From positions 260 through 64,259 of the IMG/VR virus record IMGVR_UViG_3300030104_002782: a stretch of 64,000 nucleotides of DNA; one strand, given 5' to 3'. Positions 1-64,000 of the stretch are shown here, in pieces. Origin of the DNA: a virus (lineage: Duplodnaviria; Caudoviricetes). The position numbers and the translations under genes are program-made. The notes beneath the pieces were generated by a model, which was not told where the DNA came from, made no database searches, and was given only the letters and a program-made list of their open reading frames with translations. Positions within the stretch are counted from its first letter, which is position 1; every line of letters starts with the position of its first letter.

Positions 1-80
1 TGGTTTACCACTTCTATACTTCCATCTAGAAGTCTATGGACTTCTAATTCTGCTTCGCAGTAAGGGCATCTAATTGTCAT
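1..80 (-). CDS. Small CPxC-containing protein, truncated by the window edge
   Basis: Manual translation from ATG at 80 gives MTIRCPYCEAELEVHRLLDGSIEVVN...; preceded by a GGAGATGA RBS; not in the ORF track. Confidence 0.6.
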   Translation of the reverse strand, partial: MTIRCPYCEAELEVHRLLDGSIEVVN

Positions 81-102
81 TCTATCATCTCCTAAACTTC
101 GT

Positions 103-678
103 TTATTTCCTCATAGGTTTTGCATTACTATAATCAGAATCGTAGATTCTAATTACTCTCTTCGAGTATTCTTCATCAGATAAATCTGATGCTTCGATGT
201 TAGAATCCCACTCGCCTTCTGTAAGAAGGCAAGAATCATCGTCACCGATAGCATCGTAAGATGAATACAATTCACCAGCCAGAACCTTTAGGTTCTGTTC
301 ATCCCATTGGTTGAAATCCCATAGGATTTCCTCAAAGTCTACATTAGCAAGGTCAAAGACCTTGTCAAAGTATTCTCCCCAATCTTGGCCGAAGGCCAAG
401 AAGAACCCTAATTCTAGACCTGTAAGGTCTATACCGAACCTTTCAATCCATTCCTCCAAATCTTCGTAGAAGATTTGATACAATTTTACCGGCATCTCGA
501 AGTCATAAATGACTTCGTTAATCTTGGCTATCATATAGCCAATCAATTCTTCTCTATCAGAGCCGAAGGCTCTGACTCTATTCAAGTCCATAGACTTGAA
601 TACCACTTGGTATTCTATATCCCAATCATCTAAAGATGATTGCGATAATTTGTCATACAAATTATTTTCTATTTCCAT
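103..678 (-). CDS. Highly acidic hypothetical protein
   Basis: 191-aa ORF with GGAGAG RBS; about 46 D/E versus about 16 K/R by manual count. Confidence 0.75.
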   Translation of the reverse strand: MEIENNLYDKLSQSSLDDWDIEYQVVFKSMDLNRVRAFGSDREELIGYMIAKINEVIYDFEMPVKLYQIFYEDLEEWIERFGIDLTGLELGFFLAFGQDWGEYFDKVFDLANVDFEEILWDFNQWDEQNLKVLAGELYSSYDAIGDDDSCLLTEGEWDSNIEASDLSDEEYSKRVIRIYDSDYSNAKPMRK

Positions 679-710
679 TTCAATTCTCTCCTAAATCTCC
701 GATTTACTTT

Positions 711-1667
711 TCATTGGTTGAAGAATACATTTTGCTTCGCAAAGTTTCGATGCCATTCAGTAGTTGCTTCGCAAATATCAACTAGACTGTAACTTAAAGA
801 AATCTCGATTTCTTTACCGACATGGTCTTTCAAGGTAAAACCTTGACTAAACTTGTAGACAGAGTCTACAAGAAATGCTCTGCATCCTTGGAAATCTTCG
901 ATTGTAGCCCAATCTTCGTCTTCATCGAAGATGTCTTCTAGATATTTCCATGTTTCATAGAAACATGCTTCAGCATCACCGTCAAACTGTAAGCCGAAGG
1001 CTTGAAGGAAATCTGCTATTACTAAATTGTTCCAATTTAGACCCAATCCTTCTAGGATTGAACGAAGGTCAAGAAGGAAAGCCGAAGGCTTTAGATAGCC
1101 GTAGAAATCTCCGATTTCGTAGTCATATTTTAGAAGGCTAGAGCCTTCTTTGATTCGGTAAGGAAGTATACCAACGGAGTTGGTATGTTCTTTGATTCTC
1201 TCGACTAAGTCGAGTAAATCTTCCGGAGGAAGACACATCTTCTTGACTAGGTCAAGAAGTCTTTGTTCTTCTTTCTTGGCTTCCAAGACTCTGTCTTGTC
1301 CTTCCAGAATATACTCAAAGATGCTGACGAAGTCAGAGTCATCCAATTCTTCAAATCTGTCTTCGACAGCATTCAACCAAAAATCGGAGATTTTTGCGGA
1401 AATATCAACAATTTTTCTACCTTCTCCGAAGGTTATCCTCAAAGCCTTATGAAAGGCTTCGAGAGTTGGATAGAACAAATCAACATCTCCGATGTTGAAT
1501 ACCCTCTTTAGAGGGTAGTTGGGAATGATAAACTCGTTTATCATCTCCTCTTTGCTCTTAGCCAAGAAGTCTAGGACTTCTGGGGTTGGGTCGGTTTCTG
1601 CCTCTCCTTGGAGAGGGGTTTTGCTATGGTTTATACTATCTTTTATCATTAGTTTAACCTCCTTCAC
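711..1667 (-). CDS. Acidic hypothetical protein
   Basis: 318-aa ORF; GGAGGT RBS before the second Met; C-terminal half weakly resembles 103..678. Confidence 0.75.
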   Translation of the reverse strand: MKEVKLMIKDSINHSKTPLQGEAETDPTPEVLDFLAKSKEEMINEFIIPNYPLKRVFNIGDVDLFYPTLEAFHKALRITFGEGRKIVDISAKISDFWLNAVEDRFEELDDSDFVSIFEYILEGQDRVLEAKKEEQRLLDLVKKMCLPPEDLLDLVERIKEHTNSVGILPYRIKEGSSLLKYDYEIGDFYGYLKPSAFLLDLRSILEGLGLNWNNLVIADFLQAFGLQFDGDAEACFYETWKYLEDIFDEDEDWATIEDFQGCRAFLVDSVYKFSQGFTLKDHVGKEIEISLSYSLVDICEATTEWHRNFAKQNVFFNQ

Positions 1668-2370
1668 TTCGTTCAGGAGTTAAACAATGTAAAAGGTAGT
1701 AAACCTAGTATAAATCTACGATTTATACTGCCGGAACCAAATTATGCAATATGGTATACTGATACCATATTGCTTAATTCGCAAAAGATATTTTTTTGCC
1801 GAAAACCGATTGACTCGCAGCGTACACATGGCTCTCTTTCAAAGAGAGGTGGCCTTAATTCTTCCTCAAAACTTCTCCCTTACAGGGAGAAACTTTAGCA
1901 AAAACCAAACATCTTGCGAGGATGTGAAATCTAATCTGCGATTAGATTTTGCTAAAAGAAGAGATAGGATTCCCTAATTCCTATCTCTACTTTAACGCGA
2001 GAAGTTGGTTTTCCATTTAAGTGTAACTAGTTACACTTACTTTGAATGGTCGGCAAATCTTCCTTAATACGGTAATTTATCGGCTTTTAGTGCTGTTTTA
2101 TGTTGTCTTTAGACAACATACTTTCGGACTATGTCAAGATAACTTTTGTATTAGTTTTCTTTCCGGATTTTGGCTCTAGAGCCAACTATCACAAAGAGAA
2201 CATTATTTTCCTAGGAAAATAATTCTGATGGAGAAAAGCCGATTTATTGTGCGAACTAATCTCAAACGAGTTTGAGATTAGTTTCATATAATAAATAGCA
2301 AAAATTGTTAGAGAAAGTTGGCCCTTTATTAACAAAACGGAAAGGACTAGTCCTTTCCGGTCTAACTAAT

Positions 2371-2416
2371 AAAAAAAAAAAAGGGCCACTGACCCCCTTT
2401 AGGGGGTCAGTGGCCC
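2371..2416 (-). terminator. GC-rich hairpin followed by a T12 tract
   Basis: 16-bp stem GGGCCACTGACCCCCT/AGGGGGTCAGTGGCCC adjacent to A12 on the plus strand, just downstream of ORF 2439..2567. Confidence 0.7.
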
Positions 2417-2438
2417 AAAAGATTTGATTCCGAAGGAA

Positions 2439-2567
2439 TCAATATCCTTGTGCTTTAGCACAAGGAGGGCAGAGTCTTTCTGGGACTCCATCGTCTCCGA
2501 AGGAGACGACTACATCTTGGTTGTTCGTTGTTTTTTGGCAATTCCATTGACAGCATTTTTCTGACAT
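2439..2567 (-). CDS. 42-aa Cys-rich microprotein, possible zinc finger
   Basis: Manual translation MSEKCCQWNCQKTTNNQDVVVSFGDDGVPERLCPPCAKAQGY; AT-rich box about 20 nt upstream and terminator downstream. Confidence 0.55.
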   Translation of the reverse strand: MSEKCCQWNCQKTTNNQDVVVSFGDDGVPERLCPPCAKAQGY

Positions 2568-2648
2568 CAAAGGGTACTACGATGGTCTAATACTTAGAGT
2601 TTTGGTGTTTATGCTTCGTTGTTCCGTAGGAACAATGAAGCAAGGGGT

Positions 2649-2990
2649 TTTAGGGCCCCCTAAATCTCCGGATTTCCAGAACCGGACACCCTTATATCTT
2701 CGATATAAGGGTGATTTTCGGCAAACCAAAATAATTCTGTTACCCTATCTTCGATAGGGTAACAGGTAAAGGCTGGGATTTTCGATTTTTAGGGCCCCCT
2801 AAATCTTCTTCTCCTTTAGGAGGAGAAGAAGATTCTCAAGTCTATACCCCTATCTTCGATAGGGGTATAGGTTGAAAATCGGCAACTTTTTTTTTGAACC
2901 CCGTAGGGGTTCAATGAGGAGATTTAGGGCAACCTAAAACTTCAAATCGCAAAAATAATTCTGAGAGTAAACTCTCAGAATTATTTCAAG
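2649..2990. repeat. Three degenerate tandem units of about 137 bp
   Basis: TTTAGGGCCCCCTAAATCT at 2649 and 2788, TTTAGGGCAACCTAAAA at 2923; shared CGGCAA, AAAATAATTCTG and TATC-TTC-GATA hairpins. Confidence 0.75.
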
Positions 2991-3115
2991 CGTAACTAAC
3001 TAGAGGTAATTATACCATCTCCGATGGTATAATTACCGTAAAAAATCCTACAAAAATCCGAGAGTCGGTGAGCCGACTCTCGCCCAGCACCACGAGCAAT
3101 TTTTTAATTTTTTTT

Positions 3116-4618
3116 TCAGAAAAAAGTGACATACTTGCCACTACTCTTTCTAGTGGGCCTACCACCTTTCTGACTAGGCTTACCCCATTTATTCATATCT
3201 ACAGATGAACCCATCATGGGGATGTCTCCGGTTACATTCTTAAATTGGTCTACTGCATGAGCAAGGGCCATGACTATATCATTGTGCTTACCTTTGTCTA
3301 CTATGTCGCCATTTTTCCAAGCATGAGATTCTAATTCTAGCAAAAGTACACTGACTATCTTGCGAGTCTCATCATCTCCGTAAGGGAAAATAATTCTACC
3401 CTGCTCAAACCATGTCCTTAGTCTTGTCATTAGACCTTGCTTCAAAGTCTTATTGCTAACTTTGCTTTGCTTTACATTAACAGTAAGTCCCTTCTGTTTA
3501 AGTAGACTTTCGTAGAGATGTTGAAATCCAGCAGACTCGAATGCAAACAAAGGTTTGCTGTATTTATCATTCCATACTGCTATCTCATCTATCTGTTTAG
3601 CAGGGGGGAAATCGTTTTTTCGCCAGATGTTTACTAATCGCAAATTACCATCTTCGTCTTTTCGCATACAGACCATAACAGAGTAGTCTTGTCCTATACC
3701 GTGACTTGGGTCAAAACCTATGACATAGTCATTGTCATGTACTTTTTTATTTTCAAGTATACTGTGCATATCTAGATTCTTGCGAGTAAGTGTAGTGGGG
3801 AATACAGCAGAGTCATCATCTACTACTTTACAGAGATATTCTTGCGTAAATGCTAATTCGCCTATTGCATCTCTCTGCTCTAACAGAAACTCAATAGGTC
3901 TTTCTTCGGGCCATAGACATGTAGGTTCTACATTATCTGGGTCGCTGCGCCACTCATCATAATTTAAGATTGAACCTTTCACCCAAGTCTGCCACTTCTT
4001 ATTACTTAGCATCTCGGTATGATACAAATCATTCATTGACATAGGAGTGCCTACACAATATATCGAAGTACCGGGGGATAGCATAGGTGTTAGTTTTTTG
4101 CGAAACCATTGTTGAACATAATCATATGACATATCGTTCTGGTCATCTAGTACATCGTCTAATATAATAGCAGCCGGATGTTCTCCACGAATACCGCTAC
4201 CTACAGATGTTGCTTTTATCCATGAGCCATTTGTTAGATGCAATTCTAACTTGTTGCCTTTCTTTGGGTCAAGCATACGAGATAACTCTGGATGAGTTTT
4301 CAAATCTTGACGAATCTCTTCAAGACGATTAGCAGCCAAATCTTTGTTGCTTGAAAATAACCACATCTTTAGAGGCTTACCACGCCATCTTTCAAAAAGT
4401 AACATATGCAAGGCTTTAATTCTAAGAGTAGTAGATTTACTATGGTCTCTTGGTGCTATGATGCAGACTCTATGAACCTGTGCGTCACCTCTTTCACCAT
4501 ATAAGTCTAGCCATTCACCTATATGCTTGCCCCAATTATAACCTAGCCATTCATAGAAATGTCTGACATCATACTTAGACCTCTCAAGATGGAGGGCGGT
4601 CATAATTCTTGACGACAT
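3116..4618 (-). CDS. terL: Terminase large subunit
   Basis: Walker A-like APRDHSKST, Walker B IILDD, GTP coupling motif, RNase H-like IGFDPS and HNDIVMALAHA. Confidence 0.93.
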   Translation of the reverse strand: MSSRIMTALHLERSKYDVRHFYEWLGYNWGKHIGEWLDLYGERGDAQVHRVCIIAPRDHSKSTTLRIKALHMLLFERWRGKPLKMWLFSSNKDLAANRLEEIRQDLKTHPELSRMLDPKKGNKLELHLTNGSWIKATSVGSGIRGEHPAAIILDDVLDDQNDMSYDYVQQWFRKKLTPMLSPGTSIYCVGTPMSMNDLYHTEMLSNKKWQTWVKGSILNYDEWRSDPDNVEPTCLWPEERPIEFLLEQRDAIGELAFTQEYLCKVVDDDSAVFPTTLTRKNLDMHSILENKKVHDNDYVIGFDPSHGIGQDYSVMVCMRKDEDGNLRLVNIWRKNDFPPAKQIDEIAVWNDKYSKPLFAFESAGFQHLYESLLKQKGLTVNVKQSKVSNKTLKQGLMTRLRTWFEQGRIIFPYGDDETRKIVSVLLLELESHAWKNGDIVDKGKHNDIVMALAHAVDQFKNVTGDIPMMGSSVDMNKWGKPSQKGGRPTRKSSGKYVTFF

Positions 4619-4830
4619 TATTCCTCCTCCGTATTAAAGAAAAGTGGGAGACCTACCCACTCCGCTATACCAAGAGCAAGTTGCTCTGCTTCTGACCTAT
4701 CTATTACAATACCTACAATATACTCTTCACTAAAGATATTAAGAGCAATCAAGTTATCCGTCAATTCTGTTAATTGAGCGTCTTTTTCTTTAGAAGTCCA
4801 AATCTTCGCCATCTTCTTCATCTTCTCCAT
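4618..4830 (-). CDS. Small hypothetical protein
   Basis: ORF translationally coupled between the phosphoesterase and terL; true start probably MAKIW. Confidence 0.55.
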   Translation of the reverse strand: MEKMKKMAKIWTSKEKDAQLTELTDNLIALNIFSEEYIVGIVIDRSEAEQLALGIAEWVGLPLFFNTEEE

Positions 4831-6022
4831 TGAGTGCTTTCAGTGTCCTAAGACCATGCCTCAAATCAGAGAATGCTTGAATCTCTCTTGTGTGAGGGGA
4901 GAGGATAACAACAGGGCAAGTTGGTCTTTCACGAGGGAAACCGCACATCTCACCGAAGGTATCTACAATCTTATATGCGCCCGGTCTAACAGCCCAACGC
5001 TCAAGACTATGTTTAGTAAAGGGTGAAACAAGAGGCGTATGGTGATGTCCTACTACTCCTATATCGAAGTCTGCTTCGCCATCATCCCACATCTTCTTGA
5101 CAACACGACTTGGGTCTATCTGCGAATTACCTCTGCGCTTGTGTCTTACAGATATATGGTATGGCTGGTCGCCAATCCATAATCTGATGTTTAATTCGTG
5201 AGCATGGTAAAGTACCGACCTTTCTTCTGCAAGTCTCTTTAGAGGGTCATAGTCTGTCATGCTAGCAGTCCATAAATCGTGATTACCTGCAACAATAGCC
5301 ATAAGGGATGTTGGAGTCATGTCTAAGTAATGCTCACATAGTTTCCATTGAACAGAAGGGGGAATAGGTGCTTTCATAGCAGGTCTTGGTTTGTCTACAA
5401 TGAAGTTATCAATGTAGTCACCTGCATGTATAATAAAACAATTCTCTGTTCTTTCAACCATCTCCGTATCTAGACGAAGTCTTTCGTGGTCGCAGAAAGG
5501 ATTACCTATATGCTGGTCGCTTGCGAATGCTATTGCGATATATTTACCTTTATCAGCATTTACTCTAATATCAGCCCATCTATTATGCTCAACATTCTGA
5601 ATAGCAACTTTAGACTTTTCTTCTATTGCAGCCCATAAGTCGTCACCGCTACCAGCCGCTTTCTTTAGATGCTCTATTACAAAGTGTGGTTTTTCGGTTC
5701 TAGTAATAGCCCCATTCTCATATGCTTGTCTAACACGGTTTCGCCACGCTTCTACACTTATACCATTGTCTCTGCGGTATAACATACGGGCAAGAGACAT
5801 GACAGAGCCATCCCAGACCTTCGGAATAGCACTATTGTACCTCTCTTCTACATCTGGAAACAATTTAGGGTTATTTTCTTTCATTTTAGCAATAAATTGC
5901 GCCCAACCGCTATAAGAATGGTCTGGGTACTCATTTGCTAGCCATCTAGCATAGTGTGTAACTACACCATTGTATTTATCTAAGTTTTCTACGACAATCG
6001 CCTTGCGTTCCTCGGTTCGCAT
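4790..6022 (-). CDS. Calcineurin-like metallophosphoesterase with N-terminal helical domain
   Basis: Motifs SDQH, GDYID, GNHD, RH and GHHH; start placed at MRTEE behind a TTTAATAA box. Confidence 0.85.
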   Translation of the reverse strand: MRTEERKAIVVENLDKYNGVVTHYARWLANEYPDHSYSGWAQFIAKMKENNPKLFPDVEERYNSAIPKVWDGSVMSLARMLYRRDNGISVEAWRNRVRQAYENGAITRTEKPHFVIEHLKKAAGSGDDLWAAIEEKSKVAIQNVEHNRWADIRVNADKGKYIAIAFASDQHIGNPFCDHERLRLDTEMVERTENCFIIHAGDYIDNFIVDKPRPAMKAPIPPSVQWKLCEHYLDMTPTSLMAIVAGNHDLWTASMTDYDPLKRLAEERSVLYHAHELNIRLWIGDQPYHISVRHKRRGNSQIDPSRVVKKMWDDGEADFDIGVVGHHHTPLVSPFTKHSLERWAVRPGAYKIVDTFGEMCGFPRERPTCPVVILSPHTREIQAFSDLRHGLRTLKALNGEDEEDGEDLDF

Positions 6023-6091
6023 ACCAATACTACACACTTTTTACTTATTAAACCCTTCTCTAACTAATTATTTCTATTGTATTGAAAGATT

Positions 6092-6266
6092 TCAGAAAGA
6101 AATAACCGTTATACTGCGCCTCTGACCCATTTATTCTTTTTTTTTTCCATAGATTTAGAAATTATTGCCGCTTTTAGACCATTATTAGTATTATTATAAT
6201 TAAATCTAAAGAAATAAGAAAGAATTAAGGCTTTTTTAGAGCAGTATTTCGTTTATTTCTTTCTGA
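6092..6266. other. AT-rich long imperfect palindrome, candidate origin or regulatory element
   Basis: 26-bp inverted repeat at 6092-6117 and 6241-6266 with 3 mismatches, plus inner TAGATTTA/TAAATCTA repeat. Confidence 0.6.
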
Positions 6267-6448
6267 TTTCTTTCTCAGCCTAGAAATAAATAAAAATACG
6301 GCAACCCACCAAAGTATCTCAAGAAGAAGTAAAAAACCAGCATATTTGGCTAAAACTTCTAACATAATAAGAAATAAGCGTGAATGTTACATAAAAATGC
6401 TTATGGTTTACCCATTCATTGATAAATCATATAGTATGTAAACCCTTC

Positions 6449-7897
6449 ATGGCGCGAAAACCATTACTAGCCCGCATCTTCGGAACGGGCAATAAAAAGG
6501 AAGTTATATTGGATGCTGCGGAGGTAAATACTCTAAATCATAGCGTAACACATAGACACCCTCTAGTGTTAGCGGCTGGCATGTCAGACATTGTAGACGA
6601 ATCTAATAAATTAAGAGACAATAGCAATTACGATAATGATTTTTATCTCTTTGATGATATGCTAAAGTTAGACCCAGAGTTAAACGGTGCGGTTCGTGCC
6701 GTTAGCCTTACGGCTAACAATTATCATATAGATTACACTAGAGCCAAAAACGCTAGGATTAGAGATGCTATTAAACTACTTACAGAAGAAACTTTGGACT
6801 TTGACGATTTTTTAATTAATGGTATGAGAAATATGATGGTCTACGGAAATGACATAAACAAATATGTTGGTACTTCAAGAGAAGGCATTACTGAATTGCA
6901 GTCTCTACCTGTAGCGCAGATAACAATACTAGATTCAAGAGGTCTAAACGATACTACAGACGAAAATAACCCTGTGATTATAGCAGAAAGATATTTCCTA
7001 AGAGAAGGAGAGACTACAGTTGAAGAAATACCAGCAAATGAGATTCTTCACATAAAGACTGACTATAGGTCTAATTGGTTTACAGATAGTGAAGGAAGAG
7101 TTACTTATGGTATATGGGGTTCTTCAAGGTTTACATCACTTAAACAAGCCATTCGTGCTAAATATAATAGCATGAATAACCGTATATCTCTTGAAGATGC
7201 TATGACTAAGCAATACATAACTATTGACAAAAGTGCAATAGCGCACATACAAGACCCAAATGAACAAAGAGAAAGATTGAAGTTTATTATGGAACAGATT
7301 GTTGCCACACTTGAGTCTCTTAGAGGAGACCAAGTACCTATATTCCCAGATTATGTGACTATCCAGCACATAGACCAAAGAACCGCTATACCAGACACAA
7401 CATCTTTCTTAGACAATGTAAATGCTGATATTGCAGCAGTATTACAAGTGCCTAGAACGGCTGCCGGTCAAGAGAAAGGTAGTACCTTTGCTGCATCCTA
7501 TACTGCTAACCAATGGTCTACTACTGCGATTAAAAGAATGCTAAGTATTCTAAATCAATCAATAAGGGCTTTGTTTTCAAAGCATCTTGAGTTATTGAAG
7601 ATAGACCATACAATATCAGACTTGCCTAGGGTTGTCTTTGAACCAATTGACGAAGAATCCCCTCTAGACAAGATGCGTAGAGCAAATATGGGCTACAGTG
7701 CTGGTATTCTAAATCTAAATCAATCTTTAGACATTGTAGGTCTCCCAGAATTAGGAGAAGAAGGAGATGTCAGAAAGGATGGTTCTTCTAGCGAACCTAT
7801 GGGTGAAATGCCTCGTGATGGCGAGAGAGTTAATAATAAACCGACAAATGAGGATGAACCTATAGATGAGGCGGAAAATGATGAACCAAGCGAGTGA
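6449..7897 (+). CDS. Portal protein
   Basis: First gene of the head module, about 480 aa, portal-like segments (MMVYGND, EILHIK, IAAVLQVP), acidic tail. Confidence 0.8.
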   Translation: MARKPLLARIFGTGNKKEVILDAAEVNTLNHSVTHRHPLVLAAGMSDIVDESNKLRDNSNYDNDFYLFDDMLKLDPELNGAVRAVSLTANNYHIDYTRAKNARIRDAIKLLTEETLDFDDFLINGMRNMMVYGNDINKYVGTSREGITELQSLPVAQITILDSRGLNDTTDENNPVIIAERYFLREGETTVEEIPANEILHIKTDYRSNWFTDSEGRVTYGIWGSSRFTSLKQAIRAKYNSMNNRISLEDAMTKQYITIDKSAIAHIQDPNEQRERLKFIMEQIVATLESLRGDQVPIFPDYVTIQHIDQRTAIPDTTSFLDNVNADIAAVLQVPRTAAGQEKGSTFAASYTANQWSTTAIKRMLSILNQSIRALFSKHLELLKIDHTISDLPRVVFEPIDEESPLDKMRRANMGYSAGILNLNQSLDIVGLPELGEEGDVRKDGSSSEPMGEMPRDGERVNNKPTNEDEPIDEAENDEPSE

Positions 7898-8129
7898 TGT
7901 TGTAGGTTTTAGGTTAGATGCCGTAGAAGAAGATGTACGGGATTTGAAAGCACTTACTGTAAAAATTGTAGAAGCGCAGACTAGAACGGATGCTCGTCTT
8001 GCAGGTCTAGAAGGCCAACTTAGAATACAGAACGATGTTCTAAAACAAGGTTTCAAATTAATGCAGAGAGTCATTATGGCGGGAATAGGTATAATTAGTA
8101 TAGTTGTAACCGGAACACAAGTGATGTAA
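7866..8129 (+). CDS. Coiled-coil protein with C-terminal TM helix (XhlA/holin-like architecture)
   Basis: Heptad pattern followed by VIMAGIGIISIVVTG. Confidence 0.6.
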   Translation: MRRKMMNQASDVVGFRLDAVEEDVRDLKALTVKIVEAQTRTDARLAGLEGQLRIQNDVLKQGFKLMQRVIMAGIGIISIVVTGTQVM

Positions 8130-8131
8130 TT

Positions 8132-8587
8132 ATGATGTTCATAATGATACATAGTCACGAAGATTTAGAGTATTATTGGGGTTCTAAATTACTAAGGGCT
8201 AGCGAAAAAGGCTACCCAGCCATATATGATGAAGGTCTGTATTGGGTAATGTTCAAAGACCAACTGCCTGTAGCATATACTACATCTATTGATTGTGAAG
8301 ATTTTGTTTTTGTTGGAAATACCTATGTGCGAGAAGAATATCGCAAACAAGGTCTACATTCGCAATTATTAGAATATAGAAATGAAAAATTAGGAAATAT
8401 CACTAAACTAACAATAGTTAATCCTATAGAAAACTCTAAGATGGAACATTTAGTAAAGGTTATTAAACGATTAGGGTATAAAAAGGTTCAAAAGTTATCC
8501 GATGTATCAGATTTATTGTCGGACACTAGTTTCTATGGAATTGACACTGAGAAACAAGAAGTTTGGAGGTTAGATTATGAAGAATAA
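8132..8587 (+). CDS. GNAT-family acetyltransferase
   Basis: Acetyl-CoA motif A YVREEYRKQGLHSQLL and C-terminal RLGY. Confidence 0.75.
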   Translation: MMFIMIHSHEDLEYYWGSKLLRASEKGYPAIYDEGLYWVMFKDQLPVAYTTSIDCEDFVFVGNTYVREEYRKQGLHSQLLEYRNEKLGNITKLTIVNPIENSKMEHLVKVIKRLGYKKVQKLSDVSDLLSDTSFYGIDTEKQEVWRLDYEE

Positions 8588-9017
8588 ACAAAAACAATCC
8601 TTTAATGACCGTATGGTTAAACGCACAGTATTACCTACTATTTATCTATGGTTGCTTGCCGCAGGTTCAGTAGTGGCTATGGGTATATGGAAACCAGATG
8701 TAGTTTTGATAAATCTAGATGGTTTCATAGCATTGTTGGCAATTATTAGCGGTGTTGCTGTACCTGCACTTGGTACAGTGCTTCGTATGTGGGAATCAGA
8801 GCAGACTCAAGAAGTTGATAACATCCCTACTGAATTAAAGCATGAGCGTGACCGTGATGCCGCTACAAAAGAACATATCATAGAGTTAGAAAAGATTGCA
8901 CAGAAACATGAACATCTTCTTGCACAGATGGCTCAAGAGCATAGTCAAGAGATGGATAAAATTAGGGCAGATTTGAAATTAACTACTTTAGAGCCTATAA
9001 AGAAAAAGAAGGCGTGA
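8577..9017 (+). CDS. Membrane protein with two TM helices and a coiled-coil tail (holin-like)
   Basis: Two hydrophobic segments followed by a charged helical C-terminus. Confidence 0.6.
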   Translation: MKNKQKQSFNDRMVKRTVLPTIYLWLLAAGSVVAMGIWKPDVVLINLDGFIALLAIISGVAVPALGTVLRMWESEQTQEVDNIPTELKHERDRDAATKEHIIELEKIAQKHEHLLAQMAQEHSQEMDKIRADLKLTTLEPIKKKKA

Positions 9018-9022
9018 TATAG

Positions 9023-11413
9023 ATGCCTTCTGAAACAGTAGAGGCTCTACAGTACGGTAAGCCAAAGAAAAACGACCCACGCAAGACTCCCGCCCCTCCA
9101 AAAGATAGGAAAAAGGGTTCTAAGAAAAATAAACCGGGTTCTGCTAAGAAACCAAACTCGTCAATTAAGATGAGTAAAGAAACAGAGTCTAGAATCCGTA
9201 ATCTTATGGAGGAACATAATAAAAAGGTAGCAAAAAAGGGTAAAGGCTCAAAAGCAACTATGGGGAGACTAAAGTCTGTCTTTCGTAGGGGTGCTGGTGC
9301 TTTTAGCCGTAGTCATGCACCAAACATGTCAAGAACCGGCTGGGGAGTCGCTAGAGTCAAAGCATTCCTTTACTTATTGCGAAATGGTAGACCAAGTAAC
9401 CCTAACTACAAGCAAGACAACGATTTGTTACCAAAATCTCATCCAAGAGCAAGCGAAGAAACCGAAGATTATGAAGATTGGGATAATGAAGTCTTTAGTG
9501 CTGCTGAATATCAAGGTCGCAAAGTAACTCTCAATAAACCATTCCGCACTCCGGGCAAATCTAAGAAGTTTGCAGTATATACTAGAAATGAAAAAGGTAC
9601 TGTTGTAATTGTACGCTTTGGCGACCCTAATATGGAAATTAAGCGTGACGACCCTAAGAGACGCAAAGCATTCCGTGACAGGCATAACTGCGCTAGTCCC
9701 GGCCCGAAATGGAAAGCCCGATATTGGTCTTGTTATCAATGGCGAAGTGGTTCAAAAGTTAAAGGTAGTCAAGACTTTAATAAGACATCTGGCTGCTTAG
9801 AGTCAGACATGGGCTGCGGCTGTGGGTGTAAAGATACAAGCGTACAGGCCAAAATGGAGGACTATTTGTTTAGTAGTCCGGATGGCGCAAGAAAGAAATC
9901 GCAAGAAATAGGCTTTGATGGAGAAATACACGAGTCTACTTTAGCAGATGGTACTAAGATATATTCCCCAGCAAAAACTGAAAGAGAGTTTATTGAATGG
10001 TATCGCAAAAACGACTCAGATGCAGAAAATGAATTATCTGCGGCAGAACCTACTCCTAAAGATAATGAGACTCACGACCAATATATGTCCCGTTGTCAAG
10101 AGATGGGTTATTCTGAAGAAGAGTGTATGGCTGCACATAAAGGTCACACTTTTATGGATGAAGAGAAAGTAGAAGGATATGGCGGAGGCGGAGGCGGAGG
10201 CTATAGTAAACCAGATAATTCTTGTAAAGACGGCTATGAAAAAAGAAATGGTATGTGTGTAAAGGTAGCATTTAACTTAGATGTAGATGTCACAGTAGAT
10301 GAGACTGTAATAGAAGCAAGCACAGGTAGGCAGATTGTAAGAATTACAGGAATAGCATTCCATGATGGTATAAACAAAAATGGATGGCAACTTACTCGTA
10401 AAGGTGCAGAATTAGCAATATCGCAAATGTTCGGTGCAGATTTAACATTAAACCACCCTCCCGCAGAGAATGGTAGATTTACTCGCAATATGGATGGTGG
10501 GGTAAAAGACGCTATAGTAGGTATAGTCACTGAGGCTTTTATCGTAGACACTGAACAAGGCTGGGATGTGGGCTTCAAAGCAGAAGTCCACAGGCCAGAA
10601 TTGTTTGAGGCTCTAGAGTCTGGTATGTGGCTACGCCCAGATTACGGAGTATCTATTGGCGGAACAGGAATACCGGATTCGGTTACAGAACACAAAGATG
10701 GTAAAATAGTAATGACATTTGAAAGTGACTTTAGATTAGACCATCTTGCGATAGTTCATAGACCCGCTTATCCTCGTGCAAATATAAAAACTGTTGAAAA
10801 ACTAGAATTAACTGCCGAAGAAGAAGTAAGTATTATAAGTCAAACCGATAGTGGAGTAAATACCGAAAAGGTGAATATAATGACTGACGAAGAAATTATT
10901 AACATCGAAGCATCCGAAGAAGATGTTGTCGAGACCGTAGCAGAAGAGGTTATTACCCCAGATTATTCAGCAGAGATTGAAGCATTAAAGGCTTCACTTG
11001 CAGAAAAAGAATCAGAAGTTGCCGCTTTCAAAGCAGCAGAAGAATTAAAGGTAGAAGAAATGCGCCTTTCTCTTGTAGCAAAAGCAACATCCCTTGGAAT
11101 GTCCGGACATGATGAATTAAACTCTGAAACCCTAGAATCACTTATTGCCTCTTGGGAGGCAAGCAAGCCTGTCGTAGAAGATGAGGTAGTTGAGATGAAA
11201 CCTATCAAAGCATCAACAGATGTAGAAGTAGTTAGCACTCCTAGCGAAGATTCCGACATGGTAGTAGCAAACTACTTGAATGGTAGAAAACTAAAAACCC
11301 CCGAAAGCACTTACGAAAAGGCTTTCAATGTGTGGGCTTCCGCATGGAATAAGACACAAACCGACTCCAAAGCACCAACATATGCAGAGGCAAAGGAGAA
11401 AATGATGCTCTAA
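9023..11413 (+). CDS. Multidomain prohead protease/scaffold protein
   Basis: Protease-like core (ITGIAFH...NKNGW, LNHP, GVSIG, DHLAIV..PAY) and acidic coiled-coil C-terminus; lies between portal and capsid. Confidence 0.8.
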   Translation: MPSETVEALQYGKPKKNDPRKTPAPPKDRKKGSKKNKPGSAKKPNSSIKMSKETESRIRNLMEEHNKKVAKKGKGSKATMGRLKSVFRRGAGAFSRSHAPNMSRTGWGVARVKAFLYLLRNGRPSNPNYKQDNDLLPKSHPRASEETEDYEDWDNEVFSAAEYQGRKVTLNKPFRTPGKSKKFAVYTRNEKGTVVIVRFGDPNMEIKRDDPKRRKAFRDRHNCASPGPKWKARYWSCYQWRSGSKVKGSQDFNKTSGCLESDMGCGCGCKDTSVQAKMEDYLFSSPDGARKKSQEIGFDGEIHESTLADGTKIYSPAKTEREFIEWYRKNDSDAENELSAAEPTPKDNETHDQYMSRCQEMGYSEEECMAAHKGHTFMDEEKVEGYGGGGGGGYSKPDNSCKDGYEKRNGMCVKVAFNLDVDVTVDETVIEASTGRQIVRITGIAFHDGINKNGWQLTRKGAELAISQMFGADLTLNHPPAENGRFTRNMDGGVKDAIVGIVTEAFIVDTEQGWDVGFKAEVHRPELFEALESGMWLRPDYGVSIGGTGIPDSVTEHKDGKIVMTFESDFRLDHLAIVHRPAYPRANIKTVEKLELTAEEEVSIISQTDSGVNTEKVNIMTDEEIINIEASEEDVVETVAEEVITPDYSAEIEALKASLAEKESEVAAFKAAEELKVEEMRLSLVAKATSLGMSGHDELNSETLESLIASWEASKPVVEDEVVEMKPIKASTDVEVVSTPSEDSDMVVANYLNGRKLKTPESTYEKAFNVWASAWNKTQTDSKAPTYAEAKEKMML

Positions 11414-11447
11414 GCATTTTAATAAATAAAAAATAGGAATTGATAAA

Positions 11448-11861
11448 ATGAGTACAACAACCCCAGCAAATTGTAAAGATATACAAAACACATTCGCTTC
11501 AAGCGGATTGCTTGTAAAGTATGACGCAAGCGGCATTATGGTGACTGCAAGCGTGACAGACAAACCAATTGGTGTGACTGCTGATGAGTCTAGCCGTGAT
11601 GTAAACGGATTAGAAGCAGCCGGTACAGGACATGTCGCTATTCTCCCTTTGACCGGAGTCCAATACATTAAGTGTGTTGGTGGCGGTGCTTTGAAAACAG
11701 GCGAGCGTCTATACACTTCTCAAACTGCACAGGCTGACGGCCACTGTCACACTGATGCTTCAAACTCTTCTACCTTTATTGGATTTTACTTCGGTGAAGA
11801 TGGAATTACCCCTGCGGCTGGCGATTTAATTGCAGTCGCTTGTGCGGGAGGCGTTGAGTGA
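11448..11861 (+). CDS. Capsid cement/decoration protein
   Basis: Small G/A/T-rich protein (PIGV...; GERLY) immediately before the capsid gene. Confidence 0.65.
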   Translation: MSTTTPANCKDIQNTFASSGLLVKYDASGIMVTASVTDKPIGVTADESSRDVNGLEAAGTGHVAILPLTGVQYIKCVGGGALKTGERLYTSQTAQADGHCHTDASNSSTFIGFYFGEDGITPAAGDLIAVACAGGVE

Positions 11862-11901
11862 TTTTATCACTTAATATAATTAATATATGGAGATGAAAAA
11901 A

Positions 11902-12801
11902 ATGGCTAACGAAACACTAGAACAAATCTTAACAGTCGAAGCAGCAACAGGCCCATTCGGACAGGCTGATGCAGTCCTTGAGCAGACCCTTCGTGACTTT
12001 ATTCAACTACAATCCACACTAATTAGTGTTGGAACAAAGGTTGTTGGAGTACGCAGAGTCGGATGGCTTGAGTTTACTTGGTACACAGGACAAGACGGCA
12101 CATTCGCATACCCACTAGCAGATAACGCGGTTACTGACCCAACCAAGATTGGAACCAGCAACTACTCTGTTCACCTAAGAAAGGGACAAGGCCGATGTGT
12201 TTTCCTTGACTCCACACTACTTCGTGGCGAATCTTGGGAAAACATTGACCGTCAGCAACTTGCTATTATCCGCAACATGGCTGATGTCATAGACGACCTT
12301 ATCCTTGATGCTCTAATCGCTGGTGCAGACCAGACCGTAGCAGTATCGGGTGGTTCAGAATGGGACACCGCTTCCGCAGATGCAGAAGCAAACATCTTGG
12401 CTGCTATGGATAAGATTTTTGAGAACGGCAGAGTCTCCGGTAACGAACCATTGGCTCTTATCGTACCTGCAAAGCACCGAAATGTTTTGCTTAACACTAC
12501 TCTTTACGGAAATGTTGTTGAGTCCCTTGCTGAACACCTAGGTCGTATCGGAAACTTGACAATCTACTATACTCGTAACGCTGGATTTGCTGACACCGCA
12601 GTCCTTATGGTTCCGGGTGCAGAGACAGGAGAGTTCTTCCAATACAACGGTGACGGATTCCAAGAGACTGAATTGACTCGTATTCCGGGCGTTGGTTACG
12701 ATTGGATGCTAACAGGCTACATGGGCTGTGTCATTCACGAAGATGGTGGAACCGCAGGTAAAAACAGTCGAATCTGCACAATAACAAACATCTCCGCTTG
12801 A
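11902..12801 (+). CDS. Major capsid protein (HK97 fold inferred)
   Basis: About 300 aa in the canonical position, GGAG RBS, IDDLILDAL spine-helix-like segment. Confidence 0.8.
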   Translation: MANETLEQILTVEAATGPFGQADAVLEQTLRDFIQLQSTLISVGTKVVGVRRVGWLEFTWYTGQDGTFAYPLADNAVTDPTKIGTSNYSVHLRKGQGRCVFLDSTLLRGESWENIDRQQLAIIRNMADVIDDLILDALIAGADQTVAVSGGSEWDTASADAEANILAAMDKIFENGRVSGNEPLALIVPAKHRNVLLNTTLYGNVVESLAEHLGRIGNLTIYYTRNAGFADTAVLMVPGAETGEFFQYNGDGFQETELTRIPGVGYDWMLTGYMGCVIHEDGGTAGKNSRICTITNISA

Positions 12802-12813
12802 AGGTGATGTTAA

Positions 12814-13056
12814 TTGTCAGATAGAGCAGAGTTTATGAAGCGGTATGCCGCAGATATACTAGGCAGAGACTTAACTGATGATGAGGCGGATTTGGTTTCG
12901 CAAGAAACCAACCGTCGCATCGTCAGAGACTTATGTGGTACTTTTAAGGTTTCAAAACCTAAGAAGTCAAAAGCAAAACCTAAGATTAGTGTAGATAAAG
13001 AATTGGAGAGTGTAATAAATGAAATCGAAAGCAGCAGTAGCAAAGGCTCTGAATGA
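12814..13056 (+). CDS. Hypothetical protein
   Basis: AGGTGA RBS; within the operon. Confidence 0.55.
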   Translation: MSDRAEFMKRYAADILGRDLTDDEADLVSQETNRRIVRDLCGTFKVSKPKKSKAKPKISVDKELESVINEIESSSSKGSE

Positions 13057-13456
13057 TGCTGGAATCCCTCTTCCTAAAGAGGATTCTTACGATGCCATGA
13101 TGCACCGTCTAAATACTTGGTCTGCCGGACATGGGTATTTGTTTCGCAGAATGAAGTCAAGATTTTATGCACAACAGAAATTACCTGCTGAGATTCCTCT
13201 AGGTACAGTCATTTGGGTTCCAAATAGTAAGTTTGCTAGAGATTTAATTAGGACAGGTGCTATGTTCCCTATGGGTCGTGCGCCTTATGACGACAAGTAT
13301 ACTATGATTGATGTCCCTAAGACAGAAGATTATGTAGAGCCTGTGGTAGAAAAACCTAAGCCTAAACCTAAAGCAAAGCCTAAAAAGACAAGTAAACCTA
13401 AGAAGAATAGTAAGAAGGTGAAGTCAGATGGCGGTAACGACAAGTCAGATTCGTGA
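13019..13456 (+). CDS. Hypothetical protein with Lys/Pro-rich C-terminus
   Basis: GGAG RBS; KPKPKPKAK tail. Confidence 0.65.
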   Translation: MKSKAAVAKALNDAGIPLPKEDSYDAMMHRLNTWSAGHGYLFRRMKSRFYAQQKLPAEIPLGTVIWVPNSKFARDLIRTGAMFPMGRAPYDDKYTMIDVPKTEDYVEPVVEKPKPKPKAKPKKTSKPKKNSKKVKSDGGNDKSDS

Positions 13457-13817
13457 TTTGCTAAACAGACCGAGAGGACTGAATGACGGCACTGTTACTG
13501 AATATATTACTATTCGTACTGCACAGATAAATAAACAAGTAAGGGCTTCTGGTCTTTATGGTATTTCTTCAGATAGTGCTATTACAGATACTCTAAAAGA
13601 ATCTGCTATCAAAATGATGGTATGTGTAGATTGTTTGCGAGTTATGATTGATACAATTCCTTCGTATGTCCCAGAGAATGAGCAGAGACAGCAAGACATA
13701 CGATTAACAGCACAATTAAGGTCTTTTGAAAGACAGGCGCAAAGCCTATTAGACCAAGTAAGCGAAGCGGCTGGCTCTGCATTCTTTGTTGATTCTACAT
13801 CAACAGGACAGAGTTAG
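13428..13817 (+). CDS. Putative head completion/adaptor protein
   Basis: Size, helical pattern and position after the capsid gene; AGGTGA RBS. Confidence 0.55.
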   Translation: MAVTTSQIRDLLNRPRGLNDGTVTEYITIRTAQINKQVRASGLYGISSDSAITDTLKESAIKMMVCVDCLRVMIDTIPSYVPENEQRQQDIRLTAQLRSFERQAQSLLDQVSEAAGSAFFVDSTSTGQS

Positions 13818-13826
13818 GTGTAATAT

Positions 13827-15875
13827 ATGACAGATTATACATGGGTAGGCGGAACATCAGCAGATGCTTCTACTGCTGCTAATTGGAATCCTTCATCCGG
13901 AATCCCTAATACATCTTCTGATACCGCTATATTCGCAAATGCAGCCGCTTGTACTTGGACTATCGCAACAGTAGGTAATATACTAATAAAAGAGACCTAT
14001 ACAGGAATACTAACTATTAATAATGCAGTTGCCATAACAGGACTTGTAATTGATGCTGCCGGTAAAATAGATGCTGCTGCTGGCAGAATCCTAACATTTA
14101 GCGGCACTCCTCCTTATAATAGTGGAAAAACTCATATTGTTCACGGTTATTCAACAGATGATTCCCCCTTTAGAACAGAAACCGCAAGAGGACATATTAC
14201 TTACAAAATGAATGGTAGTAGTGCTATTACTTACGATTCCGGTATATACCCTCACATACTACTTACTAACGGTAGTCATACGCCAGACTATGCTATGGTA
14301 TCTGGTACTAGAACCAATCAAATAAAGTTTCATTCTCTTACTGTAAATAGTGGTGCTACTTTTGCACCCGCTTCTGCTACCCCTAGTGCTAATGACCGTT
14401 TGCGAAAATGGATTTCTGAAACTGCCGTAGCAAGTCAATTTGCGATAAGTAGCGGGGTTGCTAGTTTTAATGGCGGTTACGCAGAGTGGACTTTTCAAGC
14501 AATAAGTTCTGGGTTTCCTATTCCTACATCCGGAGTTGCTACATACAATCAATGTAAGTTTACATTTGATAAAATGGTAATAGATGCTAGCGTAGCAGGG
14601 GTAGGTAAATGGGCGCAAATTATTGCCCCTTCAAGATTAATACTAACAGATTTTACAGTAAATGTAGGTGCGTCTGTTAAAGGCAGTAGTAGTTCTACAG
14701 GTTGTGCTATTCTCTTAGTAAATAAACCTAAAATACATGGAACATGGTCTTTCCTCCCTGTTGCTGATGGTTACTATGTATATCCTAAGACAGGAGAAAC
14801 TTTAGGTTATCCTAGTGGGGGAACAGGTCTTAATTCTTTAGGTTCTGCTAATCAAGTCCTTGCTACAAATGCGGGTGCTACTGCTATGGAGTGGCAGACT
14901 GTATCGGCTGGGTCTGGCGACATAACAGGAGTAACAATAACTACTGATAGTGGCGGTGGTTCAAAAGCCGAAGATACAGGAGGGTCAGCAGACTTTTCTA
15001 TATTGGGCGCAACAGGCGTAGGTGTAACAAACAGTGGTACTACAATTACAGCCGTTGCTATTCCCGCAGAAATAGACCACGACTCACTACAAAACTTCGT
15101 AGCGGCAGAACATGTTGATTGGGCTGGTGCAAGCGCAGGTACAATACACGCAAGTAACTATACTAATACTGTACCAGATGCTACAAATGTAGCGGCTGCT
15201 GGCGCACTAATGGATAGCGAAGTAACAAACTTAGCAGATGTCAAAGCCTTTAACCCTGCGGCATATGCTACTGCGGCTCAAGGTGCAAAGGCTGATACAG
15301 CATTACAACCGGGTACAGCAGTAGCACCGGGCGACCCTGTTAGTTTATTGGCTAATGATGCCGGTTACTTGGATGCGGCTACAACACCTACTGCTAATTT
15401 TTGTCAGTGGAATGATATAAGCGCAGACATTACTGCATCGGGTGTTGGGTCTAATACACTTGTCAATAATTGGAGTTATACCACAGGCAATACTGATATT
15501 AGAGATGCCATGTCAAGTGGTGTATGGACTTGTACTGCCGCTTTAGCCGGAACATATTTGATTATCTCTAAAATACAATTCAAAACCGGAACACTATCAG
15601 AATCCGCAGGTGTAAATTACAAATTACAGAATCTTAATTACAAAAATGCAGGTGGTGGAACGCCAAGTAGCGGAACACTAAGTAACTTCGCAAGACACAT
15701 GAATGCTGATTTTTACATTGGATATATTCTTGAAACACAATTTATACTAACAATAGCAGATACAGATACATTCGGTGTATATGCTAAGATTGCCACATCA
15801 AGCGGTAGTGGTAATTTCAAAATAGCAAGCGGGTCAAACGCCATGACTTCTTTGACAATGATTAAAATAGCGTGA
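13827..15875 (+). CDS. Fibre/adhesin-like virion protein
   Basis: A/G/S/T-rich; N-terminal W..AANW.P...P motif, fibre-type GGTGL..LG.ANQVL and YATAAQGAKAD segments. Confidence 0.7.
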   Translation: MTDYTWVGGTSADASTAANWNPSSGIPNTSSDTAIFANAAACTWTIATVGNILIKETYTGILTINNAVAITGLVIDAAGKIDAAAGRILTFSGTPPYNSGKTHIVHGYSTDDSPFRTETARGHITYKMNGSSAITYDSGIYPHILLTNGSHTPDYAMVSGTRTNQIKFHSLTVNSGATFAPASATPSANDRLRKWISETAVASQFAISSGVASFNGGYAEWTFQAISSGFPIPTSGVATYNQCKFTFDKMVIDASVAGVGKWAQIIAPSRLILTDFTVNVGASVKGSSSSTGCAILLVNKPKIHGTWSFLPVADGYYVYPKTGETLGYPSGGTGLNSLGSANQVLATNAGATAMEWQTVSAGSGDITGVTITTDSGGGSKAEDTGGSADFSILGATGVGVTNSGTTITAVAIPAEIDHDSLQNFVAAEHVDWAGASAGTIHASNYTNTVPDATNVAAAGALMDSEVTNLADVKAFNPAAYATAAQGAKADTALQPGTAVAPGDPVSLLANDAGYLDAATTPTANFCQWNDISADITASGVGSNTLVNNWSYTTGNTDIRDAMSSGVWTCTAALAGTYLIISKIQFKTGTLSESAGVNYKLQNLNYKNAGGGTPSSGTLSNFARHMNADFYIGYILETQFILTIADTDTFGVYAKIATSSGSGNFKIASGSNAMTSLTMIKIA

Positions 15876-15879
15876 TAAT

Positions 15880-16062
15880 ATGTGTAGTGATTGTAGTAAT
15901 TTAGGAGATGTAATGTTCACACATTACGATGCAGAATTAAGAGCCGATACCCCCCTTCTATTTGATGATGGCGGGGTATTTACAGTTAGGCTTGATAATT
16001 GGCCGACAGACATTAGTACGGCCCCAACAATGGAACATTTGAATAGTTTGATAGGTGGTTAA
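15880..16062 (+). CDS. Small hypothetical protein, possible fibre chaperone
   Basis: Follows the fibre gene; W...APT..L motif. Confidence 0.45.
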   Translation: MCSDCSNLGDVMFTHYDAELRADTPLLFDDGGVFTVRLDNWPTDISTAPTMEHLNSLIGG

Positions 16063-16063
16063 A

Positions 16064-16165
16064 ATGACAAGATGCGTATTATTAGATACATGGTTTGATG
16101 CAAAGTCTAAGGAATTAGATAAAGCAGAAAAAGAACAAAAGAAAGATTTAATTACAGGTGAATAA
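16064..16165 (+). CDS. 33-aa microprotein
   Basis: Manual translation MTRCVLLDTWFDAKSKELDKAEKEQKKDLITGE; AGGTGG RBS. Confidence 0.45.
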   Translation: MTRCVLLDTWFDAKSKELDKAEKEQKKDLITGE

Positions 16166-16166
16166 A

Positions 16167-16334
16167 ATGAAAATGAAAGGAAAAATAATATATACACCGC
16201 CAGAAAGATGTTACGCTAATGTAAACATTGAAGAAACACCATACGGCTATAGGTTGTATAGGGAGGGCGAAAGCCAACCGTTTATGTCTCTACCATTCAG
16301 TTGTGTAAAGGCAGTAGAATATAAAAAGGAATGA
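16167..16334 (+). CDS. 55-aa hypothetical protein
   Basis: Manual translation MKMKGKIIYTPPERCYANV...; AGGTGA RBS; ATGA overlap with the next ORF. Confidence 0.55.
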   Translation: MKMKGKIIYTPPERCYANVNIEETPYGYRLYREGESQPFMSLPFSCVKAVEYKKE

Positions 16335-16624
16335 TAAATATGCAAGAATACATGTATTATGCGACAGGAGTAGCGATTGTAGGTGCTGGTCTATACGGCA
16401 TCTATAAGAAATATCTGAAAGATGGAAAACTAACATTAGATGAGGTTATGGATATTGTCGAGGATGTCGAAGATATTGTAGATGATTTAACTAATGCTTA
16501 TCCCTCTTTAGCAGAATTAAAGAAAATGAAAAAGGCTGAATTAGTAGCACTTTGCGAAAAGTATGATATTGACGCAAAAGGTGTAAAGGCTGAATTAGTT
16601 AGTAGACTATCGGAGTTGAAGTAA
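16331..16624 (+). CDS. Membrane-anchored SAP-domain protein
   Basis: N-terminal TM helix; C-terminal LKKMKKAELVALCEKYDIDAKGVKAELVSRL matches the SAP consensus. Confidence 0.75.
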   Translation: MINMQEYMYYATGVAIVGAGLYGIYKKYLKDGKLTLDEVMDIVEDVEDIVDDLTNAYPSLAELKKMKKAELVALCEKYDIDAKGVKAELVSRLSELK

Positions 16625-17148
16625 TGACATACTATTGCTCTGTTGCCGATGTTGGTCTAAGACTAGGTCTTGATAGCGCGCAGCGTAGCAGAGCAAGCAG
16701 TAGGATTACTTCTTGTATTCGCAGGGCAACAATCAAGATAGACCAATGCTTCAAAGATTATGGTAGAGATGAACCTAGTAAATCCACACAAAGTAATACT
16801 TTGAATGGTGCTATTACTGCTGGTGCTACTACTATTACTCTTACTTCTGGTACTGCTTTTAGCACATCTGGGAGTGGAAATGTAGATGGTGACTCTTTTA
16901 CATGGAGTGGCAAATCTACTCATCAATTAACAGGGGTTACAGGAATATCCTTCGACCATGCCTCCGGAGTTACTGTAGAAGAAGGAGAGTTTGCTCATGT
17001 TGTCAGAGAAATATGTGGTGATATAGCAAGCGGTCTTTATTTAGAAGATGAAGCAACACATCAGAAATCTGACGATATGAGAGGATATAACCTAAGAGAA
17101 AGGGGTTATATTGAATTGCAGAGATTAGCGCATCTAGGTAGTGTATAA
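16624..17148 (+). CDS. Head-tail adaptor with inserted beta-rich domain
   Basis: N-terminal YCSVADV...A...ID motif typical of gp6/gp15/Mu gp36-like adaptors. Confidence 0.65.
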   Translation: MTYYCSVADVGLRLGLDSAQRSRASSRITSCIRRATIKIDQCFKDYGRDEPSKSTQSNTLNGAITAGATTITLTSGTAFSTSGSGNVDGDSFTWSGKSTHQLTGVTGISFDHASGVTVEEGEFAHVVREICGDIASGLYLEDEATHQKSDDMRGYNLRERGYIELQRLAHLGSV

Positions 17149-17150
17149 TT

Positions 17151-17831
17151 ATGGTTCGTTCTAGCATGAGGATTGGCGTAGGTGGCCCACACGGTCAGTT
17201 ACCTTACAAAGGTAGCAGAGGCTCTAGTGGTGGCGCAATCAACATGCAGTTTAGGCTCGATTGGGATGACTCCGCTTTAATTGCTGCTATTAATGAATTA
17301 GGTTTAGATGGCCCTAAAGCCATGAAAAATATGTTAAGAGGCAGAATAGAATTAGCAATTGAGGAGACGCAAAAGAAACTAAAACAAATGGCTGGGCCAT
17401 TAGCAAATGTAACTGTCCCTCCTAGGTCTAAATCTATCCATACTACAATAGCAGATGCACTAAGACAAGACGATATAGCAGGTACTACATTTATTAGAGT
17501 GCATACTGCGGCAGATTCTAGAAAAGCACATGTTGGTAGAATTGGTACTCGTGGAGTTAATTTATCTAAAGTAATGGTAACAGGAATTAAACCATTTAAC
17601 TACTCTCCTTTTATGCCACAGTTAGTTAAATCTAGCGTAGGGTGGTTTGCTAAAACAAGAAACGCAGAAGATTATAGTATTGCTATGATGAAAAGGGGTA
17701 GACATCCGGGTTGGAAACGCACATTTGATTATTGTCTAGCAGTAGAAAACCATGTAAGAAAACATTTTAGAAATGATGCTAAGAAGTTTATTGAGTTTGT
17801 AACAGAAACTAAGGGGTTCTATAGTAGGTGA
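17151..17831 (+). CDS. Putative neck/tail completion protein
   Basis: Basic protein with an HPG motif, in the HK97 gp10-like position. Confidence 0.5.
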   Translation: MVRSSMRIGVGGPHGQLPYKGSRGSSGGAINMQFRLDWDDSALIAAINELGLDGPKAMKNMLRGRIELAIEETQKKLKQMAGPLANVTVPPRSKSIHTTIADALRQDDIAGTTFIRVHTAADSRKAHVGRIGTRGVNLSKVMVTGIKPFNYSPFMPQLVKSSVGWFAKTRNAEDYSIAMMKRGRHPGWKRTFDYCLAVENHVRKHFRNDAKKFIEFVTETKGFYSR

Positions 17832-17835
17832 TATT

Positions 17836-18924
17836 ATGGGTATAGCAGAAAATAGTCATTATTGGACTGCACGAGTAGCAGGTACAAACCCAGCATCCCC
17901 TTTAGGAGAATATAATACTGCTTGGACTTTATCTGGCTCTGGTTCAGACGGTAGCGTTAGTGGGGATGCTTGGAGAATAAGTGGTTCCGGCCAGACATGG
18001 AGTCAGACAGTAGCAAATGACGATAATGATTTAACAATAATGTTTGCTATGAAATACATTGGCAACCCAGATAATAATCAAGTTTTAGCAACTCTTGATA
18101 ATGGTTCTCATAGAGTACAGATAAAAGCAGATGGTACTGCTGCTAAGTTAAAGTTAGTAGGTGCTACAACTGTAACAACAGATGATTTAGATTTAGGTAT
18201 GGCAGAAGCAGATGCAGTACCTACTCTTTTGCGATTAACTCTTGCGAATGACGGTACTGCTAAATTATACATGCGAGAAATAATAGAAGATGATGCAGCA
18301 CAGCAGCATTATTTAGAAGTAACAGGTTCTTCTAGTGTATCGCAAACTGCATCTTTTGGAAATACAACAGGTAGTGTAGATTGGTATGTATCTTACTTTA
18401 CGCCTCATGGTGCTTACTCTCCCGATGAAATGGATATGTCCGATTGGACTACTAACTCTCTTATTCGCACAGGTATACATATAGTAAATGTATTAAAAGA
18501 AAGTAATAGGTTTTATTTGAAAACTCATGTGACCGATGCTGCTATACTATACGGATATGATTTATCTTCACAGGCTATGATAAGTAGGATTCAACCCCCA
18601 TCAGTACATGTCCTTACACAGAAACTAGAGTCTCCCGATTTTTTGACTCTAGGAGGCCGTAGAACAGACCAGAGATACAATGTCATAATCTATGTAACTA
18701 CTCGTGGTACAGACTATAAGAACGCATATAGACAGGGTCTATCTATAATGGGCGAAGTGTTTGATGAGTTATACACTAAGACGGGTCTAGAAGGAGGAAT
18801 TGATTCTCTTATAGGATATGATGCTACATTAGATAGTAAGTTAGACGATGATGAAATTGTCTGCGTTCATACTCTAACACTAACTTATATGAAAAAGATT
18901 CGGATGTTCTTGCGAGAAGTTTGA
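17836..18924 (+). CDS. Putative tail terminator with N-terminal beta-sandwich domain
   Basis: Directly precedes the tail tube gene; C-terminal 150 aa has a terminator-like pattern. Confidence 0.5.
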   Translation: MGIAENSHYWTARVAGTNPASPLGEYNTAWTLSGSGSDGSVSGDAWRISGSGQTWSQTVANDDNDLTIMFAMKYIGNPDNNQVLATLDNGSHRVQIKADGTAAKLKLVGATTVTTDDLDLGMAEADAVPTLLRLTLANDGTAKLYMREIIEDDAAQQHYLEVTGSSSVSQTASFGNTTGSVDWYVSYFTPHGAYSPDEMDMSDWTTNSLIRTGIHIVNVLKESNRFYLKTHVTDAAILYGYDLSSQAMISRIQPPSVHVLTQKLESPDFLTLGGRRTDQRYNVIIYVTTRGTDYKNAYRQGLSIMGEVFDELYTKTGLEGGIDSLIGYDATLDSKLDDDEIVCVHTLTLTYMKKIRMFLREV

Positions 18925-18960
18925 GTAGTCTTTATTAGACAAATACACAGTGCTTTTAAT

Positions 18961-20019
18961 ATGGCACTAAGTAATGTTCACAGGTATTTGGCTGTGGGTA
19001 AAGAATCAACATATAATACCGCAGTCGCAGCGACAGGTATTGGTGAAGTTGAATCTGAATCTTTCGGACAGACATTCGATGTAATGAAGAGAAGCGACAT
19101 GAATTATTGGAATAGCAGAGAAGCAAGAATGGGTAAAATCTCAACTTCTGGCGGCTGGACTCAAGCACTTCAACCAGACCGATTTACTATGATGTGCCTT
19201 CACGGTCTATTTGGAAAATCTACTCCTTACAATGGAACAGGTGCATCCTCTCCTATTGAAGGTGTATTAGAAGAAACCCCTATTACTGCGGTTACTGCAC
19301 TACCTTCTTACACTTTCCGCATTGGTCGTGACGATGGAGAAGCAATTTTCCCCGGTCAAGTTATTGAATCATGCAGCGTAAGTGCATCAGTAGGCGAATA
19401 CGCTATGATTTCTTTCAGTACCCTTGGTTCTACTCAGACACAAGCAGATTCAAGTCTAGGTACTGCTGTACCAACATATGTCGGAGATGCTTGTCATTTC
19501 GCAAAGACATTCGTAAACTTTGAAGAATTAGCAACTTCTTCTTCATTCTCTACAATGGTACAATCAATTGACTTTGAAATTAAAAATAATCACGATATAG
19601 ACAACTCGTATTCTCTTGGTAACAATGCAGTTACTCGCAGACCACCTGTTACAACTCGTGAAGTAAGTGGTAGCATTACATTCCATAAGATGCTAGAGTC
19701 CGGAGATGCTGAATTAGATGGCGCACCATACTACGAAGAGTTAATGGGTGCAACAACCTCTAATGCACAAGCAGAAGTACATCCGGGTTCGGGAACAGCA
19801 GCACTATCTGTTTTCTTTGATGCAGGTACAAACAATTCAATTAGGTTTGATTTCTACAATCTACACTATGAGATGCCAGAGACATCTGTAAGTGGCAGAG
19901 ATACACAGACAATGACTGTTAAGTTTCATGGTCTGTATGATTTAACTGCTACAGGAACGGTAAAGGTCACATACCAAAGTAGTGACAGTGCTTTAGAAGA
20001 TTTAGATTTGGATGCTTGA
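18961..20019 (+). CDS. Major tail tube protein
   Basis: Motifs GKESTYNT, LPSYT, IDFEIKNN and REVSGSIT; precedes the chaperone and tape measure genes. Confidence 0.8.
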   Translation: MALSNVHRYLAVGKESTYNTAVAATGIGEVESESFGQTFDVMKRSDMNYWNSREARMGKISTSGGWTQALQPDRFTMMCLHGLFGKSTPYNGTGASSPIEGVLEETPITAVTALPSYTFRIGRDDGEAIFPGQVIESCSVSASVGEYAMISFSTLGSTQTQADSSLGTAVPTYVGDACHFAKTFVNFEELATSSSFSTMVQSIDFEIKNNHDIDNSYSLGNNAVTRRPPVTTREVSGSITFHKMLESGDAELDGAPYYEELMGATTSNAQAEVHPGSGTAALSVFFDAGTNNSIRFDFYNLHYEMPETSVSGRDTQTMTVKFHGLYDLTATGTVKVTYQSSDSALEDLDLDA

Positions 20020-20036
20020 GGTTGAGGGGTGATTAA

Positions 20037-20222
20037 ATGCCTATCATCAACAATGCAAAAATAGAGACCAAAGTATGTTATGGTACTCATTTAACCATAC
20101 ATACCGAAGTAGATACAATGGTGTCTAGTATACCAAGTAACTCAGAAGTACACGGTTTAACTGTAACAAAAATGGCAGTTGGTAATAAGTTTATTGCAGT
20201 AGTTTGTTACGAAACCCCATGA
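20037..20222 (+). CDS. Small hypothetical protein
   Basis: GGGGTGA RBS. Confidence 0.55.
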   Translation: MPIINNAKIETKVCYGTHLTIHTEVDTMVSSIPSNSEVHGLTVTKMAVGNKFIAVVCYETP

Positions 20223-20304
20223 GAGTGATATTCCATGCTAGGAAACAGTAGTAAGATTTCCGAGTGGAACGGGTCAATGACCTGTATAGTAAAAGAAAAG
20301 GATA

Positions 20305-20664
20305 GTGAAAATAGTGCCTGTACTAAAGAAAGAAATTGAATTGAATGACGGAAAAAAGATTTGGGTTAGACAAGCATCCGGAATGGATAAACTTGCGATT
20401 GAAAAAACCCAAGCGCAAACTTTGCGAGCATTTAGACATTTTGGGGCTAATCCCTCAGAGTGGACTGATGAACAACATGCAGAGTTTGGAGATGCTTTAA
20501 CAGACGCAGGTGGCGGCATTGACGGCCAAATTGCCTCTTGGGTTCCTGTATGTATCTTAGATGAAGATGTTGATATTAATACTCTTACTTCGCAAGAATT
20601 AAGAACAATTCTAGAGTTTGTTAGAGGAGATGATGTGGAGGGTGCAGTCCCTTTGGCCTCTTAA
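20305..20664 (+). CDS. Tail assembly chaperone (gpG-like)
   Basis: Between tail tube and tape measure; ends on a slippery heptamer. Confidence 0.75.
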   Translation: MKIVPVLKKEIELNDGKKIWVRQASGMDKLAIEKTQAQTLRAFRHFGANPSEWTDEQHAEFGDALTDAGGGIDGQIASWVPVCILDEDVDINTLTSQELRTILEFVRGDDVEGAVPLAS

Positions 20665-20936
20665 CCTTTGTTGCGCCTATGCTATGCTCGGCCTACAAAG
20701 GTGTGTTACCAAGCGACTTATTCGACAAATATGATTGTAAAGGCGGTTGGTATAAACTAGAATATGATTTATCAATTGCTGCTGAAATGACCGATAGAAT
20801 TAACGAACAGATGGATGAAAAGAAAGTTGATGGTAAAAAAGCAGTTGCTAATAGAAATAAGAGGAGAGTAGAGAGAGCCGCACTGATAGATTCAAAAGAG
20901 ATGGGAAACATACTAACAGATTGGGCGGATAGTTAA
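20649..20936 (+). CDS. -1 frameshift extension of the tail chaperone (gpGT-like)
   Basis: C CCT TTG at 20649-20655; the -1 frame is open from the heptamer into ORF 20679..20936. Confidence 0.75.
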   Translation, partial: PFGLLTFVAPMLCSAYKGVLPSDLFDKYDCKGGWYKLEYDLSIAAEMTDRINEQMDEKKVDGKKAVANRNKRRVERAALIDSKEMGNILTDWADS

Positions 20937-23900
20937 TGGCAAAAGCAGGTGCGGCACGAGTCTTTTTCGACATTGTAGGGCAACTACAATCGGAGAAACT
21001 TTTGGGTGACACTAAAGCCGCTATGGTTATTCAAGAAGCCATTGTTATTGATACTCTCGGTGGAATAGCAGATGCTTTCGCAGACTCTACTCAGTATATC
21101 CTAGATGGCGTACAACATGTTATTGACGCATTCTTTGAGTATGAGCAACAATTCGTAAGAGTCCGTAAGTTTTACCAAGGAACGGCTACAGAAGCAAGAG
21201 AGTTTGCTGATGCGGCTATGGAAATGGGTCACGCATTCGCATTTACAGGGGCAGAATCTTTAGCGGCTGCTGCTAGAACGGCACAATTAAAGAATGTATT
21301 AGGCGGTCAGTTAGCAGTTATTGAGGCTACAAGAGCAGGTCTTTTGATGGCCCAAGTTGGTGAAATGGAAACCGAGTTAGGTATGAACCGATTTATTGCT
21401 CTTGCTCAACAGACTCAATTTATGTATGGGGGTCTTACTAAAGCAAAGTATGAAAGCCTTACCGCAGAGCAACAGGCTAACCTTGTAAGAGAAACTTCTA
21501 TACATACTCTTAACCAACTTAACACAATTGAAAATACTTCTGTTGCTACAATGGAAGATATTACATTCGTTCTTAACCAATTCGCAAGTCAAGCAAATAT
21601 CGCAGGTGAATCTATTGGTCAAATGGCTGCTATGTCTGCTTTACTACTTGAAACAGGTGAAGAAGTAAGCAGAGCAGGTACAGGTCTGCGTATGATTTAC
21701 CAGAGACTAGGTAATGCTAATAACGAGGCTACAAAAGCAATAGCAGAAATGGTTCCGGGTCTAGATGCTCAAGGCGTAGCGCAGATGAAATTAACTGATG
21801 TTATTAAAGCAATATCCCCCGCATATGATGAAATGGATGCGGCACAGAAAAGAGCATTAGCAGTTAGTATTGCAGGTTCTCGCCACTACATTAAGTTTTT
21901 GAAGATAATGGAAAATCAAGACCGTCTTATACAGATGCAGACGGACTCATTCCACGCTCTTTATCCCGCTATTGAAGAGTTTGAAAATAAAACTGAATCT
22001 TCTGTTTTCAAAGCAACGCAGATGGAGGCAAAGTTAAATGACATGAAAGTTATGCTTGGTGAAAAATTAGCCCCAGCATATATGTCGTCATATAGAGCGC
22101 AAGAGTTTTTCTTAAAGGGAGTAGAGACCTTTTTAGAATTGCCGGGTGCTGAAAAAGCAGTAGGTGGCCTTATAGCAGCATCTAACATATACAAAGAGAC
22201 ACTACAGCCACTTAGCGAATTAGCATTAAGATTTGCAGGTCTTAGTATTGCTATGAAAACATATACTGCTGCTAATCCAAAAGCAATAGCAGCAAGTAAT
22301 AGAATGGCTAAACAATTTCATAGTTTAGCAGATGCTAGATTATCAGAAAGGATGTTAGGAGATGCAAATATAGAATCTCTAAAAAAAGAAACTATAGGCA
22401 TAAATAGAGCGCAACAATCTATACTAGGTAAAACTTCTGCAAGAAAAAGAAGTCTTACTGCTGATAGAGTAGCATTAAATGTAAAAAGAAGGGCGAATAA
22501 AGCACAAGCAGATACTATTATTAAAAACATAATGGAGGCTGAGTCGGGCGGTAAAGCAGGTAAAGCATTAAAGCAACTTCATTGGCAGAAAGGTAAATTA
22601 GTAAAAACAAATGATAGACTTGCTACTCAACAAGGAAGGCTTCTTGGACTTCAAAAATTAGCAAGAACAGACCATGACTTTGAATTAAAAATTAGCGGTA
22701 TGATTTCTGCACAAAAAAAGGGTAGAGAAATTATTGATAAGCGTACTCTTCTAACTATGTATCAGAATGTTCAAGCACAAGAAGTTATGAATGCAGGTCT
22801 AACAAATCATGCTACTTTGATGTCTAATGAAATTGTATTAACGGCAGAGTTAGATAAACATATGGTAAAACAATTAGAGCATAGGTCTATGGAAATACTT
22901 GTTCTACAAGAAGATGCTAGGGCTAGAATGGCTGCTCTAAATGCAGAAAGAGCAGAGTTATTATCAAAAGATTTATCTACAGTAGCCATAGATGAAAAAA
23001 TAGCGGCAGAAAGAGAAGAAATAATGACTCTCGGTCAAAAAAGGGCTGCGATACAAGGTACAATAATGGCAAATAATCAATATATTGCTAGTAGCAAAGC
23101 CGCAGCAGGTGGCGTAAAAGGACTTACTGCTAATCTAAAATTAGGTGCTACTGCTTTCTTTGAACAAGGTAAAGCCGTACAAGCAGCAAAAGGAGGAATA
23201 ATGGCTATGACAATGCTACTCCCTATGATAGTAGACCAAGAAGAACAAATGGCGGCTATGACTTACAGTGCTGGTATTATGATGGTTGGTATGTTGGTTC
23301 CAGCAATTATGAGTGTTAATGCAGGTCTTATAGAAATGGGGGTAGCCGCAGGTTTCGCAAGCGGAGGACTTACTGTTTTAATAGGCGGTCTTGCAGCATT
23401 AGCAGTATACGCAGGTTTCGAGATATTTTCAGAAACTATTGGAGGAGATATTGAAAGCCAAATTGGTTTAGTTGATGAATTAAATACTAGCCTAGATACT
23501 ACTGCTTCAATACTTGCTGAATTACAAGGGCCATCTGGCGAAGGTGCTATTTTACCGGGCCTTATTGATATATCCTATAATGACTTAAAACAAAATGCAG
23601 ATTTAACTACTCAGACTTATGCAGATGTGCAAAGTAGAATCGCTGGAATGCGAGAGAATGAGGAAAGGGCTATACAGATGGGTAATGATGAGTTGGCTAG
23701 TATGTATGCTACTCAAATAAGTGAAATGGAGGTTATAGAGTCTAAAATTAAAAGTATTGGTGATGCTCAAGCATTAGTTAATGGTACTATGGCAGATTTT
23801 AATTCCGAAGCAAAACACGCTTTTACTATCCAAGAAAAAATGTCTACTCATGGAGATGAAGTAATTGCTTTTAAGGTAGGATTTGATTTTGACGGTGATG

Positions 23901-24403
23901 GAAAAATAGACAAAGGAGAATTATACAAAGAGTTCGATAGAAACGATTTTTATACAGAGGAACATAATTGGCCCGATTTTGAAACTAGAGTGGGTATGGC
24001 AAGAAACGCGGCTTATGAGTATTATTTAGAAGAAAGGGAAAACTTAACAATTGATTATAATAACGACGACCATCAATTTATGGTAGATTATTATACAACT
24101 TTACTAGATGTGCAAGATACATCTAATAATGCTATGATAAATGCAGATAAGCAAATGTATGATGCTCTAAATCAACAGACAGAAGAGTTTGCGAATGCTA
24201 GAGAAGAGTTATTCTTTGGAGAAAGAGCAAACTTCACAGGACAGATATTCAAAAACATTACGCAAGGCGGAGTAGAAAGTATTCTGCATAGAGTAGAGTT
24301 TATTCAAACTAATAACTTTAATGGAATGGTTCTTGATGAAATGGTAGAGCAAGTTAGTACAGGCGTAGTGCAAGAGTTGAGAAGTTTAGGTGTACCAATA
24401 TGA
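20936..24403 (+). CDS. Tape measure protein
   Basis: 1155 aa, Ala-rich and helical, with a TP901-like core (SRAGTGLRMI) and hydrophobic segments. Confidence 0.9.
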   Translation: MAKAGAARVFFDIVGQLQSEKLLGDTKAAMVIQEAIVIDTLGGIADAFADSTQYILDGVQHVIDAFFEYEQQFVRVRKFYQGTATEAREFADAAMEMGHAFAFTGAESLAAAARTAQLKNVLGGQLAVIEATRAGLLMAQVGEMETELGMNRFIALAQQTQFMYGGLTKAKYESLTAEQQANLVRETSIHTLNQLNTIENTSVATMEDITFVLNQFASQANIAGESIGQMAAMSALLLETGEEVSRAGTGLRMIYQRLGNANNEATKAIAEMVPGLDAQGVAQMKLTDVIKAISPAYDEMDAAQKRALAVSIAGSRHYIKFLKIMENQDRLIQMQTDSFHALYPAIEEFENKTESSVFKATQMEAKLNDMKVMLGEKLAPAYMSSYRAQEFFLKGVETFLELPGAEKAVGGLIAASNIYKETLQPLSELALRFAGLSIAMKTYTAANPKAIAASNRMAKQFHSLADARLSERMLGDANIESLKKETIGINRAQQSILGKTSARKRSLTADRVALNVKRRANKAQADTIIKNIMEAESGGKAGKALKQLHWQKGKLVKTNDRLATQQGRLLGLQKLARTDHDFELKISGMISAQKKGREIIDKRTLLTMYQNVQAQEVMNAGLTNHATLMSNEIVLTAELDKHMVKQLEHRSMEILVLQEDARARMAALNAERAELLSKDLSTVAIDEKIAAEREEIMTLGQKRAAIQGTIMANNQYIASSKAAAGGVKGLTANLKLGATAFFEQGKAVQAAKGGIMAMTMLLPMIVDQEEQMAAMTYSAGIMMVGMLVPAIMSVNAGLIEMGVAAGFASGGLTVLIGGLAALAVYAGFEIFSETIGGDIESQIGLVDELNTSLDTTASILAELQGPSGEGAILPGLIDISYNDLKQNADLTTQTYADVQSRIAGMRENEERAIQMGNDELASMYATQISEMEVIESKIKSIGDAQALVNGTMADFNSEAKHAFTIQEKMSTHGDEVIAFKVGFDFDGDGKIDKGELYKEFDRNDFYTEEHNWPDFETRVGMARNAAYEYYLEERENLTIDYNNDDHQFMVDYYTTLLDVQDTSNNAMINADKQMYDALNQQTEEFANAREELFFGERANFTGQIFKNITQGGVESILHRVEFIQTNNFNGMVLDEMVEQVSTGVVQELRSLGVPI

Positions 24404-27400
24404 CAAAGACAGTTACAACAAAGTACAATTTTTGGTTAGCAGGTTACTATGACAACTTTGCTTCTGCTAGATGCGTAGCAGACGACCTTAATGACGCTAA
24501 CGCAAGAACACTAGACCACACTAAAACACATTTTGGTTCTGCTTTAGGTGGAAACGCAAGACTTAATTCTAGATTTAGATATTCCTATCCCGATAGAGTA
24601 AGAACAGGTACTTATTTTTTAGACGCACCTAATGGTACGGGTTGGGCGTATCTAGGTTCTAATGAAGCATTTAGCAGTATTACGGCAGTTACAGATGCTC
24701 TTACACATAATTCTTCTTTTGCTGATTGGCTAAAATATGACATGTATAGAGATAATGTAGATAGTAATACTATTTCGCAATCCAAACCTAAACATCCCTC
24801 TTCTATTCTTGCGAATAGACAAAGATTTGCAGGTGCGGCTGGTGATTCTTACCTAGCATTTTTTAACGGTCACGAAACTGCTGGAAAATACTATTGCCCT
24901 GTAGGAGATATGGATTTTAGTTGGGCTGCTGCGCCCCTTACACAAGGGAATAAAGAAAGAACAGGTGGGACTTATGATGATAATGCTGGCAATCCTGTTC
25001 CTTTTATGCAATACGGTCATACATCTAGTCTATACCCTTCTCATGTACCTGCTTCTGCAAATACTTATGCTTTAGTATCTTTTGCTAGCGTATATGCAAG
25101 CGAAGAACCAAAAATTACTACTGCAACTGAATATGCAGAAACATATTCACATATAATTACAAGTCCCTCTAAAAATAACTTTTTTATTCATAATCTATAC
25201 ATTCCCGCAGAGGCAGGTTCTAGTGGCACACAAAGAATAATGACATATGACGGCCCTCTTAGAATAAAAGGTCTTGGAGAAAGTTTTCATTTGCGAATTG
25301 CAGTAGACAATCCAATTCAAACTTTTTCCGGAAATTACATAGATTTTGCTTATTCTCTAAAGATAGGTTACAAATCTAGTGCTACTTACAATAAATCTAC
25401 AAACGCTTTTAGTGATACTGCTAGTATAGCAACAGTACCTATAACTTTAGCAGATATGGGATTACAAACAGCAGATATAGCAAAATACAAAGAAGGAGTG
25501 CCAGACGCACTACCTTTGGATATGATGTGGGCTGATATAGAAGTTGTTTTTGACTTTAGTGCTAATACTTGGAAAGCATACGCAAATGGAAATACTAGTC
25601 ATTTCGCAACCGGCTCTGTAGACACATCTGTAGAAGAATTAACTGCTATTGGCTGGTCTTTAGATACAACTTGGGCGCGTGGCACTAGTACCTTCGGAAC
25701 ACTAGTTACTATGATTGATAGAGCCGCTATTGCTTTGCCACTTACAAATAAGTTTGATGGTACAATTCCCGCCCCTGTAGAAAAGTTTTCTTTAAGTAGA
25801 GGTACTAACAGAATAAGTACCTGTAGTGTTACAATAGCAGATGATGATAATTCTTATAATCTATTAGCACTAACTACAGGTGTGGCTACAAGCGAATGGA
25901 AATTACTATGCTTTTTAGATAATGAGGATAGACCTTTTTGGCAAGGAGTAGTAAACAGCATTACTCATAAACAAAATAATAAAAATCAAACTCTAAGTAC
26001 AACCATAAAAGCAGAAGATTCTCTAAGTATTTTAGATAGAACACTTCCTATCTGGGAACACGGTCAAAACTCCTACATTACTTTAAGTAATCATATATCT
26101 ATGGCTAGCACAGTAGATAAAAGAATAGAAGAAACTACTGCTATATCTAATACTTTGTTAATGGGTAGTGCTACTTTAAGTTACAAAGGTAGCGAATTAG
26201 GTTTTAGCAAATATGATACAGATAAATACTCTGGCGGCTTTAGTCCTATAACAGATAGTAGAACACAACTTCATTCCGGTACTCCTATTCAGATGTATAT
26301 TAACGAAGATAGTGACGGCCCTAACGATGTTGAAAACGAATGGGAGGGAGATGATGTTTTAGAAATAGTAAGTCACCATCCATTTAACAGTGTTGATAGA
26401 GAGTTTTGGGTAAAGTTTGATGAAAGGATTTATACTTCTACCCCTACATCTCAAACACATATTGATACTTACGGTAATTTTAGTGATGGTGATACTTTTG
26501 TTGTAAAAGGTACTGCTTATGATGGTACATATACAATAAATCAAATGTATACGCAAAAAGATTTAACTACTGCCGAAGATACATGGTTTGTTAGGATAAG
26601 AACAACAGACACATCGGGAAATGTAGCAACAGATAGATTGTTTACTGCTACAGATGTAGTATCGTTAAATGCAGATTATGACGGTAAAAGACTTATTAAA
26701 ATTACAGCATCTTCGGCACATAATCTTTTAGAAGGAGACGAGTTTATGTTCCCTGTAGGATTAACTCTTTCGGGTTCCTCTTCTAACATGGAACATTTTG
26801 CTGCTAGACCATTACAAGTTTTCCATGTAGAGTCTGCTACTGTTCTTCATGTTTTAGTAGAAAGATGGCCTTATGCAGTTGGAGATAGTAAAACTATATC
26901 AAGTAATACAGGTATGGCTTATGACCTAAGCAAAATAAATGGTAAAGACTCTAAGTCTTATCCTAAGACATCTCCCGTACTTTACAAATCAAATACAATT
27001 ACCAATCAGATACCACAAGATGTTACCAAATACAGAAATATACATGCTAGATGGATGAGGGATTTGCCGCAATCTACTTGGTTCAAAGCACAGTTTGGTG
27101 TAATCGCAGCAGAACCTTATTGGAGACATGGTATAGGCTCATTCCTTCACACACCATTTACTGCTGCTCAAGCAGCACTAATGACAGGTGCAGGTGGCAC
27201 AGATTGGAACGCTGATGGTACTACCAAAGTACCTACTATGGAGGGTGATTTAACAACATCCTCTACAACACTTACTTTAAGAGATGCTGCTTTATGGTGG
27301 TACATAAAACACAATAGGCTAAAGGAGTTTATTATAGACTTAGTAGATAAAGACACAGGAGACCATCAGTATATCATAGGTAACAATGTTACCACTCCAA

Positions 27401-30400
27401 CAAACTATGATACTATGTCGTGGCACACTAGCGGATATTTCTATACAGGAGGAGGCGCACATGGTTTTGTCGAAGGGCAGATAATTGTTCATAGAGGATT
27501 TACTCAAGAACACTTAAATGGGCCAATGATGATAAAAGAAGTAGTTGCTTCAAATCAATACACCACTTATAGGATAGAGCAATTTAATGCAAATGACTCC
27601 TCATTTGCATATCTAAAAGCAAAATACAGAGGAGAAAGTAATTGGTCTGACGGTAATAGTAGATGGTATGCAGACCCAGATAACATTACTGCTACTTTAG
27701 TACAACCTTCGTCTGGTGCTGATTATGCGCCCGATGCAGACTCCGGAGGGGTATATCACGGTACTGTAAATCTTACAGGTCTTAAAGGAGTTAAAAGAGA
27801 TTGGAATAGAGCAAACACTATCTATAGTCTTAGAAAAGTAGATGAAAGTAATGGCTACAAACATCTATGGGCTTTATGGGCTGATATGAGAAATGATGGT
27901 ACTGCTGATGCAGACGGTGGTTATCGCAAATCTGATTTTAATTTGCTTTTACCTACATCCCAGAAGTATTCAGTTAATCTTACTTTTGCTAATCAATTTG
28001 ACGAATATGGTTTACCAGATACTTTTTGCGATTTGAAAGTAGGAGAAGATTTAGATATATGGTCTCTTGATGCTACAGAAGAACCATTTACGGGTACTGC
28101 TTGGGAGGCTCTTGAAGGTGGTTCAAACGAAGAACCATTCGACCAATATCATAATTGGAAAGATAAGGGAGGCGCAGTATGTCTAGTGGATGTGTCCCGT
28201 TTTTGGAATCTAAATACTGCTGCTTGTGGTGGCAGACCCGGCTACAATAGCGGTGGTTTAGCAGACTTTGGAGATTACGAAACCAATTCTACAGGTTTCC
28301 CTTATCTTATTGATAATTATTGGAAACATGCAGTAGCAAATCGCAAAAATATAACAGAAGATACTCACTTTGTAAAATATCATAAAAACGCTGATTATTT
28401 CATAAATGACGGTACTCACTTAATGAGAGATATTGCAGTAACAGATACCGTCATTTATTTAGACGATGCAAGTCAATTCGCAAGTAGTGGCTATGGAGTA
28501 ATACAATGCACAGGAGGAGGGTCAGACCGTGACTCTGAAAAGACTAATTATTATTTTTATTGGTCTGGTAAAACTACTGTTCTAATAGATAATCAACCAT
28601 ATGATAAATTAACAGGAGTATATATTACTACCTATGAAGTAGTAACCGGCCCTAAAAATGTAATAGACCAATTAAAAGTAGACCAAGCAGCAAGCGCAAC
28701 AGGTAGCGAAGTTGCTATTGGTAGTAATGAGTTTAGAACAACAGATGTAGAAGGTAATTTTGATACTGTAAGAGTATACAATACTCCCGCAGCATTGTTT
28801 AGTTTTAGATTATTAATGAATATATCTGGTAAAATTAAATCTCTTAACTCTGGCACATACTTTGCACACGATAAACTTAGGTATATGCAGACATTACTTC
28901 TAACAGATAGTTGGGCTACCAATGCAACACTTCCTTGTATCTGGGATATACAGAATGTGCCTAAGACTAGTGATTTAGGAGGGGAAGATTACGGTTCTGT
29001 TCACGATGCTAGAGGGCAGACTATTATGACTTTGCTAAATGATATGAAAACCAAAGAAGGAAATGGTAGTGGTGGAGGACTAAAGACCTTTTCTTGGATG
29101 ATAGGTAGAGATAATAGATTAGACTTTAGAGAAAGTTATGCTAGCGGTCATACATTTAATAGAAATAATCTAAAGGTCTCTGATTTAAGCACAACAGCAG
29201 GTACTCAGATAACAAATGTAAGAGTATACTATAATGGAAACTCTGCGTTTGCAGACCACCCAGAACCTTCTGGTTCAGATGTCAGATGGAGAGTATTAAA
29301 TTATCCAAACATTTTTAACAGAGAAGAAGCCTTGTCTTTAGCAAAACAAGAATACCTTAGAGAAAAGGACTCTAGAGTAAGCATAAGTGCAGAAATAATT
29401 AGGCCATCGGGAGATACAAATGTAATGACAGATGGTGGCAGGTACGGATATGTTGCAGATGTATGTAGAAACTTAACTAGAAAGTACACACAATCTTTGG
29501 GTTGGTGGACTAATACTTTAGGCGGCTCTCCGTTCTTTGGTATTCAAAATGCTTTGGATTGTGGCTCACTTAATTCGGAGGCTAACATAACTACTTCGTC
29601 TTTGTTATACGCAAGCACATACTCTAATGCAGTAGGTTATGATTCAGACCACGCAGCAGACCATAGATGGAGACTAGGCATAGTATCTACAAATAGTGCT
29701 GGTGCAGCACCTACTAGCCCACCTGCAAGTGGTAAAATATACAGGGTATCTACAGGGCCAGATGTATACAAGTGGGCTTACGATGGTAGCAGTTATGGTT
29801 CTAATGTTACATTTAGCAATACTAATACTTGGTACGAATTAGAGTCTACAGTTAGTGGAGTTACATACAAATTATCAGTATACAATATAAACACCTCTCA
29901 TGCCTCTGCTACACAAGAAGTAACTATGTATTATGACAGAGCAACTAGAAGGCATGGTAACGCTTACTATTGGTACGGAACAAACTCTTTATCCCCCGCT
30001 ATACAAGTAGTACATGTAGATAAAGATACTAACAAAGTTAGTGCTACTTCAAGTAATGAATTAAGACTTGCGATTGCATATCACGCTGGTAGTACGGCTC
30101 AGACTGCTACCTTCAAATTATTTGCTTTAGATTATGCCTTTGATGAAGGAATAGGTGCTGGCCCTGTACCACCATTATTTACTGCTGCTACTTTAGAAGG
30201 TTCTTCTTCTGTAGTGATTGATGGTAACGGTATGTTTGAATTAACACTACCTTCATCTTATGATAGTAGTACACCAAAGGTAATCTTTTCAGCAGATATA
30301 GATTATTTGCGAGATGTTATGGATAGAAGATTGTATCAGACTACTCCTAAAAATGCACATAATATGCCATTAGATAGTACATACTCATCCTTTGATACAG

Positions 30401-31491
30401 ATAGTCCATTCCCATTAGGGGTTAGGCAGTATGACGATTTAGGGCCAATGGCAGATAGAAGGGCGGCTTGGTATGCACCTAGGCTACATATTGTAGACGA
30501 CCTTAATTTCACGCCAGCAACAACCCTGTCCTATACAGATACCCATGTAGATTTAAGTAACGAAACTATGGTTATAAGAGATGTCAATTGGCAACAAGAC
30601 TGTACTAAGCACGAAAAGGTTACTATGAAACTAGAGAAGGTTGAAAGTCACTACGCTTATTCTATGGCTCAAGTATTTGCGAAAGAGACATCTCCTACAG
30701 GAGGTGGGGGAGGGTGGTACGATGGTAACGGTGACGATTACAATCAACCGCCTATGGGTGGCGGATTCGGTAGTAGTGTAGGCCCAATGTCTATACTAAC
30801 CACTTCTAGCAACATCAATGACGACGGTCAGAGTCAATTCACAGGTCTGACTTCTAATCAGATGTCTAAGACCTTGATAAGGGGTCTTAAAGGCAGAGCA
30901 GACTTCGGGGGCGACAAGAACGCCTCTGGCGCAACATGGGGTGTCCTAGGTAGCAAAAACACAGGGATAACATCCTCATTCGATAGAGCGATTGATGGTC
31001 TCGACACAACATCCGGTTCATCCGGTTCTGCGATTGCTACTTCTGATGGATTTACATTAGCAGGTATATCAGACCCAGAGGTGGGTCAGCAAGGAGAGGT
31101 GCATAGTCATACTCTCAATGTGCGAGTACCTAATGATACTAGTAGCGGATATGTGTCTGTCCTTGCTAGTATTTCCCTACCATCTATCACTAGTGGAGGA
31201 AACGCAGAAATAACAACTACAGTTACTTGTAAAGAAACTTCTGCTTCTATTAGTAGCACTAAGATTATTACGCAAGGAGTTAGTAATGCTAATACTATCT
31301 TATTACCTACTCAATTCTTGAACGGGGCTGGTACTGCGAATAACACTCTGATAGTGACCTTTGAAAGAAAGCCAGCACAGGGTAACGATTCAGCAGGTTA
31401 TCAGTCTCTTGTGATACACAATGTATCGGTCAATGTAAGAAGGTATAACAAGCCAGCAGTAGCCCAAAGCAACTCATTCAAAGCCTATTAA
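24400..31491 (+). CDS. Very large tail tip/hub and receptor-binding protein
   Basis: 2363 aa, beta-rich, directly after the tape measure; hub-like segments (FWQGVV...EDSLSILDR, ITNVRVYY). Confidence 0.7.
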   Translation: MTKTVTTKYNFWLAGYYDNFASARCVADDLNDANARTLDHTKTHFGSALGGNARLNSRFRYSYPDRVRTGTYFLDAPNGTGWAYLGSNEAFSSITAVTDALTHNSSFADWLKYDMYRDNVDSNTISQSKPKHPSSILANRQRFAGAAGDSYLAFFNGHETAGKYYCPVGDMDFSWAAAPLTQGNKERTGGTYDDNAGNPVPFMQYGHTSSLYPSHVPASANTYALVSFASVYASEEPKITTATEYAETYSHIITSPSKNNFFIHNLYIPAEAGSSGTQRIMTYDGPLRIKGLGESFHLRIAVDNPIQTFSGNYIDFAYSLKIGYKSSATYNKSTNAFSDTASIATVPITLADMGLQTADIAKYKEGVPDALPLDMMWADIEVVFDFSANTWKAYANGNTSHFATGSVDTSVEELTAIGWSLDTTWARGTSTFGTLVTMIDRAAIALPLTNKFDGTIPAPVEKFSLSRGTNRISTCSVTIADDDNSYNLLALTTGVATSEWKLLCFLDNEDRPFWQGVVNSITHKQNNKNQTLSTTIKAEDSLSILDRTLPIWEHGQNSYITLSNHISMASTVDKRIEETTAISNTLLMGSATLSYKGSELGFSKYDTDKYSGGFSPITDSRTQLHSGTPIQMYINEDSDGPNDVENEWEGDDVLEIVSHHPFNSVDREFWVKFDERIYTSTPTSQTHIDTYGNFSDGDTFVVKGTAYDGTYTINQMYTQKDLTTAEDTWFVRIRTTDTSGNVATDRLFTATDVVSLNADYDGKRLIKITASSAHNLLEGDEFMFPVGLTLSGSSSNMEHFAARPLQVFHVESATVLHVLVERWPYAVGDSKTISSNTGMAYDLSKINGKDSKSYPKTSPVLYKSNTITNQIPQDVTKYRNIHARWMRDLPQSTWFKAQFGVIAAEPYWRHGIGSFLHTPFTAAQAALMTGAGGTDWNADGTTKVPTMEGDLTTSSTTLTLRDAALWWYIKHNRLKEFIIDLVDKDTGDHQYIIGNNVTTPTNYDTMSWHTSGYFYTGGGAHGFVEGQIIVHRGFTQEHLNGPMMIKEVVASNQYTTYRIEQFNANDSSFAYLKAKYRGESNWSDGNSRWYADPDNITATLVQPSSGADYAPDADSGGVYHGTVNLTGLKGVKRDWNRANTIYSLRKVDESNGYKHLWALWADMRNDGTADADGGYRKSDFNLLLPTSQKYSVNLTFANQFDEYGLPDTFCDLKVGEDLDIWSLDATEEPFTGTAWEALEGGSNEEPFDQYHNWKDKGGAVCLVDVSRFWNLNTAACGGRPGYNSGGLADFGDYETNSTGFPYLIDNYWKHAVANRKNITEDTHFVKYHKNADYFINDGTHLMRDIAVTDTVIYLDDASQFASSGYGVIQCTGGGSDRDSEKTNYYFYWSGKTTVLIDNQPYDKLTGVYITTYEVVTGPKNVIDQLKVDQAASATGSEVAIGSNEFRTTDVEGNFDTVRVYNTPAALFSFRLLMNISGKIKSLNSGTYFAHDKLRYMQTLLLTDSWATNATLPCIWDIQNVPKTSDLGGEDYGSVHDARGQTIMTLLNDMKTKEGNGSGGGLKTFSWMIGRDNRLDFRESYASGHTFNRNNLKVSDLSTTAGTQITNVRVYYNGNSAFADHPEPSGSDVRWRVLNYPNIFNREEALSLAKQEYLREKDSRVSISAEIIRPSGDTNVMTDGGRYGYVADVCRNLTRKYTQSLGWWTNTLGGSPFFGIQNALDCGSLNSEANITTSSLLYASTYSNAVGYDSDHAADHRWRLGIVSTNSAGAAPTSPPASGKIYRVSTGPDVYKWAYDGSSYGSNVTFSNTNTWYELESTVSGVTYKLSVYNINTSHASATQEVTMYYDRATRRHGNAYYWYGTNSLSPAIQVVHVDKDTNKVSATSSNELRLAIAYHAGSTAQTATFKLFALDYAFDEGIGAGPVPPLFTAATLEGSSSVVIDGNGMFELTLPSSYDSSTPKVIFSADIDYLRDVMDRRLYQTTPKNAHNMPLDSTYSSFDTDSPFPLGVRQYDDLGPMADRRAAWYAPRLHIVDDLNFTPATTLSYTDTHVDLSNETMVIRDVNWQQDCTKHEKVTMKLEKVESHYAYSMAQVFAKETSPTGGGGGWYDGNGDDYNQPPMGGGFGSSVGPMSILTTSSNINDDGQSQFTGLTSNQMSKTLIRGLKGRADFGGDKNASGATWGVLGSKNTGITSSFDRAIDGLDTTSGSSGSAIATSDGFTLAGISDPEVGQQGEVHSHTLNVRVPNDTSSGYVSVLASISLPSITSGGNAEITTTVTCKETSASISSTKIITQGVSNANTILLPTQFLNGAGTANNTLIVTFERKPAQGNDSAGYQSLVIHNVSVNVRRYNKPAVAQSNSFKAY

Positions 31492-31495
31492 TGGG

Positions 31496-31570
31496 TGAGC
31501 CGAGGAGTTGGGGTGAGAAACCATTATGCCAAAGAGGAAGCCAAAACAATGAAGGAAACTCCCCGACTCA
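31496..31570 (-). terminator. Stem-loop between convergent operons
   Basis: 14-bp helix that pairs fully, with two G-U pairs, only on the minus-strand RNA. Confidence 0.45.
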
Positions 31571-31594
31571 ACACTACATTAGTCATAAGGACTT

Positions 31595-32302
31595 TTAAGG
31601 TTTCCACTCTTTGCGAAGGCTTTTGATTCTTCTAGCAAGAACCCTACCCACTCCTTTGATTTTCATTAAGTCTTTCAGTCTGACCTTAGTCTTTAGCAAA
31701 TTAGGTATGGATTTGTATTGGTCTAGCAATCTTTCTGCTATATCTTGACTTACTCCTTGTATTCCCATAAGAGCAAGCATCCTTGGGTCGGTAGGTAGAC
31801 TCTTGATTCTAGTAGCGGGTTTTAGCGTAGAACCCATCTGCTTCTTTAGATGCGATACCGCTAACCACTCTACAAAATCATCCATACTAGGAAACTCAAT
31901 AACTCGTATTTTTGGGAAATGTGAGTATACTACCATCTTAAATGATTTAATAACTCTATTCATTTTTGCGATTTCCCTAGAAATCTCGTTTGCCTTGGCC
32001 TTTCTACCTTTGAAATAAGGTTTTAGTTGAGTCCCATAGATAGCAAGAAAAGGCATTTCGCAAGACTCACTCAATTCGTGTAATTGATGATTGATTGTTC
32101 TACCATTCCTACCTATCCCTAGAATAGTGCGATACAAGTCGTTTATCTCTTTTGCTTCAATAGCCCAATCACCAATGATATAATCACCATACTGTAGCCT
32201 CTTAACCATTACTTCGCCTTTCGGGTCTACCTTTCTATTGCCACAGGCTACATACAGTTTGTGAAGAAGTTTTTCATTCTCCCTATCATCTGCATATATC
32301 AT
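31595..32302 (-). CDS. XPF/ERCC4-family structure-specific endonuclease with HhH motifs
   Basis: DDRE, GDYII, IEAK..DL, then two HhH motifs (IQGVS, IKGVG). Confidence 0.88.
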   Translation of the reverse strand: MIYADDRENEKLLHKLYVACGNRKVDPKGEVMVKRLQYGDYIIGDWAIEAKEINDLYRTILGIGRNGRTINHQLHELSESCEMPFLAIYGTQLKPYFKGRKAKANEISREIAKMNRVIKSFKMVVYSHFPKIRVIEFPSMDDFVEWLAVSHLKKQMGSTLKPATRIKSLPTDPRMLALMGIQGVSQDIAERLLDQYKSIPNLLKTKVRLKDLMKIKGVGRVLARRIKSLRKEWKP

Positions 32303-32343
32303 ATGGTATGCTGGTACTATGTGGTATAAAACCACATCCCTTA

Positions 32344-33336
32344 TTATCTACGACAATACCAGCAACTTTCACCGCTACATAGATTATGTTTGCGATACCA
32401 CAGTGGAGAAGGGGCGTTTCGATAGCGTTGCATACCAACAACATACTTTCTAGTAGTGAATACATTGTAGTCAGTCCAACCCAGAGTTGCTATGAAATCG
32501 CAAATCTGGTTTGCTATCTCTGTCTTTTCTGATTCATCCAAGTCTTTAGGGTCGGCATACCAACGAAGTTGTCTACTCATTTCTTGTACGAGAGCGACAC
32601 GCACATGATGAGGGGGATTAGATACTCTAATCGCCCTGTCTAGACAGGTAGGTAGTGCTACCTCTCCCTCGTGATTACCTACCTTTACTGTGCTAGTTTC
32701 GCCCTTTGCTACTCTCTCTTGATACGGATTCTCTGCATTCCAAAGAACCAAGTCAAAACAAGACTCCACATCATAAGTACCCAAGAAAGGGTCTAGTAAA
32801 GAGTTTTGCGAAGTAGGTCTCTTAGGTATCTCATAACCAAGAGGATTGACTAAGAATAATCTAGGGTCAATTACTACACACCATCTGCCCCTAGTGGTAT
32901 TGTAAGTATTAGGGACACGAGTTAGTTTTTCCGGATAACCCACACCGTCTAGGCTCTGTAGACCTACCGCCATCTCCCTCTGATACCTATCTAGGTGCAA
33001 AGCCCACTGACGACCTCTAACAGGGCGTTTGAAGAATTGGTGAACATGAAAGCCTCTGCCGGTAGCAACAAGCCTAACTTCGCCTTTGAGTCTAGCAATA
33101 AGGCTAGCCACATCTTTCTTAACAGTCTCCATGTCATATTCTTCGGTAGTATCGAAGTCCCACCAAGCCCTATCCATGATTACAGTATCATAGTCTGTCA
33201 AATCCTCAAAGGAATACAGGCTAGTGTAGATATTGCTTTTGCCATTGAGAGTATCAATGTATTTACGGAAAGATGCAGAGTCTTTGCATCCCTGTCTCTT
33301 TAGCCCTATCTGTCGAGGGAATCTAAGGGTTGTCAT
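32344..33336 (-). CDS. Archaeo-eukaryotic primase with Cys-rich PriL-like C-terminus
   Basis: WDFD, TGRGFHV, RVPNTYN; C-terminal LPTC, HHVR and C...C..C; AGGTGA RBS before MTTLRFPR. Confidence 0.85.
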   Translation of the reverse strand: MTTLRFPRQIGLKRQGCKDSASFRKYIDTLNGKSNIYTSLYSFEDLTDYDTVIMDRAWWDFDTTEEYDMETVKKDVASLIARLKGEVRLVATGRGFHVHQFFKRPVRGRQWALHLDRYQREMAVGLQSLDGVGYPEKLTRVPNTYNTTRGRWCVVIDPRLFLVNPLGYEIPKRPTSQNSLLDPFLGTYDVESCFDLVLWNAENPYQERVAKGETSTVKVGNHEGEVALPTCLDRAIRVSNPPHHVRVALVQEMSRQLRWYADPKDLDESEKTEIANQICDFIATLGWTDYNVFTTRKYVVGMQRYRNAPSPLWYRKHNLCSGESCWYCRR

Positions 33337-33340
33337 GGAA

Positions 33341-33505
33341 TCACCTATACATGGTGTCCTTATCAATCTGTTTATGACCGCATATAGAACAGGTATAATA
33401 CTTTCGATTAGCAGTATCAATGTGTCCCGTTACTAGCATCACAGGCTTAGAGTCTGCTTCTTCTGTTGATATTATAGCATCGCATTCTTCACAAAACATT
33501 GTCAT
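33341..33505 (-). CDS. Zinc-ribbon microprotein
   Basis: Manual translation MTMFCEECDA...RKYYTCSICGHKQ...; overlaps the stop of the upstream gene. Confidence 0.6.
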   Translation of the reverse strand: MTMFCEECDAIISTEEADSKPVMLVTGHIDTANRKYYTCSICGHKQIDKDTMYR

Positions 33506-34443
33506 ATCATTTCACCCCATAGGTTTTCAAGTCCATTTCTTTCACTTTCGCAAGACATAGAGAAGTCACACCATTGGGGGCAGAAGTAATCATTCCACTT
33601 CATATCCCAATCGTGCGATTTGATACCATCTACTGCTTCTTTTAGAGATTTGTTGAATGATGTAATACTCCTTGAGTTTAGTTTCTCTACCACTAAGAAC
33701 CCCTTAGAGCCTTCGGCAATAGCAACTTCTTTGCGAGAATTGGTATCTAACCAACCCCTTTCCGAACAAAGAACCCTATCCTCATCCCATTCCCCCCAAT
33801 CATTTTTCCAGCCACACAATTCTGCGACAAACTTAGGGTTAAAAGCATCTGGGGATAGATAAGCAAAGTGAGTTATAGGTCTAGTCTCGCCCATAAGCCT
33901 AAGCATATGAGTATAGTAACACATCTCTTTGCGAGTCTTGCTAAACTTCATAGAGGCCATATTACCCGTCTTTAATTCATAGATGCAGAGACCGCCATCC
34001 GGATGAACGAGAATACCGTCAATAAGACCTACTAAGACTACTTCATGTTCAGCATCCCATACAACTCTCTTGACTTCATACTCTACAGGCATGAAGTTTT
34101 CAAGACCCCATCTCTCGATACGACACTCTTCTAAGAAGGTAATTACTTCATTAGCAGGGTCGTCTCTATCTTCGGGGATTAGTGGGCCTAGTGTGGACTG
34201 ACCCTCCCAATTATCATACAGAGTCTCTAGGTTCGTGTGAACATACTTTCCACGAGCCATAGCAGGGGTCTCTGGCATCCTCTTGTCTTTGAGTTGTACC
34301 CTAGACCACCAATACTTTCTAGGACATCCTCCGTAGCCTACAAATGAGGACTTAGACATCCTTAGTAGTTTATCCTCATCGTTAGGGTCGTAACTACTAT
34401 TTGCGTCTAATTCTTCAACAGACATCTCGGATGGGTCTTTCAT
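33502..34443 (-). CDS. Cas4-like PD-(D/E)XK exonuclease
   Basis: CPRKY, G..VH, GLIDG, ELKTG and C-terminal C...CDF..SC cysteines. Confidence 0.85.
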   Translation of the reverse strand: MKDPSEMSVEELDANSSYDPNDEDKLLRMSKSSFVGYGGCPRKYWWSRVQLKDKRMPETPAMARGKYVHTNLETLYDNWEGQSTLGPLIPEDRDDPANEVITFLEECRIERWGLENFMPVEYEVKRVVWDAEHEVVLVGLIDGILVHPDGGLCIYELKTGNMASMKFSKTRKEMCYYTHMLRLMGETRPITHFAYLSPDAFNPKFVAELCGWKNDWGEWDEDRVLCSERGWLDTNSRKEVAIAEGSKGFLVVEKLNSRSITSFNKSLKEAVDGIKSHDWDMKWNDYFCPQWCDFSMSCESERNGLENLWGEMI

Positions 34444-34447
34444 ACTA

Positions 34448-34795
34448 TCACTCTTCTTCTGCTAGAGGGAGAGTAGTCTGTTCTGTGTTATCCATAGGTT
34501 GTTCGCAATAAGGACATAACTCAACAGGCTCTATGCCATCAAGCATAGGAGTCCTAACTATACCTCCACAGTGATTACATTCTTGCTCATGGATAAGTCC
34601 ATCTCTTTGAAGAATCTTCAAAATAAGCGTATTATGCTTCTCCAATTCCTGTGCTATCATGTTCAGAAAACCGTCTACACGGCTTACCATTACACTAATC
34701 TTTTCATCCAATTGTCTGATTGTCGGCTTCTTATTTCCTCGACTCATATTACATCCACGCACCCATGACCTATTAAAACTATTCCTCATAACCAC
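34448..34795 (-). CDS. Coiled-coil zinc-finger protein
   Basis: CNHC and CPYC pairs; true start likely MSRGNKK. Confidence 0.6.
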   Translation of the reverse strand: MVMRNSFNRSWVRGCNMSRGNKKPTIRQLDEKISVMVSRVDGFLNMIAQELEKHNTLILKILQRDGLIHEQECNHCGGIVRTPMLDGIEPVELCPYCEQPMDNTEQTTLPLAEEE

Positions 34796-37029
34796 TCTAC
34801 TTTAGTGACCCCGTTTATAGTGTTTTGCAGAGGCATGTAGTCCCATCCCATTATTTCATAATATGGAATTATTTTATCCAATACAAACTTTCTTGCCATT
34901 TCTTTGTACCCGACCTTTGCGATACCTTCTATCTCCGATGGGTCGTCAAAAGCAATATATTTGCCTGTATCATCTAAAGTACATAGGAAATAATCATCTT
35001 TGCGATAGCCTTTACCTAGATTATCGTTGGCCCATTTAGCACCAGCGCGAGCCTCTGAAAGAACCGTATATTTATGCAAATCATTACTAAGTTTTGCTTT
35101 GATAGTTAAATCTGCAATTGCTATTCTCTCTTCGACAACATCTTCTATTAGATTCTGCAATTGAAATGTTATATCCTCTTCATCATGTCCCTGTAGCATA
35201 CCATCTATAACTAGACCCATAGCATTCTTCATAGCCTTTGGTAGACGACTCTGCTTCATCTCAATTCCTTTGACATACCTCTCTGGCTCGTGGTACTCCC
35301 CATCAGTCCAAGATACTAGACCAGCATAGCGATTTTTAGCCATTATCAAGAAACTAGACGACCATTTTTCAAACTCGGTAATTATGGGAAACATTCTTGC
35401 GTTTATTGTCTCTAAAGCAGCCTTTCCTTCTTCGGGAGTGGGTACTTCGCACATAATAGAGTCTGTATGTCCGTATCGCACAGTGAAACCTAACTCTTCG
35501 GCATGGTCTCGCAATTCCCCAAGAGTATTCCTTGAAGTATATGTGATAGCGGCAGCAATATCGGGATGGTACATTCCATACTTCGCATCACCAGCGACAC
35601 CGTACATAGATGCGACTAGGGACTTTGTAGCATATTGTAGGGAGTCGTACATCTTGCGCTCATCATCTGTTTTTGCCTCCTTCATCCATTTCTTGTACTG
35701 ATTTCTTAAATCAGTCATTTTATCCATCTGTCTACAGAGCAGTCCCTTCTTTTTGCGATTGAAAGAGATACCATTACCGCAATCCTCTCCTTCTTCATCA
35801 AGAGTAGTCCAGCATATACCGTACTTATCCACATTACTGTGATACATAGCCTTGACATCGAAGATACCTATGTTGCTATACACTCCGGCCTCCGGAATCA
35901 TAATCTCTGCACCCTCATAATCAACTTTAGCAAACTGTGGTCTGCTAGGCATTCTAAGATTAAAATCCTCATCTCTTAGAGATAGGATAGAGAACATCTT
36001 TGTGATGAAAGGAGTAGAGCGAATATCGCATTGAACGATATGTTGTAGAGCAGTATGGTAGCCTAGGACATCCACTAAATCATTGAGTCTAGGTAGTAAA
36101 TCTACATCTTGTCGAGCATAGTCTAGGTATGTACCTAAATCCGAATAGTAGGTATCGTGGCCCTCTTCTAGAGGAACCTTTTCGTCTTGCAGACAGTGTT
36201 TAGATACTGCGTCTAAAGACATAGCAGGTAACTGTCCGTTCTTCAAAGTCCACAACTTTTTGAAACCGACCATCATATCTATGACATTTCTCCCAACGAT
36301 GGGTTGTTCCCAATCTCCAAACTTCCACCTCACGCGATTCATAGGGGATAATATATTGGGATTGAGACCTACATGTCTCATGCGATTCATCAACTTTCGG
36401 CAATCAGCATTAGTTACATTCCATCCTGTAATAATGTCGGGGTCTTGCGCTTTCATTAGCAAAGCAACATCTAACAACATCTCCTTTTCGTCAGCGCAGC
36501 ATTTGAATCTCCTATCCCCCATCTCGCAAAACTCTTTGCCGTAGGGGTGGTTCTTCGCTGGTATCTTATCGTAGAAGCCAGCCTCAAAGTCTGGATGGGT
36601 AAACCAGACAAACTCCCCTTTCTGCGAATCTCTTACTACTACGATTGTTATTTCGCCAGAGTCCACTTTCCACTCCATATCGAGATACCATACTCTATGC
36701 TCATAATTGTCAAAGATAATACCGCTATCTGCTAATACTTTATTTTCCCATTTGATATTCGACTCCCAAGTCTGAACATCACCTGCTAATTTTCGCATAT
36801 CCTCTGTATTGTAGAAGTAGCATTTGATTAGGGTCTCTCCGTAGAGACCTTCGTGTCCCTCTTCTATTCTAGCGCAACGATATTCGTTCTTTAGTACGCT
36901 TCTACTCATAGTAGACTCGACATAGAGATAAGGCAATTCGTCTGTACCTAAGACCTTTCTTTTCCTATCTCCGTAACTATCACGGTATAAGACTGTGATA
37001 CTATTGCCTCTAGACCTCTCGACTATCAT
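34786..37029 (-). CDS. polB: Family B DNA polymerase
   Basis: Exonuclease motifs DME, GWN...D, YARQD; polymerase motifs DVKAMY, K...SMYG, YGHTDS, KNRY. Confidence 0.97.
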   Translation of the reverse strand: MIVERSRGNSITVLYRDSYGDRKRKVLGTDELPYLYVESTMSRSVLKNEYRCARIEEGHEGLYGETLIKCYFYNTEDMRKLAGDVQTWESNIKWENKVLADSGIIFDNYEHRVWYLDMEWKVDSGEITIVVVRDSQKGEFVWFTHPDFEAGFYDKIPAKNHPYGKEFCEMGDRRFKCCADEKEMLLDVALLMKAQDPDIITGWNVTNADCRKLMNRMRHVGLNPNILSPMNRVRWKFGDWEQPIVGRNVIDMMVGFKKLWTLKNGQLPAMSLDAVSKHCLQDEKVPLEEGHDTYYSDLGTYLDYARQDVDLLPRLNDLVDVLGYHTALQHIVQCDIRSTPFITKMFSILSLRDEDFNLRMPSRPQFAKVDYEGAEIMIPEAGVYSNIGIFDVKAMYHSNVDKYGICWTTLDEEGEDCGNGISFNRKKKGLLCRQMDKMTDLRNQYKKWMKEAKTDDERKMYDSLQYATKSLVASMYGVAGDAKYGMYHPDIAAAITYTSRNTLGELRDHAEELGFTVRYGHTDSIMCEVPTPEEGKAALETINARMFPIITEFEKWSSSFLIMAKNRYAGLVSWTDGEYHEPERYVKGIEMKQSRLPKAMKNAMGLVIDGMLQGHDEEDITFQLQNLIEDVVEERIAIADLTIKAKLSNDLHKYTVLSEARAGAKWANDNLGKGYRKDDYFLCTLDDTGKYIAFDDPSEIEGIAKVGYKEMARKFVLDKIIPYYEIMGWDYMPLQNTINGVTKVEWL

Positions 37030-37051
37030 GTCTCTGACATGACTCCCAAGT

Positions 37052-37060
37052 CCCTATAAA
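37052..37060 (-). promoter_or_regulatory. TATA-like box TTTATAGGG (also at 39267-39275 and 41717-41725)
   Basis: Same motif 22 nt upstream of the polB and clamp start codons, and upstream of the SSB gene. Confidence 0.7.
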
Positions 37061-37062
37061 CC

Positions 37063-37257
37063 CTAGTACGACCTTCTTACTAAGATAGGTATTTTATGGC
37101 TATTCAGCCAATCCAAAACCAACATAGGAGATACCGAATACTCCTTAGCAATCGCACTCATACTACTAGAGAAATACTTCTCCATCAACCATTCTTTATT
37201 GTCAAACTTTGGCATTATATTCACCTTTTTTTCTAGCGACTGCATAGATTTTACCAT
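37063..37257 (-). CDS. Small HTH protein
   Basis: WLMEKY...SMSAIAKEYSVS...WL..H.IP pattern. Confidence 0.6.
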   Translation of the reverse strand: MVKSMQSLEKKVNIMPKFDNKEWLMEKYFSSSMSAIAKEYSVSPMLVLDWLNSHKIPILVRRSY

Positions 37258-37275
37258 GTCTTGTTTGTCCTATAA

Positions 37276-38073
37276 TCATACCCACTCTAGCCTATCTGTG
37301 CTAGGGATTTCTTTAAGTCTCGCATCTATCTTAGCGCAAGATTCGGGGTATAACTCTACCATAGTAGAGTTTCTTTCTAGTAATTCGCAAGCAACGGCAG
37401 TAGTACCACTACCGGCAAATGGGTCTAGAACCCAATCCCCAACATCACTACTTGCTAAAACGCATTTAGTAGGTAAATCTAGAGGAAATGGTGCTTCGTG
37501 GCCGTTATTAGCAGGGGTCATATCCCATACTGTGAATAAGTTATTTGCGTTATAATGATAATCCGGATTCTTAGAGAGCATAAATATAGTCTCGTGTTTA
37601 GGAACGGGGCGTTTGATATACGCCTCTGGTTGAGGATAAGCCTTGCTTTTATTCCATATTATTTCGCTTCGCAAAATCCAACCATCAGCCTGTAATGCTA
37701 AAGCCAATCTCCAAGCAACACCTATCAGATTCTTTTTAGGGAGACCTAAAACATTTCTAGAACCCCATTTATTCTTCGACCCTTTGATGCCTCCTTCTTT
37801 GTAATCGGAACCTGCACCGCCAGAGCCATTGTAGGAATCCCCTACATTCAACCACAAAGTACCATCATCAGTTAGATGGTCTCGCACTTTGCGACAGACT
37901 TCTACCATAGTCTCTAGGTATTCTTCTAAAGTCTGACCTTTACCAACTTCGTCTTTATCATCACCATAAGTACGCATCCCGTAATACGGAGGAGAGGTAA
38001 CGCAAGAACGATATTTGCGATTACCCAAGTCTGCTTTCAGAAAGTCCGAGCATATTATTTCATGTTCCATCAA
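37276..38073 (-). CDS. Beta-class DNA methyltransferase (N4-cytosine or N6-adenine)
   Basis: Motif IV TSPPY precedes motif I DPFAGSGTT; HEAPFP. Confidence 0.92.
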   Translation of the reverse strand: MMEHEIICSDFLKADLGNRKYRSCVTSPPYYGMRTYGDDKDEVGKGQTLEEYLETMVEVCRKVRDHLTDDGTLWLNVGDSYNGSGGAGSDYKEGGIKGSKNKWGSRNVLGLPKKNLIGVAWRLALALQADGWILRSEIIWNKSKAYPQPEAYIKRPVPKHETIFMLSKNPDYHYNANNLFTVWDMTPANNGHEAPFPLDLPTKCVLASSDVGDWVLDPFAGSGTTAVACELLERNSTMVELYPESCAKIDARLKEIPSTDRLEWV

Positions 38074-38435
38074 GCAATCCTCCTATACTGAAATATGTTT
38101 TTTACTTTGCCTACCCTTTCTACGAGACCCCAATTTACCAAACAAATTAAAAGACTACCGACTGTTCTAGTATCTATGTCTGTTCCTTGGCCTCTTATGT
38201 ATCTATTTGCTATTGGTAGTATTGTGTCAGAAGTAAATCTCTGTCCTATCTCCATATCTTTGAGAACCGCATAAGTTACTGCTATTTTTCTATGTACTTT
38301 ACGAAGGGACATAACCGAACCCATTTGTCGCAGAACCCAATATATCTCATCTACAGGGAGTTTTATGCCCCTGCTTGCTATATTCTGTATTCTCTGCCTA
38401 GGTTGTTCTTCTACCCATTCGCTAAGTACCGGCAT
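38070..38435 (-). CDS. Putative winged-helix protein
   Basis: C-terminal FTS..I...VG..L..L...GLVERV wing pattern. Confidence 0.5.
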   Translation of the reverse strand: MPVLSEWVEEQPRQRIQNIASRGIKLPVDEIYWVLRQMGSVMSLRKVHRKIAVTYAVLKDMEIGQRFTSDTILPIANRYIRGQGTDIDTRTVGSLLICLVNWGLVERVGKVKNIFQYRRIA

Positions 38436-39244
38436 CAGACTACGCCTCTCTGAAATATCTTACAATCATCACTGTATATCACTATAGAGTAGCCCTGTCC
38501 TTCGGGATTGAAGTCTAGGACATAGAGAGTGAGTTTGCCATTAGAGAGGCAGTTTTCAAGACCGCCCTCAAACTCAAAGGAAAAAGGGTCAAACATAGGC
38601 TCGCTACTGAATAAGCAAGTAGTTGTTCTACCTAACATTTCACTACCTGTTTCCAAAGATAGTTTATCCCCATCCCATGTGAGGGTGCAGCGATTTACCT
38701 TCTGTCCGTTGATATTACCTGTATTGATTGCGTTTCGCAACTCCTCGCCACGCATTTCAAACTCGGCCATAGGCTCTCTTACCTCGCCATTAGACATCTT
38801 GTATCTACCTACTCCGTCAATAACAGACAATCTCTCTTGCGATTCTTCATTCCATAGACTAATACTTTTCTTAGTATGAGGAAATGCTAAAGCACGAGGG
38901 TCTGCGGAGATAGTAGTCTGTTTACCAGAGGAACGGAATACTAACTTGTCGTCTTTCTTTTCAAGAGTGATAAGTCCCGTATGTGCTTTTAGAACACCAA
39001 GGGCTTTCGCAATATCCGGTATAACTATACCGTCTTTCATATGAAAGTCGTCACAAGGAGTAACGAAGGATGCTACGCTAGTTTTACCATCTCTGACGAT
39101 GCTAGTAGTCACGGCCACATCAGCATTAGGAATGCACTCAATAACGCAACCTATGACTTGAGGCATAGGTTTACCATTGATATTACACATTCTCTGCGTC
39201 TTTCTTAGCAATTCTTCTAACTGTCCCTTTGGTAGTTTCAACAT
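38435..39244 (-). CDS. Putative sliding clamp (divergent PCNA-like)
   Basis: 269 aa with a repeated beta-alpha-beta pattern, in the replication block with PolB and RFC. Confidence 0.55.
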   Translation of the reverse strand: MLKLPKGQLEELLRKTQRMCNINGKPMPQVIGCVIECIPNADVAVTTSIVRDGKTSVASFVTPCDDFHMKDGIVIPDIAKALGVLKAHTGLITLEKKDDKLVFRSSGKQTTISADPRALAFPHTKKSISLWNEESQERLSVIDGVGRYKMSNGEVREPMAEFEMRGEELRNAINTGNINGQKVNRCTLTWDGDKLSLETGSEMLGRTTTCLFSSEPMFDPFSFEFEGGLENCLSNGKLTLYVLDFNPEGQGYSIVIYSDDCKIFQRGVV

Positions 39245-39275
39245 ATTTATCACTTATCCTCTATGTCCCTATAAA

Positions 39276-39500
39276 TCACTCGTCAAGAGTGACATAAGCG
39301 TGTTTCTTTAGCATGTTAGCACACAACTTGCACATCTCCCTAGACTTAGGTTCACCATTTGCCTTGAGAGGATGGTCTGTGGAATGAGTACCAAAGGTAG
39401 GTAAACCTCTACATAGTAGGTAGGATTTACCTGTAACTCCTATGGGTACTGCATAATGCGATTTCTTGTTCCTAGAAGGGAATACCTTCTGTACTTTCAT
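39276..39500 (-). CDS. Small His/Cys zinc-binding protein
   Basis: H...LC...CKLC. Confidence 0.5.
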   Translation of the reverse strand: MKVQKVFPSRNKKSHYAVPIGVTGKSYLLCRGLPTFGTHSTDHPLKANGEPKSREMCKLCANMLKKHAYVTLDE

Positions 39501-39507
39501 TATGGTT

Positions 39508-40455
39508 TCACCCCCATTCTAGGAACGGGAGGCCAGACCACTCTACTTCTCCACCGGAGACTCGCAAAATAGTATGAGTTTCACCTAGATGCTTCTGATT
39601 CCAACCCTTCATTTCTTCGATAGTGGCTCTGATTTCCCATTCGCCATCTTTCATCTTAGGGTCGGCCTTGATTCCAGCCGCAATATCGCCTTTCTTAGTG
39701 TATCTTGCTAAGAATATCTGTTGCGAGAAAAGACGCATAGTACCCTTCTCCCAATCTGGTATCTCTCCGACCTTCATAAGACCTTTAGAGCCATTACCCA
39801 AATCTGCGAATTGCTTTACATCTTTTAGATGGAAAGTAAAGAATACTGCGTCTACAGGTAATTGATGCGCTCTGTTCATAACATCACGGAACAATTGATT
39901 GCGAATACGCCATTCTGCTTGATTAAATCTGTCTCCATCCTCTACATTGACAGGATTCTTACTGCGATTCATCAGAACATTAGTCATGGCTAATTCGCAC
40001 CACTTCAAGAACGAAGAACCGCCATCTACGATAACGGCCCCAATTTTGCCCTCTCTTGCTTCTTCACCTATCAACTTGATAAAGAACCCCATCTTATCAA
40101 TAAGAGCAGTCCAATTAGTAGTATTATCATCATCGAAGATGGAGGCATCTGTCTCATCGAACAGAGGGACTACACGGATATTATCATCATCCGGATAATT
40201 AAACGCAACGGTCTGCACCGCACTGTTGTCAATATCAATAATGACTATCTCTTTGTCAGTCCTAGCCCTTGCTATATCAATCGCAAGACCTGTCTTAGCG
40301 CAATTCTCCTTTGCTACTAGAGCCATCCTAATAGGATTATCGGATGGGCGACCACGAGAGTATAACTCTCTGTAGTGGTCTAGACCAAACTTTGCCGGTG
40401 GCTCTTTGCTATCCTCTTTTTTGTTACCCCATGCGCTCATATTACTCACTCCCAA
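39508..40455 (-). CDS. RecA-fold ATPase (Sak4/RadA-like)
   Basis: Degenerate Walker A AKENCAKT, IIDID, Walker B VIVDG. Confidence 0.7.
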   Translation of the reverse strand: MGVSNMSAWGNKKEDSKEPPAKFGLDHYRELYSRGRPSDNPIRMALVAKENCAKTGLAIDIARARTDKEIVIIDIDNSAVQTVAFNYPDDDNIRVVPLFDETDASIFDDDNTTNWTALIDKMGFFIKLIGEEAREGKIGAVIVDGGSSFLKWCELAMTNVLMNRSKNPVNVEDGDRFNQAEWRIRNQLFRDVMNRAHQLPVDAVFFTFHLKDVKQFADLGNGSKGLMKVGEIPDWEKGTMRLFSQQIFLARYTKKGDIAAGIKADPKMKDGEWEIRATIEEMKGWNQKHLGETHTILRVSGGEVEWSGLPFLEWG

Positions 40456-41687
40456 TCGTCAGATGCGCCCTCCCCCTCGGACTCATCATCCAAGGAGGGG
40501 GAACCTACTTCTTCGACACAGTACCATCCGGTTACTGCTAGCCTACCGTCACCTTCACGGCCCACATAAGGAGAGCCGACAACAACAACTACTGAACCAA
40601 CACCGAAGGTCACTTTAGAATCCTCTTCTGCGTTTACATACAGGTCAAGAGGAGGAGATATTGAAGTGATGTCTAAATCCGACAGAGTCAAGATATAGCC
40701 ACCCTTTTCACGAGGGTCAATATGTGCGACTTCCATAACAACACATGCTAGAGCATCCCACTTCTCTTTATCAGAGAGAGTACCACAGTGTTCTTCTATG
40801 AAGTCTAGACCATCTAAGATAGGCAAGTTTGGCAAGTCTGCGATTAGACCTGTACCATCAGCCGCCAATGGAGGCTTCTCAAACATGCTAGCGAGACTTG
40901 CATCTAGAGTATATTGCGATACACCTTTCTTTGCGTAGCCTACTCCGTTCTTAGACAGATTCATAGGTATTCGCAAAGGAGAGAATGTAGGGTAGCCTAC
41001 TTTAGCCAAATCTCCTCTAAACTTCATAGGTATAACTCTAACTGCACCGCTTTCGCCCTGCTCTTTACCTAAGAAAAGACAGGTCTTTTCAAGGTCTTGG
41101 GTAGCACGAGCCTTTCCATAAGAGAAGTTAGTAGTACCCGAAGGGTAGGTAGGTGAAGTCTTGTTTTCGATACATACGAAGTAACCAGAGCCGTCACCGA
41201 TTTCAGTCGCTTGTTTAGGCAGAGTCTCGCCCTGCATCTCTGCGAATCCAGCCTCAAATACTGCCTTGTTAGTCAGACTTGGGTTGTGAATAATTCGATA
41301 TTGACCTGTTGTATCATCATGTAGGTACAAAGTAACTAGACCTTGCGCTACTAGATTATTGCGACCCTCTTCTGCTAGGGGTTGAAGCAACTTCTGATAC
41401 TTTGTGTAGAATACTTTGCCCCAATCTTTGTATCGAGGGCTACTGATGAACATACCTTCAAGGTTCGTGCATCCACTACGGGATAACCTTGCTTTTTCTG
41501 CTCTCATTTCTGCTGCCGCCATTCTAAGCGTTTTATTCTCGACCTCTGCCTCTGCGACCCCTGCCGCAACTAGGGATGCTGCATGAGCATCCTTGGCCTT
41601 TGTGTGTCGTGCGAGTAATTCACTTACTGAACAACCCACATTCTTTGCTACTCTCTCGTACATATCAGTGCTAATCATCTTATCCAC
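40446..41687 (-). CDS. Putative ssDNA-binding protein (RPA/OB-fold)
   Basis: OB-like strands (YILTLSD, GSVVVVVG) and an acidic tail, next to the recombinase and RFC. Confidence 0.55.
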   Translation of the reverse strand: MDKMISTDMYERVAKNVGCSVSELLARHTKAKDAHAASLVAAGVAEAEVENKTLRMAAAEMRAEKARLSRSGCTNLEGMFISSPRYKDWGKVFYTKYQKLLQPLAEEGRNNLVAQGLVTLYLHDDTTGQYRIIHNPSLTNKAVFEAGFAEMQGETLPKQATEIGDGSGYFVCIENKTSPTYPSGTTNFSYGKARATQDLEKTCLFLGKEQGESGAVRVIPMKFRGDLAKVGYPTFSPLRIPMNLSKNGVGYAKKGVSQYTLDASLASMFEKPPLAADGTGLIADLPNLPILDGLDFIEEHCGTLSDKEKWDALACVVMEVAHIDPREKGGYILTLSDLDITSISPPLDLYVNAEEDSKVTFGVGSVVVVVGSPYVGREGDGRLAVTGWYCVEEVGSPSLDDESEGEGASDDWE

Positions 41688-41718
41688 TCCGTTTCATATT
41701 GTCCTTAGTCCTATGTCC

Positions 41719-42633
41719 CTATAAATCCCTCGCAGCCAACATACGGCAGTAATCCCAACGGACAATTGTCTCGTCACAACCTTGCAGTAGGTCTCTTTCG
41801 CTGATAATAGAGGACTCGATAATACGCATTTTACCTTCTGCCGATGCGTCTGAATTAACGGCATATTCTAAGGTCTCACGGATGATAATACGCATAGGCA
41901 TATCCTTTATCATCTTGTAGCCGACCTCGACACTTCTTTCTTTTGCACATACACGCAAGAAGGATTTGGGATTGAAATCGCCAATATCTAGAGATAGAAT
42001 GAATCTATCCCTATCGGCAACCCCTTGCATTGTTGCGTATGCTTGTAGACAACCTAGAGCATTTCTCAAATCGCCTTTGTGTCTACTAGCAATCGCATGT
42101 AAATGCGACTCTGGTATGAATAGATGTTCTGCCGAAGCAACTCTCTGTAATCGGTTTATCACAGAATTACGGGGAATAGGTTTGAAATGTCGCAACTGAC
42201 ATCTAGATTGTAGCCAAGGGGAGACCTTGCTCAAATCATTACATGTGAGTATGAAGAAACAGGTTGCGTTTTCGATAACACCTTTGAGAGCGTCTTGCGC
42301 TTGAATAGTAAGTCGGTCTGCCTCATCAAGAAGAATGATTGTTTCCCACATGCCACTCTGCGATAGAGGAATAATATCTTCTTCTATGAAGTCAATACCT
42401 CTCGTTCTTTTGCTAGAAGCATTGAATATATGTAGAGCGTAGTCCATCTGATGTGCAAGAGCATACGCAACCGTAGTCTTGCCTGTCCCAGCCTCTACGC
42501 TATGGAAAAGGAAATGATTCATAGGGTTTTTGCCATTTGCGATATTTCGCATCTCTTCGGTAATCAAATCCTGTCCTACGATTTCGGCAAAGTCTGTTGG
42601 CCGATACTTTTCAAACCATACAGGGGAAGTCAT
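41719..42633 (-). CDS. rfcS: Replication factor C small subunit (clamp loader)
   Basis: WFEKYRP, GTGKTT, NAS..RGID, LDEADRL, SRC, GDLR. Confidence 0.93.
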   Translation of the reverse strand: MTSPVWFEKYRPTDFAEIVGQDLITEEMRNIANGKNPMNHFLFHSVEAGTGKTTVAYALAHQMDYALHIFNASSKRTRGIDFIEEDIIPLSQSGMWETIILLDEADRLTIQAQDALKGVIENATCFFILTCNDLSKVSPWLQSRCQLRHFKPIPRNSVINRLQRVASAEHLFIPESHLHAIASRHKGDLRNALGCLQAYATMQGVADRDRFILSLDIGDFNPKSFLRVCAKERSVEVGYKMIKDMPMRIIIRETLEYAVNSDASAEGKMRIIESSIISERDLLQGCDETIVRWDYCRMLAARDL

Positions 42634-42830
42634 TGTACGGCCTCCTTCATATCTCTATTGTAAATAGCAATCATGTCTTTGTCAAATGCGTCTTGGCATT
42701 CCGCACATAGACTGTAAGAAGAAGTCGCAATCGCATCATCACATGCTTTGCACATCTCAATACCCTGCTTTTTCAAAAACGGCTTAACCAGCCTCTTAAC
42801 AATAAACTTTCTCATGTCATATGCCCCCAT
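42630..42830 (-). CDS. Small zinc-finger protein
   Basis: CKAC and CAEC pairs. Confidence 0.55.
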   Translation of the reverse strand: MGAYDMRKFIVKRLVKPFLKKQGIEMCKACDDAIATSSYSLCAECQDAFDKDMIAIYNRDMKEAVQ

Positions 42831-43417
42831 GTCTCTAGATAATCTTCTACTATCGGTGCTAATCTTTTGAGCATACCGTAGGGACTCATACCCGAAGTAT
42901 CAAAGTCTACGGATTGATGAACAAAAGCACTTCTGCGAAGCAAATCATCTACGCCTTTCAACTGCTCACTACTATGCTCTAAATTAATCGCACCTCTAGA
43001 AATGAGAACCTGCTCATTAGCATGTAGGCGAATAATAAGTCCTCCATTATCGAGAATATGTTTGGCTTCGTTTTCATGTCTGACATCGTCAATAATAGCA
43101 TACTCTATACCTTTGCTATCTGCGTACTCCTGTAGCCTATTGACCCAATAATCCTCATTACGCAAGTCCCTTCTACCTTGACCCCACGCCTGTAAAATAG
43201 GTCTAGTGAGGGTCTTATCTTGCTGTTCTAACATATCCCAGAGATAGCGAGCATCAACTTTCCTCTTGGGGTAGAAGAATGCTTGCGCTACCTCCATCCT
43301 AAGACTCTCTGCAAAGGACAGGATAGGTAACTCAAATGTTTGCGATAACTGCGAAGCAAGTGAAGATTTACCAGACTTCATGTTTCCGCATATGCCTATG
43401 TATAATGTCATAGCCAA
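42812..43417 (-). CDS. Deoxynucleoside monophosphate kinase
   Basis: GNMKSGKS, SFAESLR, R..LQ.WG, DDVRHENE, HSSE. Confidence 0.85.
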   Translation of the reverse strand: MAMTLYIGICGNMKSGKSSLASQLSQTFELPILSFAESLRMEVAQAFFYPKRKVDARYLWDMLEQQDKTLTRPILQAWGQGRRDLRNEDYWVNRLQEYADSKGIEYAIIDDVRHENEAKHILDNGGLIIRLHANEQVLISRGAINLEHSSEQLKGVDDLLRRSAFVHQSVDFDTSGMSPYGMLKRLAPIVEDYLETWGHMT

Positions 43418-43677
43418 CCCTCCATGCGTCGGGAGGAGGAGTCGGAACGCTTTGCGCTTGCTTCACCTTCTCCACCCCCCTTAGCGGAGGCAACATCAAC
43501 CATACCTTCTATTTCCCCTTCTTTGAAGCATCGGGGGCATAAAGGTAGTGAAAGGGCTTGTTCGTCTGTGATGCCTCCCCTGTCCTCGACAGGCGCACCA
43601 CATGAGTAAGTATCTTGACCGCTATAGCGGCTAATTACATTTTTGTGTAACAACCAATCCTTCTTGAGTCTCACCAT
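43408..43677 (-). CDS. Small zinc-binding protein
   Basis: H...CG...CPRC; start at MVRLKK supported by a promoter motif 21 nt upstream. Confidence 0.55.
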   Translation of the reverse strand: MVRLKKDWLLHKNVISRYSGQDTYSCGAPVEDRGGITDEQALSLPLCPRCFKEGEIEGMVDVASAKGGGEGEASAKRSDSSSRRMEGWL

Positions 43678-43703
43678 ATACCGTCTTAGGTTCGATGTCC
43701 TTA

Positions 43704-44120
43704 TCAATCAAGCGGTCTCCTCTGACATATCAGACACTCATCCCACTCGTGGTCTCCCATATATCTCATTTGTTTGCATGTAGGACATCTCTTAGCACGA
43801 CTCTTCTGCGTCTTAGTCATTGTGGAATAAGGTCTAGTGTATAGCAAATCTTCTCTACAATGTATGATTTCTTCGTCAATCGCATACACTGAATTATTTG
43901 TCATAGTCCCATCCCCGACATCAACTTTAGTCGTGCCGGTCTGTATAATCTGAATGTTCTTTGCTAACATAGCCGATAGGCTTGCGTCAGAAGGCATAAC
44001 TCTAAAATTACCTTCACCTAGTAGGATGCTGGCTACAGCAGACCTAGTCATTGGGCCTCTGTCAAAAAGGATTTCTGCTACCCTCCTTCTAATGCGAGCA
44101 TTCGCATTATTCTTCGCCAT
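43704..44120 (-). CDS. Winged-helix protein with C-terminal zinc finger
   Basis: IL...GPMT HTH start; CPTC and CLIC. Confidence 0.6.
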   Translation of the reverse strand: MAKNNANARIRRRVAEILFDRGPMTRSAVASILLGEGNFRVMPSDASLSAMLAKNIQIIQTGTTKVDVGDGTMTNNSVYAIDEEIIHCREDLLYTRPYSTMTKTQKSRAKRCPTCKQMRYMGDHEWDECLICQRRPLD

Positions 44121-44334
44121 ATTACAAGCCTGTAGGCGGTGCTATTTAACTACTCCTCTAAACCACCAATGTAGGCAACACCTAATTCGGTTTTAGCGAC
44201 AGGGCCACCCTTGTCATAAGGAGTAAGTCTGCTAGTTGTTGCGAATAGTATTCTTAGAACACTATAGGTTAGTGGTTTCAGAAAGGGGTGCATCATGCAA
44301 TACATCCACATGAGGCAACCGCAACCATATACAG

Positions 44335-44982
44335 TCAGAGCCAATCTACCACTCCCTGCTTTCTTTTCTTCATACCTTTAGGTAATTCATCACATGTACT
44401 GCGAATCATGTTTGCTACTTTCCCATCTTGGATTATCATATCAGTATACAAATCGCTTTCTCGGAAACCTTGTATCTGCGACTCTTCTTTCCCTTTCTTC
44501 TTCGGAAAGGCAGGTCTACCAGAGATAGGTTTAGTTGCGAAACAAATCGCTGCTTGCTGCCACTCTTCGGGACACCAACGAAAGGACTTTGCTAAAAGCC
44601 TGTATAGATTTATGTCTCTGACATTTTCTTTTAGGAATGATAACATGAGAGGAACAGGTACTCTAGACATACTAGACCATACCCTATTCCTATCCGACCA
44701 ACGGAGACTTGCTTGAATCGCAGGTATGTAATCGGACTTCTTTCTTTTCATAGTCTTATCGTAGATAACTCTGGTATCTTTGATGTCCGGTGCTTTATCG
44801 CAGACCCATACCATGCGATATGAAATAAGGTCAAGCCAGCCCATACATTCTTCTTTAGAAGGTCTCTTCTCATGTACTATGACAGTGAGACCGTCAGACG
44901 GAGATGATACAACGCCTTTACCTTCGACATAGTCACCTTCACGGTATGCTTGAGCATCACGCGTAAAAATGAGCATCCCCAT
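44335..44982 (-). CDS. Hypothetical protein, possibly a degenerate clamp-loader large subunit
   Basis: No Walker motifs; C-terminal KKRKQGVVDWL resembles a PIP box. Confidence 0.4.
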   Translation of the reverse strand: MGMLIFTRDAQAYREGDYVEGKGVVSSPSDGLTVIVHEKRPSKEECMGWLDLISYRMVWVCDKAPDIKDTRVIYDKTMKRKKSDYIPAIQASLRWSDRNRVWSSMSRVPVPLMLSFLKENVRDINLYRLLAKSFRWCPEEWQQAAICFATKPISGRPAFPKKKGKEESQIQGFRESDLYTDMIIQDGKVANMIRSTCDELPKGMKKRKQGVVDWL

Positions 44983-45235
44983 CGTAGTCACCCGTCTTAG
45001 CAAACTCTTTAACTCCACTTGAGTTAAGGCGCATATCCAATACGCCCCTGCTAGCCATTATTCGCAAGTACCTAGATACAGAGTATACATTGATACTGCA
45101 CGACCTCTGCGGGAGAGAGTCAATTGCTTTAGGTAGCAATTGGTCGGCAGTAAACCATTCGGATATGTCCCAATCCATTACTGCGGCTCTCACGGCTACG
45201 CCACGATACTTCTTACTCATTGTGAAACCTCCCAT
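44957..45235 (-). CDS. Putative winged-helix protein
   Basis: WFTADQL...VSRYLR.M..RGVL. Confidence 0.55.
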   Translation of the reverse strand: MGGFTMSKKYRGVAVRAAVMDWDISEWFTADQLLPKAIDSLPQRSCSINVYSVSRYLRIMASRGVLDMRLNSSGVKEFAKTGDYDGDAHFYA

Positions 45236-45567
45236 TCGGTATCTACTTCTTTGTGAATCATATCAAGAACCTCTAGCCATTCCCAAAACTCTTGCTCATC
45301 ACTTCTGTTCTCAAGCATCTCTCTGAACCTATCAAACGCAAGTGCCTTGCGTTCAAACTCTTTGAGCATATCCAATGTGTCTTGATATGTATATGGTTTT
45401 CGCTCATCCATGTTTATGTTACCCCAGCACATGTGCGATATTTCCTCTATCAATTCCTGTGATTCGGGAACGCTGAATCTGTCGTCAAACTCAATCATTC
45501 CTATTCGGCTAAAATCTTCATTATCATATTTTCTCATCAATATACCCCCTTTAGGAACAAGTAGCAA
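45217..45567 (-). CDS. Acidic hypothetical protein
   Basis: Coupled ORF in the minus-strand operon. Confidence 0.55.
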   Translation of the reverse strand: MLLVPKGGILMRKYDNEDFSRIGMIEFDDRFSVPESQELIEEISHMCWGNINMDERKPYTYQDTLDMLKEFERKALAFDRFREMLENRSDEQEFWEWLEVLDMIHKEVDTEWEVSQ

Positions 45568-45646
45568 TCTTCACATATAGGCTCGTCGGTGTGCCATTTC
45601 ATATCTTCCATCTCACACCATTCCCCGCACTCTGAACATTCCATTA

Positions 45647-45925
45647 CTACTCCTCCTCTAACATAACCATAAACGGGTCGCTCCTATAAACCCATCGTTC
45701 AAAAGAGGATAATTGCGCCCTACTAAGACTCCAAATCTCACGGACACACGACTTCGTTACGGGGTAGCGGCCAGCATACCACTGTATACCCTCCGATGTA
45801 AGCAAAGCCAAAAGTCCATCGTTAAGCATATTTCTAGCAATAATAGGATATTCTTCACTAGGTATGGTTCTAGTAACTAGCATCTTGAAACTTTTGCGCC
45901 ACTTAACTTTCTCTCCGGCTTTCAT
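45647..45925 (-). CDS. Hypothetical protein
   Basis: GGAGGT RBS. Confidence 0.6.
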   Translation of the reverse strand: MKAGEKVKWRKSFKMLVTRTIPSEEYPIIARNMLNDGLLALLTSEGIQWYAGRYPVTKSCVREIWSLSRAQLSSFERWVYRSDPFMVMLEEE

Positions 45926-46373
45926 AGTATAACCTCCATACCGTCTGATTCAGTCTCTCGTTCTTTACTTCGCAGACCGAGCAGAACCTCTTAGTCCTAT
46001 CAGTCTTTTCCGCTTTGCATCCTATAGTCAAGCATCTTCTACCCATACTTTCACCCCTAGACAATAATCGCAAACTCGCTGAGTTTTCGTTATTGGGTTT
46101 TGTTTTACCGTATATTTGCTAATACATACATGATGCTCACACTTCTTGCAGTATCGCGATACTACACCTCTCGGCCTAATCGAATACTTGCGAGGCCCGT
46201 ACTTCATTTTACCACCCTCATATACCCGCAGTATATCTTGCGACCATCTACATATCTATGATGCGTATTGTATCTAGCGTTAGTGGAGAAGCCGCATTCG
46301 TTACATCTTCTCAATGCCTGTCTACGAACACTATAGCCCAGACTATGTCTGCCGCCATTGTAAGATACACCCA

Positions 46374-47003
46374 TCAGACCTCCTCCCACTGTCCTTCTTG
46401 TATGTATGTGGGAGTTTTCATAGCCGCTACCCTCAATTCAATTTGGTTTAGCAAACTAGGCTCTGCTCTAAGAACATCCACTAGTATACCCATGACACCA
46501 TTGACTTGTTGATTAGCAAGTAACAATTGCGAATCAACACCAATCTCTTTCTTCAGAGTACCTATTAACTTGAGGGAAGAATTAGCCTGTCCGATTAGAC
46601 GAGTAGCATTAGCAAGCCACTCCCCATCTATACCGTCAGCATTCTTTACTGCCTCCCATTCATCCAGCCACGAGTTTATGCGACTGAATACATCTTCTGC
46701 CATATCAAGCGTAGTGATTGCCTCTCTGCGAGTCTCCTCTACTTCTTTCGCCTCTTGCGGGTCGTAGGTCATATGTTCTTGCATATGTTCTTCGACTATA
46801 CCTGTGGGCCAACCATTCTTGATTTCTAAATATGACGGAGTCATATTACCATTGAAAACTTGAATCTCTAAATCCCTCACTTGGGGATGATTGCACATGG
46901 GACATTCGGGAGATTCTAGAACCCATTTCAGAGTCTCTATGACATTCGGATTTTCTTCTATCGCAATTCTCTGCTCGATTAACCATTTACTCTTCATCAG
47001 CAA
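46374..47003 (-). CDS. Zinc-binding HTH and coiled-coil protein, candidate terminase small subunit
   Basis: CPMCNHP...H...H followed by long helices. Confidence 0.45.
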   Translation of the reverse strand: MLMKSKWLIEQRIAIEENPNVIETLKWVLESPECPMCNHPQVRDLEIQVFNGNMTPSYLEIKNGWPTGIVEEHMQEHMTYDPQEAKEVEETRREAITTLDMAEDVFSRINSWLDEWEAVKNADGIDGEWLANATRLIGQANSSLKLIGTLKKEIGVDSQLLLANQQVNGVMGILVDVLRAEPSLLNQIELRVAAMKTPTYIQEGQWEEV

Positions 47004-47244
47004 TCCCCCACTCCACTACTTCATATCTACTAGTGGTTCCTCTGACCTGTACCTTTTTCCGGTTGAATCTCCTATCAATACGCATCCAACTGAATACATG
47101 ACTTGCGTTTCTAGGTGCGCCTCGTATGAAGGTTCTACCATCTCGATTCTTGACACTAAGCAACAACTCACTAGAAGTCGCACGACCATTCCTCTTTAGG
47201 TAATCATAAGCCCTGTTACGCCAGCGAATACCTCTAGACCTCAT
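46987..47244 (-). CDS. Winged-helix protein (paralog A)
   Basis: EL...VK.RDGR....AP......D.RF shared with the next ORF. Confidence 0.65.
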   Translation of the reverse strand: MRSRGIRWRNRAYDYLKRNGRATSSELLLSVKNRDGRTFIRGAPRNASHVFSWMRIDRRFNRKKVQVRGTTSRYEVVEWGIADEE

Positions 47245-47534
47245 TCTCCCACCTTCTTTGCTATGAAATGCGCTCTAGGATAATTGCTACCCTGCATACC
47301 CATGACGGGTTTATCGCCTACATATTGAAACCTATCATCCCTCTTTAGGACTTGCGTTACGGCTCTATTCGATGGTGCGTTTTCCCAAGGTCTACCATCC
47401 CTAGTCTTTACTTTCATAATCAATTCAACTCCGCTTACGGATTCACCATTTTCTTCTAAAAACTTTAGGCAAGCCCTTTTCCAATTTCCATATCTCGTTC
47501 TCTGACTTCTAGATTTTCTACCCATATCATACAC
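47241..47534 (-). CDS. Winged-helix protein (paralog B)
   Basis: ELIMKVKTRDGRPWENAP...DDRF. Confidence 0.65.
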   Translation of the reverse strand: MYDMGRKSRSQRTRYGNWKRACLKFLEENGESVSGVELIMKVKTRDGRPWENAPSNRAVTQVLKRDDRFQYVGDKPVMGMQGSNYPRAHFIAKKVGE

Positions 47535-48837
47535 CCCATTTCATAGTCTCGTTCTCATCCGGCAGACCAAACCTACATATCACGCCTCTGCGACCCCTAC
47601 CTTCTTTGCGAGGAGTAAACTCACTGAACCATGCTTGGCCTTTAAGATTGTCGTCAATCCATCTCTTAGCCGCTTGATAATCATTATTTGTGATAAGGCG
47701 TGTAATGTCCTTGACAAGCGTAGACCTAGGGACATCTTTATCCCAAAATGTCGTCTTGACTAATCGAATATCTTCATCCATGACATCTCTACGCATCTTC
47801 AAAGAAGATTCTAGTAAATCTAGCAAATCATCATCCATCTCAACTTGAATGATGCCGCCAGACCATTCATCCTCACGCATCATGTGATAGCCAATAGCAA
47901 GTCTGCGAAACAAATCACTTTCAAAAGAACGGACTGATTCTTTCATTACCCATTCTTCAAAGTCTTTGCTAAACTTAACTCCCGTAGGGGGATTAAGGAC
48001 TACAGACATCTGCCTGTCTATGAACCATGCTCTCAAATCAAGTATCTCGCCAGCGAGGAATGCTCTCTCCTCCGGAGTCATGCTAGCCTGTCTGTTCTGC
48101 GCCTCTTTGTATAGACGCTCTTTATCAGCATCCATGCCAATGTCAATGATGAAGAACCTACGGTCAAGACCGGACTCCAAATCCATACGGCCATGTTGCG
48201 TACCGCCCCATACAGTGTATCGAGTATTGTATCGCACCCATCCATCCCTCATACCTTTATTGACTCTGCCAGAGTCGAGGGATGTTAGCAACTGATTCTT
48301 CATATCAATACTATGGTCTTTCTTATTCGCATCACTGACTGACGAAAACTCTTCAAAACAGAGGAATCCACCGCAAGTCTCTCTTGCGAGTGGCCTACCT
48401 ACAATCTCGCCATCATCATTCACAGACCCGAACATACCTGCCTCGGTAATCGAGTTAGGCCCGACCATTGTGCGAAAACCAATGCCGGAGAATCCTTGAG
48501 GATTCCATAGCACACCTGTATGTTCTGCACAGAACAAGTCTAGCAAAACATTCTTTCCGGAACCTTTAGCACCACGCATAAGTATGTTGATGCGAGTATC
48601 TGCTATGCGAGAAGATGGTGTGTATATGGGATAATTGGTGTGTCTCAAAGGACAATCATCAATCGTGAATCTGCGACTGTCGTCACCATCTCTAGGTGCG
48701 AAATCGCACATGCTACATTTATTCACTGTATTGAATAAGTGACCCCCTATGCTACATAGGAATATAGGTACTTTGTCTGCCACATCTATAATGTGATTCT
48801 TGTCACAGAAGTCTAACATTCTCTTGAATATACTCAA
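47527..48837 (-). CDS. mcm: MCM-like replicative helicase (AAA+ core)
   Basis: INILMRGAKGSGKN, SITEAGM.G, GG.LCFEEF, LDRRF. Confidence 0.82.
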   Translation of the reverse strand: MSIFKRMLDFCDKNHIIDVADKVPIFLCSIGGHLFNTVNKCSMCDFAPRDGDDSRRFTIDDCPLRHTNYPIYTPSSRIADTRINILMRGAKGSGKNVLLDLFCAEHTGVLWNPQGFSGIGFRTMVGPNSITEAGMFGSVNDDGEIVGRPLARETCGGFLCFEEFSSVSDANKKDHSIDMKNQLLTSLDSGRVNKGMRDGWVRYNTRYTVWGGTQHGRMDLESGLDRRFFIIDIGMDADKERLYKEAQNRQASMTPEERAFLAGEILDLRAWFIDRQMSVVLNPPTGVKFSKDFEEWVMKESVRSFESDLFRRLAIGYHMMREDEWSGGIIQVEMDDDLLDLLESSLKMRRDVMDEDIRLVKTTFWDKDVPRSTLVKDITRLITNNDYQAAKRWIDDNLKGQAWFSEFTPRKEGRGRRGVICRFGLPDENETMKWGV

Positions 48838-49637
48838 CCGAACATTCCCCCTTCGTATTGACTCACGCGTGTTTTGTTACGCATCTTGGTTACTATATCG
48901 TCTGCCATTTTAGCCGCCTCTATCGTCTCCGATGAAGCCTTTTGATATAAGTCCTTCGCTCTTTTTAGGCATCCTGTGGTATTGTAACCCAAATCTTTCA
49001 GCATCTTAATTGCCTCTTTTACATGAGTATCTGCAAAGTCTTTACTCTCCATCGTATGTCCGTGTGAGGGTATGATGAGAACATTAGAACCCTCTCTCTC
49101 TACTGCGAACATAAAAGCGGGTAGCCATCCCCAGAGAGTCTGTAGACTCTCAAACTCCAAATCGTCTCTACCAATATCTTCACCCTTTACGCATATAGGT
49201 TTCTCAAAACCTTTACCTTCTCGCACATCAAATGCGTCAGATGTCATAACAGAGAATAATTCGCATCCTAAGTCATTTAGCATCCTAGCAACATCTCTAG
49301 CAGGGGGGTAGTTGAAAAGCCACGCATTCTTTTGTGCGCTCATATCCCTACTTATGTGTGCTGGCGTGAGGACTTCTACGATTATCGTATTCTTGTCCGG
49401 CCCGTAATAGATAGGCCAGCCTGTGAATCCTAGGGACATCAGTGTATGGGGGGAGGAGGCTATGTGCTTTGAGGACATGTAGCCTATAGGCTCTAGGTCG
49501 GTTACGAATGACGCACCCACTACTGCGGGTACATGGTCGCTACCTACTGCGTCAAACAGAATAGCATGTGTAATGCCCTTCGGTTTACCGTTCATCCAAA
49601 TAAAATCAGTCTCGTTAATGGTTATCACTTCGCCCAT
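48834..49637 (-). CDS. Possible PAC2-family proteasome-assembly-chaperone-like protein
   Basis: Pattern AVG..HV..VV...V..L..IGY.SS....P and P.YY resembles the PAC2/PbaB N-terminus. Confidence 0.4.
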   Translation of the reverse strand: MGEVITINETDFIWMNGKPKGITHAILFDAVGSDHVPAVVGASFVTDLEPIGYMSSKHIASSPHTLMSLGFTGWPIYYGPDKNTIIVEVLTPAHISRDMSAQKNAWLFNYPPARDVARMLNDLGCELFSVMTSDAFDVREGKGFEKPICVKGEDIGRDDLEFESLQTLWGWLPAFMFAVEREGSNVLIIPSHGHTMESKDFADTHVKEAIKMLKDLGYNTTGCLKRAKDLYQKASSETIEAAKMADDIVTKMRNKTRVSQYEGGMFG

Positions 49638-49659
49638 GTTATCACCAATCCCTCTACGA

Positions 49660-49670
49660 CCTTATCAATC
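49660..49670 (-). promoter_or_regulatory. Promoter motif GATTGATAAGG (also at 33358, 43699 and, as GTTTGATAAGG, at 50705)
   Basis: Each copy lies 21-22 nt upstream of an ATG. Confidence 0.7.
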
Positions 49671-49696
49671 CAATGTTTCTAAGCCGTAGAAATAAT

Positions 49697-49869
49697 TCAG
49701 AAAAAATAAAACGAGTGACTGTTAGCAAGTCAGCGTTATTCTTTCCAATTTCCTAAGATGTAGAAACTTATTTACTAATAATAGTAAAGCCGGTTTCTAA
49801 ATACTAACTCTTAGGAAAAAAGAAATAATAAATCGAAATGCCATGCAGTACAACGATTATTTATTTCTG
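49697..49869. other. Second AT-rich imperfect palindrome related to 6092-6266, candidate origin
   Basis: TCAGAAA.AAATAA...CTG and GCAGTA...CG...TTATTTCT arms; inner TTCCTAAGA/TCTTAGGAA and TAGAAAC/GTTTCTA repeats. Confidence 0.55.
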
Positions 49870-49878
49870 TATTCTTTT

Positions 49879-50682
49879 TCAGACTTCCAAATAATTAATT
49901 TGTGAAAATCTATCGGCCTCTATATCGTCGCGCTCGCGTGATAACATTCCAATCGCATTTTGATTATCACCCTCCAAGCGAGGATATTCAATTTCATTTA
50001 CGCAACGCGCCATCTCTGGGAGATTGTTGTTTAGGAAAAAGGTAGTATTATCTCCACTCCAATAATTCTTGCGACAGAGACGGACATCCTTTCCGGTGGG
50101 ATTGTATACGATGGATGTAATTAACAAGCCTTCTTGATACTCTCGCACCAATACTAACTGCGGATAAGAGCCGTAGATGTAGGTAGGGACATAATGCAGA
50201 CCGTGTGTATCTCTGTACGGTGTGTCAATTTTTACAATAAAATCAAGTCTCTGATATTTATCAGAGACTTGCGTTGTTGATGACGCGACCCTAAAGTCTT
50301 TTGCGATATAGCAATCTTCTATCACGCGTATGTCGTTAGGTACTCTCATACGCTTGCTTTCGTATTGCATAATTAGCATGTCAATCTCCGATTCCTCTAT
50401 CAAATCAACCAACTCTCTTGCGAATATGACATCTTCAATATCCCCTTTCATAGCCGCATTCACCATACTGCGATACATATCTGGCTGTATCGTGTCTAGG
50501 AACGACCATACGGAGTCGTAGCCGTCTATGACTACATCATGTTGTCCGACTTTCAGATGTATGAAGGGTTCAAATGTTCTGCGTCTAGCCGCAGAGTTTC
50601 TACGCCAGCATTGAAAATCAATAACTTGAATGTCGGTCAAAGGTGTAATCAGCCACTCTCCGAGGAGTCTTAGTGTTTCCAT
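49879..50682 (-). CDS. Hypothetical protein
   Basis: 267-aa ORF with its own promoter motif. Confidence 0.7.
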   Translation of the reverse strand: METLRLLGEWLITPLTDIQVIDFQCWRRNSAARRRTFEPFIHLKVGQHDVVIDGYDSVWSFLDTIQPDMYRSMVNAAMKGDIEDVIFARELVDLIEESEIDMLIMQYESKRMRVPNDIRVIEDCYIAKDFRVASSTTQVSDKYQRLDFIVKIDTPYRDTHGLHYVPTYIYGSYPQLVLVREYQEGLLITSIVYNPTGKDVRLCRKNYWSGDNTTFFLNNNLPEMARCVNEIEYPRLEGDNQNAIGMLSRERDDIEADRFSQINYLEV

Positions 50683-50834
50683 ATTGCGAGATAAGGTCGC
50701 ATGACCTTATCAAACCTCGCCTCGTACATGTTTAATGTAGCACTTGATACAGAGCATCTGCTCTTTACCCAATGATGTGTATAGAGGCTGGGCCTCTATA
50801 TCGTCTATCTCTACACCGCATCTATCGCAAGTAA

Positions 50835-51041
50835 TCATTCAATCACCTCAATGTTTTTTATTTCCCAATTGAAAATGTCATAATCTTCTGCATTACACAA
50901 GTTACGCAGGTTGTCTAATTTCTTCTGTAAGTCCTTGACTTCTGCGAGCAGTAGCAAAACTTTATCGGCCATTTCACTATGGGTGAATAGGTCTCTCAAA
51001 TCGCAATTCGTATATCCTTCGTATCTGTCTGTGTCAATCAT
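50835..51041 (-). CDS. Small hypothetical protein
   Basis: GGAGG RBS; coupled ORF. Confidence 0.55.
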   Translation of the reverse strand: MIDTDRYEGYTNCDLRDLFTHSEMADKVLLLLAEVKDLQKKLDNLRNLCNAEDYDIFNWEIKNIEVIE

Positions 51042-51155
51042 TCTTCTTCGCCTCCTCTAACTCCTGTAATGCCTTCGCCAATTCATTTTCAAGTCGCCAT
51101 ATTTCATTTTCAAGTTGCCAAACCTTCGTTTGATATGCCAAAAGATGCTTACCTT

Positions 51156-51665
51156 TCATTCAATCACCTCTACGCCTCGCCACCAACTAGGGGTTTTTCT
51201 CGGCCCTACCCATTTAGCAAATGTCTTGGTGTGATAGTATTCTCGGTATGCTTTTACCGCATCTTCGTCTTTGTACTCCTCTGGCATAGCCTGTGCGAAT
51301 GGCGTTCTATCACCCTCTGGCAAGTATTCGTCAGCCATACTAGCCATATGAGTAAGGGGCCATAGGCAAGCATGTTTGTGACCGTAGCGATAATCAAATT
51401 GCTGGGCTAGGGTAAAAGCATGTCTAGCAAGCCATAAGAAGTTAGCCTTATTTTCTTGAGTCCAACGAGTACAGGGGTGATGGGGGTAGCCGCCCTTGTA
51501 TGGCGTACCATGAAGGGTCAAAGGCATATCTTTGTCGGTTGCACCGTGAAATCGCAAAGCAGATGCCATCATCTGCGCTGACTCTACAATCATCTTAGGG
51601 AGATGCTTGTCGCACACCATTTTAGCCGCTTCGATAGGACAGTCGGATAATGCGAATATATTCAT
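51156..51665 (-). CDS. Pyrimidine-dimer DNA glycosylase/endonuclease V-like protein
   Basis: MNIF......A...CDKH..KM..E..QM, HPC..W, QAMP, AYR.YY. Confidence 0.8.
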   Translation of the reverse strand: MNIFALSDCPIEAAKMVCDKHLPKMIVESAQMMASALRFHGATDKDMPLTLHGTPYKGGYPHHPCTRWTQENKANFLWLARHAFTLAQQFDYRYGHKHACLWPLTHMASMADEYLPEGDRTPFAQAMPEEYKDEDAVKAYREYYHTKTFAKWVGPRKTPSWWRGVEVIE

Positions 51666-52712
51666 TGTGCATCCCTCCATATCCTCTCTAGCACAGATAC
51701 CCAAGCATCCATAAGATACTCATGTTCGGGGTGCGATTCTAAGAATGACTTCATCTCTGCTATAACATAATTTAGATGTCTAACTCCTTGCTTCATAGTG
51801 CATCCCTCGCTAGACCTTGCATTATTTCTTCTATGTCGGAGTTGTCGCCCCATAATTTAACATGGTACTCCGCCATCCATCTTAATGTTGCTTTACAAGC
51901 ACCTTCTCGCAAAGCATCTAAGAACATGGGCCAATTGTATACGGGCTGACCGTAGCCTGTCATGTGCATGATAGTCCAACCGCAAGCCCAACTAGGAATA
52001 TGTACCATCAAGCATCCCTCCTTCTGAACATATGTCCTATTCTTGCAGGTATAACGACTGTTGCATTACATACATCACAACATCTGCCATCATTTACAGG
52101 CTGGGCGTTATTACCGCTATCCCAATACATTTTACCATTATGGTACTTCTTTTCAATCTCTATTTTGCATATGCTACATTTCATACTAAATCCTCCGTTG
52201 CTCTTGCTATTGTTTGTAATTCTGCCTCGATTTCTGCGAGTGTGCTTTCCCAATCATAACCAAAACCGCTATGTGGTGCGCCTATGTCATGTGGTAAACT
52301 CGCCTCCGCCATTTCAATAGCGTCAATCGCAGCCTCCACATACGATTTAGCCTCTTCTAATTCATCTACTCTACAGAGTAATTCCTCTATCTCTTCTTTC
52401 AAATTGCTCATTTTTATGCCTCCATTTGTGTTCTATAATAGGGGTCTCTCCTACTTAGACCCTCCCTTTCAATTTCTTAGTTTCGATTAGTAATTTATCG
52501 GTTGTCAATTTGCGAGTTTCTAATACCTTTTCCACCCATTCGCGTTCTTCGATACCGCACTCCTTCGGAGTCTTACCTTCGATGCGTACACATGGGGTGG
52601 AAACACGCAACATCTTTTCCGCTAATCTGCATTCAGCACACCCGCCTGTTTTACCGTCATATGCTAGTGGGATTCCGTCAGAAGGCGAGCCGCATATACC
52701 ACATTTACCCAT
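51662..52712 (-). CDS. Cluster of about five small coupled ORFs, including two zinc fingers (52008, 52455) and an acidic coiled coil (52181)
   Basis: Overlapping start/stop codons with GGAGG/GAGGG RBSs. Confidence 0.5.
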
Positions 52713-53243
52713 TCACTCTTCCTCCCCGTAGTTTGCGATTCGGTATCTGCTAGGGAGAAAATCTCCTGTTTCCAAGTCTAGACCTACTTCGTCTGCCTTC
52801 CTTTTCATCAATTCTTCGGCAATATGCCTCATATCTTCTGGGATTGTTCTTTCGACTATCCAATCAAAGTCTACCCACTGTAGACTACTTGTATCTTCGG
52901 GTAGTGCTACCTGTATAATCGCTGGGCCTACTAGTGGTCTCTCATACTGTATTCCTTCGGCATAAGCGGCAAATGTTGATACTGCGTTAGGGGTCATTCT
53001 TCGCAAAAGACCCTCTTCGTTCACTATTACATCCTTTACTTTGCAGAGACCTGCTTTGAGTCCCTTCTCATCATGCCCTAGACCGCTTGCAGGTACAGGA
53101 AAACCTTCGGTATTTCGTACTACTGCATATTCTATCAACCCACCTACATGTTCTTGCATTTCCTCTAGGGAAAGGTCGTCTAGGCTTATTCTCGTTATCG
53201 CGCCGTTTTCTGCGATAAAAATACTTAGTGTTCTTTCTTTCAT
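52713..53243 (-). CDS. DUF3846-like protein
   Basis: LEEMQEHVGGLIE, IVNEEGL, PN..S, LVG. Confidence 0.7.
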   Translation of the reverse strand: MKERTLSIFIAENGAITRISLDDLSLEEMQEHVGGLIEYAVVRNTEGFPVPASGLGHDEKGLKAGLCKVKDVIVNEEGLLRRMTPNAVSTFAAYAEGIQYERPLVGPAIIQVALPEDTSSLQWVDFDWIVERTIPEDMRHIAEELMKRKADEVGLDLETGDFLPSRYRIANYGEEE

Positions 53244-53444
53244 CTAATCATCTCCTTATCTCTTCTTATGTTACTCTCGATTTCTAGCAAGGCAGAATCT
53301 AAGAGATTCCTCCATGTCCTTAATCGTGAGAGTGTGTTTTCTGTCTGCTCTGGCACAATCAGAGTGTATGCGTGTGCCATGTGTTCAAGCATAGTCGCTG
53401 CTTCTAGCAGCGTTTTGACTGTGAATGTATGGGTATACAAGGTA

Positions 53445-54125
53445 TCACGCCCACATTCCCGATGAGAACGGGTCGTCGTCGTTCTCATCACTGTCGGGGT
53501 CAATATCTTCTGCGACTTTTCTACCCATATTAAACGCCTTCTTTCTGATAGCGGCTCTGACATCATCTTCGTCATGGGATTCAATCGAGTCTACGGATTC
53601 CTCGCAAGGCAACCTGCTAGTCACACTCTGTATGTATTTCTGCAAGTACACATCATCAGTTACAGGTATTGCTGCTGCTTCTGATGCTTTGTCATAGACA
53701 AAGTTTGGCACACATGCTTCTAAGGTCTTTAGGAAAGTCTCCCATAGATGTGAATACCTACGGTATCTGCGTATCTTGCTAGACTCACTGTCAATGTTGG
53801 GTATTATCCTAGCCGGACAAGCCTCTGGGGTTGGTGCTATACCTGTCACTAGTCTAGTGACAAGCAGACTTTCGCAATAGTTAATCACTTCTTGTGCATC
53901 TACTTTACCATCCTTTAGGATGCTCTTAGCCTTTTCGTGACATGCCTGTAACTCCTCTAGGCTTATGTCGTCTGCTATTACCTCATCAAACGCAGACTCA
54001 CCGTTGCTTCTGTAGAAGCCCCTGTCTGCGTCTATTACAAGACCATTCTCTACTACTACTGCGTAGTAAAAACTAGCCGCGTCGCTCTCGTTCTGTATCA
54101 ATTCTGTTCCAATCATGTTTTCCAC
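53445..54125 (-). CDS. Acidic hypothetical protein
   Basis: GGAG RBS; 226-aa ORF. Confidence 0.6.
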   Translation of the reverse strand: MENMIGTELIQNESDAASFYYAVVVENGLVIDADRGFYRSNGESAFDEVIADDISLEELQACHEKAKSILKDGKVDAQEVINYCESLLVTRLVTGIAPTPEACPARIIPNIDSESSKIRRYRRYSHLWETFLKTLEACVPNFVYDKASEAAAIPVTDDVYLQKYIQSVTSRLPCEESVDSIESHDEDDVRAAIRKKAFNMGRKVAEDIDPDSDENDDDPFSSGMWA

Positions 54126-54155
54126 TCCTGTTTCAGCCTCTTATAGGGGGCCAGC

Positions 54156-54698
54156 CTATTTATGCTTATCCCCCATCGGGCCAGCCTTTAGTTTGCTTTT
54201 TGCTTTAGCAAAATCTACTTGCTTAATTGCACCTACGGACACATAGTCCTTGAGTGCGTCTATGTCTACAGTCCATCTGAACCTTGACCTATGATTATGA
54301 ATAGCAAAGACAAAATCTTCGTACATCATTTGGGTATCATCATCCCAAGCATTGATGTCCTTCATGTGCGCTCTCACTACATCTGCACCGCCTACTTTGA
54401 GTGTGCGACCTAGATGTTTAGCCATGTGGCATCTAGGACATAGTGCTTGCACACCTAGGAGAACCTGTCTGTTAGCAATATCATCGTAAGCCCAAATCTC
54501 ATGGGCTTCAACGGCATGTTTGCGATTTTGCGTAAATCCATCTTGGCCGCAGACCTCGCACTTATGACCTGCCTGTTCGTAGACAAACTTGCGAAGTCTA
54601 TTCCAACCCGAAGGGGGCATGAGACTACGCAGGTTTGCACCCCATGTTCCTGTAGGAACCAACTCGCATATCAGAGGAATGCCTCTCACTTGCGCCAC
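54156..54698 (-). CDS. HNH-type endonuclease
   Basis: ELVP..W..NLRS, CEVCG, EAHE.W, LCPRCH..KH.G. Confidence 0.75.
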   Translation of the reverse strand: MAQVRGIPLICELVPTGTWGANLRSLMPPSGWNRLRKFVYEQAGHKCEVCGQDGFTQNRKHAVEAHEIWAYDDIANRQVLLGVQALCPRCHMAKHLGRTLKVGGADVVRAHMKDINAWDDDTQMMYEDFVFAIHNHRSRFRWTVDIDALKDYVSVGAIKQVDFAKAKSKLKAGPMGDKHK

Positions 54699-54747
54699 CT
54701 TTTGAATATATTCCTAAGTGAAGGCCATTCGGCCCACATGTCGAATA

Positions 54748-55239
54748 TCATAGCAAATCCTCCAAAGCATCTGCTACCTGTCGCTTCACATCTGCCATGT
54801 CTACTTTCTCTGCGCTACCACTCTTTTGATTGTGTGGTGGCTTTAGTGTGCGGGGAGAACGCTTAGGCATGACCTTGCTCACAATGCGCTTGATTAGTGT
54901 AGGTCGCTTCAAACTGCTACGGGTTGTCTCCTCTGTAGTCATAACTACAGGGACATGACATTCTGGGTTGGGGCCGCAAACAAATGTTCCGTTGCCTTTA
55001 GCAACAAAATCTTCTCCACACTTGAAGCATTGTGCATCTCTGTGTGCTACTCTGTTGTTCTTTACGACTATGTCGGAAGTCCCACCATCCGGTCTGCGAC
55101 AAATCATATTGTGACCTGTCTGACCTTCGATTAGATTTACTTTCAGTAAAGTGTAACCGGACTTGGCTCTAAACTCCAAGTCTCTCTGTTGTGCTAGTAT
55201 AGCATTTACCTGCTTGTCGAATGCCGCATCTGAAATCAT
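54748..55239 (-). CDS. Zinc-ribbon-containing hypothetical protein
   Basis: CFKC and C....C. Confidence 0.55.
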   Translation of the reverse strand: MISDAAFDKQVNAILAQQRDLEFRAKSGYTLLKVNLIEGQTGHNMICRRPDGGTSDIVVKNNRVAHRDAQCFKCGEDFVAKGNGTFVCGPNPECHVPVVMTTEETTRSSLKRPTLIKRIVSKVMPKRSPRTLKPPHNQKSGSAEKVDMADVKRQVADALEDLL

Positions 55240-57752
55240 GGGTATGCCTCCTGTAGATGTGCGACTCCTTCTTTAATCGTCTCGATGGTCTTATCTAGCA
55301 TTTTCAGAGCCTCTACGCTTTTACCAATCGCAAGTTGCGTTCTAGTAATCTCTAAGACATCTATGATGTCCTCTAGTACACTTACTTGCATAGCGACCAT
55401 GTTGTCTAGCATTTCTTTCACTTCATCCATTATTTTTTCTTCGTTCATTTTCATTCCTCCTCTTCACAATAACATGCGCTCATAAATAGCCCATTTAGGT
55501 GTGAGTAATCTCCGGTGAAACACTCACAAGTGTTACACCAATTACCTTCGGTCTCCAATTCGTCAAGCCATTCTGCTAGTCCCATCTCATACATGAGTGG
55601 GTCTACGGCCTTGAAAACTACCGAAGGAGACCTTGCTACGCCAAAGATATTAATATCTTGGTAGCAACCGTCTAGCAAATCATCGTAAGCCTCGTATACT
55701 GCGTAACTGTAACTCATACATTCAACTCCTTGTCGTCATCGTCATTATGAAATGGGTTTAGAAGTCTAAGGACTTCTTTTTGAGTTTTCACTTTCTTTAG
55801 TTGGTCTGCGATTATACTGTGTATAATACTTAGCGTAGTCATCCTGTTAGGCTCGTCTACAAAGTCTAGCATCACATCTCCGTTCTCAAGTATGTCGCAC
55901 ATACTTTTCAAAATCTGTTCATATTGTTCAATTGGCATATTCATCATTCCTCTTCTGTTCGGTTCTTGTCCTCTATAGGGGGGCCGCCACTACTTGAAGT
56001 TTTTCGTTTGACCCAGACCATCTCGCCTGTGTCTCGCATCTGTATAGCGTCTACCGTATGTTGGAGTGTCATATGCAGACCTATGCGACCATCATGTCGC
56101 ACCATCTGTCTGTGTAGGACAGGAACCCATGTCCCGTCTCGCGTCTCTAGCATATCAAACACAATCATGCGAACCTCTCCATAGCCCAAGAGACCCCGAA
56201 GGGGGCTACTAACATCATTAATATGCTAAAGTATAGAATTGTTAAAAAGGTCATTTGCGAATCACTCCAAAGGATGTGCAATATCTTTGTCTCCGAGAAC
56301 CCATCGCAGAGATTTTACAACGCCCTGTAGGGCTTTGTAATTTCTCATATGGTGCATACGCTCGGCCTTCTTGCATGTCTGTAGAGCAAGCAAGTGTCTG
56401 TTCTGCTTGCGCTCTGCTCTATCGAGCATAGTCTCTATGTCAGACCAACTTCTCTCATAAGAGAAGTGTTCAGAATCTTGATGGTCGTTCATTCTATACC
56501 CTCTCCTAGTGCGCCTAGTATGTCATCATGTAGAGCCATGAAATTGTCGTACAATTTCTGACCTGTGCCTTTGATGCCGAAGTATTTCTTGACATCTGTG
56601 ACTTTCCAATGCCTGTGGGGTTTTATCGGTCTTGGGCCGGTGCAATACAAGGACAGGTCTCTCTTTGAGACTATTAGGTTCCAAATGGCTCTCCCCATAG
56701 GGGAACCATTGACGGTCATAACTTCGCCACCGTTTGCGATTATTTCTGCTTCTTGCCTCAATTCCTCCATGAATGGAGAATCCATACTGTAACTCATTCT
56801 AAATCAACTCCTCTTTGTCTACTACGATACCACGCAGGGTACTAGGAAATGGTCTGCGAATGAATTGCCACAATTCATGCCACTCGCCATCCCATGCGTC
56901 TCTCTGGTGTAGCACTTCACCTGTGTCTCCGTGTGTGACTGTAAGACAACCTTCGGTTAAATCAATTCGCAAAACTGCTGAACCTTTTTCCTTCATATTA
57001 TCTCCTCCTTTCAATTATATTGACTACTTCGACAGAAGTAAGCCACCCTTCGGGGTCGTTAGACCAATCAACGGGAGGCGTAATGCACATGACTTCTAAC
57101 AAGCCTTGCGGAGAGCCGTAGCCATTGGCAACAACTGAAAACTGTTCGCCATCATCCCTCTCTACATGTATCTGCATAGGGGAGAGCCTATGCACATATG
57201 AGACGCATTTGGATTGTTTCAGCATAGATATAGCCTCTTTGAGATGGTTTTTCTTCATCATTCATCACCTCCGGTGATTAGGTCGCCCAATTCCTTTGCG
57301 ACAAGTTTCTGAACCTCTGCTATTGACAAAGGCTTAGTGCCTTTGCTAGACCTGCTATTGTATGAGCGAGGCTTGAGTGAAGGTAGACCTATAGGTCTAG
57401 ATGCCGTAGTCCTGTTTCGCCTAAGTAATCTGCTAGGTCTCCTATCTGCTATGTATGCTCTAGGTCTAGGAGTGTAGCCGTTCTTGCTACGCTTGTGAGC
57501 ATTGATTTTATCCCATAGTTTGTCGTTCTCCTCCTCATCATAATGAGGAACCCATGCAAGGGAAACTGTGCCAAATGGTACTTTCTTCATGTGTATACAT
57601 CTCTCTAGGTGGTCTCTGTAGACGGCCACCTTTGTATATCCCTGTGCATTGAATCGCACCTTGGCTATGCCAAGGTATTCAAATCTCTCTTTGTCGTCGT
57701 AGTCGTATTTTTCTTTCATTGTTTCACTTCCTTCATCGGTCATGTTTCTCAT
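55236..57752 (-). CDS. Run of about nine small accessory ORFs of unknown function
   Basis: Consecutive minus-strand ORFs, mostly with ATGA overlaps and GGAG RBSs. Confidence 0.55.
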
Positions 57753-57776
57753 CTCCTATAGGGGGGCTTCCTGTAT

Positions 57777-58583
57777 TTAATTCAATCGTATTGTTTGAGG
57801 GCTAGAATCTTCTTTGATTTTTGAATCAAAGTATTGCGCCCATGATTCCGTTTTCTCCATCTCTGCGTATTCATCATCCATGCGCTTCTCCGCACAGCGC
57901 ATCCTCACGGTCTGCCACATAAGGGCAGGTAGGTCAATCGTGACAAGTCTCCACGATTTTTTCCTGTTCGACCTAAACAACCATGCTTCTTTTCTCTCTT
58001 CCTCTGGAAGAGTTGCGATTAGGGAATCGTAGAAATCTTTGTTGAGTGGGTCTTTCTGAATAGTTTTACTTATGTAAGAATCTGGGAAATACTTTTGCGT
58101 ATGGTCTATGAGCAAGTGCATGAAGTCGTTGAGGAAATCAATACAGGTATCAGAATCCCAGCCGAAGCCCGCCCTCCTTCTTATGTGATTTGATGATTGT
58201 TGCATTCGTGCTAAATCGCAGTAGTGCGTCTTGAGCGCAGGGCTTTCTTGCATCATAAACAGACATTGAAATCTTGTGTCCTCTAAGATACATCTTAGAG
58301 AATCGAAAGCATCATGGAACATTTCAGTAGTCCATCCTTTACTATAGTAAGTCTCCTTCATGTATTCGTAGGCCATACCTACAACTCTGATGTCAAAGCC
58401 GAGATTTACAAGATTAGCAATCATGCGTGTATTCCTTGTATCATATACAGGCATGAGTAAATCGTGATAATTATCCCATTCATCCGGATGGTGGAAATAG
58501 CCCTTCCATCCTAGGCGAGTCCACTCACAGGAACCTTTGCCTTCGTAGCCCATAGTGCGACATTTTTCACATTCTCTTGTCAT
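57777..58583 (-). CDS. Hypothetical protein
   Basis: 268-aa ORF with GAGGTG RBS. Confidence 0.65.
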   Translation of the reverse strand: MTRECEKCRTMGYEGKGSCEWTRLGWKGYFHHPDEWDNYHDLLMPVYDTRNTRMIANLVNLGFDIRVVGMAYEYMKETYYSKGWTTEMFHDAFDSLRCILEDTRFQCLFMMQESPALKTHYCDLARMQQSSNHIRRRAGFGWDSDTCIDFLNDFMHLLIDHTQKYFPDSYISKTIQKDPLNKDFYDSLIATLPEEERKEAWLFRSNRKKSWRLVTIDLPALMWQTVRMRCAEKRMDDEYAEMEKTESWAQYFDSKIKEDSSPQTIRLN

Positions 58584-58749
58584 TCATAGCACCTCTTTCA
58601 AATTATTCGGATTATTTTCTGAAACCCTCGGATTATTTTCAGAATAACTCAATTCCTCCCATTATGTATGCGACTGCGAGTATAGGTGATACGGGTAGCA
58701 TGACTATGAGCATAGGGCCGAAAGCCCATGTAGGTACTCGGACTCTCAC

Positions 58750-59462
58750 TCATACCACCTCATCATTCGCAAAGACTTCAAGCATGTGTCTGAAGGTTTC
58801 CGTAGGAAACATGTTTGCGATTCTTCTACCTTCGGTAGTCAAAAATTGGTCTATGCTCATGTAGGTCTCCTCTAGAGGAGTGCCGATTAGGTCAAGAATG
58901 AAATTAAACGCATCCTTCGGAGGAGTTGTGTATTCCTGTCGGAAGGTTTCTACGAAACCGACGACATCGTGAGGATGCTGATTTAGGATTCTAACCATAC
59001 CCTCTTCTGTGAAGAGATGGTCGAGTTTATCCATCCATGCTTGCTCTTGTCTACGACTAGGGTCGTATCTGCCGCCTCCATGTCCCATGTTACTCATGCC
59101 TCCACCCCCATAGGTGTCATGCTAGGAATCGTGATTTCCAATTGCGATTCGTCTAATTCCCAATGCTCAAGGTACGCTTGACCTGCTCGGTTAAGTGCCA
59201 TGATGCAAGCCCTTGTATCATCAGCACATAGTAGACCATCGTCATGTATCTCGCAACTACCCATCCACCAGACCTGTAAGGTCTCGATGAAGTCACTGAA
59301 AGGTACTTTCAGTCTAAGACCGTTTCCTAGGAAACCGACATCATGGGCCATTTGCGAATAAGTAGTTGCTAAAGCAACTGCTTGTTCTGTTCGTGCTATC
59401 ATTTCTGCTAAATCTTCGATTTTCATTTCTGCTTTACATATGTGTTCGTCTGTCATGTTCAC
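58750..59462 (-). CDS. Two coupled hypothetical proteins (58750..59097 and 59094..59462)
   Basis: ATGA overlap and GGAGG RBS. Confidence 0.55.
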
Positions 59463-59613
59463 TCATCCTCCTGTATAGAATCCAAAGAATCCAAAATCAT
59501 TTGGAAAAGGTATTCGTCATCCACAAATCTATTTCTGAAATCGCCCAAAGAGCGACCTGTCTTTTCTTCCCACTCATTGACTATAGTCAATTTCCATTCG
59601 TGATATTTCATGT

Positions 59614-60564
59614 TCACTCATCCTCCCCTGTCCACTTTGCTAGTGCTTGCTTAACATCTTCGATGCCAGCCTTGATTGCCCCTGCTACAGAATCTTGGCC
59701 TGTACCTGTTCTCATTACATGAGCCTTGTCTAGACCGATACATTTTGCGACTTCTTTACCTTGACTTGGGTCAAGGTCTATTGCTGAACCTAGACCTGTA
59801 CCGGCTCTCCCATGAGCCGCCCACATACCGAATAAGCCGGTTCTAAAGAACCATGCAGAGCCAGCACTAGCCGCTATTGCCTCATTCAGACCTTCGTCAG
59901 CATCTTTGATGCGTACTGCCGCTAGAGTATTCGTAGTACCGTTTACGGCACTACGCAAACAGCCTCTTGAGTAGGCATAGGCCCAGACTTCTACAGCGAA
60001 GCCAGCCTGTGAGAGTAGGTCTGCTGCTGCTAGTGCGACTGCTGTCCTAGCAAATATGACATCGGCATCAGTCATGCAGTTAGCCCCCGTAGGGACTACA
60101 AGTGCTACGGCTTCTACAGGGGCCGATGATTTGCGAATTGTCCTACGGAACATTGAGTCGCCATTTAGTAGGCGTGTAGCATTCACACGACCTCGGCTAT
60201 CCGACCACTTGAGTTTACGCTTCAATTGACTTAGGTCAATGGAGTCCACTAGGTCGGACATCTTGTCACGAGTTTTTGCGATTGCTTTGTGGTCGTTTTC
60301 GACATAGTCGCCAAGACGAGCCGCTACATCTCTACGAGATGTGACTTGACCTTTTAGGTCGGGGCGACCTATCCAATTCAAATCGCAACTACCATCATGT
60401 AGAGGGTCATAACCCTCAAAATCGCTAGGCTTGAGTGAATTGACATAGTCGCCAGCATCAGCAGGGGTGTCCGAGATGGTGAAATTGCACGAGAGAGCAT
60501 CAGAGGTATGATGCCCTATGCGAGTCCCTAACTCGTATGATGTTACCTCGGTAACAGACATCAA
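59614..60564 (-). CDS. Partner of the MoxR-like ATPase (divergent VWA-like)
   Basis: G.VN..R.L.G...FR motif, then a Rossmann-like VALVV...L...GF.VEVW; coupled to the ATPase. Confidence 0.6.
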   Translation of the reverse strand: MMSVTEVTSYELGTRIGHHTSDALSCNFTISDTPADAGDYVNSLKPSDFEGYDPLHDGSCDLNWIGRPDLKGQVTSRRDVAARLGDYVENDHKAIAKTRDKMSDLVDSIDLSQLKRKLKWSDSRGRVNATRLLNGDSMFRRTIRKSSAPVEAVALVVPTGANCMTDADVIFARTAVALAAADLLSQAGFAVEVWAYAYSRGCLRSAVNGTTNTLAAVRIKDADEGLNEAIAASAGSAWFFRTGLFGMWAAHGRAGTGLGSAIDLDPSQGKEVAKCIGLDKAHVMRTGTGQDSVAGAIKAGIEDVKQALAKWTGEDE

Positions 60565-61919
60565 GCCGCACCCCCATTTGTAGCGAGAGCATCAGAGATG
60601 AAGGCATCATCGAAGCCTATGGCTTTCAAGTCCTTGCGATTCCAATCGGTGACGGCTTTCTTACGAATCCTTTCCATTTCCCAGCCGAGAACATGCTTTT
60701 GCTTCTTGGCGTTTATCATGTGGCGAGGGCTGATAATGCGGCCTACAAGTCCAGCGTTATCTGCTCTATCACGAAGGTCATGGAAGAAGGAGACGATTTC
60801 ATCGTCACCGATGAGTTGGCGTTCAAATGCTCGGTCATAGCCCCAGCGAATAACTCCGTTAGCGAAGCGATTTAGAGTAGCACCGTCGAGCGTTTCTGCC
60901 GCACTGTATGGGCCACGACCTTTACCTTGTCCCAAGGTGTTAGTTGTAGCAAGGATGAATAAGTCCTCGGACTTCTTGATAACCGTACCATCTGGCATAG
61001 TCCATTCGTCGTTGGCTAAAGCCATGTTAGCCGCAACTGCTGTGCCACCCATTAGACGGTCAAACTCGTCAAAGACGAGGACTCCACCGTCACGGAAAGT
61101 TTCAACTATGTTGGTGATTCTGTGCTTTTCTTCTCCGGAGGAGACATTAGGAATCATTGGCCCTTGTATATCCGAGGGCATCATTTCATTGTGACATGAG
61201 ATAACAGCAAAACGGACAGACTTCGGATTTGCGAATCCACCGGCTTCCGGAGGAAGTGCTTTGAGAGTGTCAAATATCTGTCTAGCGGCATGGGTCTTAC
61301 CAGACCCAGCAGGGCCGGTAGCCATACAATTGATACGAACACGGCCCATGTCAAGTGCTTCATCGAAGCAAGGGTGGACTAGTCCGACCTTGACTTCTTC
61401 AAAGTCACCAAGGGGCTGAACGATAGTGGTACGAGGTAATGCTAGAGCATTTACCTTGTCCTCTAGGGTAGTATCTACTAGGTCAGTAAACTGTCCTAGG
61501 ATATGTGGTGCAACCATATTTGCTAAAGCAAGTCCGGCTGGGTCGGCATCTTTGTTATCGAAGATAACAGGGGTAGGTGTTTTCTTTGGCATTTTCTTAG
61601 TCTCCTTTGGAGTGTCCTTTGGTGGGGTCTTTGGTACTTCTTCACCAGAGGTGAAGGCTTTGAGTTGCGATTCCGACATTGTTGAAACAATGGTATCGAA
61701 AGTTTCTGGGTTTAGGTGATAACCTACATCTACACATGAAGTGTGAATCCAAGTTGCTTTTCTAGATTCCGAAGGAATCTTGACTTGAGCCACAGAGGAT
61801 TTAGGGTGTGTTCCATTAATGGAACCACCACAAACCTTACAGGTTCCGTCGTAGTTTGCATTCTTGGTCTTTAGACCAATTTGTCGTAGTATCTTTGCTT
61901 GTGGGGTTTGCTTGCTCAT
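60561..61919 (-). CDS. MoxR/CobS-like AAA+ ATPase with N-terminal zinc finger
   Basis: GPAGSGKT, FDEFD, ATTNT.G.G, LDGATLNRF, ISPR. Confidence 0.85.
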   Translation of the reverse strand: MSKQTPQAKILRQIGLKTKNANYDGTCKVCGGSINGTHPKSSVAQVKIPSESRKATWIHTSCVDVGYHLNPETFDTIVSTMSESQLKAFTSGEEVPKTPPKDTPKETKKMPKKTPTPVIFDNKDADPAGLALANMVAPHILGQFTDLVDTTLEDKVNALALPRTTIVQPLGDFEEVKVGLVHPCFDEALDMGRVRINCMATGPAGSGKTHAARQIFDTLKALPPEAGGFANPKSVRFAVISCHNEMMPSDIQGPMIPNVSSGEEKHRITNIVETFRDGGVLVFDEFDRLMGGTAVAANMALANDEWTMPDGTVIKKSEDLFILATTNTLGQGKGRGPYSAAETLDGATLNRFANGVIRWGYDRAFERQLIGDDEIVSFFHDLRDRADNAGLVGRIISPRHMINAKKQKHVLGWEMERIRKKAVTDWNRKDLKAIGFDDAFISDALATNGGAA

Positions 61920-62152
61920 TGTTTCATCTCCTTTGGTTGGTTGGTGTTTCTCGGCTCCTTTAGGGGGCTTTCCGTTATAATACCTTCGATGGTGTCGGTA
62001 TCATCCATAGCGTAAAGCATCTGTAAGATTCGGTCTGAATAGGTAGTTGGCACAACTACACCATCCATAACGACTTCGTCAAAGTTAGTCCTCAACAAAT
62101 CGGCCAAATCTGTGACCAAGGGGTTGTTGAAGTAATCTCTCTTATCGTACAT
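61916..62152 (-). CDS. Small hypothetical protein
   Basis: GAGGAG RBS before MYDKRDYF; the longer ORF-track N-terminus runs through hairpin DNA. Confidence 0.55.
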   Translation of the reverse strand: MYDKRDYFNNPLVTDLADLLRTNFDEVVMDGVVVPTTYSDRILQMLYAMDDTDTIEGIITESPLKEPRNTNQPKEMKQ

Positions 62153-63392
62153 GTTTATATTCTCCTCATCAGAGATGGGAGAATTAAACTGTACTTTAAG
62201 AGAGTACAATATACTACTTCGTAGTATAAAATCAGAATCTAAGAATAAGAATGAGAGCATCTTATTCTTAGATTTGCCTATGCACATGTATAGGTATGTG
62301 TGTATAGGAGTATTTTCTAGCCCTTTAGGGCTAGGATTTAGCAAACTATTATTAGCAACCTCCTTTGAAAGGAGGCCATAGGCACATGTATATGTGTCTG
62401 ATTTTCTGCTAATTAAGTCAGAATCGTTCAGCGATTCTGTAACTTTAGCAAACTTGTTTATCATCATGTGTATAACCTATGTATCTTATTAGTGACCGGC
62501 TTGATTTTTTCGGATTATAATCATAAGGGACTAGATTATAATCAGAATGGAACATTCTTGATTATAATCGTAAAATACTATGGTTTTTACTTTGAGAATA
62601 GAGTATACAGATACTCTATTCGCAAAGCCACCTGCATACCTGCGCGCTGGGTCTAGAGACCCCCCAAAGGGCGGAAACCCCCTACGGGGTTTTCCTTCCG
62701 CAGTACAACGATTTTGCGATTTCACCTTTTCCACACATGAGGCGTAGGCCCACATGGGCGAGGGCGCATATACCCGCAAGATGCTTGATTTTCTTAGTTT
62801 TATTTTTACACTCTATCTAAAAAGTATACTTTTTGATATAGTGTACGAGAAGAGGTCTCAAGGTAGTGGGGTAGCCTTTTGAAATTAGAGTGCCGAGAAA
62901 TTGACGACAGACACCATAACTCGGACTTTACTTTTTGCACCGACCTTGATTTAGGGAGACCTAAAAATAACTCGTAGAGTTATTGTTGGCAGGGGTGCGA
63001 ACACACGAGGGCATGTGCGAGGGCATCTGGATTTCTTGCAGAAATCTTCCGGATTTAGAGAATAGTATTCAGTAATACTATTCCCGAAATCTACGCATGT
63101 GGGGGCAAGCGAGCGCACACCTGCTCGTACATGTGTATGTGCATGTACGCATGTGCGAGTGCATGTGTAGGCACATGCCTACGGGTGTACGCATATGTGC
63201 GTACAGGTCTAAAACTATCGAAGATAGTTTCGCAAAAATTAAGGAATAAGTATTACTCAATCTTATTCCTAATTTCAGCGTACAGGGGTACTCGCACACA
63301 CATGCTTGCATATGTGTAGGCACATGTGCGAGCGCACATGTATGTGTAGGTGGTAGAAATCTAACTAGTTAGATTTTCAGTGATTTGAAATT

Positions 63393-63431
63393 AAAAAAAG
63401 CCCCTTAGTGAACCGAGGTTCACTAAGGGGC
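63393..63431 (-). terminator. Hairpin followed by a T7 tract
   Basis: 15-bp stem GCCCCTTAGTGAACC/GGTTCACTAAGGGGC adjacent to A7, downstream of ORF 63476..63697. Confidence 0.65.
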
Positions 63432-63475
63432 AAAGAGTGACTAAAGTCACTAAACTAGAAGTCTATGGTGATGAA

Positions 63476-63697
63476 TCACCATAGAGGCTCAAGGCCAATA
63501 AACTTCATGTATTCATTCAGAAGCAGGGCTTCTGACATCGGCTTTTTCTTGCCTTGGGTTGCTCTGATTGCTTCGGCAATCATAGTGCTAGTTGTCTCCT
63601 TGGTTCCAACAATAGGATTGTTGTTTCCGATGAATCGGTGGATTTTCAACAACCTGTTGGTTAGTCTTTTTTCGGCTCGGCTTTGGGCTTTACTCAT
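63476..63697 (-). CDS. Small basic hypothetical protein
   Basis: GAGGA RBS; largely hairpin-free coding island followed by a terminator. Confidence 0.6.
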   Translation of the reverse strand: MSKAQSRAEKRLTNRLLKIHRFIGNNNPIVGTKETTSTMIAEAIRATQGKKKPMSEALLLNEYMKFIGLEPLW

Positions 63698-64000
63698 CTG
63701 TATTCCTCATTTACAATGGGAATACAGAGAGTATTTTTCGCATACATGCTAAAAACTCTAGGAGTTTTTCGCAAATCAGAATAGGATTCCTTAATTCCTA
63801 TTCTTATTTGGGGCCACCCACATGAGCGCACCTGCCCCCGCTTGATTTTCTTAGTCCTTGGACTACAGAAAATATACGCACGAACCGAAGGTTCTTGCGT
63901 AGGAAAAATAAAGTCAAGACTTTATTTTCGCATGTACGCATACATGCCTGTGTACGCACATGTGCATGTGCGCGCGAGATAAAAAAAAGCCCCACTAGTC

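What the first reader, a model, noticed from the sequence alone, without database searches (positions are those of the whole stretch)
1..3110. Kilobase-scale DNA hairpin domain with unrelated stems and a fixed loop vocabulary
Seen: more than 20 inverted repeats with 8-16 bp stems in 1707-3080, spaced roughly every 30-80 bp. The stems mostly differ, but the centres fall into a few classes: C-GNA-G on one strand (GAA at 2424 and 2491, TTC at 2687 and 2737, GTA at 2894, TAC at 1707, TGC at 1927, TCC at 3005), CTAG (2018, 2170, 2202, 2338), CT-TT-AG (2099, 2383, 2445) and two-base GA/AA loops. Established: cGNAg triloops are exceptionally stable in DNA, and coliphage N4 virion RNA polymerase promoters use such hairpins. 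Inference: selection acts on DNA structure (ssDNA or cruciform) rather than on a protein-binding consensus or an RNA fold, since G-U pairs are rare and loops occur in both orientations. It could be a structured leading end for injection or packaging, a hairpin-promoter system, or a decoy for host nucleases. I know of no description of this in archaeal tailed viruses.
Basis: partly seen in the sequence, partly recalled or inferred. Interest (0 to 1): 0.9.

Follow-up and report, generated by a model that had tools for sequence, protein, structure and literature searches.

The report
Conserved DNA hairpin field after terminase
An uncultured marine tailed virus and one branch of its relatives carry about a hundred short perfect hairpin-forming palindromes packed into some 6 kb of genes and non-coding DNA next to the terminase gene, kept by evolution as structures rather than sequences, which matches no described system found in the searches run here.

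Summary
The record is a circular or circularly permuted map. The hairpin domain runs across its ends (window 61500-64000, 129 nt outside the window, then 1-3110; 5740 nt). It holds 97 perfect hairpins (stem >=7 bp, loop 0-6) against 2.2 in shuffles. Hairpins lie in ORFs as densely as in non-coding DNA and exceed synonymous-codon shuffles (15 vs 1.06; 17 vs 1.18).

The field starts sharply at the terminase gene's 3' end. It thins over about 20 kb of the leftward gene block.

18 of 32 classifiable relatives have the field and 14 lack it. The 14 are one clade plus an outlier. Stems are kept by compensatory changes.

Loops are tiny and closing pairs are 5'-C..G-3' or T..A. G:T is not tolerated and there is no RNA-strand asymmetry.

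Best reading, at modest confidence: intrastrand pairing is selected at the DNA level in the first-exposed (early) region. Its function is unproven. Terminators explain about four hairpins. N4-type promoters are unsupported because no virion RNA polymerase was found. Six literature searches found no description.

The parts
1..3110 (.). Left part of the hairpin domain, up to the sharp boundary at the terminase stop codon. About 19 perfect hairpins per kb in both coding and non-coding DNA.
61500..64000 (.). Right part of the same domain, contiguous with window position 1 through the record's end overlap. Density rises from 7 per kb (61-62 kb) to 18 per kb (63-64 kb).
   Evidence: A relative's contig (L007) reads through the junction.
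45000..61499 (.). Shoulder. Hairpin density is still 2-7 per kb in conserved leftward genes and decays to background (about 0.5-1 per kb).
   Evidence: Synonymous-shuffle excess in ORFs 57258-61919.
3116..4618 (-). Large terminase gene. The boundary lies at its 3' end and the gene itself has no hairpin excess.
   Evidence: phrog_38 at 1.6e-45 and Terminase_6C. 0 hairpins against 0.47 in synonymous shuffles. z = -1.1.
3059..3082 (-). Hairpin followed by a T-run on the minus strand; terminator-like, directly after the terminase gene. Conserved in the 83% relatives with a compensatory change.
2370..2416 (-). Strongest intrinsic-terminator-like element: 16-bp G+C-rich stem followed by T13 on the minus strand. 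The stem is rebuilt with different sequence in relatives.
2648..2941 (.). Three copies of TTTTAGGGCCCCCTAAATCT spaced 139 and 135 nt apart, interleaved with hairpins.
   Evidence: family D1.
2687..3037 (.). Four hairpins with different stems that share the loop-proximal ATC-TNC-GAT: 2687-2713, 2737-2765, 2842-2870 and 3005-3037.
   Evidence: The inner stem of 2842-2870 is swapped on both arms between near-identical relatives.
711..1667 (-). ORF of 318 aa, acidic, no known family, carrying 17 hairpins in all codon phases. Homologues (30-44% aa) were found only in hairpin-bearing relatives.
103..678 (-). ORF of 191 aa, acidic, no known family, carrying 15 hairpins.
60561..61919 (-). AAA_5 ATPase gene (phrog_249) with 7 hairpins, one of them over the Walker A codons.
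63400..63431 (-). 15-bp hairpin followed by T7 on the minus strand; terminator-like.
63126..63205 (.). Alternating purine-pyrimidine tracts of 32 and 21 nt, built from the partly palindromic TGTACGCA / CGCACATG motif family.
63871..64000 (.). 130 nt that repeat the first 130 nt of the record with one mismatch. This is the circular or permuted junction. It contains a long alternating purine-pyrimidine tract, 48 nt in the copy at the record start.

Best explanation
The feature is a lineage-specific field of about 100 short, perfect hairpin-forming palindromes maintained by selection. Stems are 7-16 bp and loops 0-4 nt. The field begins at the terminator behind the large-terminase gene. It covers the 1.4-kb non-coding control region and the fast-evolving first genes of the leftward (presumed early, then replication) gene block, and it thins out over about 20 kb.

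What is conserved is intrastrand base pairing itself; any stem sequence serves. In the 4.2-kb core, 43% of bases lie in hairpins and the median unpaired linker is 19 nt.

Shown: the excess, the conservation of pairing, independence from coding, the sharp edge and gradient, and clade specificity.

Inferred, as the most likely mechanism: the pairing matters when this DNA is single-stranded, for example at genome entry, at end resection during recombination-dependent replication, or behind early transcription. Each strand then snaps into compact mini-hairpins with tight loops (including C-GNA-G), 5'-C..G-3' or T..A closing pairs and no wobble. Such hairpins would resist nucleases and single-strand-binding or guide-based host factors, shielding the part of the genome that is exposed and needed first. 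The two arms appear to be kept perfect by concerted, probably self-templated, correction.
For: - Excess: 97 hairpins against 2.2 in shuffles. ssDNA fold z = -22.5 and -12.9, against -1.1 in the terminase gene.
- Independence from coding: hairpins fall in all codon phases. They exceed synonymous-codon shuffles in 7 ORFs of the domain and shoulder (15 vs 1.06; 17 vs 1.18; 5 vs 0.58; 7 vs 0.92; 4 vs 0.34; 3 vs 0.30; 4 vs 0.28). The shuffles reached the observed count 0 or 1 times in 200. 11 distal, terminase or structural ORFs were mostly at background.
- Walker A example: three hairpin-bearing lineages build three different hairpins over the same motif by codon choice (5 of 7 hairpin-bearing loci, counting the window). 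None of 7 hairpin-less loci has one of >=7 bp there.
- Pairing conserved against the closest relative: of 106 hairpins, 38 are identical, 41 are changed but still hairpins, 5 are broken and 22 lie in unalignable segments.
- Base-pair level, 690 pairs in 77 gap-free hairpins: 30 double changes keep Watson-Crick pairing, 1 double change does not, and 36 changes are one-sided.
- On a 7-row alignment, 15 pairs have both sides changed against 7.2 in shuffles (0 of 500 reach it). 72% of cells are paired against 41-48% with slid partners.
- Two relatives that differ at 26 positions in about 7 kb have 12 of those differences in one hairpin's inner stem, swapped on both arms. An independent run shows paired substitutions at 2967/2968 with 2971/2972 and paired insertions at 2846 and 2861.
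- DNA rather than RNA: no G:T tolerance. Loops are mostly 3 and 2 nt. Closing pairs are C..G 220, T..A 211, A..T 45 and G..C 36 of 512. 21 of 30 C..G triloops are GNA or TNC. There is no sense-strand advantage when folded as RNA.
- Lineage trait: whole-genome counts are 180, 155 and 155 in three hairpin-bearing genomes against 21, 24 and 33 in three hairpin-less ones with the same gene order. The trait needs only 2 changes on the terminase tree.
Against: - Nothing here shows that this DNA is ever single-stranded, or when.
- All the hairpins lie in a block that is presumably transcribed leftwards, so an RNA role is not excluded.
- GNA/TNC loops account for only 21 of 97 hairpins, and loops evolve fastest.
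- The pooled preference for GNA on the template strand (46 TNC against 20 GNA on the sense strand; background pentamers run the other way) is not consistent among lineages. L009 and L044 go the opposite way.
- Physical genome ends are unknown. Contig ends are scattered, and only assembled contigs were available, with no raw reads.
- No hairpin-specific protein is encoded only by hairpin-bearing genomes, apart from small or unknown ORFs and a CcrM-like methylase.
- Dense palindromes could be a liability. DNA hairpins are preferred substrates for type III-A spacer capture (PMC8860593, passages read). Viral palindromes trigger DdmABC (PMC11707656, listing and start of abstract only).
Confidence: 0.35

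Rival explanations
1. RNA-level structure. The hairpins act in the early transcripts of the leftward block, for example by protecting them from single-strand-specific host or viral ribonucleases or from guide-RNA pairing. The gradient would reflect distance from the early promoters.
For: The field lies wholly inside the co-oriented leftward gene block. It starts right after two terminator-like elements behind the terminase gene. 7-16-bp stems would be very stable as RNA. The density gradient runs in the direction of transcription.
Against: No G:U tolerance. Loops are mostly 2-3 nt, and classical stable RNA tetraloops are rare (C(TTCG)G is 1 of 97 and 4 of 512). The sense strand has no folding advantage, whereas it has one in a control coding region (-72.0 against -63.2). 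About 11 hairpins lie in the 700 nt between the terminator at 2383-2416 and the next ORF start at 1667, much of which is unlikely to be transcribed on that strand (inference). Terminase and nuclease genes on the same strand have none.
Confidence: 0.2
2. Mutational by-product. A replication or repair peculiarity of this clade makes intrastrand template switching frequent in this region, which converts quasi-palindromes into perfect ones. Hairpins then accumulate wherever protein constraint allows, and they have no function of their own.
For: Arms change in concert, including block swaps and symmetric insertions. Stems are perfect with sharp ends and no wobble. Positions turn over at larger divergence while density stays. 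Hairpins are fewer in conserved genes. The trait is clade-specific.
Against: Stem lengths peak at 8 bp with few at 6 (15 at 6 bp with about 11 expected, 26 at 7, 34 at 8), as expected for a stability threshold under selection. Loop and closing-pair preferences favour stable hairpins. The edge at the terminase stop codon is sharp. Density of about 17-20 per kb is held across lineages whose terminases differ by 30%. ORFs loaded with hairpins stay open and conserved as proteins. No clade-specific polymerase or repair gene was found.
Confidence: 0.15
3. Hairpin-type initiation signals on single-stranded DNA. These would be N4-like promoters for a structure-reading RNA polymerase, or priming signals of the G4/ssi type.
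For: N4's own early region shows C(TCC)G and C(TTC)G hairpins on the coding strand at 90, 557 and 4546. The pooled bias here puts GNA on the template strand. Hairpin-less relatives carry, in the same non-coding gap, 10-15 same-orientation copies of a 22-nt motif that could be sequence-type signals.
Against: There are about 100 hairpins, in both orientations, many inside ORFs and spaced 20-60 nt apart. No RNA polymerase was found. The 2363-aa ORF has no Pfam, PHROG or PDB sequence match, and its best weak fold matches are tail-tip and baseplate proteins. N4 has 1.9 hairpins per kb against 17 per kb here. The strand bias is inconsistent among lineages.
Confidence: 0.1
4. Double-stranded non-B DNA. 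The palindromes extrude as cruciforms under negative supercoiling, and the alternating purine-pyrimidine tracts flip to Z-DNA. This would make a supercoil-responsive origin, packaging or regulatory region.
For: Centres are pyrimidine-purine steps with minimal spacers. The same domain holds alternating purine-pyrimidine tracts of 48, 32 and 21 nt, and 9 of the genome's 15 tracts of >=12 nt lie in it. These tracts are conserved in hairpin-bearing relatives. A periodic repeat array lies next to the terminase gene.
Against: Most stems are 7-10 bp, short for extrusion at physiological superhelicity (established knowledge, not tested here). Hairpins inside ORFs and a 20-kb gradient are hard to explain by an origin or pac site. 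Z-prone tracts also occur in 2 of 3 hairpin-less genomes.
Confidence: 0.1
5. Assembly or amplification artefact.
For: None found.
Against: An independent study's contig covers 1081-3084 with no substitutions and one single-base insertion. 18 of 32 classifiable related contigs from many metagenomes have the domain at the same place with different stems.
Confidence: 0.01

Closest known systems
Coliphage N4 early promoters (DNA hairpins read by the virion RNA polymerase)
   Same: Short stems with 3-nt loops of the C-GNA-G type on the template strand, located in the early region. Structure matters more than stem sequence. N4's hairpins are visible with the same scan at 90, 557 and 4546.
   Different: N4 has a handful of promoters and 1.9 hairpins per kb over its first 12 kb. 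Here there are 17 per kb, about 100 in all, in both orientations and inside ORFs. No virion RNA polymerase was detected.
Phage T5 first-step-transfer region and injection stop signal
   Same: An early-entering genome part rich in repeats and inverted repeats that encodes host-takeover genes (record annotation).
   Different: T5's first 14 kb has 29 hairpins, or 2.1 per kb. It is a fixed terminal repeat. Here record ends are scattered and no terminus is shown.
Folded-ssDNA signals recognised by shape: integron attC sites, ssi/G4-type priming sites, ssDNA promoters of plasmid leading regions (recalled, not tested)
   Same: Function resides in the hairpin rather than its sequence. They act when DNA is single-stranded, and several sit in first-entering DNA.
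   Different: Those are single or few, longer and imperfect with defined bulges, and they come with a dedicated enzyme (integrase, primase, RNA polymerase). Here there are about 100 perfect mini-hairpins that overlap coding sequence, and no partner enzyme was identified.
Intrinsic transcription terminators
   Same: About four hairpins have G+C-rich stems followed by T-runs on the gene strand: 3059-3082, 2383-2416, 63400-63431, and one in the 129 nt between the window's ends.
   Different: The other roughly 93 have no T-run, and many lie inside ORFs.
Palindromic repeat families (REP/BIME, MITEs, Rickettsia palindromic elements in genes) (recalled)
   Same: Dense short palindromes. The Rickettsia elements even sit in frame within genes.
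   Different: Those are sequence families spread by copying. Here stems are unrelated, and only small families of 2-5 copies were found.
Mimivirus 'hairpin rule' for mRNA 3' ends (recalled)
   Same: Unrelated palindromes serving as a structure-only signal in a virus.
   Different: About one per gene, located at gene ends, and acting in RNA. Here there are tens per gene with no relation to gene ends.

Membership tests
N4-type hairpin promoter system | Hairpin with a 5-7-bp stem and a 3-nt purine-centred loop on the template strand, upstream of early operons | tested here: inconclusive
   21 of 97 hairpins are C(GNA)G or C(TNC)G, but they occur in both orientations and inside ORFs. The strand bias is inconsistent among lineages.
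N4-type hairpin promoter system | A virion-carried giant RNA polymerase gene | tested here: not met
   Across 49 distinct ORFs in 8 family-library searches, with most large ORFs searched in only one or two libraries, no RNA polymerase family matched in Pfam, PHROGs or NCBIfam. The 2363-aa ORF has no PDB sequence match at E<=1, and fold matches of its middle part are weak tail-tip and baseplate hits. A very divergent enzyme cannot be excluded.
N4-type hairpin promoter system | Few promoters (three in N4, recalled) | tested here: not met
   97 hairpins in 5.7 kb against 23 in N4's first 12 kb.
Intrinsic terminators | G+C-rich stem followed directly by a T-run on the transcribed strand | tested here: not met
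   Met for about 4 hairpins only. The scan's other 'terminator-like' rows have weak tails.
T5-like first-step-transfer terminal repeat | Fixed genome terminus and a long direct terminal repeat containing the region | tested here: not met
   The 130-nt end overlap is read through by a relative's contig. The ends of six records fall at six different map positions (arithmetic). Raw reads to map termini were not available.
Mobile palindromic repeat family (REP/MITE-like) | Copies share sequence | tested here: not met
   Direct-repeat search found only families of 2-5 short copies. The stems listed are unrelated.
Integron attC array | Integron integrase gene, and imperfect hairpins with conserved R/L boxes and extrahelical bases | tested here: not met
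   No integrase family among the ORFs searched. Stems are perfect.
   The best NCBIfam matches are Hef nuclease/archaeal Xpf, RFC small subunit and archaeal-type PolB, all below curated cut-offs. No relatives were found in 185,579 species genomes. The closest cultured phage terminases are <=27% identical.

The most novel reading that the evidence does not exclude
The hairpin field is a new kind of passive anti-defence device written into the DNA itself. Almost every 30-40-nt stretch of the first-exposed genome region is made self-complementary: 48% of 36-nt windows in the core hold a complete hairpin against 4-5% elsewhere. The virus would thereby make this region a poor substrate or poor guide source for host systems that work on single strands, such as end-resecting nucleases, SSB- or RPA-dependent sensors, Argonaute or CRISPR guides and their targets. 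A self-templated correction process would let stems change sequence freely while staying paired.
Probability: 0.15. Interest if true: 0.92.

Novelty: categorically new. Interest (0 to 1): 0.82.

Why it matters
If intrastrand pairing alone is under selection over kilobases, including inside genes, then these viruses carry a second, structural layer of information on top of the genetic code. It is strong enough to shape codon choice, even at a Walker A motif, and to speed protein evolution.

Sister clades with and without the field share the same gene order. That gives a natural experiment for asking what single-stranded DNA (or RNA) exposure a virus must guard against early in infection. It also allows study of how the two arms of a palindrome evolve in concert.

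The field affects annotation and assembly of marine viromes, because many related contigs stop shortly after the terminase gene, within the first kilobases of this region. It also offers compact, nuclease-resistant DNA hairpin designs.

Tried and rejected
- Rfam at gathering thresholds on the whole window gave 0 matches. ARAGORN found 0 tRNA or tmRNA genes.
- Sigma-70-like promoters are not enriched: 4 against 7.4 and 4 against 6.2 expected.
- The 318-aa domain ORF has no Pfam or PHROG family. The Atlas gave no usable neighbour. The single-sequence AlphaFold model failed at pLDDT 35.6. PDB sequence search gave only E>0.3. A direct scan of viral contigs for its relatives found none, although tblastn in fetched loci did.
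- The 2363-aa ORF, tested as a possible virion RNA polymerase, has no Pfam, PHROG or PDB match. No DxDxD motif was found. The model of residues 850-1750 has pLDDT 65, and Foldseek gave no match at E<=0.001.
- For host identification, two scans of genome contigs with terminase and PolB found no relatives.
- For reads, no RNA holder was listed and only Logan contigs were available. No molecule ends could be mapped, and the table 'places where many molecules begin or end' was empty.
- GANTC, the likely site of the CcrM-like methylase, is not clearly enriched in the domain.
- G:T-tolerant stem extension gave no signal.
- GCGAG motif counts show a local cluster of a CATGTGCGAG-type motif but no link to hairpins.
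- Fixed-column pair counting is blurred by one-base register shifts in the 83% relatives, which inflates the 'not paired' cells.
- Six literature searches found no description of a hairpin-dense domain in a tailed virus. Subscription journals and supplements were not covered.

Full report
WHAT THE WINDOW IS. The window is bases 260-64259 of a 64,259-bp virus record. The record's first 130 nt repeat its last 130 nt with one mismatch. A close relative's contig reads straight through that junction. Another relative has a 105-nt end repeat at a different map position. Using the terminase coordinates, I calculate that the ends of six related complete records fall at six different map positions. The map is therefore circular or circularly permuted, and the record ends are arbitrary.

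Gene content is that of a siphovirus-like tailed virus:
- Large terminase, 3116-4618(-).
- Mre11/SbcD-like phosphoesterase, 4790-6037(-).
- Portal, 6419-7897(+).
- Tape measure, 20936-24403(+).
- A conserved 2363-aa ORF, 24400-31491(+).
- A long leftward block from 64 kb down to 31.6 kb with an AAA_5 ATPase, DUF7192, HNH endonuclease, RFC-like clamp loader, N6/N4 methylase, family B polymerase, PD-(D/E)XK nuclease and ERCC4-HhH nuclease.

The best curated-family matches are archaeal in type (Hef/Xpf, RFC small subunit, archaeal PolB), but all are below cut-off. No host was found. The nearest cultured phage terminases are <=27% identical. Runs holding the sequence are marine or seawater metagenomes from 14 studies.

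THE OBSERVATION. A scan for perfect stems >=7 bp with loops of 0-6 nt finds 172 hairpins in the window.
- There are 20, 18 and 19 in the first three kilobases, 3 in the fourth, and 0-4 per kb over most of the rest.
- Density rises again from about 57 kb to 18 in the last kilobase.
- On the circularised map the dense domain is window 61500-64000, plus 129 nt, plus 1-3110, a total of 5740 nt.
- The domain holds 97 hairpins against 2.2 +/- 1.6 in dinucleotide shuffles. With stems >=10 bp it holds 28 against 0.
- The remaining 51.5 kb is still about three-fold enriched (75 against 23.2), mainly at 45-61 kb.

As single-stranded DNA, 2380-3110 folds at -188 kcal/mol (z = -22.5) and ORF 103-678 at -99.7 (z = -12.9). 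The neighbouring terminase gene is ordinary at z = -1.1. In the 4240-nt core, 94 hairpins (>=6 bp) cover 43% of bases and the median linker is 19 nt.

ANATOMY.
- Stems: 8 bp (34), 7 (26), 10 (11), 9 (9), and up to 16.
- Loops: 3 nt (42), 2 nt (28), 4 nt (13), 0 nt (9).
- Among 30 triloops closed by C..G, 13 are GNA and 8 are TNC on the plus strand.
- In 512 distinct hairpins pooled from nine relatives, closing pairs are 5'-C..G-3' 220, T..A 211, A..T 45 and G..C 36.
- Only 8 of 112 stems continue beyond a mismatch, with no preference for G:T.
- Hairpins are as dense in ORFs 103-678 (15) and 711-1667 (17) as in the non-coding 1668-3115, and they fall in all codon phases.
- About four hairpins are terminator-like, with a G+C-rich stem followed by a T-run on the minus strand.
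- The non-coding part also holds three copies of a 20-nt palindromic repeat, four hairpins sharing ATC-TNC-GAT around the loop, and blocks of an alternating purine-pyrimidine motif family.

PRESSURE AT THE NUCLEIC-ACID LEVEL. I shuffled synonymous codons within each ORF, keeping the protein and codon usage fixed.

| ORF | Observed hairpins | Shuffle mean |
|---|---|---|
| 103-678 | 15 | 1.06 |
| 711-1667 | 17 | 1.18 |
| 61916-62467 | 5 | 0.58 |
| 60561-61919 | 7 | 0.92 |
| 59614-60564 | 4 | 0.34 |
| 57777-58583 | 3 | 0.30 |
| 57258-57752 | 4 | 0.28 |

The shuffles reached the observed count 0 or 1 times in 200 for these seven. Of eleven other ORFs (distal replication, terminase, nuclease, portal, structural), nine are at background. 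ORF 47527-48837 (4 against 0.69; 3 of 200) and the portal (2 against 0.38; 12 of 200) are marginal.

At the Walker A codons of the AAA_5 gene, 5 of 7 hairpin-bearing loci (counting the window) have a stem of >=7 bp. These are three different hairpins made by codon choice. None of 7 hairpin-less loci exceeds 5 bp there.

CONSERVATION.
- Fifty related terminase loci were fetched.
- Of the 39 placed on a tree, plus the window, 32 had enough downstream DNA to classify. 18 carry the field directly after the terminase gene and 14 do not. 8 could not be classified.
- The 14 without it are one clade (support 99/99) plus one distant outlier. The 18 with it are four lineages in an unresolved polytomy. 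The tree needs 2 changes of state.
- Three complete hairpin-bearing genomes have 180, 155 and 155 hairpins. Three hairpin-less ones with the same gene order have 21, 24 and 33.
- In all three bearers the field has a sharp edge at the terminase 3' end and decays over about 20-25 kb of the leftward block. Structural genes are at background.
- Against the closest relative (terminase 98% identical), 38 of 106 hairpins are identical, 41 are changed but still hairpins, 5 are broken, and 22 lie in segments that are deleted or unalignable.
- At the base-pair level in 77 gap-free hairpins, 623 pairs are unchanged, 30 are changed on both sides with pairing kept, 1 is changed on both sides with pairing lost, and 36 are changed on one side.
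- The multiple alignment of 1900-3120 shows whole inner stems rebuilt with new sequence between conserved unpaired motifs.
- On a 7-row alignment, the pair-count tool gives 15 pairs with changes on both sides against 7.2 in shuffles (0 of 500 reach it). 72% of cells are paired against 41-48% for slid partners. Register shifts in one group make this an underestimate.
- Two relatives differing at only 26 positions in about 7 kb have 12 of those differences in one hairpin, whose inner stem is swapped on both arms.
- A contig from an independent run shows paired substitutions at 2967/2968 with 2971/2972 and paired insertions at 2846 and 2861.
- At larger divergence, hairpin positions turn over but density stays. 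Loops change fastest, at 0.39 differences per site against 0.22 in stems and 0.25 outside.

DNA OR RNA.
- For DNA: there is no wobble tolerance. Loops are very small. DNA-type C-GNA-G loops are enriched. Classical RNA tetraloops are rare. Folded with RNA parameters, the sense strand of the core is no more stable than the antisense strand (-100.4 against -102.3 per 300 nt, p = 0.29). In a control coding region it is more stable (-72.0 against -63.2).
- Pooled over relatives, C(TNC)G outnumbers C(GNA)G 46 to 20 on the gene-sense strand, so GNA sits on the template strand. Background pentamers outside hairpins run the other way. However, lineages disagree, and L009 and L044 are reversed. I treat this bias as weak.
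- For RNA: the whole field lies in a co-oriented gene block, and the gradient runs with transcription.
- Nothing here measures single-strandedness. This step is inference.

WHAT IT IS NOT.
- Not terminators, apart from about four.
- Not a repeat family.
- Not an artefact.
- Not like N4 or T5 in scale. With the same scan, N4's first 12 kb has 23 hairpins and T5's first 14 kb has 29, about 2 per kb against 17 per kb here.
- No RNA polymerase was detected that could read hairpins.
- The genes found only in hairpin-bearing genomes are the two unknown ORFs inside the domain, a CcrM-like methylase and a few small ORFs. One hairpin-bearing lineage (L009 group) lacks the 318-aa ORF, so that gene is not required.
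- Hairpin-less relatives have a non-coding gap of similar size after the terminase gene. It is filled instead with 10-15 same-orientation copies of a 22-nt motif.

MOST LIKELY EXPLANATION. Intrastrand pairing is under selection at a density that leaves little unpaired single strand, in the control region and the first genes of the leftward block. Three observations argue for selection on hairpin stability rather than pure mutational drift:
- The stem-length mode is at 8 bp with few at 6.
- Closing pairs and loops are of the stable type.
- Density persists across lineages whose terminases differ by 30%.

The concerted arm changes suggest that self-templated correction helps keep arms perfect. 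I favour a DNA-level role when the region is single-stranded (entry, end processing, recombination-dependent replication, or behind early transcription), with the hairpins shielding it from nucleases or single-strand-binding and guide-based factors. My confidence in this is about one third. Rivals and their tests are listed separately.

COMPARISON AND NOVELTY. Known structure-only DNA signals (N4 promoters, attC, ssi, ssDNA promoters) are few per element and come with a dedicated enzyme. A kilobase-scale field that overlaps coding sequence, shapes codon choice, shows a polar gradient and differs between sister clades was not found in six full-text searches. Those searches do not cover subscription journals or supplements.

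Two papers bear on cost or benefit. DNA hairpins are preferred substrates for type III-A spacer capture (PMC8860593, passages read). Viral palindromes trigger DdmABC (PMC11707656, listing and start of abstract only).

Noticed in passing
whole window and five related genomes (G001-G005): Some palindromic tetranucleotides are completely absent. GATC (0 against about 170-220 expected) and AGCT (0 against 105-205) are absent from all six genomes. ACGT is 0 in five genomes and 1 in the sixth, against 77-97 expected. CTAG and GTAC are absent or nearly absent (0, or 1 for GTAC in G002) in four genomes but normal in this genome and its closest relative. CGCG is 0-1 in the three hairpin-less genomes. 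This points to intense restriction pressure and to different host enzyme sets in different lineages.
   Followed up: partly
window 63126-63157, 63185-63205, 63930-63977, and the 129 nt before window position 1: Perfectly alternating purine-pyrimidine (Z-DNA-prone) tracts of up to 48 nt, built from a TGTACGCA / CGCACATG motif family. 9 of the genome's 15 tracts of >=12 nt lie in the hairpin domain. They are conserved in hairpin-bearing relatives, and shorter ones occur in 2 of 3 hairpin-less genomes.
   Followed up: partly
L031, L033 and L043 (genomes G003-G005), about 1.5-3.0 kb after the terminase start: Hairpin-less relatives carry 10-15 same-orientation copies of a roughly 22-nt motif (core ..AAACGATAGACTGCGAGCC..) in the non-coding gap where this genome has hairpins, plus single copies further downstream. 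They may be promoters or iterons.
   Followed up: partly
window 24400-31491 (+): A 2363-aa ORF after the tape measure gene is conserved in length (about 2300-2450 aa) in 32 relatives, but has no Pfam, PHROG or PDB sequence match. A middle-part model (pLDDT 65) has only weak tail-tip and baseplate fold matches. There is a highly conserved block around residues 1150-1300.
   Followed up: partly
window 711-1667 (-) against L007: This ORF is only 44% identical to its counterpart in a relative whose terminase is 98% identical. The hairpin domain is a hypervariable region with segment replacements and deletions, for example window 131-430 missing in L007.
   Followed up: partly
window 4790-6037 (-), 31595-32335 (-), 33502-34443 (-), 54156-54698 (-): The virus encodes several structure- or end-processing nucleases: an Mre11/SbcD-like phosphoesterase next to the terminase gene, a Hef/XPF-like ERCC4-HhH nuclease, a PD-(D/E)XK exonuclease and an HNH endonuclease. 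All but the HNH endonuclease, which had no match in G003, are also present in the three hairpin-less genomes.
   Followed up: no
window 37276-38073 (-): A CcrM-like N6/N4 DNA methylase is present at 97% and 71% identity in the two other hairpin-bearing genomes. It is absent from two hairpin-less genomes and only 33% identical in the third. GANTC is not clearly enriched in the domain.
   Followed up: partly
window 62783-62798 and 63840-63855: There is an exact 16-nt direct repeat GCTTGATTTTCTTAGT in two intergenic stretches of the domain, and three GATTATAATC-headed 21-nt repeats at 62513-62580. They are possible regulatory sites.
   Followed up: no

Follow-up and report, generated by a model that had tools for sequence, protein, structure and literature searches.

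A dense belt of short perfect hairpins, kept complementary among related phages, overlies genes and spacers in the early region of a marine phage genome

To define the genetic context, we analyzed a stretch of 64,000 nucleotides (here called the window) from an uncultured marine tailed phage, record IMGVR_UViG_3300030104_002782, which corresponds to a complete 64-kb genome. One end of this genome carries a roughly 12-kb belt of short perfect hairpins, which runs from window position 3115 down to position 1, across the contig junction, and on to about 55,450. The belt covers a 1.45-kb noncoding array, two open reading frames (ORFs) named here B and A, a second noncoding stretch, and the first early genes. 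It comprises the following features:

1..3115, no strand assigned: first half of the belt, a dense core that ends abruptly at the 3' end of the terminase large-subunit gene (3116-4618, minus strand).
103..678, minus strand: ORF A, 191 amino acids, acidic, no known family, with 16 perfect hairpins (about 27.8 per kb).
711..1667, minus strand: ORF B, 318 amino acids from GTG 1667 or, more likely, 312 amino acids from ATG 1649, which follows the Shine-Dalgarno sequence AAGGAGG, with 22 to 23 perfect hairpins.
1668..3115, no strand assigned: noncoding array of about 26 longer perfect hairpins (stems up to 16 bp) between the terminase gene and ORF B.
55450..64000, no strand assigned: second half of the belt, contiguous with window position 1 across the contig junction, where the hairpin excess decays along the minus-strand early genes.

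Neither ORF A nor ORF B could be identified, since no Pfam or PHROG match was found for either. Homologues of ORF A occur only in hairpin-bearing relatives. ORF B has only 11 homologues in the large protein collection searched, its cluster representative is 312 amino acids long, and no PDB sequence match was found below E = 0.3. Its AlphaFold model is all-helical (mean pLDDT, 67) and has no Foldseek match at E ≤ 0.001. Nevertheless, the ORF B reading frame is kept open in relatives, at 350, 499, 507, and 457 amino acids, with conserved motifs; translation itself is inferred, not shown. The phage has no close named relative: blastn of window 1-3200 against the phage collection found nothing, and the best tblastn hit of the terminase was 27% identical. 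A scan of genome contigs with the terminase also found no relative, and the host is not known, although Shine-Dalgarno sites suggest that it is not a Bacteroidota. No Rfam match at gathering score and no tRNA gene by ARAGORN were detected in the whole window.

An earlier note, made from the sequence alone, had listed ten hairpins within ORFs A and B and had described them as the same hairpins, found only in this region. As seen, all ten inverted repeats are perfect, at 383-401, 457-477, 557-575, 581-600, 852-872, 1078-1092, 1219-1233, 1239-1259, 1481-1497, and 1500-1517. The note had also pointed out that GCCGAAGGC recurs four times and gives AFG in the protein three times. We found it at 388, 562, 993, and 1081, with its reverse complement once more in the other 62 kb, at 33709. 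Three copies are read A-F-G (RAFGS, LAFGQ, and QAFGL), and the fourth is read in another frame, KPSAF. The AFG recurrence is partly a conserved protein motif, since FLQAFGL is conserved in homologues. The listed hairpins are only a quarter of those present: positions 103 to 1667 hold 40 perfect hairpins (stem of at least 6, loop of 2 to 5), or 25.6 per kb, against a window mean of 4.06 per kb. Overall, the observation was confirmed and proved larger than described, but two parts of the claim need correction. First, the hairpins are not restricted to this region, since the same density fills the noncoding 1668-3115 and reappears at the other end of the window, with 7, 9, and 18 hairpins per kb in 61-64 kb. 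Second, they are not the same in sequence; the 149 arms are diverse, and only 7 seven-mers are used twice. What they share is form.

Next, to determine whether the protein sequences alone could account for the hairpins, we shuffled synonymous codons 300 times per gene, the comparison that had been put forward in advance as able to overturn the claim. The shuffles gave 1.70 ± 1.23 hairpins (maximum, 6) against 16 observed in ORF A and 2.35 ± 1.51 (maximum, 8) against 23 observed in ORF B, and none of the 300 reached the observed counts; codon-shuffled ORFs thus have about 10 times fewer hairpins. An equal density in other genes would also have counted against the claim, but the terminase, portal, tape-measure, and DNA polymerase genes were at expectation. 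With stems of at least 7, we counted 20, 17, and 19 hairpins in kb 1 to 3 and then 2, 0, and 0, and 45% of the bases of genome 1-3359 lie in perfect hairpins. In the second half of the belt, the excess over synonymous shuffles was +10 to +12 per kb at 62.5-63.3 kb (the two small ORFs), +5 to +13 at 58.75-62.5 kb, +4 to +8 at 55.45-58.6 kb, and about 0 to 3 below that (window coordinates). Thus, the belt has a sharp edge at the terminase gene and fades over about 10 kb along the minus-strand nonstructural arm, through the early and replication genes. The amino acid sequence alone raises the shuffle expectation about 2.5-fold per kb over the terminase gene. However, chance, codon usage, a repeated protein motif, a repeat-element family, or an assembly artifact are refuted as explanations by the shuffles, by the diversity of the arms, and by the presence of the belt in 17 independent contigs and in contigs of sequencing runs from other studies. 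Only four small direct-repeat families were found, all of 2 to 3 copies, including a unit of about 137 nt at 2648, 2787, and 2922, so the hairpins are not copies of one element, as REP, MITE, or Rickettsia RPE sequences are.

To investigate the distribution of the belt, we examined 32 relatives with at least 1 kb downstream of the terminase gene. Of these, 17 have 9 to 22 hairpins in the first kb and 15 have 0 to 1. Whole genomes hold 163 and 128 hairpins in the two belt-bearing genomes, against 13 to 23 in the four others. On the terminase tree, the trait needs 2 changes, and 1 is not excluded, whereas label shuffles average 11, indicating a clade trait. Locus L001, from a related phage, runs uninterrupted across the contig ends. 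The proteins do not dictate the hairpins, since the orthologous AAA-ATPase and DUF7192 genes carry 15 and 20, and 7 and 9, hairpins in belt genomes but 0 to 4 in genomes without the belt, mostly at expectation; one DUF7192 orthologue had 4 against 0.94 expected. Genes private to genomes without the belt are small ORFs with no family.

Covariation of stems in homologs, which had likewise been proposed as a test, was positive in noncoding DNA and inside ORFs. Homologous ORFs keep hairpins through coupled changes, for example, MINEFII/IINELII, ACFYETW/RCFYEAW, and LKPSAF/SMPPAF. In the noncoding array, where hairpins are positionally conserved and covary in the nearest relatives, 45 of 235 pairs changed on both sides, against 27.0 ± 2.8 in shuffles (0 of 500 as high) and 11 to 18 in slid controls. 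Against L001, the 230 stem pairs of the array scored 195 same, 19 changed on both sides, and 12 broken, and several of the broken stems were replaced by a new perfect hairpin. Stems there diverge 11.8%, against 12.7% for unpaired bases, so they change at about the neutral rate but in pairs, and in one stem, 6 adjacent pairs changed together. In a strain about 3% different (sequencing run X8), 4 of 4 stem changes outside one heavily replaced stretch (2421-2441) are compensated (2257/2280, 2967/2972, 2968/2971, and a C plus G double insertion), and one loop changed from GA to its reverse complement, TC. The four sequencing runs examined consist of contigs, which cannot show molecule ends, strand, or expression. 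Loops diverge 26%, against 14% for unpaired bases, but the unpaired class includes constrained codon positions, and loop hypermutation is not needed to explain the difference. The note had inferred a second, position-specific structural code overlying these ORFs; that interpretation was supported, provided that it is extended beyond the two ORFs to a belt with a gradient that includes noncoding DNA, that the hairpins are not taken as copies of one sequence, and that AFG is allowed to be partly a protein motif.

Since the hairpins might act in DNA or in RNA, we then examined their pairing and loops. Stems are 6 to 16 bp long, and only 13 of about 205 hairpins have an internal mismatch followed by at least 3 more pairs, so imperfect stems are not in excess. 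G.T mismatches next to stems number 41 on the plus strand and 35 on the minus strand; clade-wide, the counts are 156 on the sense strand and 184 on the antisense strand. Stems are thus strictly Watson-Crick, with no wobble bias on either strand. The commonest loop length is 3 nt, and 249 of 429 three-base loops (58%) are GNA or its complement, TNC, with a mild strand bias (147 TNC and 102 GNA on the sense strand). The closing pair is 5'C-G3' in 274 of 429 (64%) and G-C in 35. These are DNA mini-hairpin rules, as d(GNA) loops closed by C:G are exceptionally stable in DNA (PMC3201870). In contrast, the RNA-stable GNRA and UNCG tetraloops are not enriched, with 22 of 163 on the sense strand against 14 for their complements.

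An alternative is that the structure acts in RNA, with early transcripts packed with hairpins that protect them from host RNases or Rho, hinder RNA-guided defenses, or pace translation, the DNA symmetry being incidental. The belt coincides with the likely early transcription units on the minus strand, and the mRNA strand of ORF A folds far better than shuffles (z = -9.5, against -12.9 as DNA). In ORFs A and B, 18 of 26 three-base loops coincide with a codon. Over all loop lengths, however, codon phase is only a weak signal (40, 30, and 26 of 96; P = 0.20), and only three-base loops show a preference. A loose scan for intrinsic terminators flagged 20 sites in window 1-3300, but only a few have real T runs and are genuine terminators, for example, 2383-2416, with a T10 tail on the minus strand, and 63400-63431; the hairpins inside the ORFs lack T tails and do not fit a terminator. 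Sigma-70-like promoter matches were not enriched. The absence of wobble tolerance and of a strand asymmetry of G.U, the use of C(GNA)G and its complement in both orientations, and a density as high in untranscribable-looking spacer DNA as in ORFs argue against the RNA reading, which we consider unlikely. Nevertheless, if template switching keeps resetting stems to perfect pairs, the missing G.U pairs do not exclude an RNA role.

Taken together, we tentatively read the belt as a DNA-level palindrome overlay, probably selected. In this view, each unit can snap into a very stable mini-hairpin on either strand when the duplex is unwound, or extrude as a mini-cruciform under negative supercoiling, as the three phage N4 promoter hairpins do. 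The two arms would be kept complementary by one-step templated changes (intrastrand template switching or arm-to-arm conversion) rather than by slow pairs of point mutations. Selection may keep the belt because this part of the genome is most exposed as unwound or single-stranded DNA early in infection, during early transcription, replication start, end resection, or entry; self-folding of both strands would shield it from host machinery that needs single-stranded DNA or would buffer superhelical stress. The analysis itself demonstrates that the hairpins exist, exceed codon shuffles, are specific to position and clade, covary, change in pairs at low divergence, are strand symmetric, and follow DNA-type loop rules, whereas their action at the DNA level, their templated maintenance, their adaptive value, and the particular benefit are our inferences. 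No experiment bears on this phage, and its physical genome ends are not known. A "terminal repeat" in one relative falls inside the structural genes, suggesting circular permutation, so entry of this DNA first is unsupported. GC skew follows gene orientation and does not locate an origin.

A self-perpetuating by-product without function is somewhat less likely in our view, but it is still possible. A lineage-specific peculiarity of replication or repair might raise intrastrand template switching in this region, for example, through long single-stranded exposure near an origin or a resected end, so that chance quasi-palindromes are perfected and kept perfect, as argued for perfect, dynamic coding repeats of hairworm mitochondria (PMC6649704). 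The paired changes at about the neutral rate and the lack of an excess of imperfect stems agree with this. Hairpin positions in coding genes turn over (only 4 of 21 are shared between orthologues of G000 and G003), and the spacing is not periodic but fits random nonoverlapping placement (coefficient of variation, 0.56 to 0.60 against 0.52 to 0.54). The sister clade manages without the belt despite the same gene set. The turnover, the random spacing, and the sister clade fit a nonadaptive process as well as selection. However, density depends on position rather than on how constrained a gene is, since the conserved AAA-ATPase gene carries as many hairpins (+9.6 per kb) as the neighboring orphan ORFs. 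In addition, the noncoding hairpins keep their positions down to 83% terminase identity, the apex is tuned for stability, and the sharp-edged belt has lasted through about 30% terminase divergence. No gene that could cause such a bias was found.

A more speculative reading, which we regard as improbable but of great interest if true, is that this clade of marine phages encodes a defense-evasion device in DNA shape rather than in a protein. Any single-stranded fragment or unwound stretch of the early-exposed roughly 12 kb would fold on itself, which would starve the host of usable CRISPR prespacers or Argonaute guides, make any acquired spacer self-complementary, and soak up the negative supercoiling that R-loop-forming effectors need. 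Spacer acquisition follows a gradient from injected DNA ends, and Cascade depends on supercoiling. This reading would explain the strand symmetry, the strict Watson-Crick pairing, the gradient from a fixed boundary, and the tolerance of amino acid cost.

The belt is a natural case in which a nucleic acid structural requirement visibly overrides and reshapes protein sequences, for example, peptides such as Q-I-F-Y-E-D-L built from complementary codons, and the sister clade, with the same genes without the overlay, provides a built-in control. It also offers unusually clean evidence that both arms of a stem can change in one step in a DNA genome, which bears on the old question of how stems evolve. 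If adaptive, the belt points to a class of phage-host interaction mediated by DNA secondary structure in the early-exposed genome end; if not, it shows how far a mutational bias can drive coding sequence.

The closest analogue is the coding palindromes of hairworm (Nematomorpha) mitochondria (PMC6649704). Both are perfect inverted repeats inside genes, with both arms encoding protein, with binary identity and no excess of imperfect repeats, and with gains and losses that differ between relatives. Both exploit the degeneracy of the genetic code and complementary codons, and arm conversion or template switching is proposed to maintain both. However, the mitochondrial repeats are long (up to 284 bp), fewer, and scattered through the mitochondrial genes, whereas the phage stems are short, with loops of 2 to 4 nt, at up to 25 per kb, in a belt with a sharp edge and a gradient in a double-stranded DNA phage. 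The phage hairpins are equally dense in noncoding DNA and follow DNA mini-hairpin loop rules. The favored codon phase also differs, since position 2 pairs with position 2 in 27 of 47 three-base-loop hairpins of the phage, while position 1 pairs with position 1 in the mitochondria. Our literature searches, which did not extend to supplementary files, found no description of a hairpin-dense early region or of coding mini-palindromes in a phage. The apex itself is that of the d(C-GNA-G) mini-hairpins studied as synthetic oligonucleotides, in which C-G closure of the GNA loop is worth 2 to 3 kcal/mol more than G:C closure (PMC3201870, PMC13037366); here, the motif or its complement caps natural hairpins.

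The early promoter hairpins of phage N4 share the physical form, with stems of 5 to 7 bp, a 3-nt loop with a sheared G:A pair, a location in the early region (in N4, the first-injected one), and enough stability to extrude from duplex DNA at physiological supercoiling (PMC4496689). Promoters of this type, for a virion-carried RNA polymerase that recognizes extruded hairpins, are nevertheless very unlikely here. N4 has three hairpins with a conserved -17 to +1 sequence, while the phage has about 150 on both strands, also inside ORFs, without a shared sequence, and N4 shows only 2 to 4 such hairpins per kb in its first 5 kb, against 17 to 20 here. No RNA polymerase gene was found; the 2363-amino-acid protein and other large proteins have no Pfam, PHROG, or PDB sequence match; that protein was not searched by structure, which leaves the presence of such a polymerase undecided. 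The first-step-transfer region of phage T5 (NC_005859; 10.1101/866236) also has a noncoding stretch of about 1 kb, rich in inverted repeats, in the part of the genome annotated as entering first. By the same count, however, T5 reaches at most 4 hairpins per kb, in kb 10, which holds the injection stop signal, and kb 30 of its first 40 kb, and nothing comparable occurs inside its genes. Finally, quasi-palindrome template-switch mutation can create or repair perfect stems in one event, with multibase compensatory changes and inversion of loops (10.1101/2021.04.15.439925, PMC7202029). It is known as a scattered mutational process, whereas here it would be maintaining a dense, regionally bounded array over long evolutionary time.

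To confirm the hairpins described in the earlier note, the ten inverted repeats that it named were first re-examined in the sequence, and all ten are perfect and lie where the note had placed them. The observation made in the earlier note is confirmed. As the note had also claimed, GCCGAAGGC occurs four times, and three of these copies are read Ala-Phe-Gly. The copies lie between 388 and 1089, and the fourth is read in another frame; the complement occurs once in the rest of the window. A systematic count found 40 perfect hairpins (stem >=6, loop 2-5) in window 103-1667, which is 25.6 per kb, against a window mean of 4.06.

Next, to evaluate whether this density exceeds chance, we carried out the comparison that the note itself had proposed, in which synonymous codons are shuffled within each gene (300 shuffles per gene). 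The two ORFs with the highest density are as follows.
Window 103-678: ORF A, 16 hairpins observed against 1.70+-1.23 in the shuffles (max 6).
Window 711-1667: ORF B, 23 hairpins observed against 2.35+-1.51 in the shuffles (max 8).
By contrast, the terminase, a metallophosphatase-type exonuclease, the portal, the tape-measure protein and the DNA polymerase are at expectation, and a gene-by-gene table gives the same picture. The note's interpretation, a structural code laid over these ORFs, is supported, and neither chance nor codon usage accounts for the hairpins. In addition, ORF A folds far better than dinucleotide shuffles, with z = -12.9 as DNA and -9.5 as RNA. By the same count, the first 40 kb of phages T5 and N4 never exceed 4 hairpins per kb, against 17-20 here. 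The first 5 kb of N4 (positions 1-5000) show a modest rise in perfect hairpins, 2-4 per kb against about 0.8 further on, which is more than its three known promoter hairpins would account for.

To place the hairpins in their genomic context, we examined the single contig of 64,259 bases, of which the window is bases 260-64259. The first 130 bases of that contig recur at its end with one mismatch. The genome encodes a terminase, portal, tape-measure protein, DNA polymerase, clamp loader and nucleases, and it is therefore a complete tailed-phage genome. Its nearest named relatives are very distant, and it is found in marine metagenomes. Hairpins with stems >=7 number 20, 17 and 19 in the first three kilobases, 0-2 per kb through the structural genes, and 7, 9 and 18 in the last three kilobases. 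Since L001, a relative with a 98% identical terminase, runs uninterrupted across the contig ends, the two dense ends form one belt of about 12 kb. The belt has an abrupt edge at the 3' end of the terminase gene, from which it runs through a 1.45-kb non-coding array, ORF B, ORF A, about 1.9 kb of mostly non-coding DNA, and the first minus-strand early genes. The excess over shuffles falls along this path (genome coordinates; window = genome minus 259), being +21 to +25 per kb in ORFs A and B, +5 to +13 at 63.6-59 kb, +4 to +8 at 58.8-55.7 kb, about 0-3 further on, and about 0 in the structural genes. In genome 1-3359, 45% of all bases lie in perfect hairpins. Other features of the belt and of the surrounding genome are as follows.
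Window 3116-6037, minus strand: the terminase large subunit, at the end of a short operon with a 70-aa ORF and an SbcD/Mre11-like metallophosphatase; the operon is divergent from the portal and the other structural genes.
Window 2383-2416: a strong terminator (T10 tail) following this operon.
Window 2648-2941: a degenerate unit of about 137 nt repeated three times, each copy with a TTTAGGG..CCCTAAA hairpin, and with long hairpins sharing the apex ATC-TTC-GAT nearby; this could be an origin, a packaging site or a protein-binding array.
Window 24400-31491, plus strand: a 2363-aa protein downstream of the tape-measure gene, with no Pfam, PHROG or PDB sequence match, conserved at 38-42% identity in all five relatives.
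Window 51156-51704, minus strand, and 54156-54698, minus strand: a pyrimidine-dimer glycosylase-like protein (PF03013) and an HNH endonuclease, in the early arm.
Window 63126-63976 and the first 106 bases of the contig: a cluster of long, perfectly alternating purine-pyrimidine tracts of 32, 21, 17, 19 and 28 nt, plus one of 48 nt at the contig start, built from CACATG and TGTACGCA-like words; they are Z-DNA-prone or operator/iteron-like, and similar tracts occur in the early arms of relatives without the belt.

The hairpins were then compared in form. Stems are 6-8 bp in the ORFs and up to 16 bp in non-coding DNA, and their spacing fits random non-overlapping placement. The arms are diverse and are not copies of one element; the pattern is neither a protein repeat nor a repeat-element family, and it is not a known RNA family. 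A set of N4-type promoters is also very unlikely, as there is no shared sequence and no RNA polymerase gene was found by Pfam, PHROG or PDB sequence matches, although no structural search of the 2363-aa protein was run. In ten belt regions from this clade, which hold 949 hairpins, three-base loops are the commonest class (429 hairpins), and 249 of the 429 are GNA (102) or TNC (147) on the sense strand. The closing pair is 5'C-G3' in 274, T-A in 103, G-C in 35 and A-T in 17, whereas GNRA and UNCG tetraloops are not enriched. The C(GNA)G apex is the known extra-stable DNA mini-hairpin, in which C:G closure is worth 2-3 kcal/mol (PMC3201870).

Since many of these hairpins lie within ORFs, we sought to understand their relation to coding. 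ORFs A and B are real genes by comparative criteria: homologous frames stay open at 350, 499, 507 and 457 aa in diverged relatives and share conserved motifs, and both ORFs have Shine-Dalgarno sites. ORF B probably starts at ATG 1649 (312 aa). The proteins have no known family or fold. Both ORFs are hypervariable, as seen on comparing window 103-1667 with L001 positions 12809-14182, where ORF B is 44% identical in amino acids to its counterpart although the terminases are 98% identical; in two relatives, L023 and L019, the two ORFs are fused into single frames of 499 and 507 aa. In ORFs A and B, 18 of 26 three-base loops coincide with a codon, and the arms are then made of mutually complementary codons, as in Q-I-F-Y-E-D-L and L-L-D-L-V-K-K. 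Over 13 belt ORFs this holds for 27 of 47 three-base-loop hairpins, but over all loop lengths the phase bias is not significant, at 40, 30 and 26 of 96.

To determine how widely the belt is distributed, a terminase search was used, which returned 50 viral contigs, of which 44 were tabulated and 6 partial matches were left out. Of the 44, 32 have at least 1 kb downstream of the terminase gene, and 17 of these show 9-22 hairpins in the first kb whereas 15 show 0-1. The pattern is not an assembly artefact. Whole genomes hold 163 and 128 hairpins in the two belt-bearing genomes, G000 and G003, against 15, 17, 13 and 23 in four syntenic genomes of the same size and GC content, and G003 shows the same sawtooth profile. 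On a terminase tree of 33 rows, the contigs without the belt form one supported clade, and the trait needs 2 changes, although 1 is not excluded. The orthologous AAA-ATPase and DUF7192 genes carry 15 and 20, and 7 and 9, hairpins in belt genomes. In the other genomes they carry 0-4, mostly at expectation, one DUF7192 orthologue having 4 against 0.94 expected. The proteins therefore do not require the hairpins. A DNA methyltransferase at window 37276-38073, minus strand (PF01555, E = 6e-41), is present in both whole genomes with the belt (71% identity in G003) and absent from all four without it; nevertheless, this corresponds to one evolutionary event, so no association can be claimed.

Next, covariation was evaluated in the non-coding array, aligned across six sequences. 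In that alignment, 45 of 235 pairs changed on both sides, whereas shuffles give 27.0+-2.8 (0 of 500 as high) and slid controls give 11-18; the structure was derived from one of the aligned sequences, which favors it somewhat. Against L001, the same array scores 195 pairs unchanged, 19 changed on both sides and 12 broken. Several "broken" stems were replaced by a different perfect hairpin, and in one stem six adjacent pairs changed together. In the 59.9-64.1 kb part, 252 of 273 pairs are unchanged, 5 are doubly changed and 10 are broken, while loops vary freely. Inside ORF B, amino-acid replacements are coupled to synonymous changes that restore pairing. However, between more distant orthologues most coding hairpins sit at different places, with only 4 of 21 shared, and density is conserved more than position.

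Stems in the non-coding array diverge 11.8%, against 12.7% for unpaired bases. In a strain about 3% different (sequencing run X8), 4 of 4 stem changes outside one heavily replaced stretch (2421-2441) are compensated, including a paired C/G insertion. Two hairpin loops, at window 2268-2269 in run X8 and at window 61684-61685 versus L001, differ from their counterparts by exact reverse complementation (GA to TC) with the stems unchanged, which is the footprint expected from hairpin inversion or template switching. Under the theory of compensatory neutral mutation, paired change at near-neutral speed is not expected from independent point mutations in a DNA genome with a low mutation rate. It fits one-step templated change, which is documented to create and repair perfect stems (10.1101/2021.04.15.439925).

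Whether the constraint acts on DNA or on RNA was also considered, and three observations favor the DNA level. First, pairing is strictly Watson-Crick, with no excess of G.U-compatible mismatches on the mRNA strand (41 against 35, 70 against 57, and 156 against 184). Second, the loops follow DNA rules, not RNA rules, and occur in both orientations. Nevertheless, continual templated resetting would also erase G.U pairs, so an RNA role is not excluded, although we consider it unlikely. Third, the hairpins are as dense in spacer DNA as in ORFs.

Overall, we tentatively favor a DNA-level palindrome overlay, maintained by templated arm conversion and retained by selection in the early-exposed part of the genome. 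The main rival, which seems to us somewhat more doubtful, is a non-adaptive, self-perpetuating overlay as proposed for hairworm mitochondria (PMC6649704), and an RNA-level role comes next. The host, the physical genome ends and the transcription pattern are unknown. The sequencing runs examined consist of contigs only. The benefit is inferred only, and it could be shielding of unwound or single-stranded DNA, buffering of supercoils, or evasion of guide-based immunity.

Literature searches, which did not extend to the supplements of papers, found no phage counterpart. The closest known case is the coding palindromes of Nematomorpha mitochondria. These share perfection, turnover and codon complementarity with the phage hairpins, but they differ in scale, density, regional gradient, loop rules and host genome.
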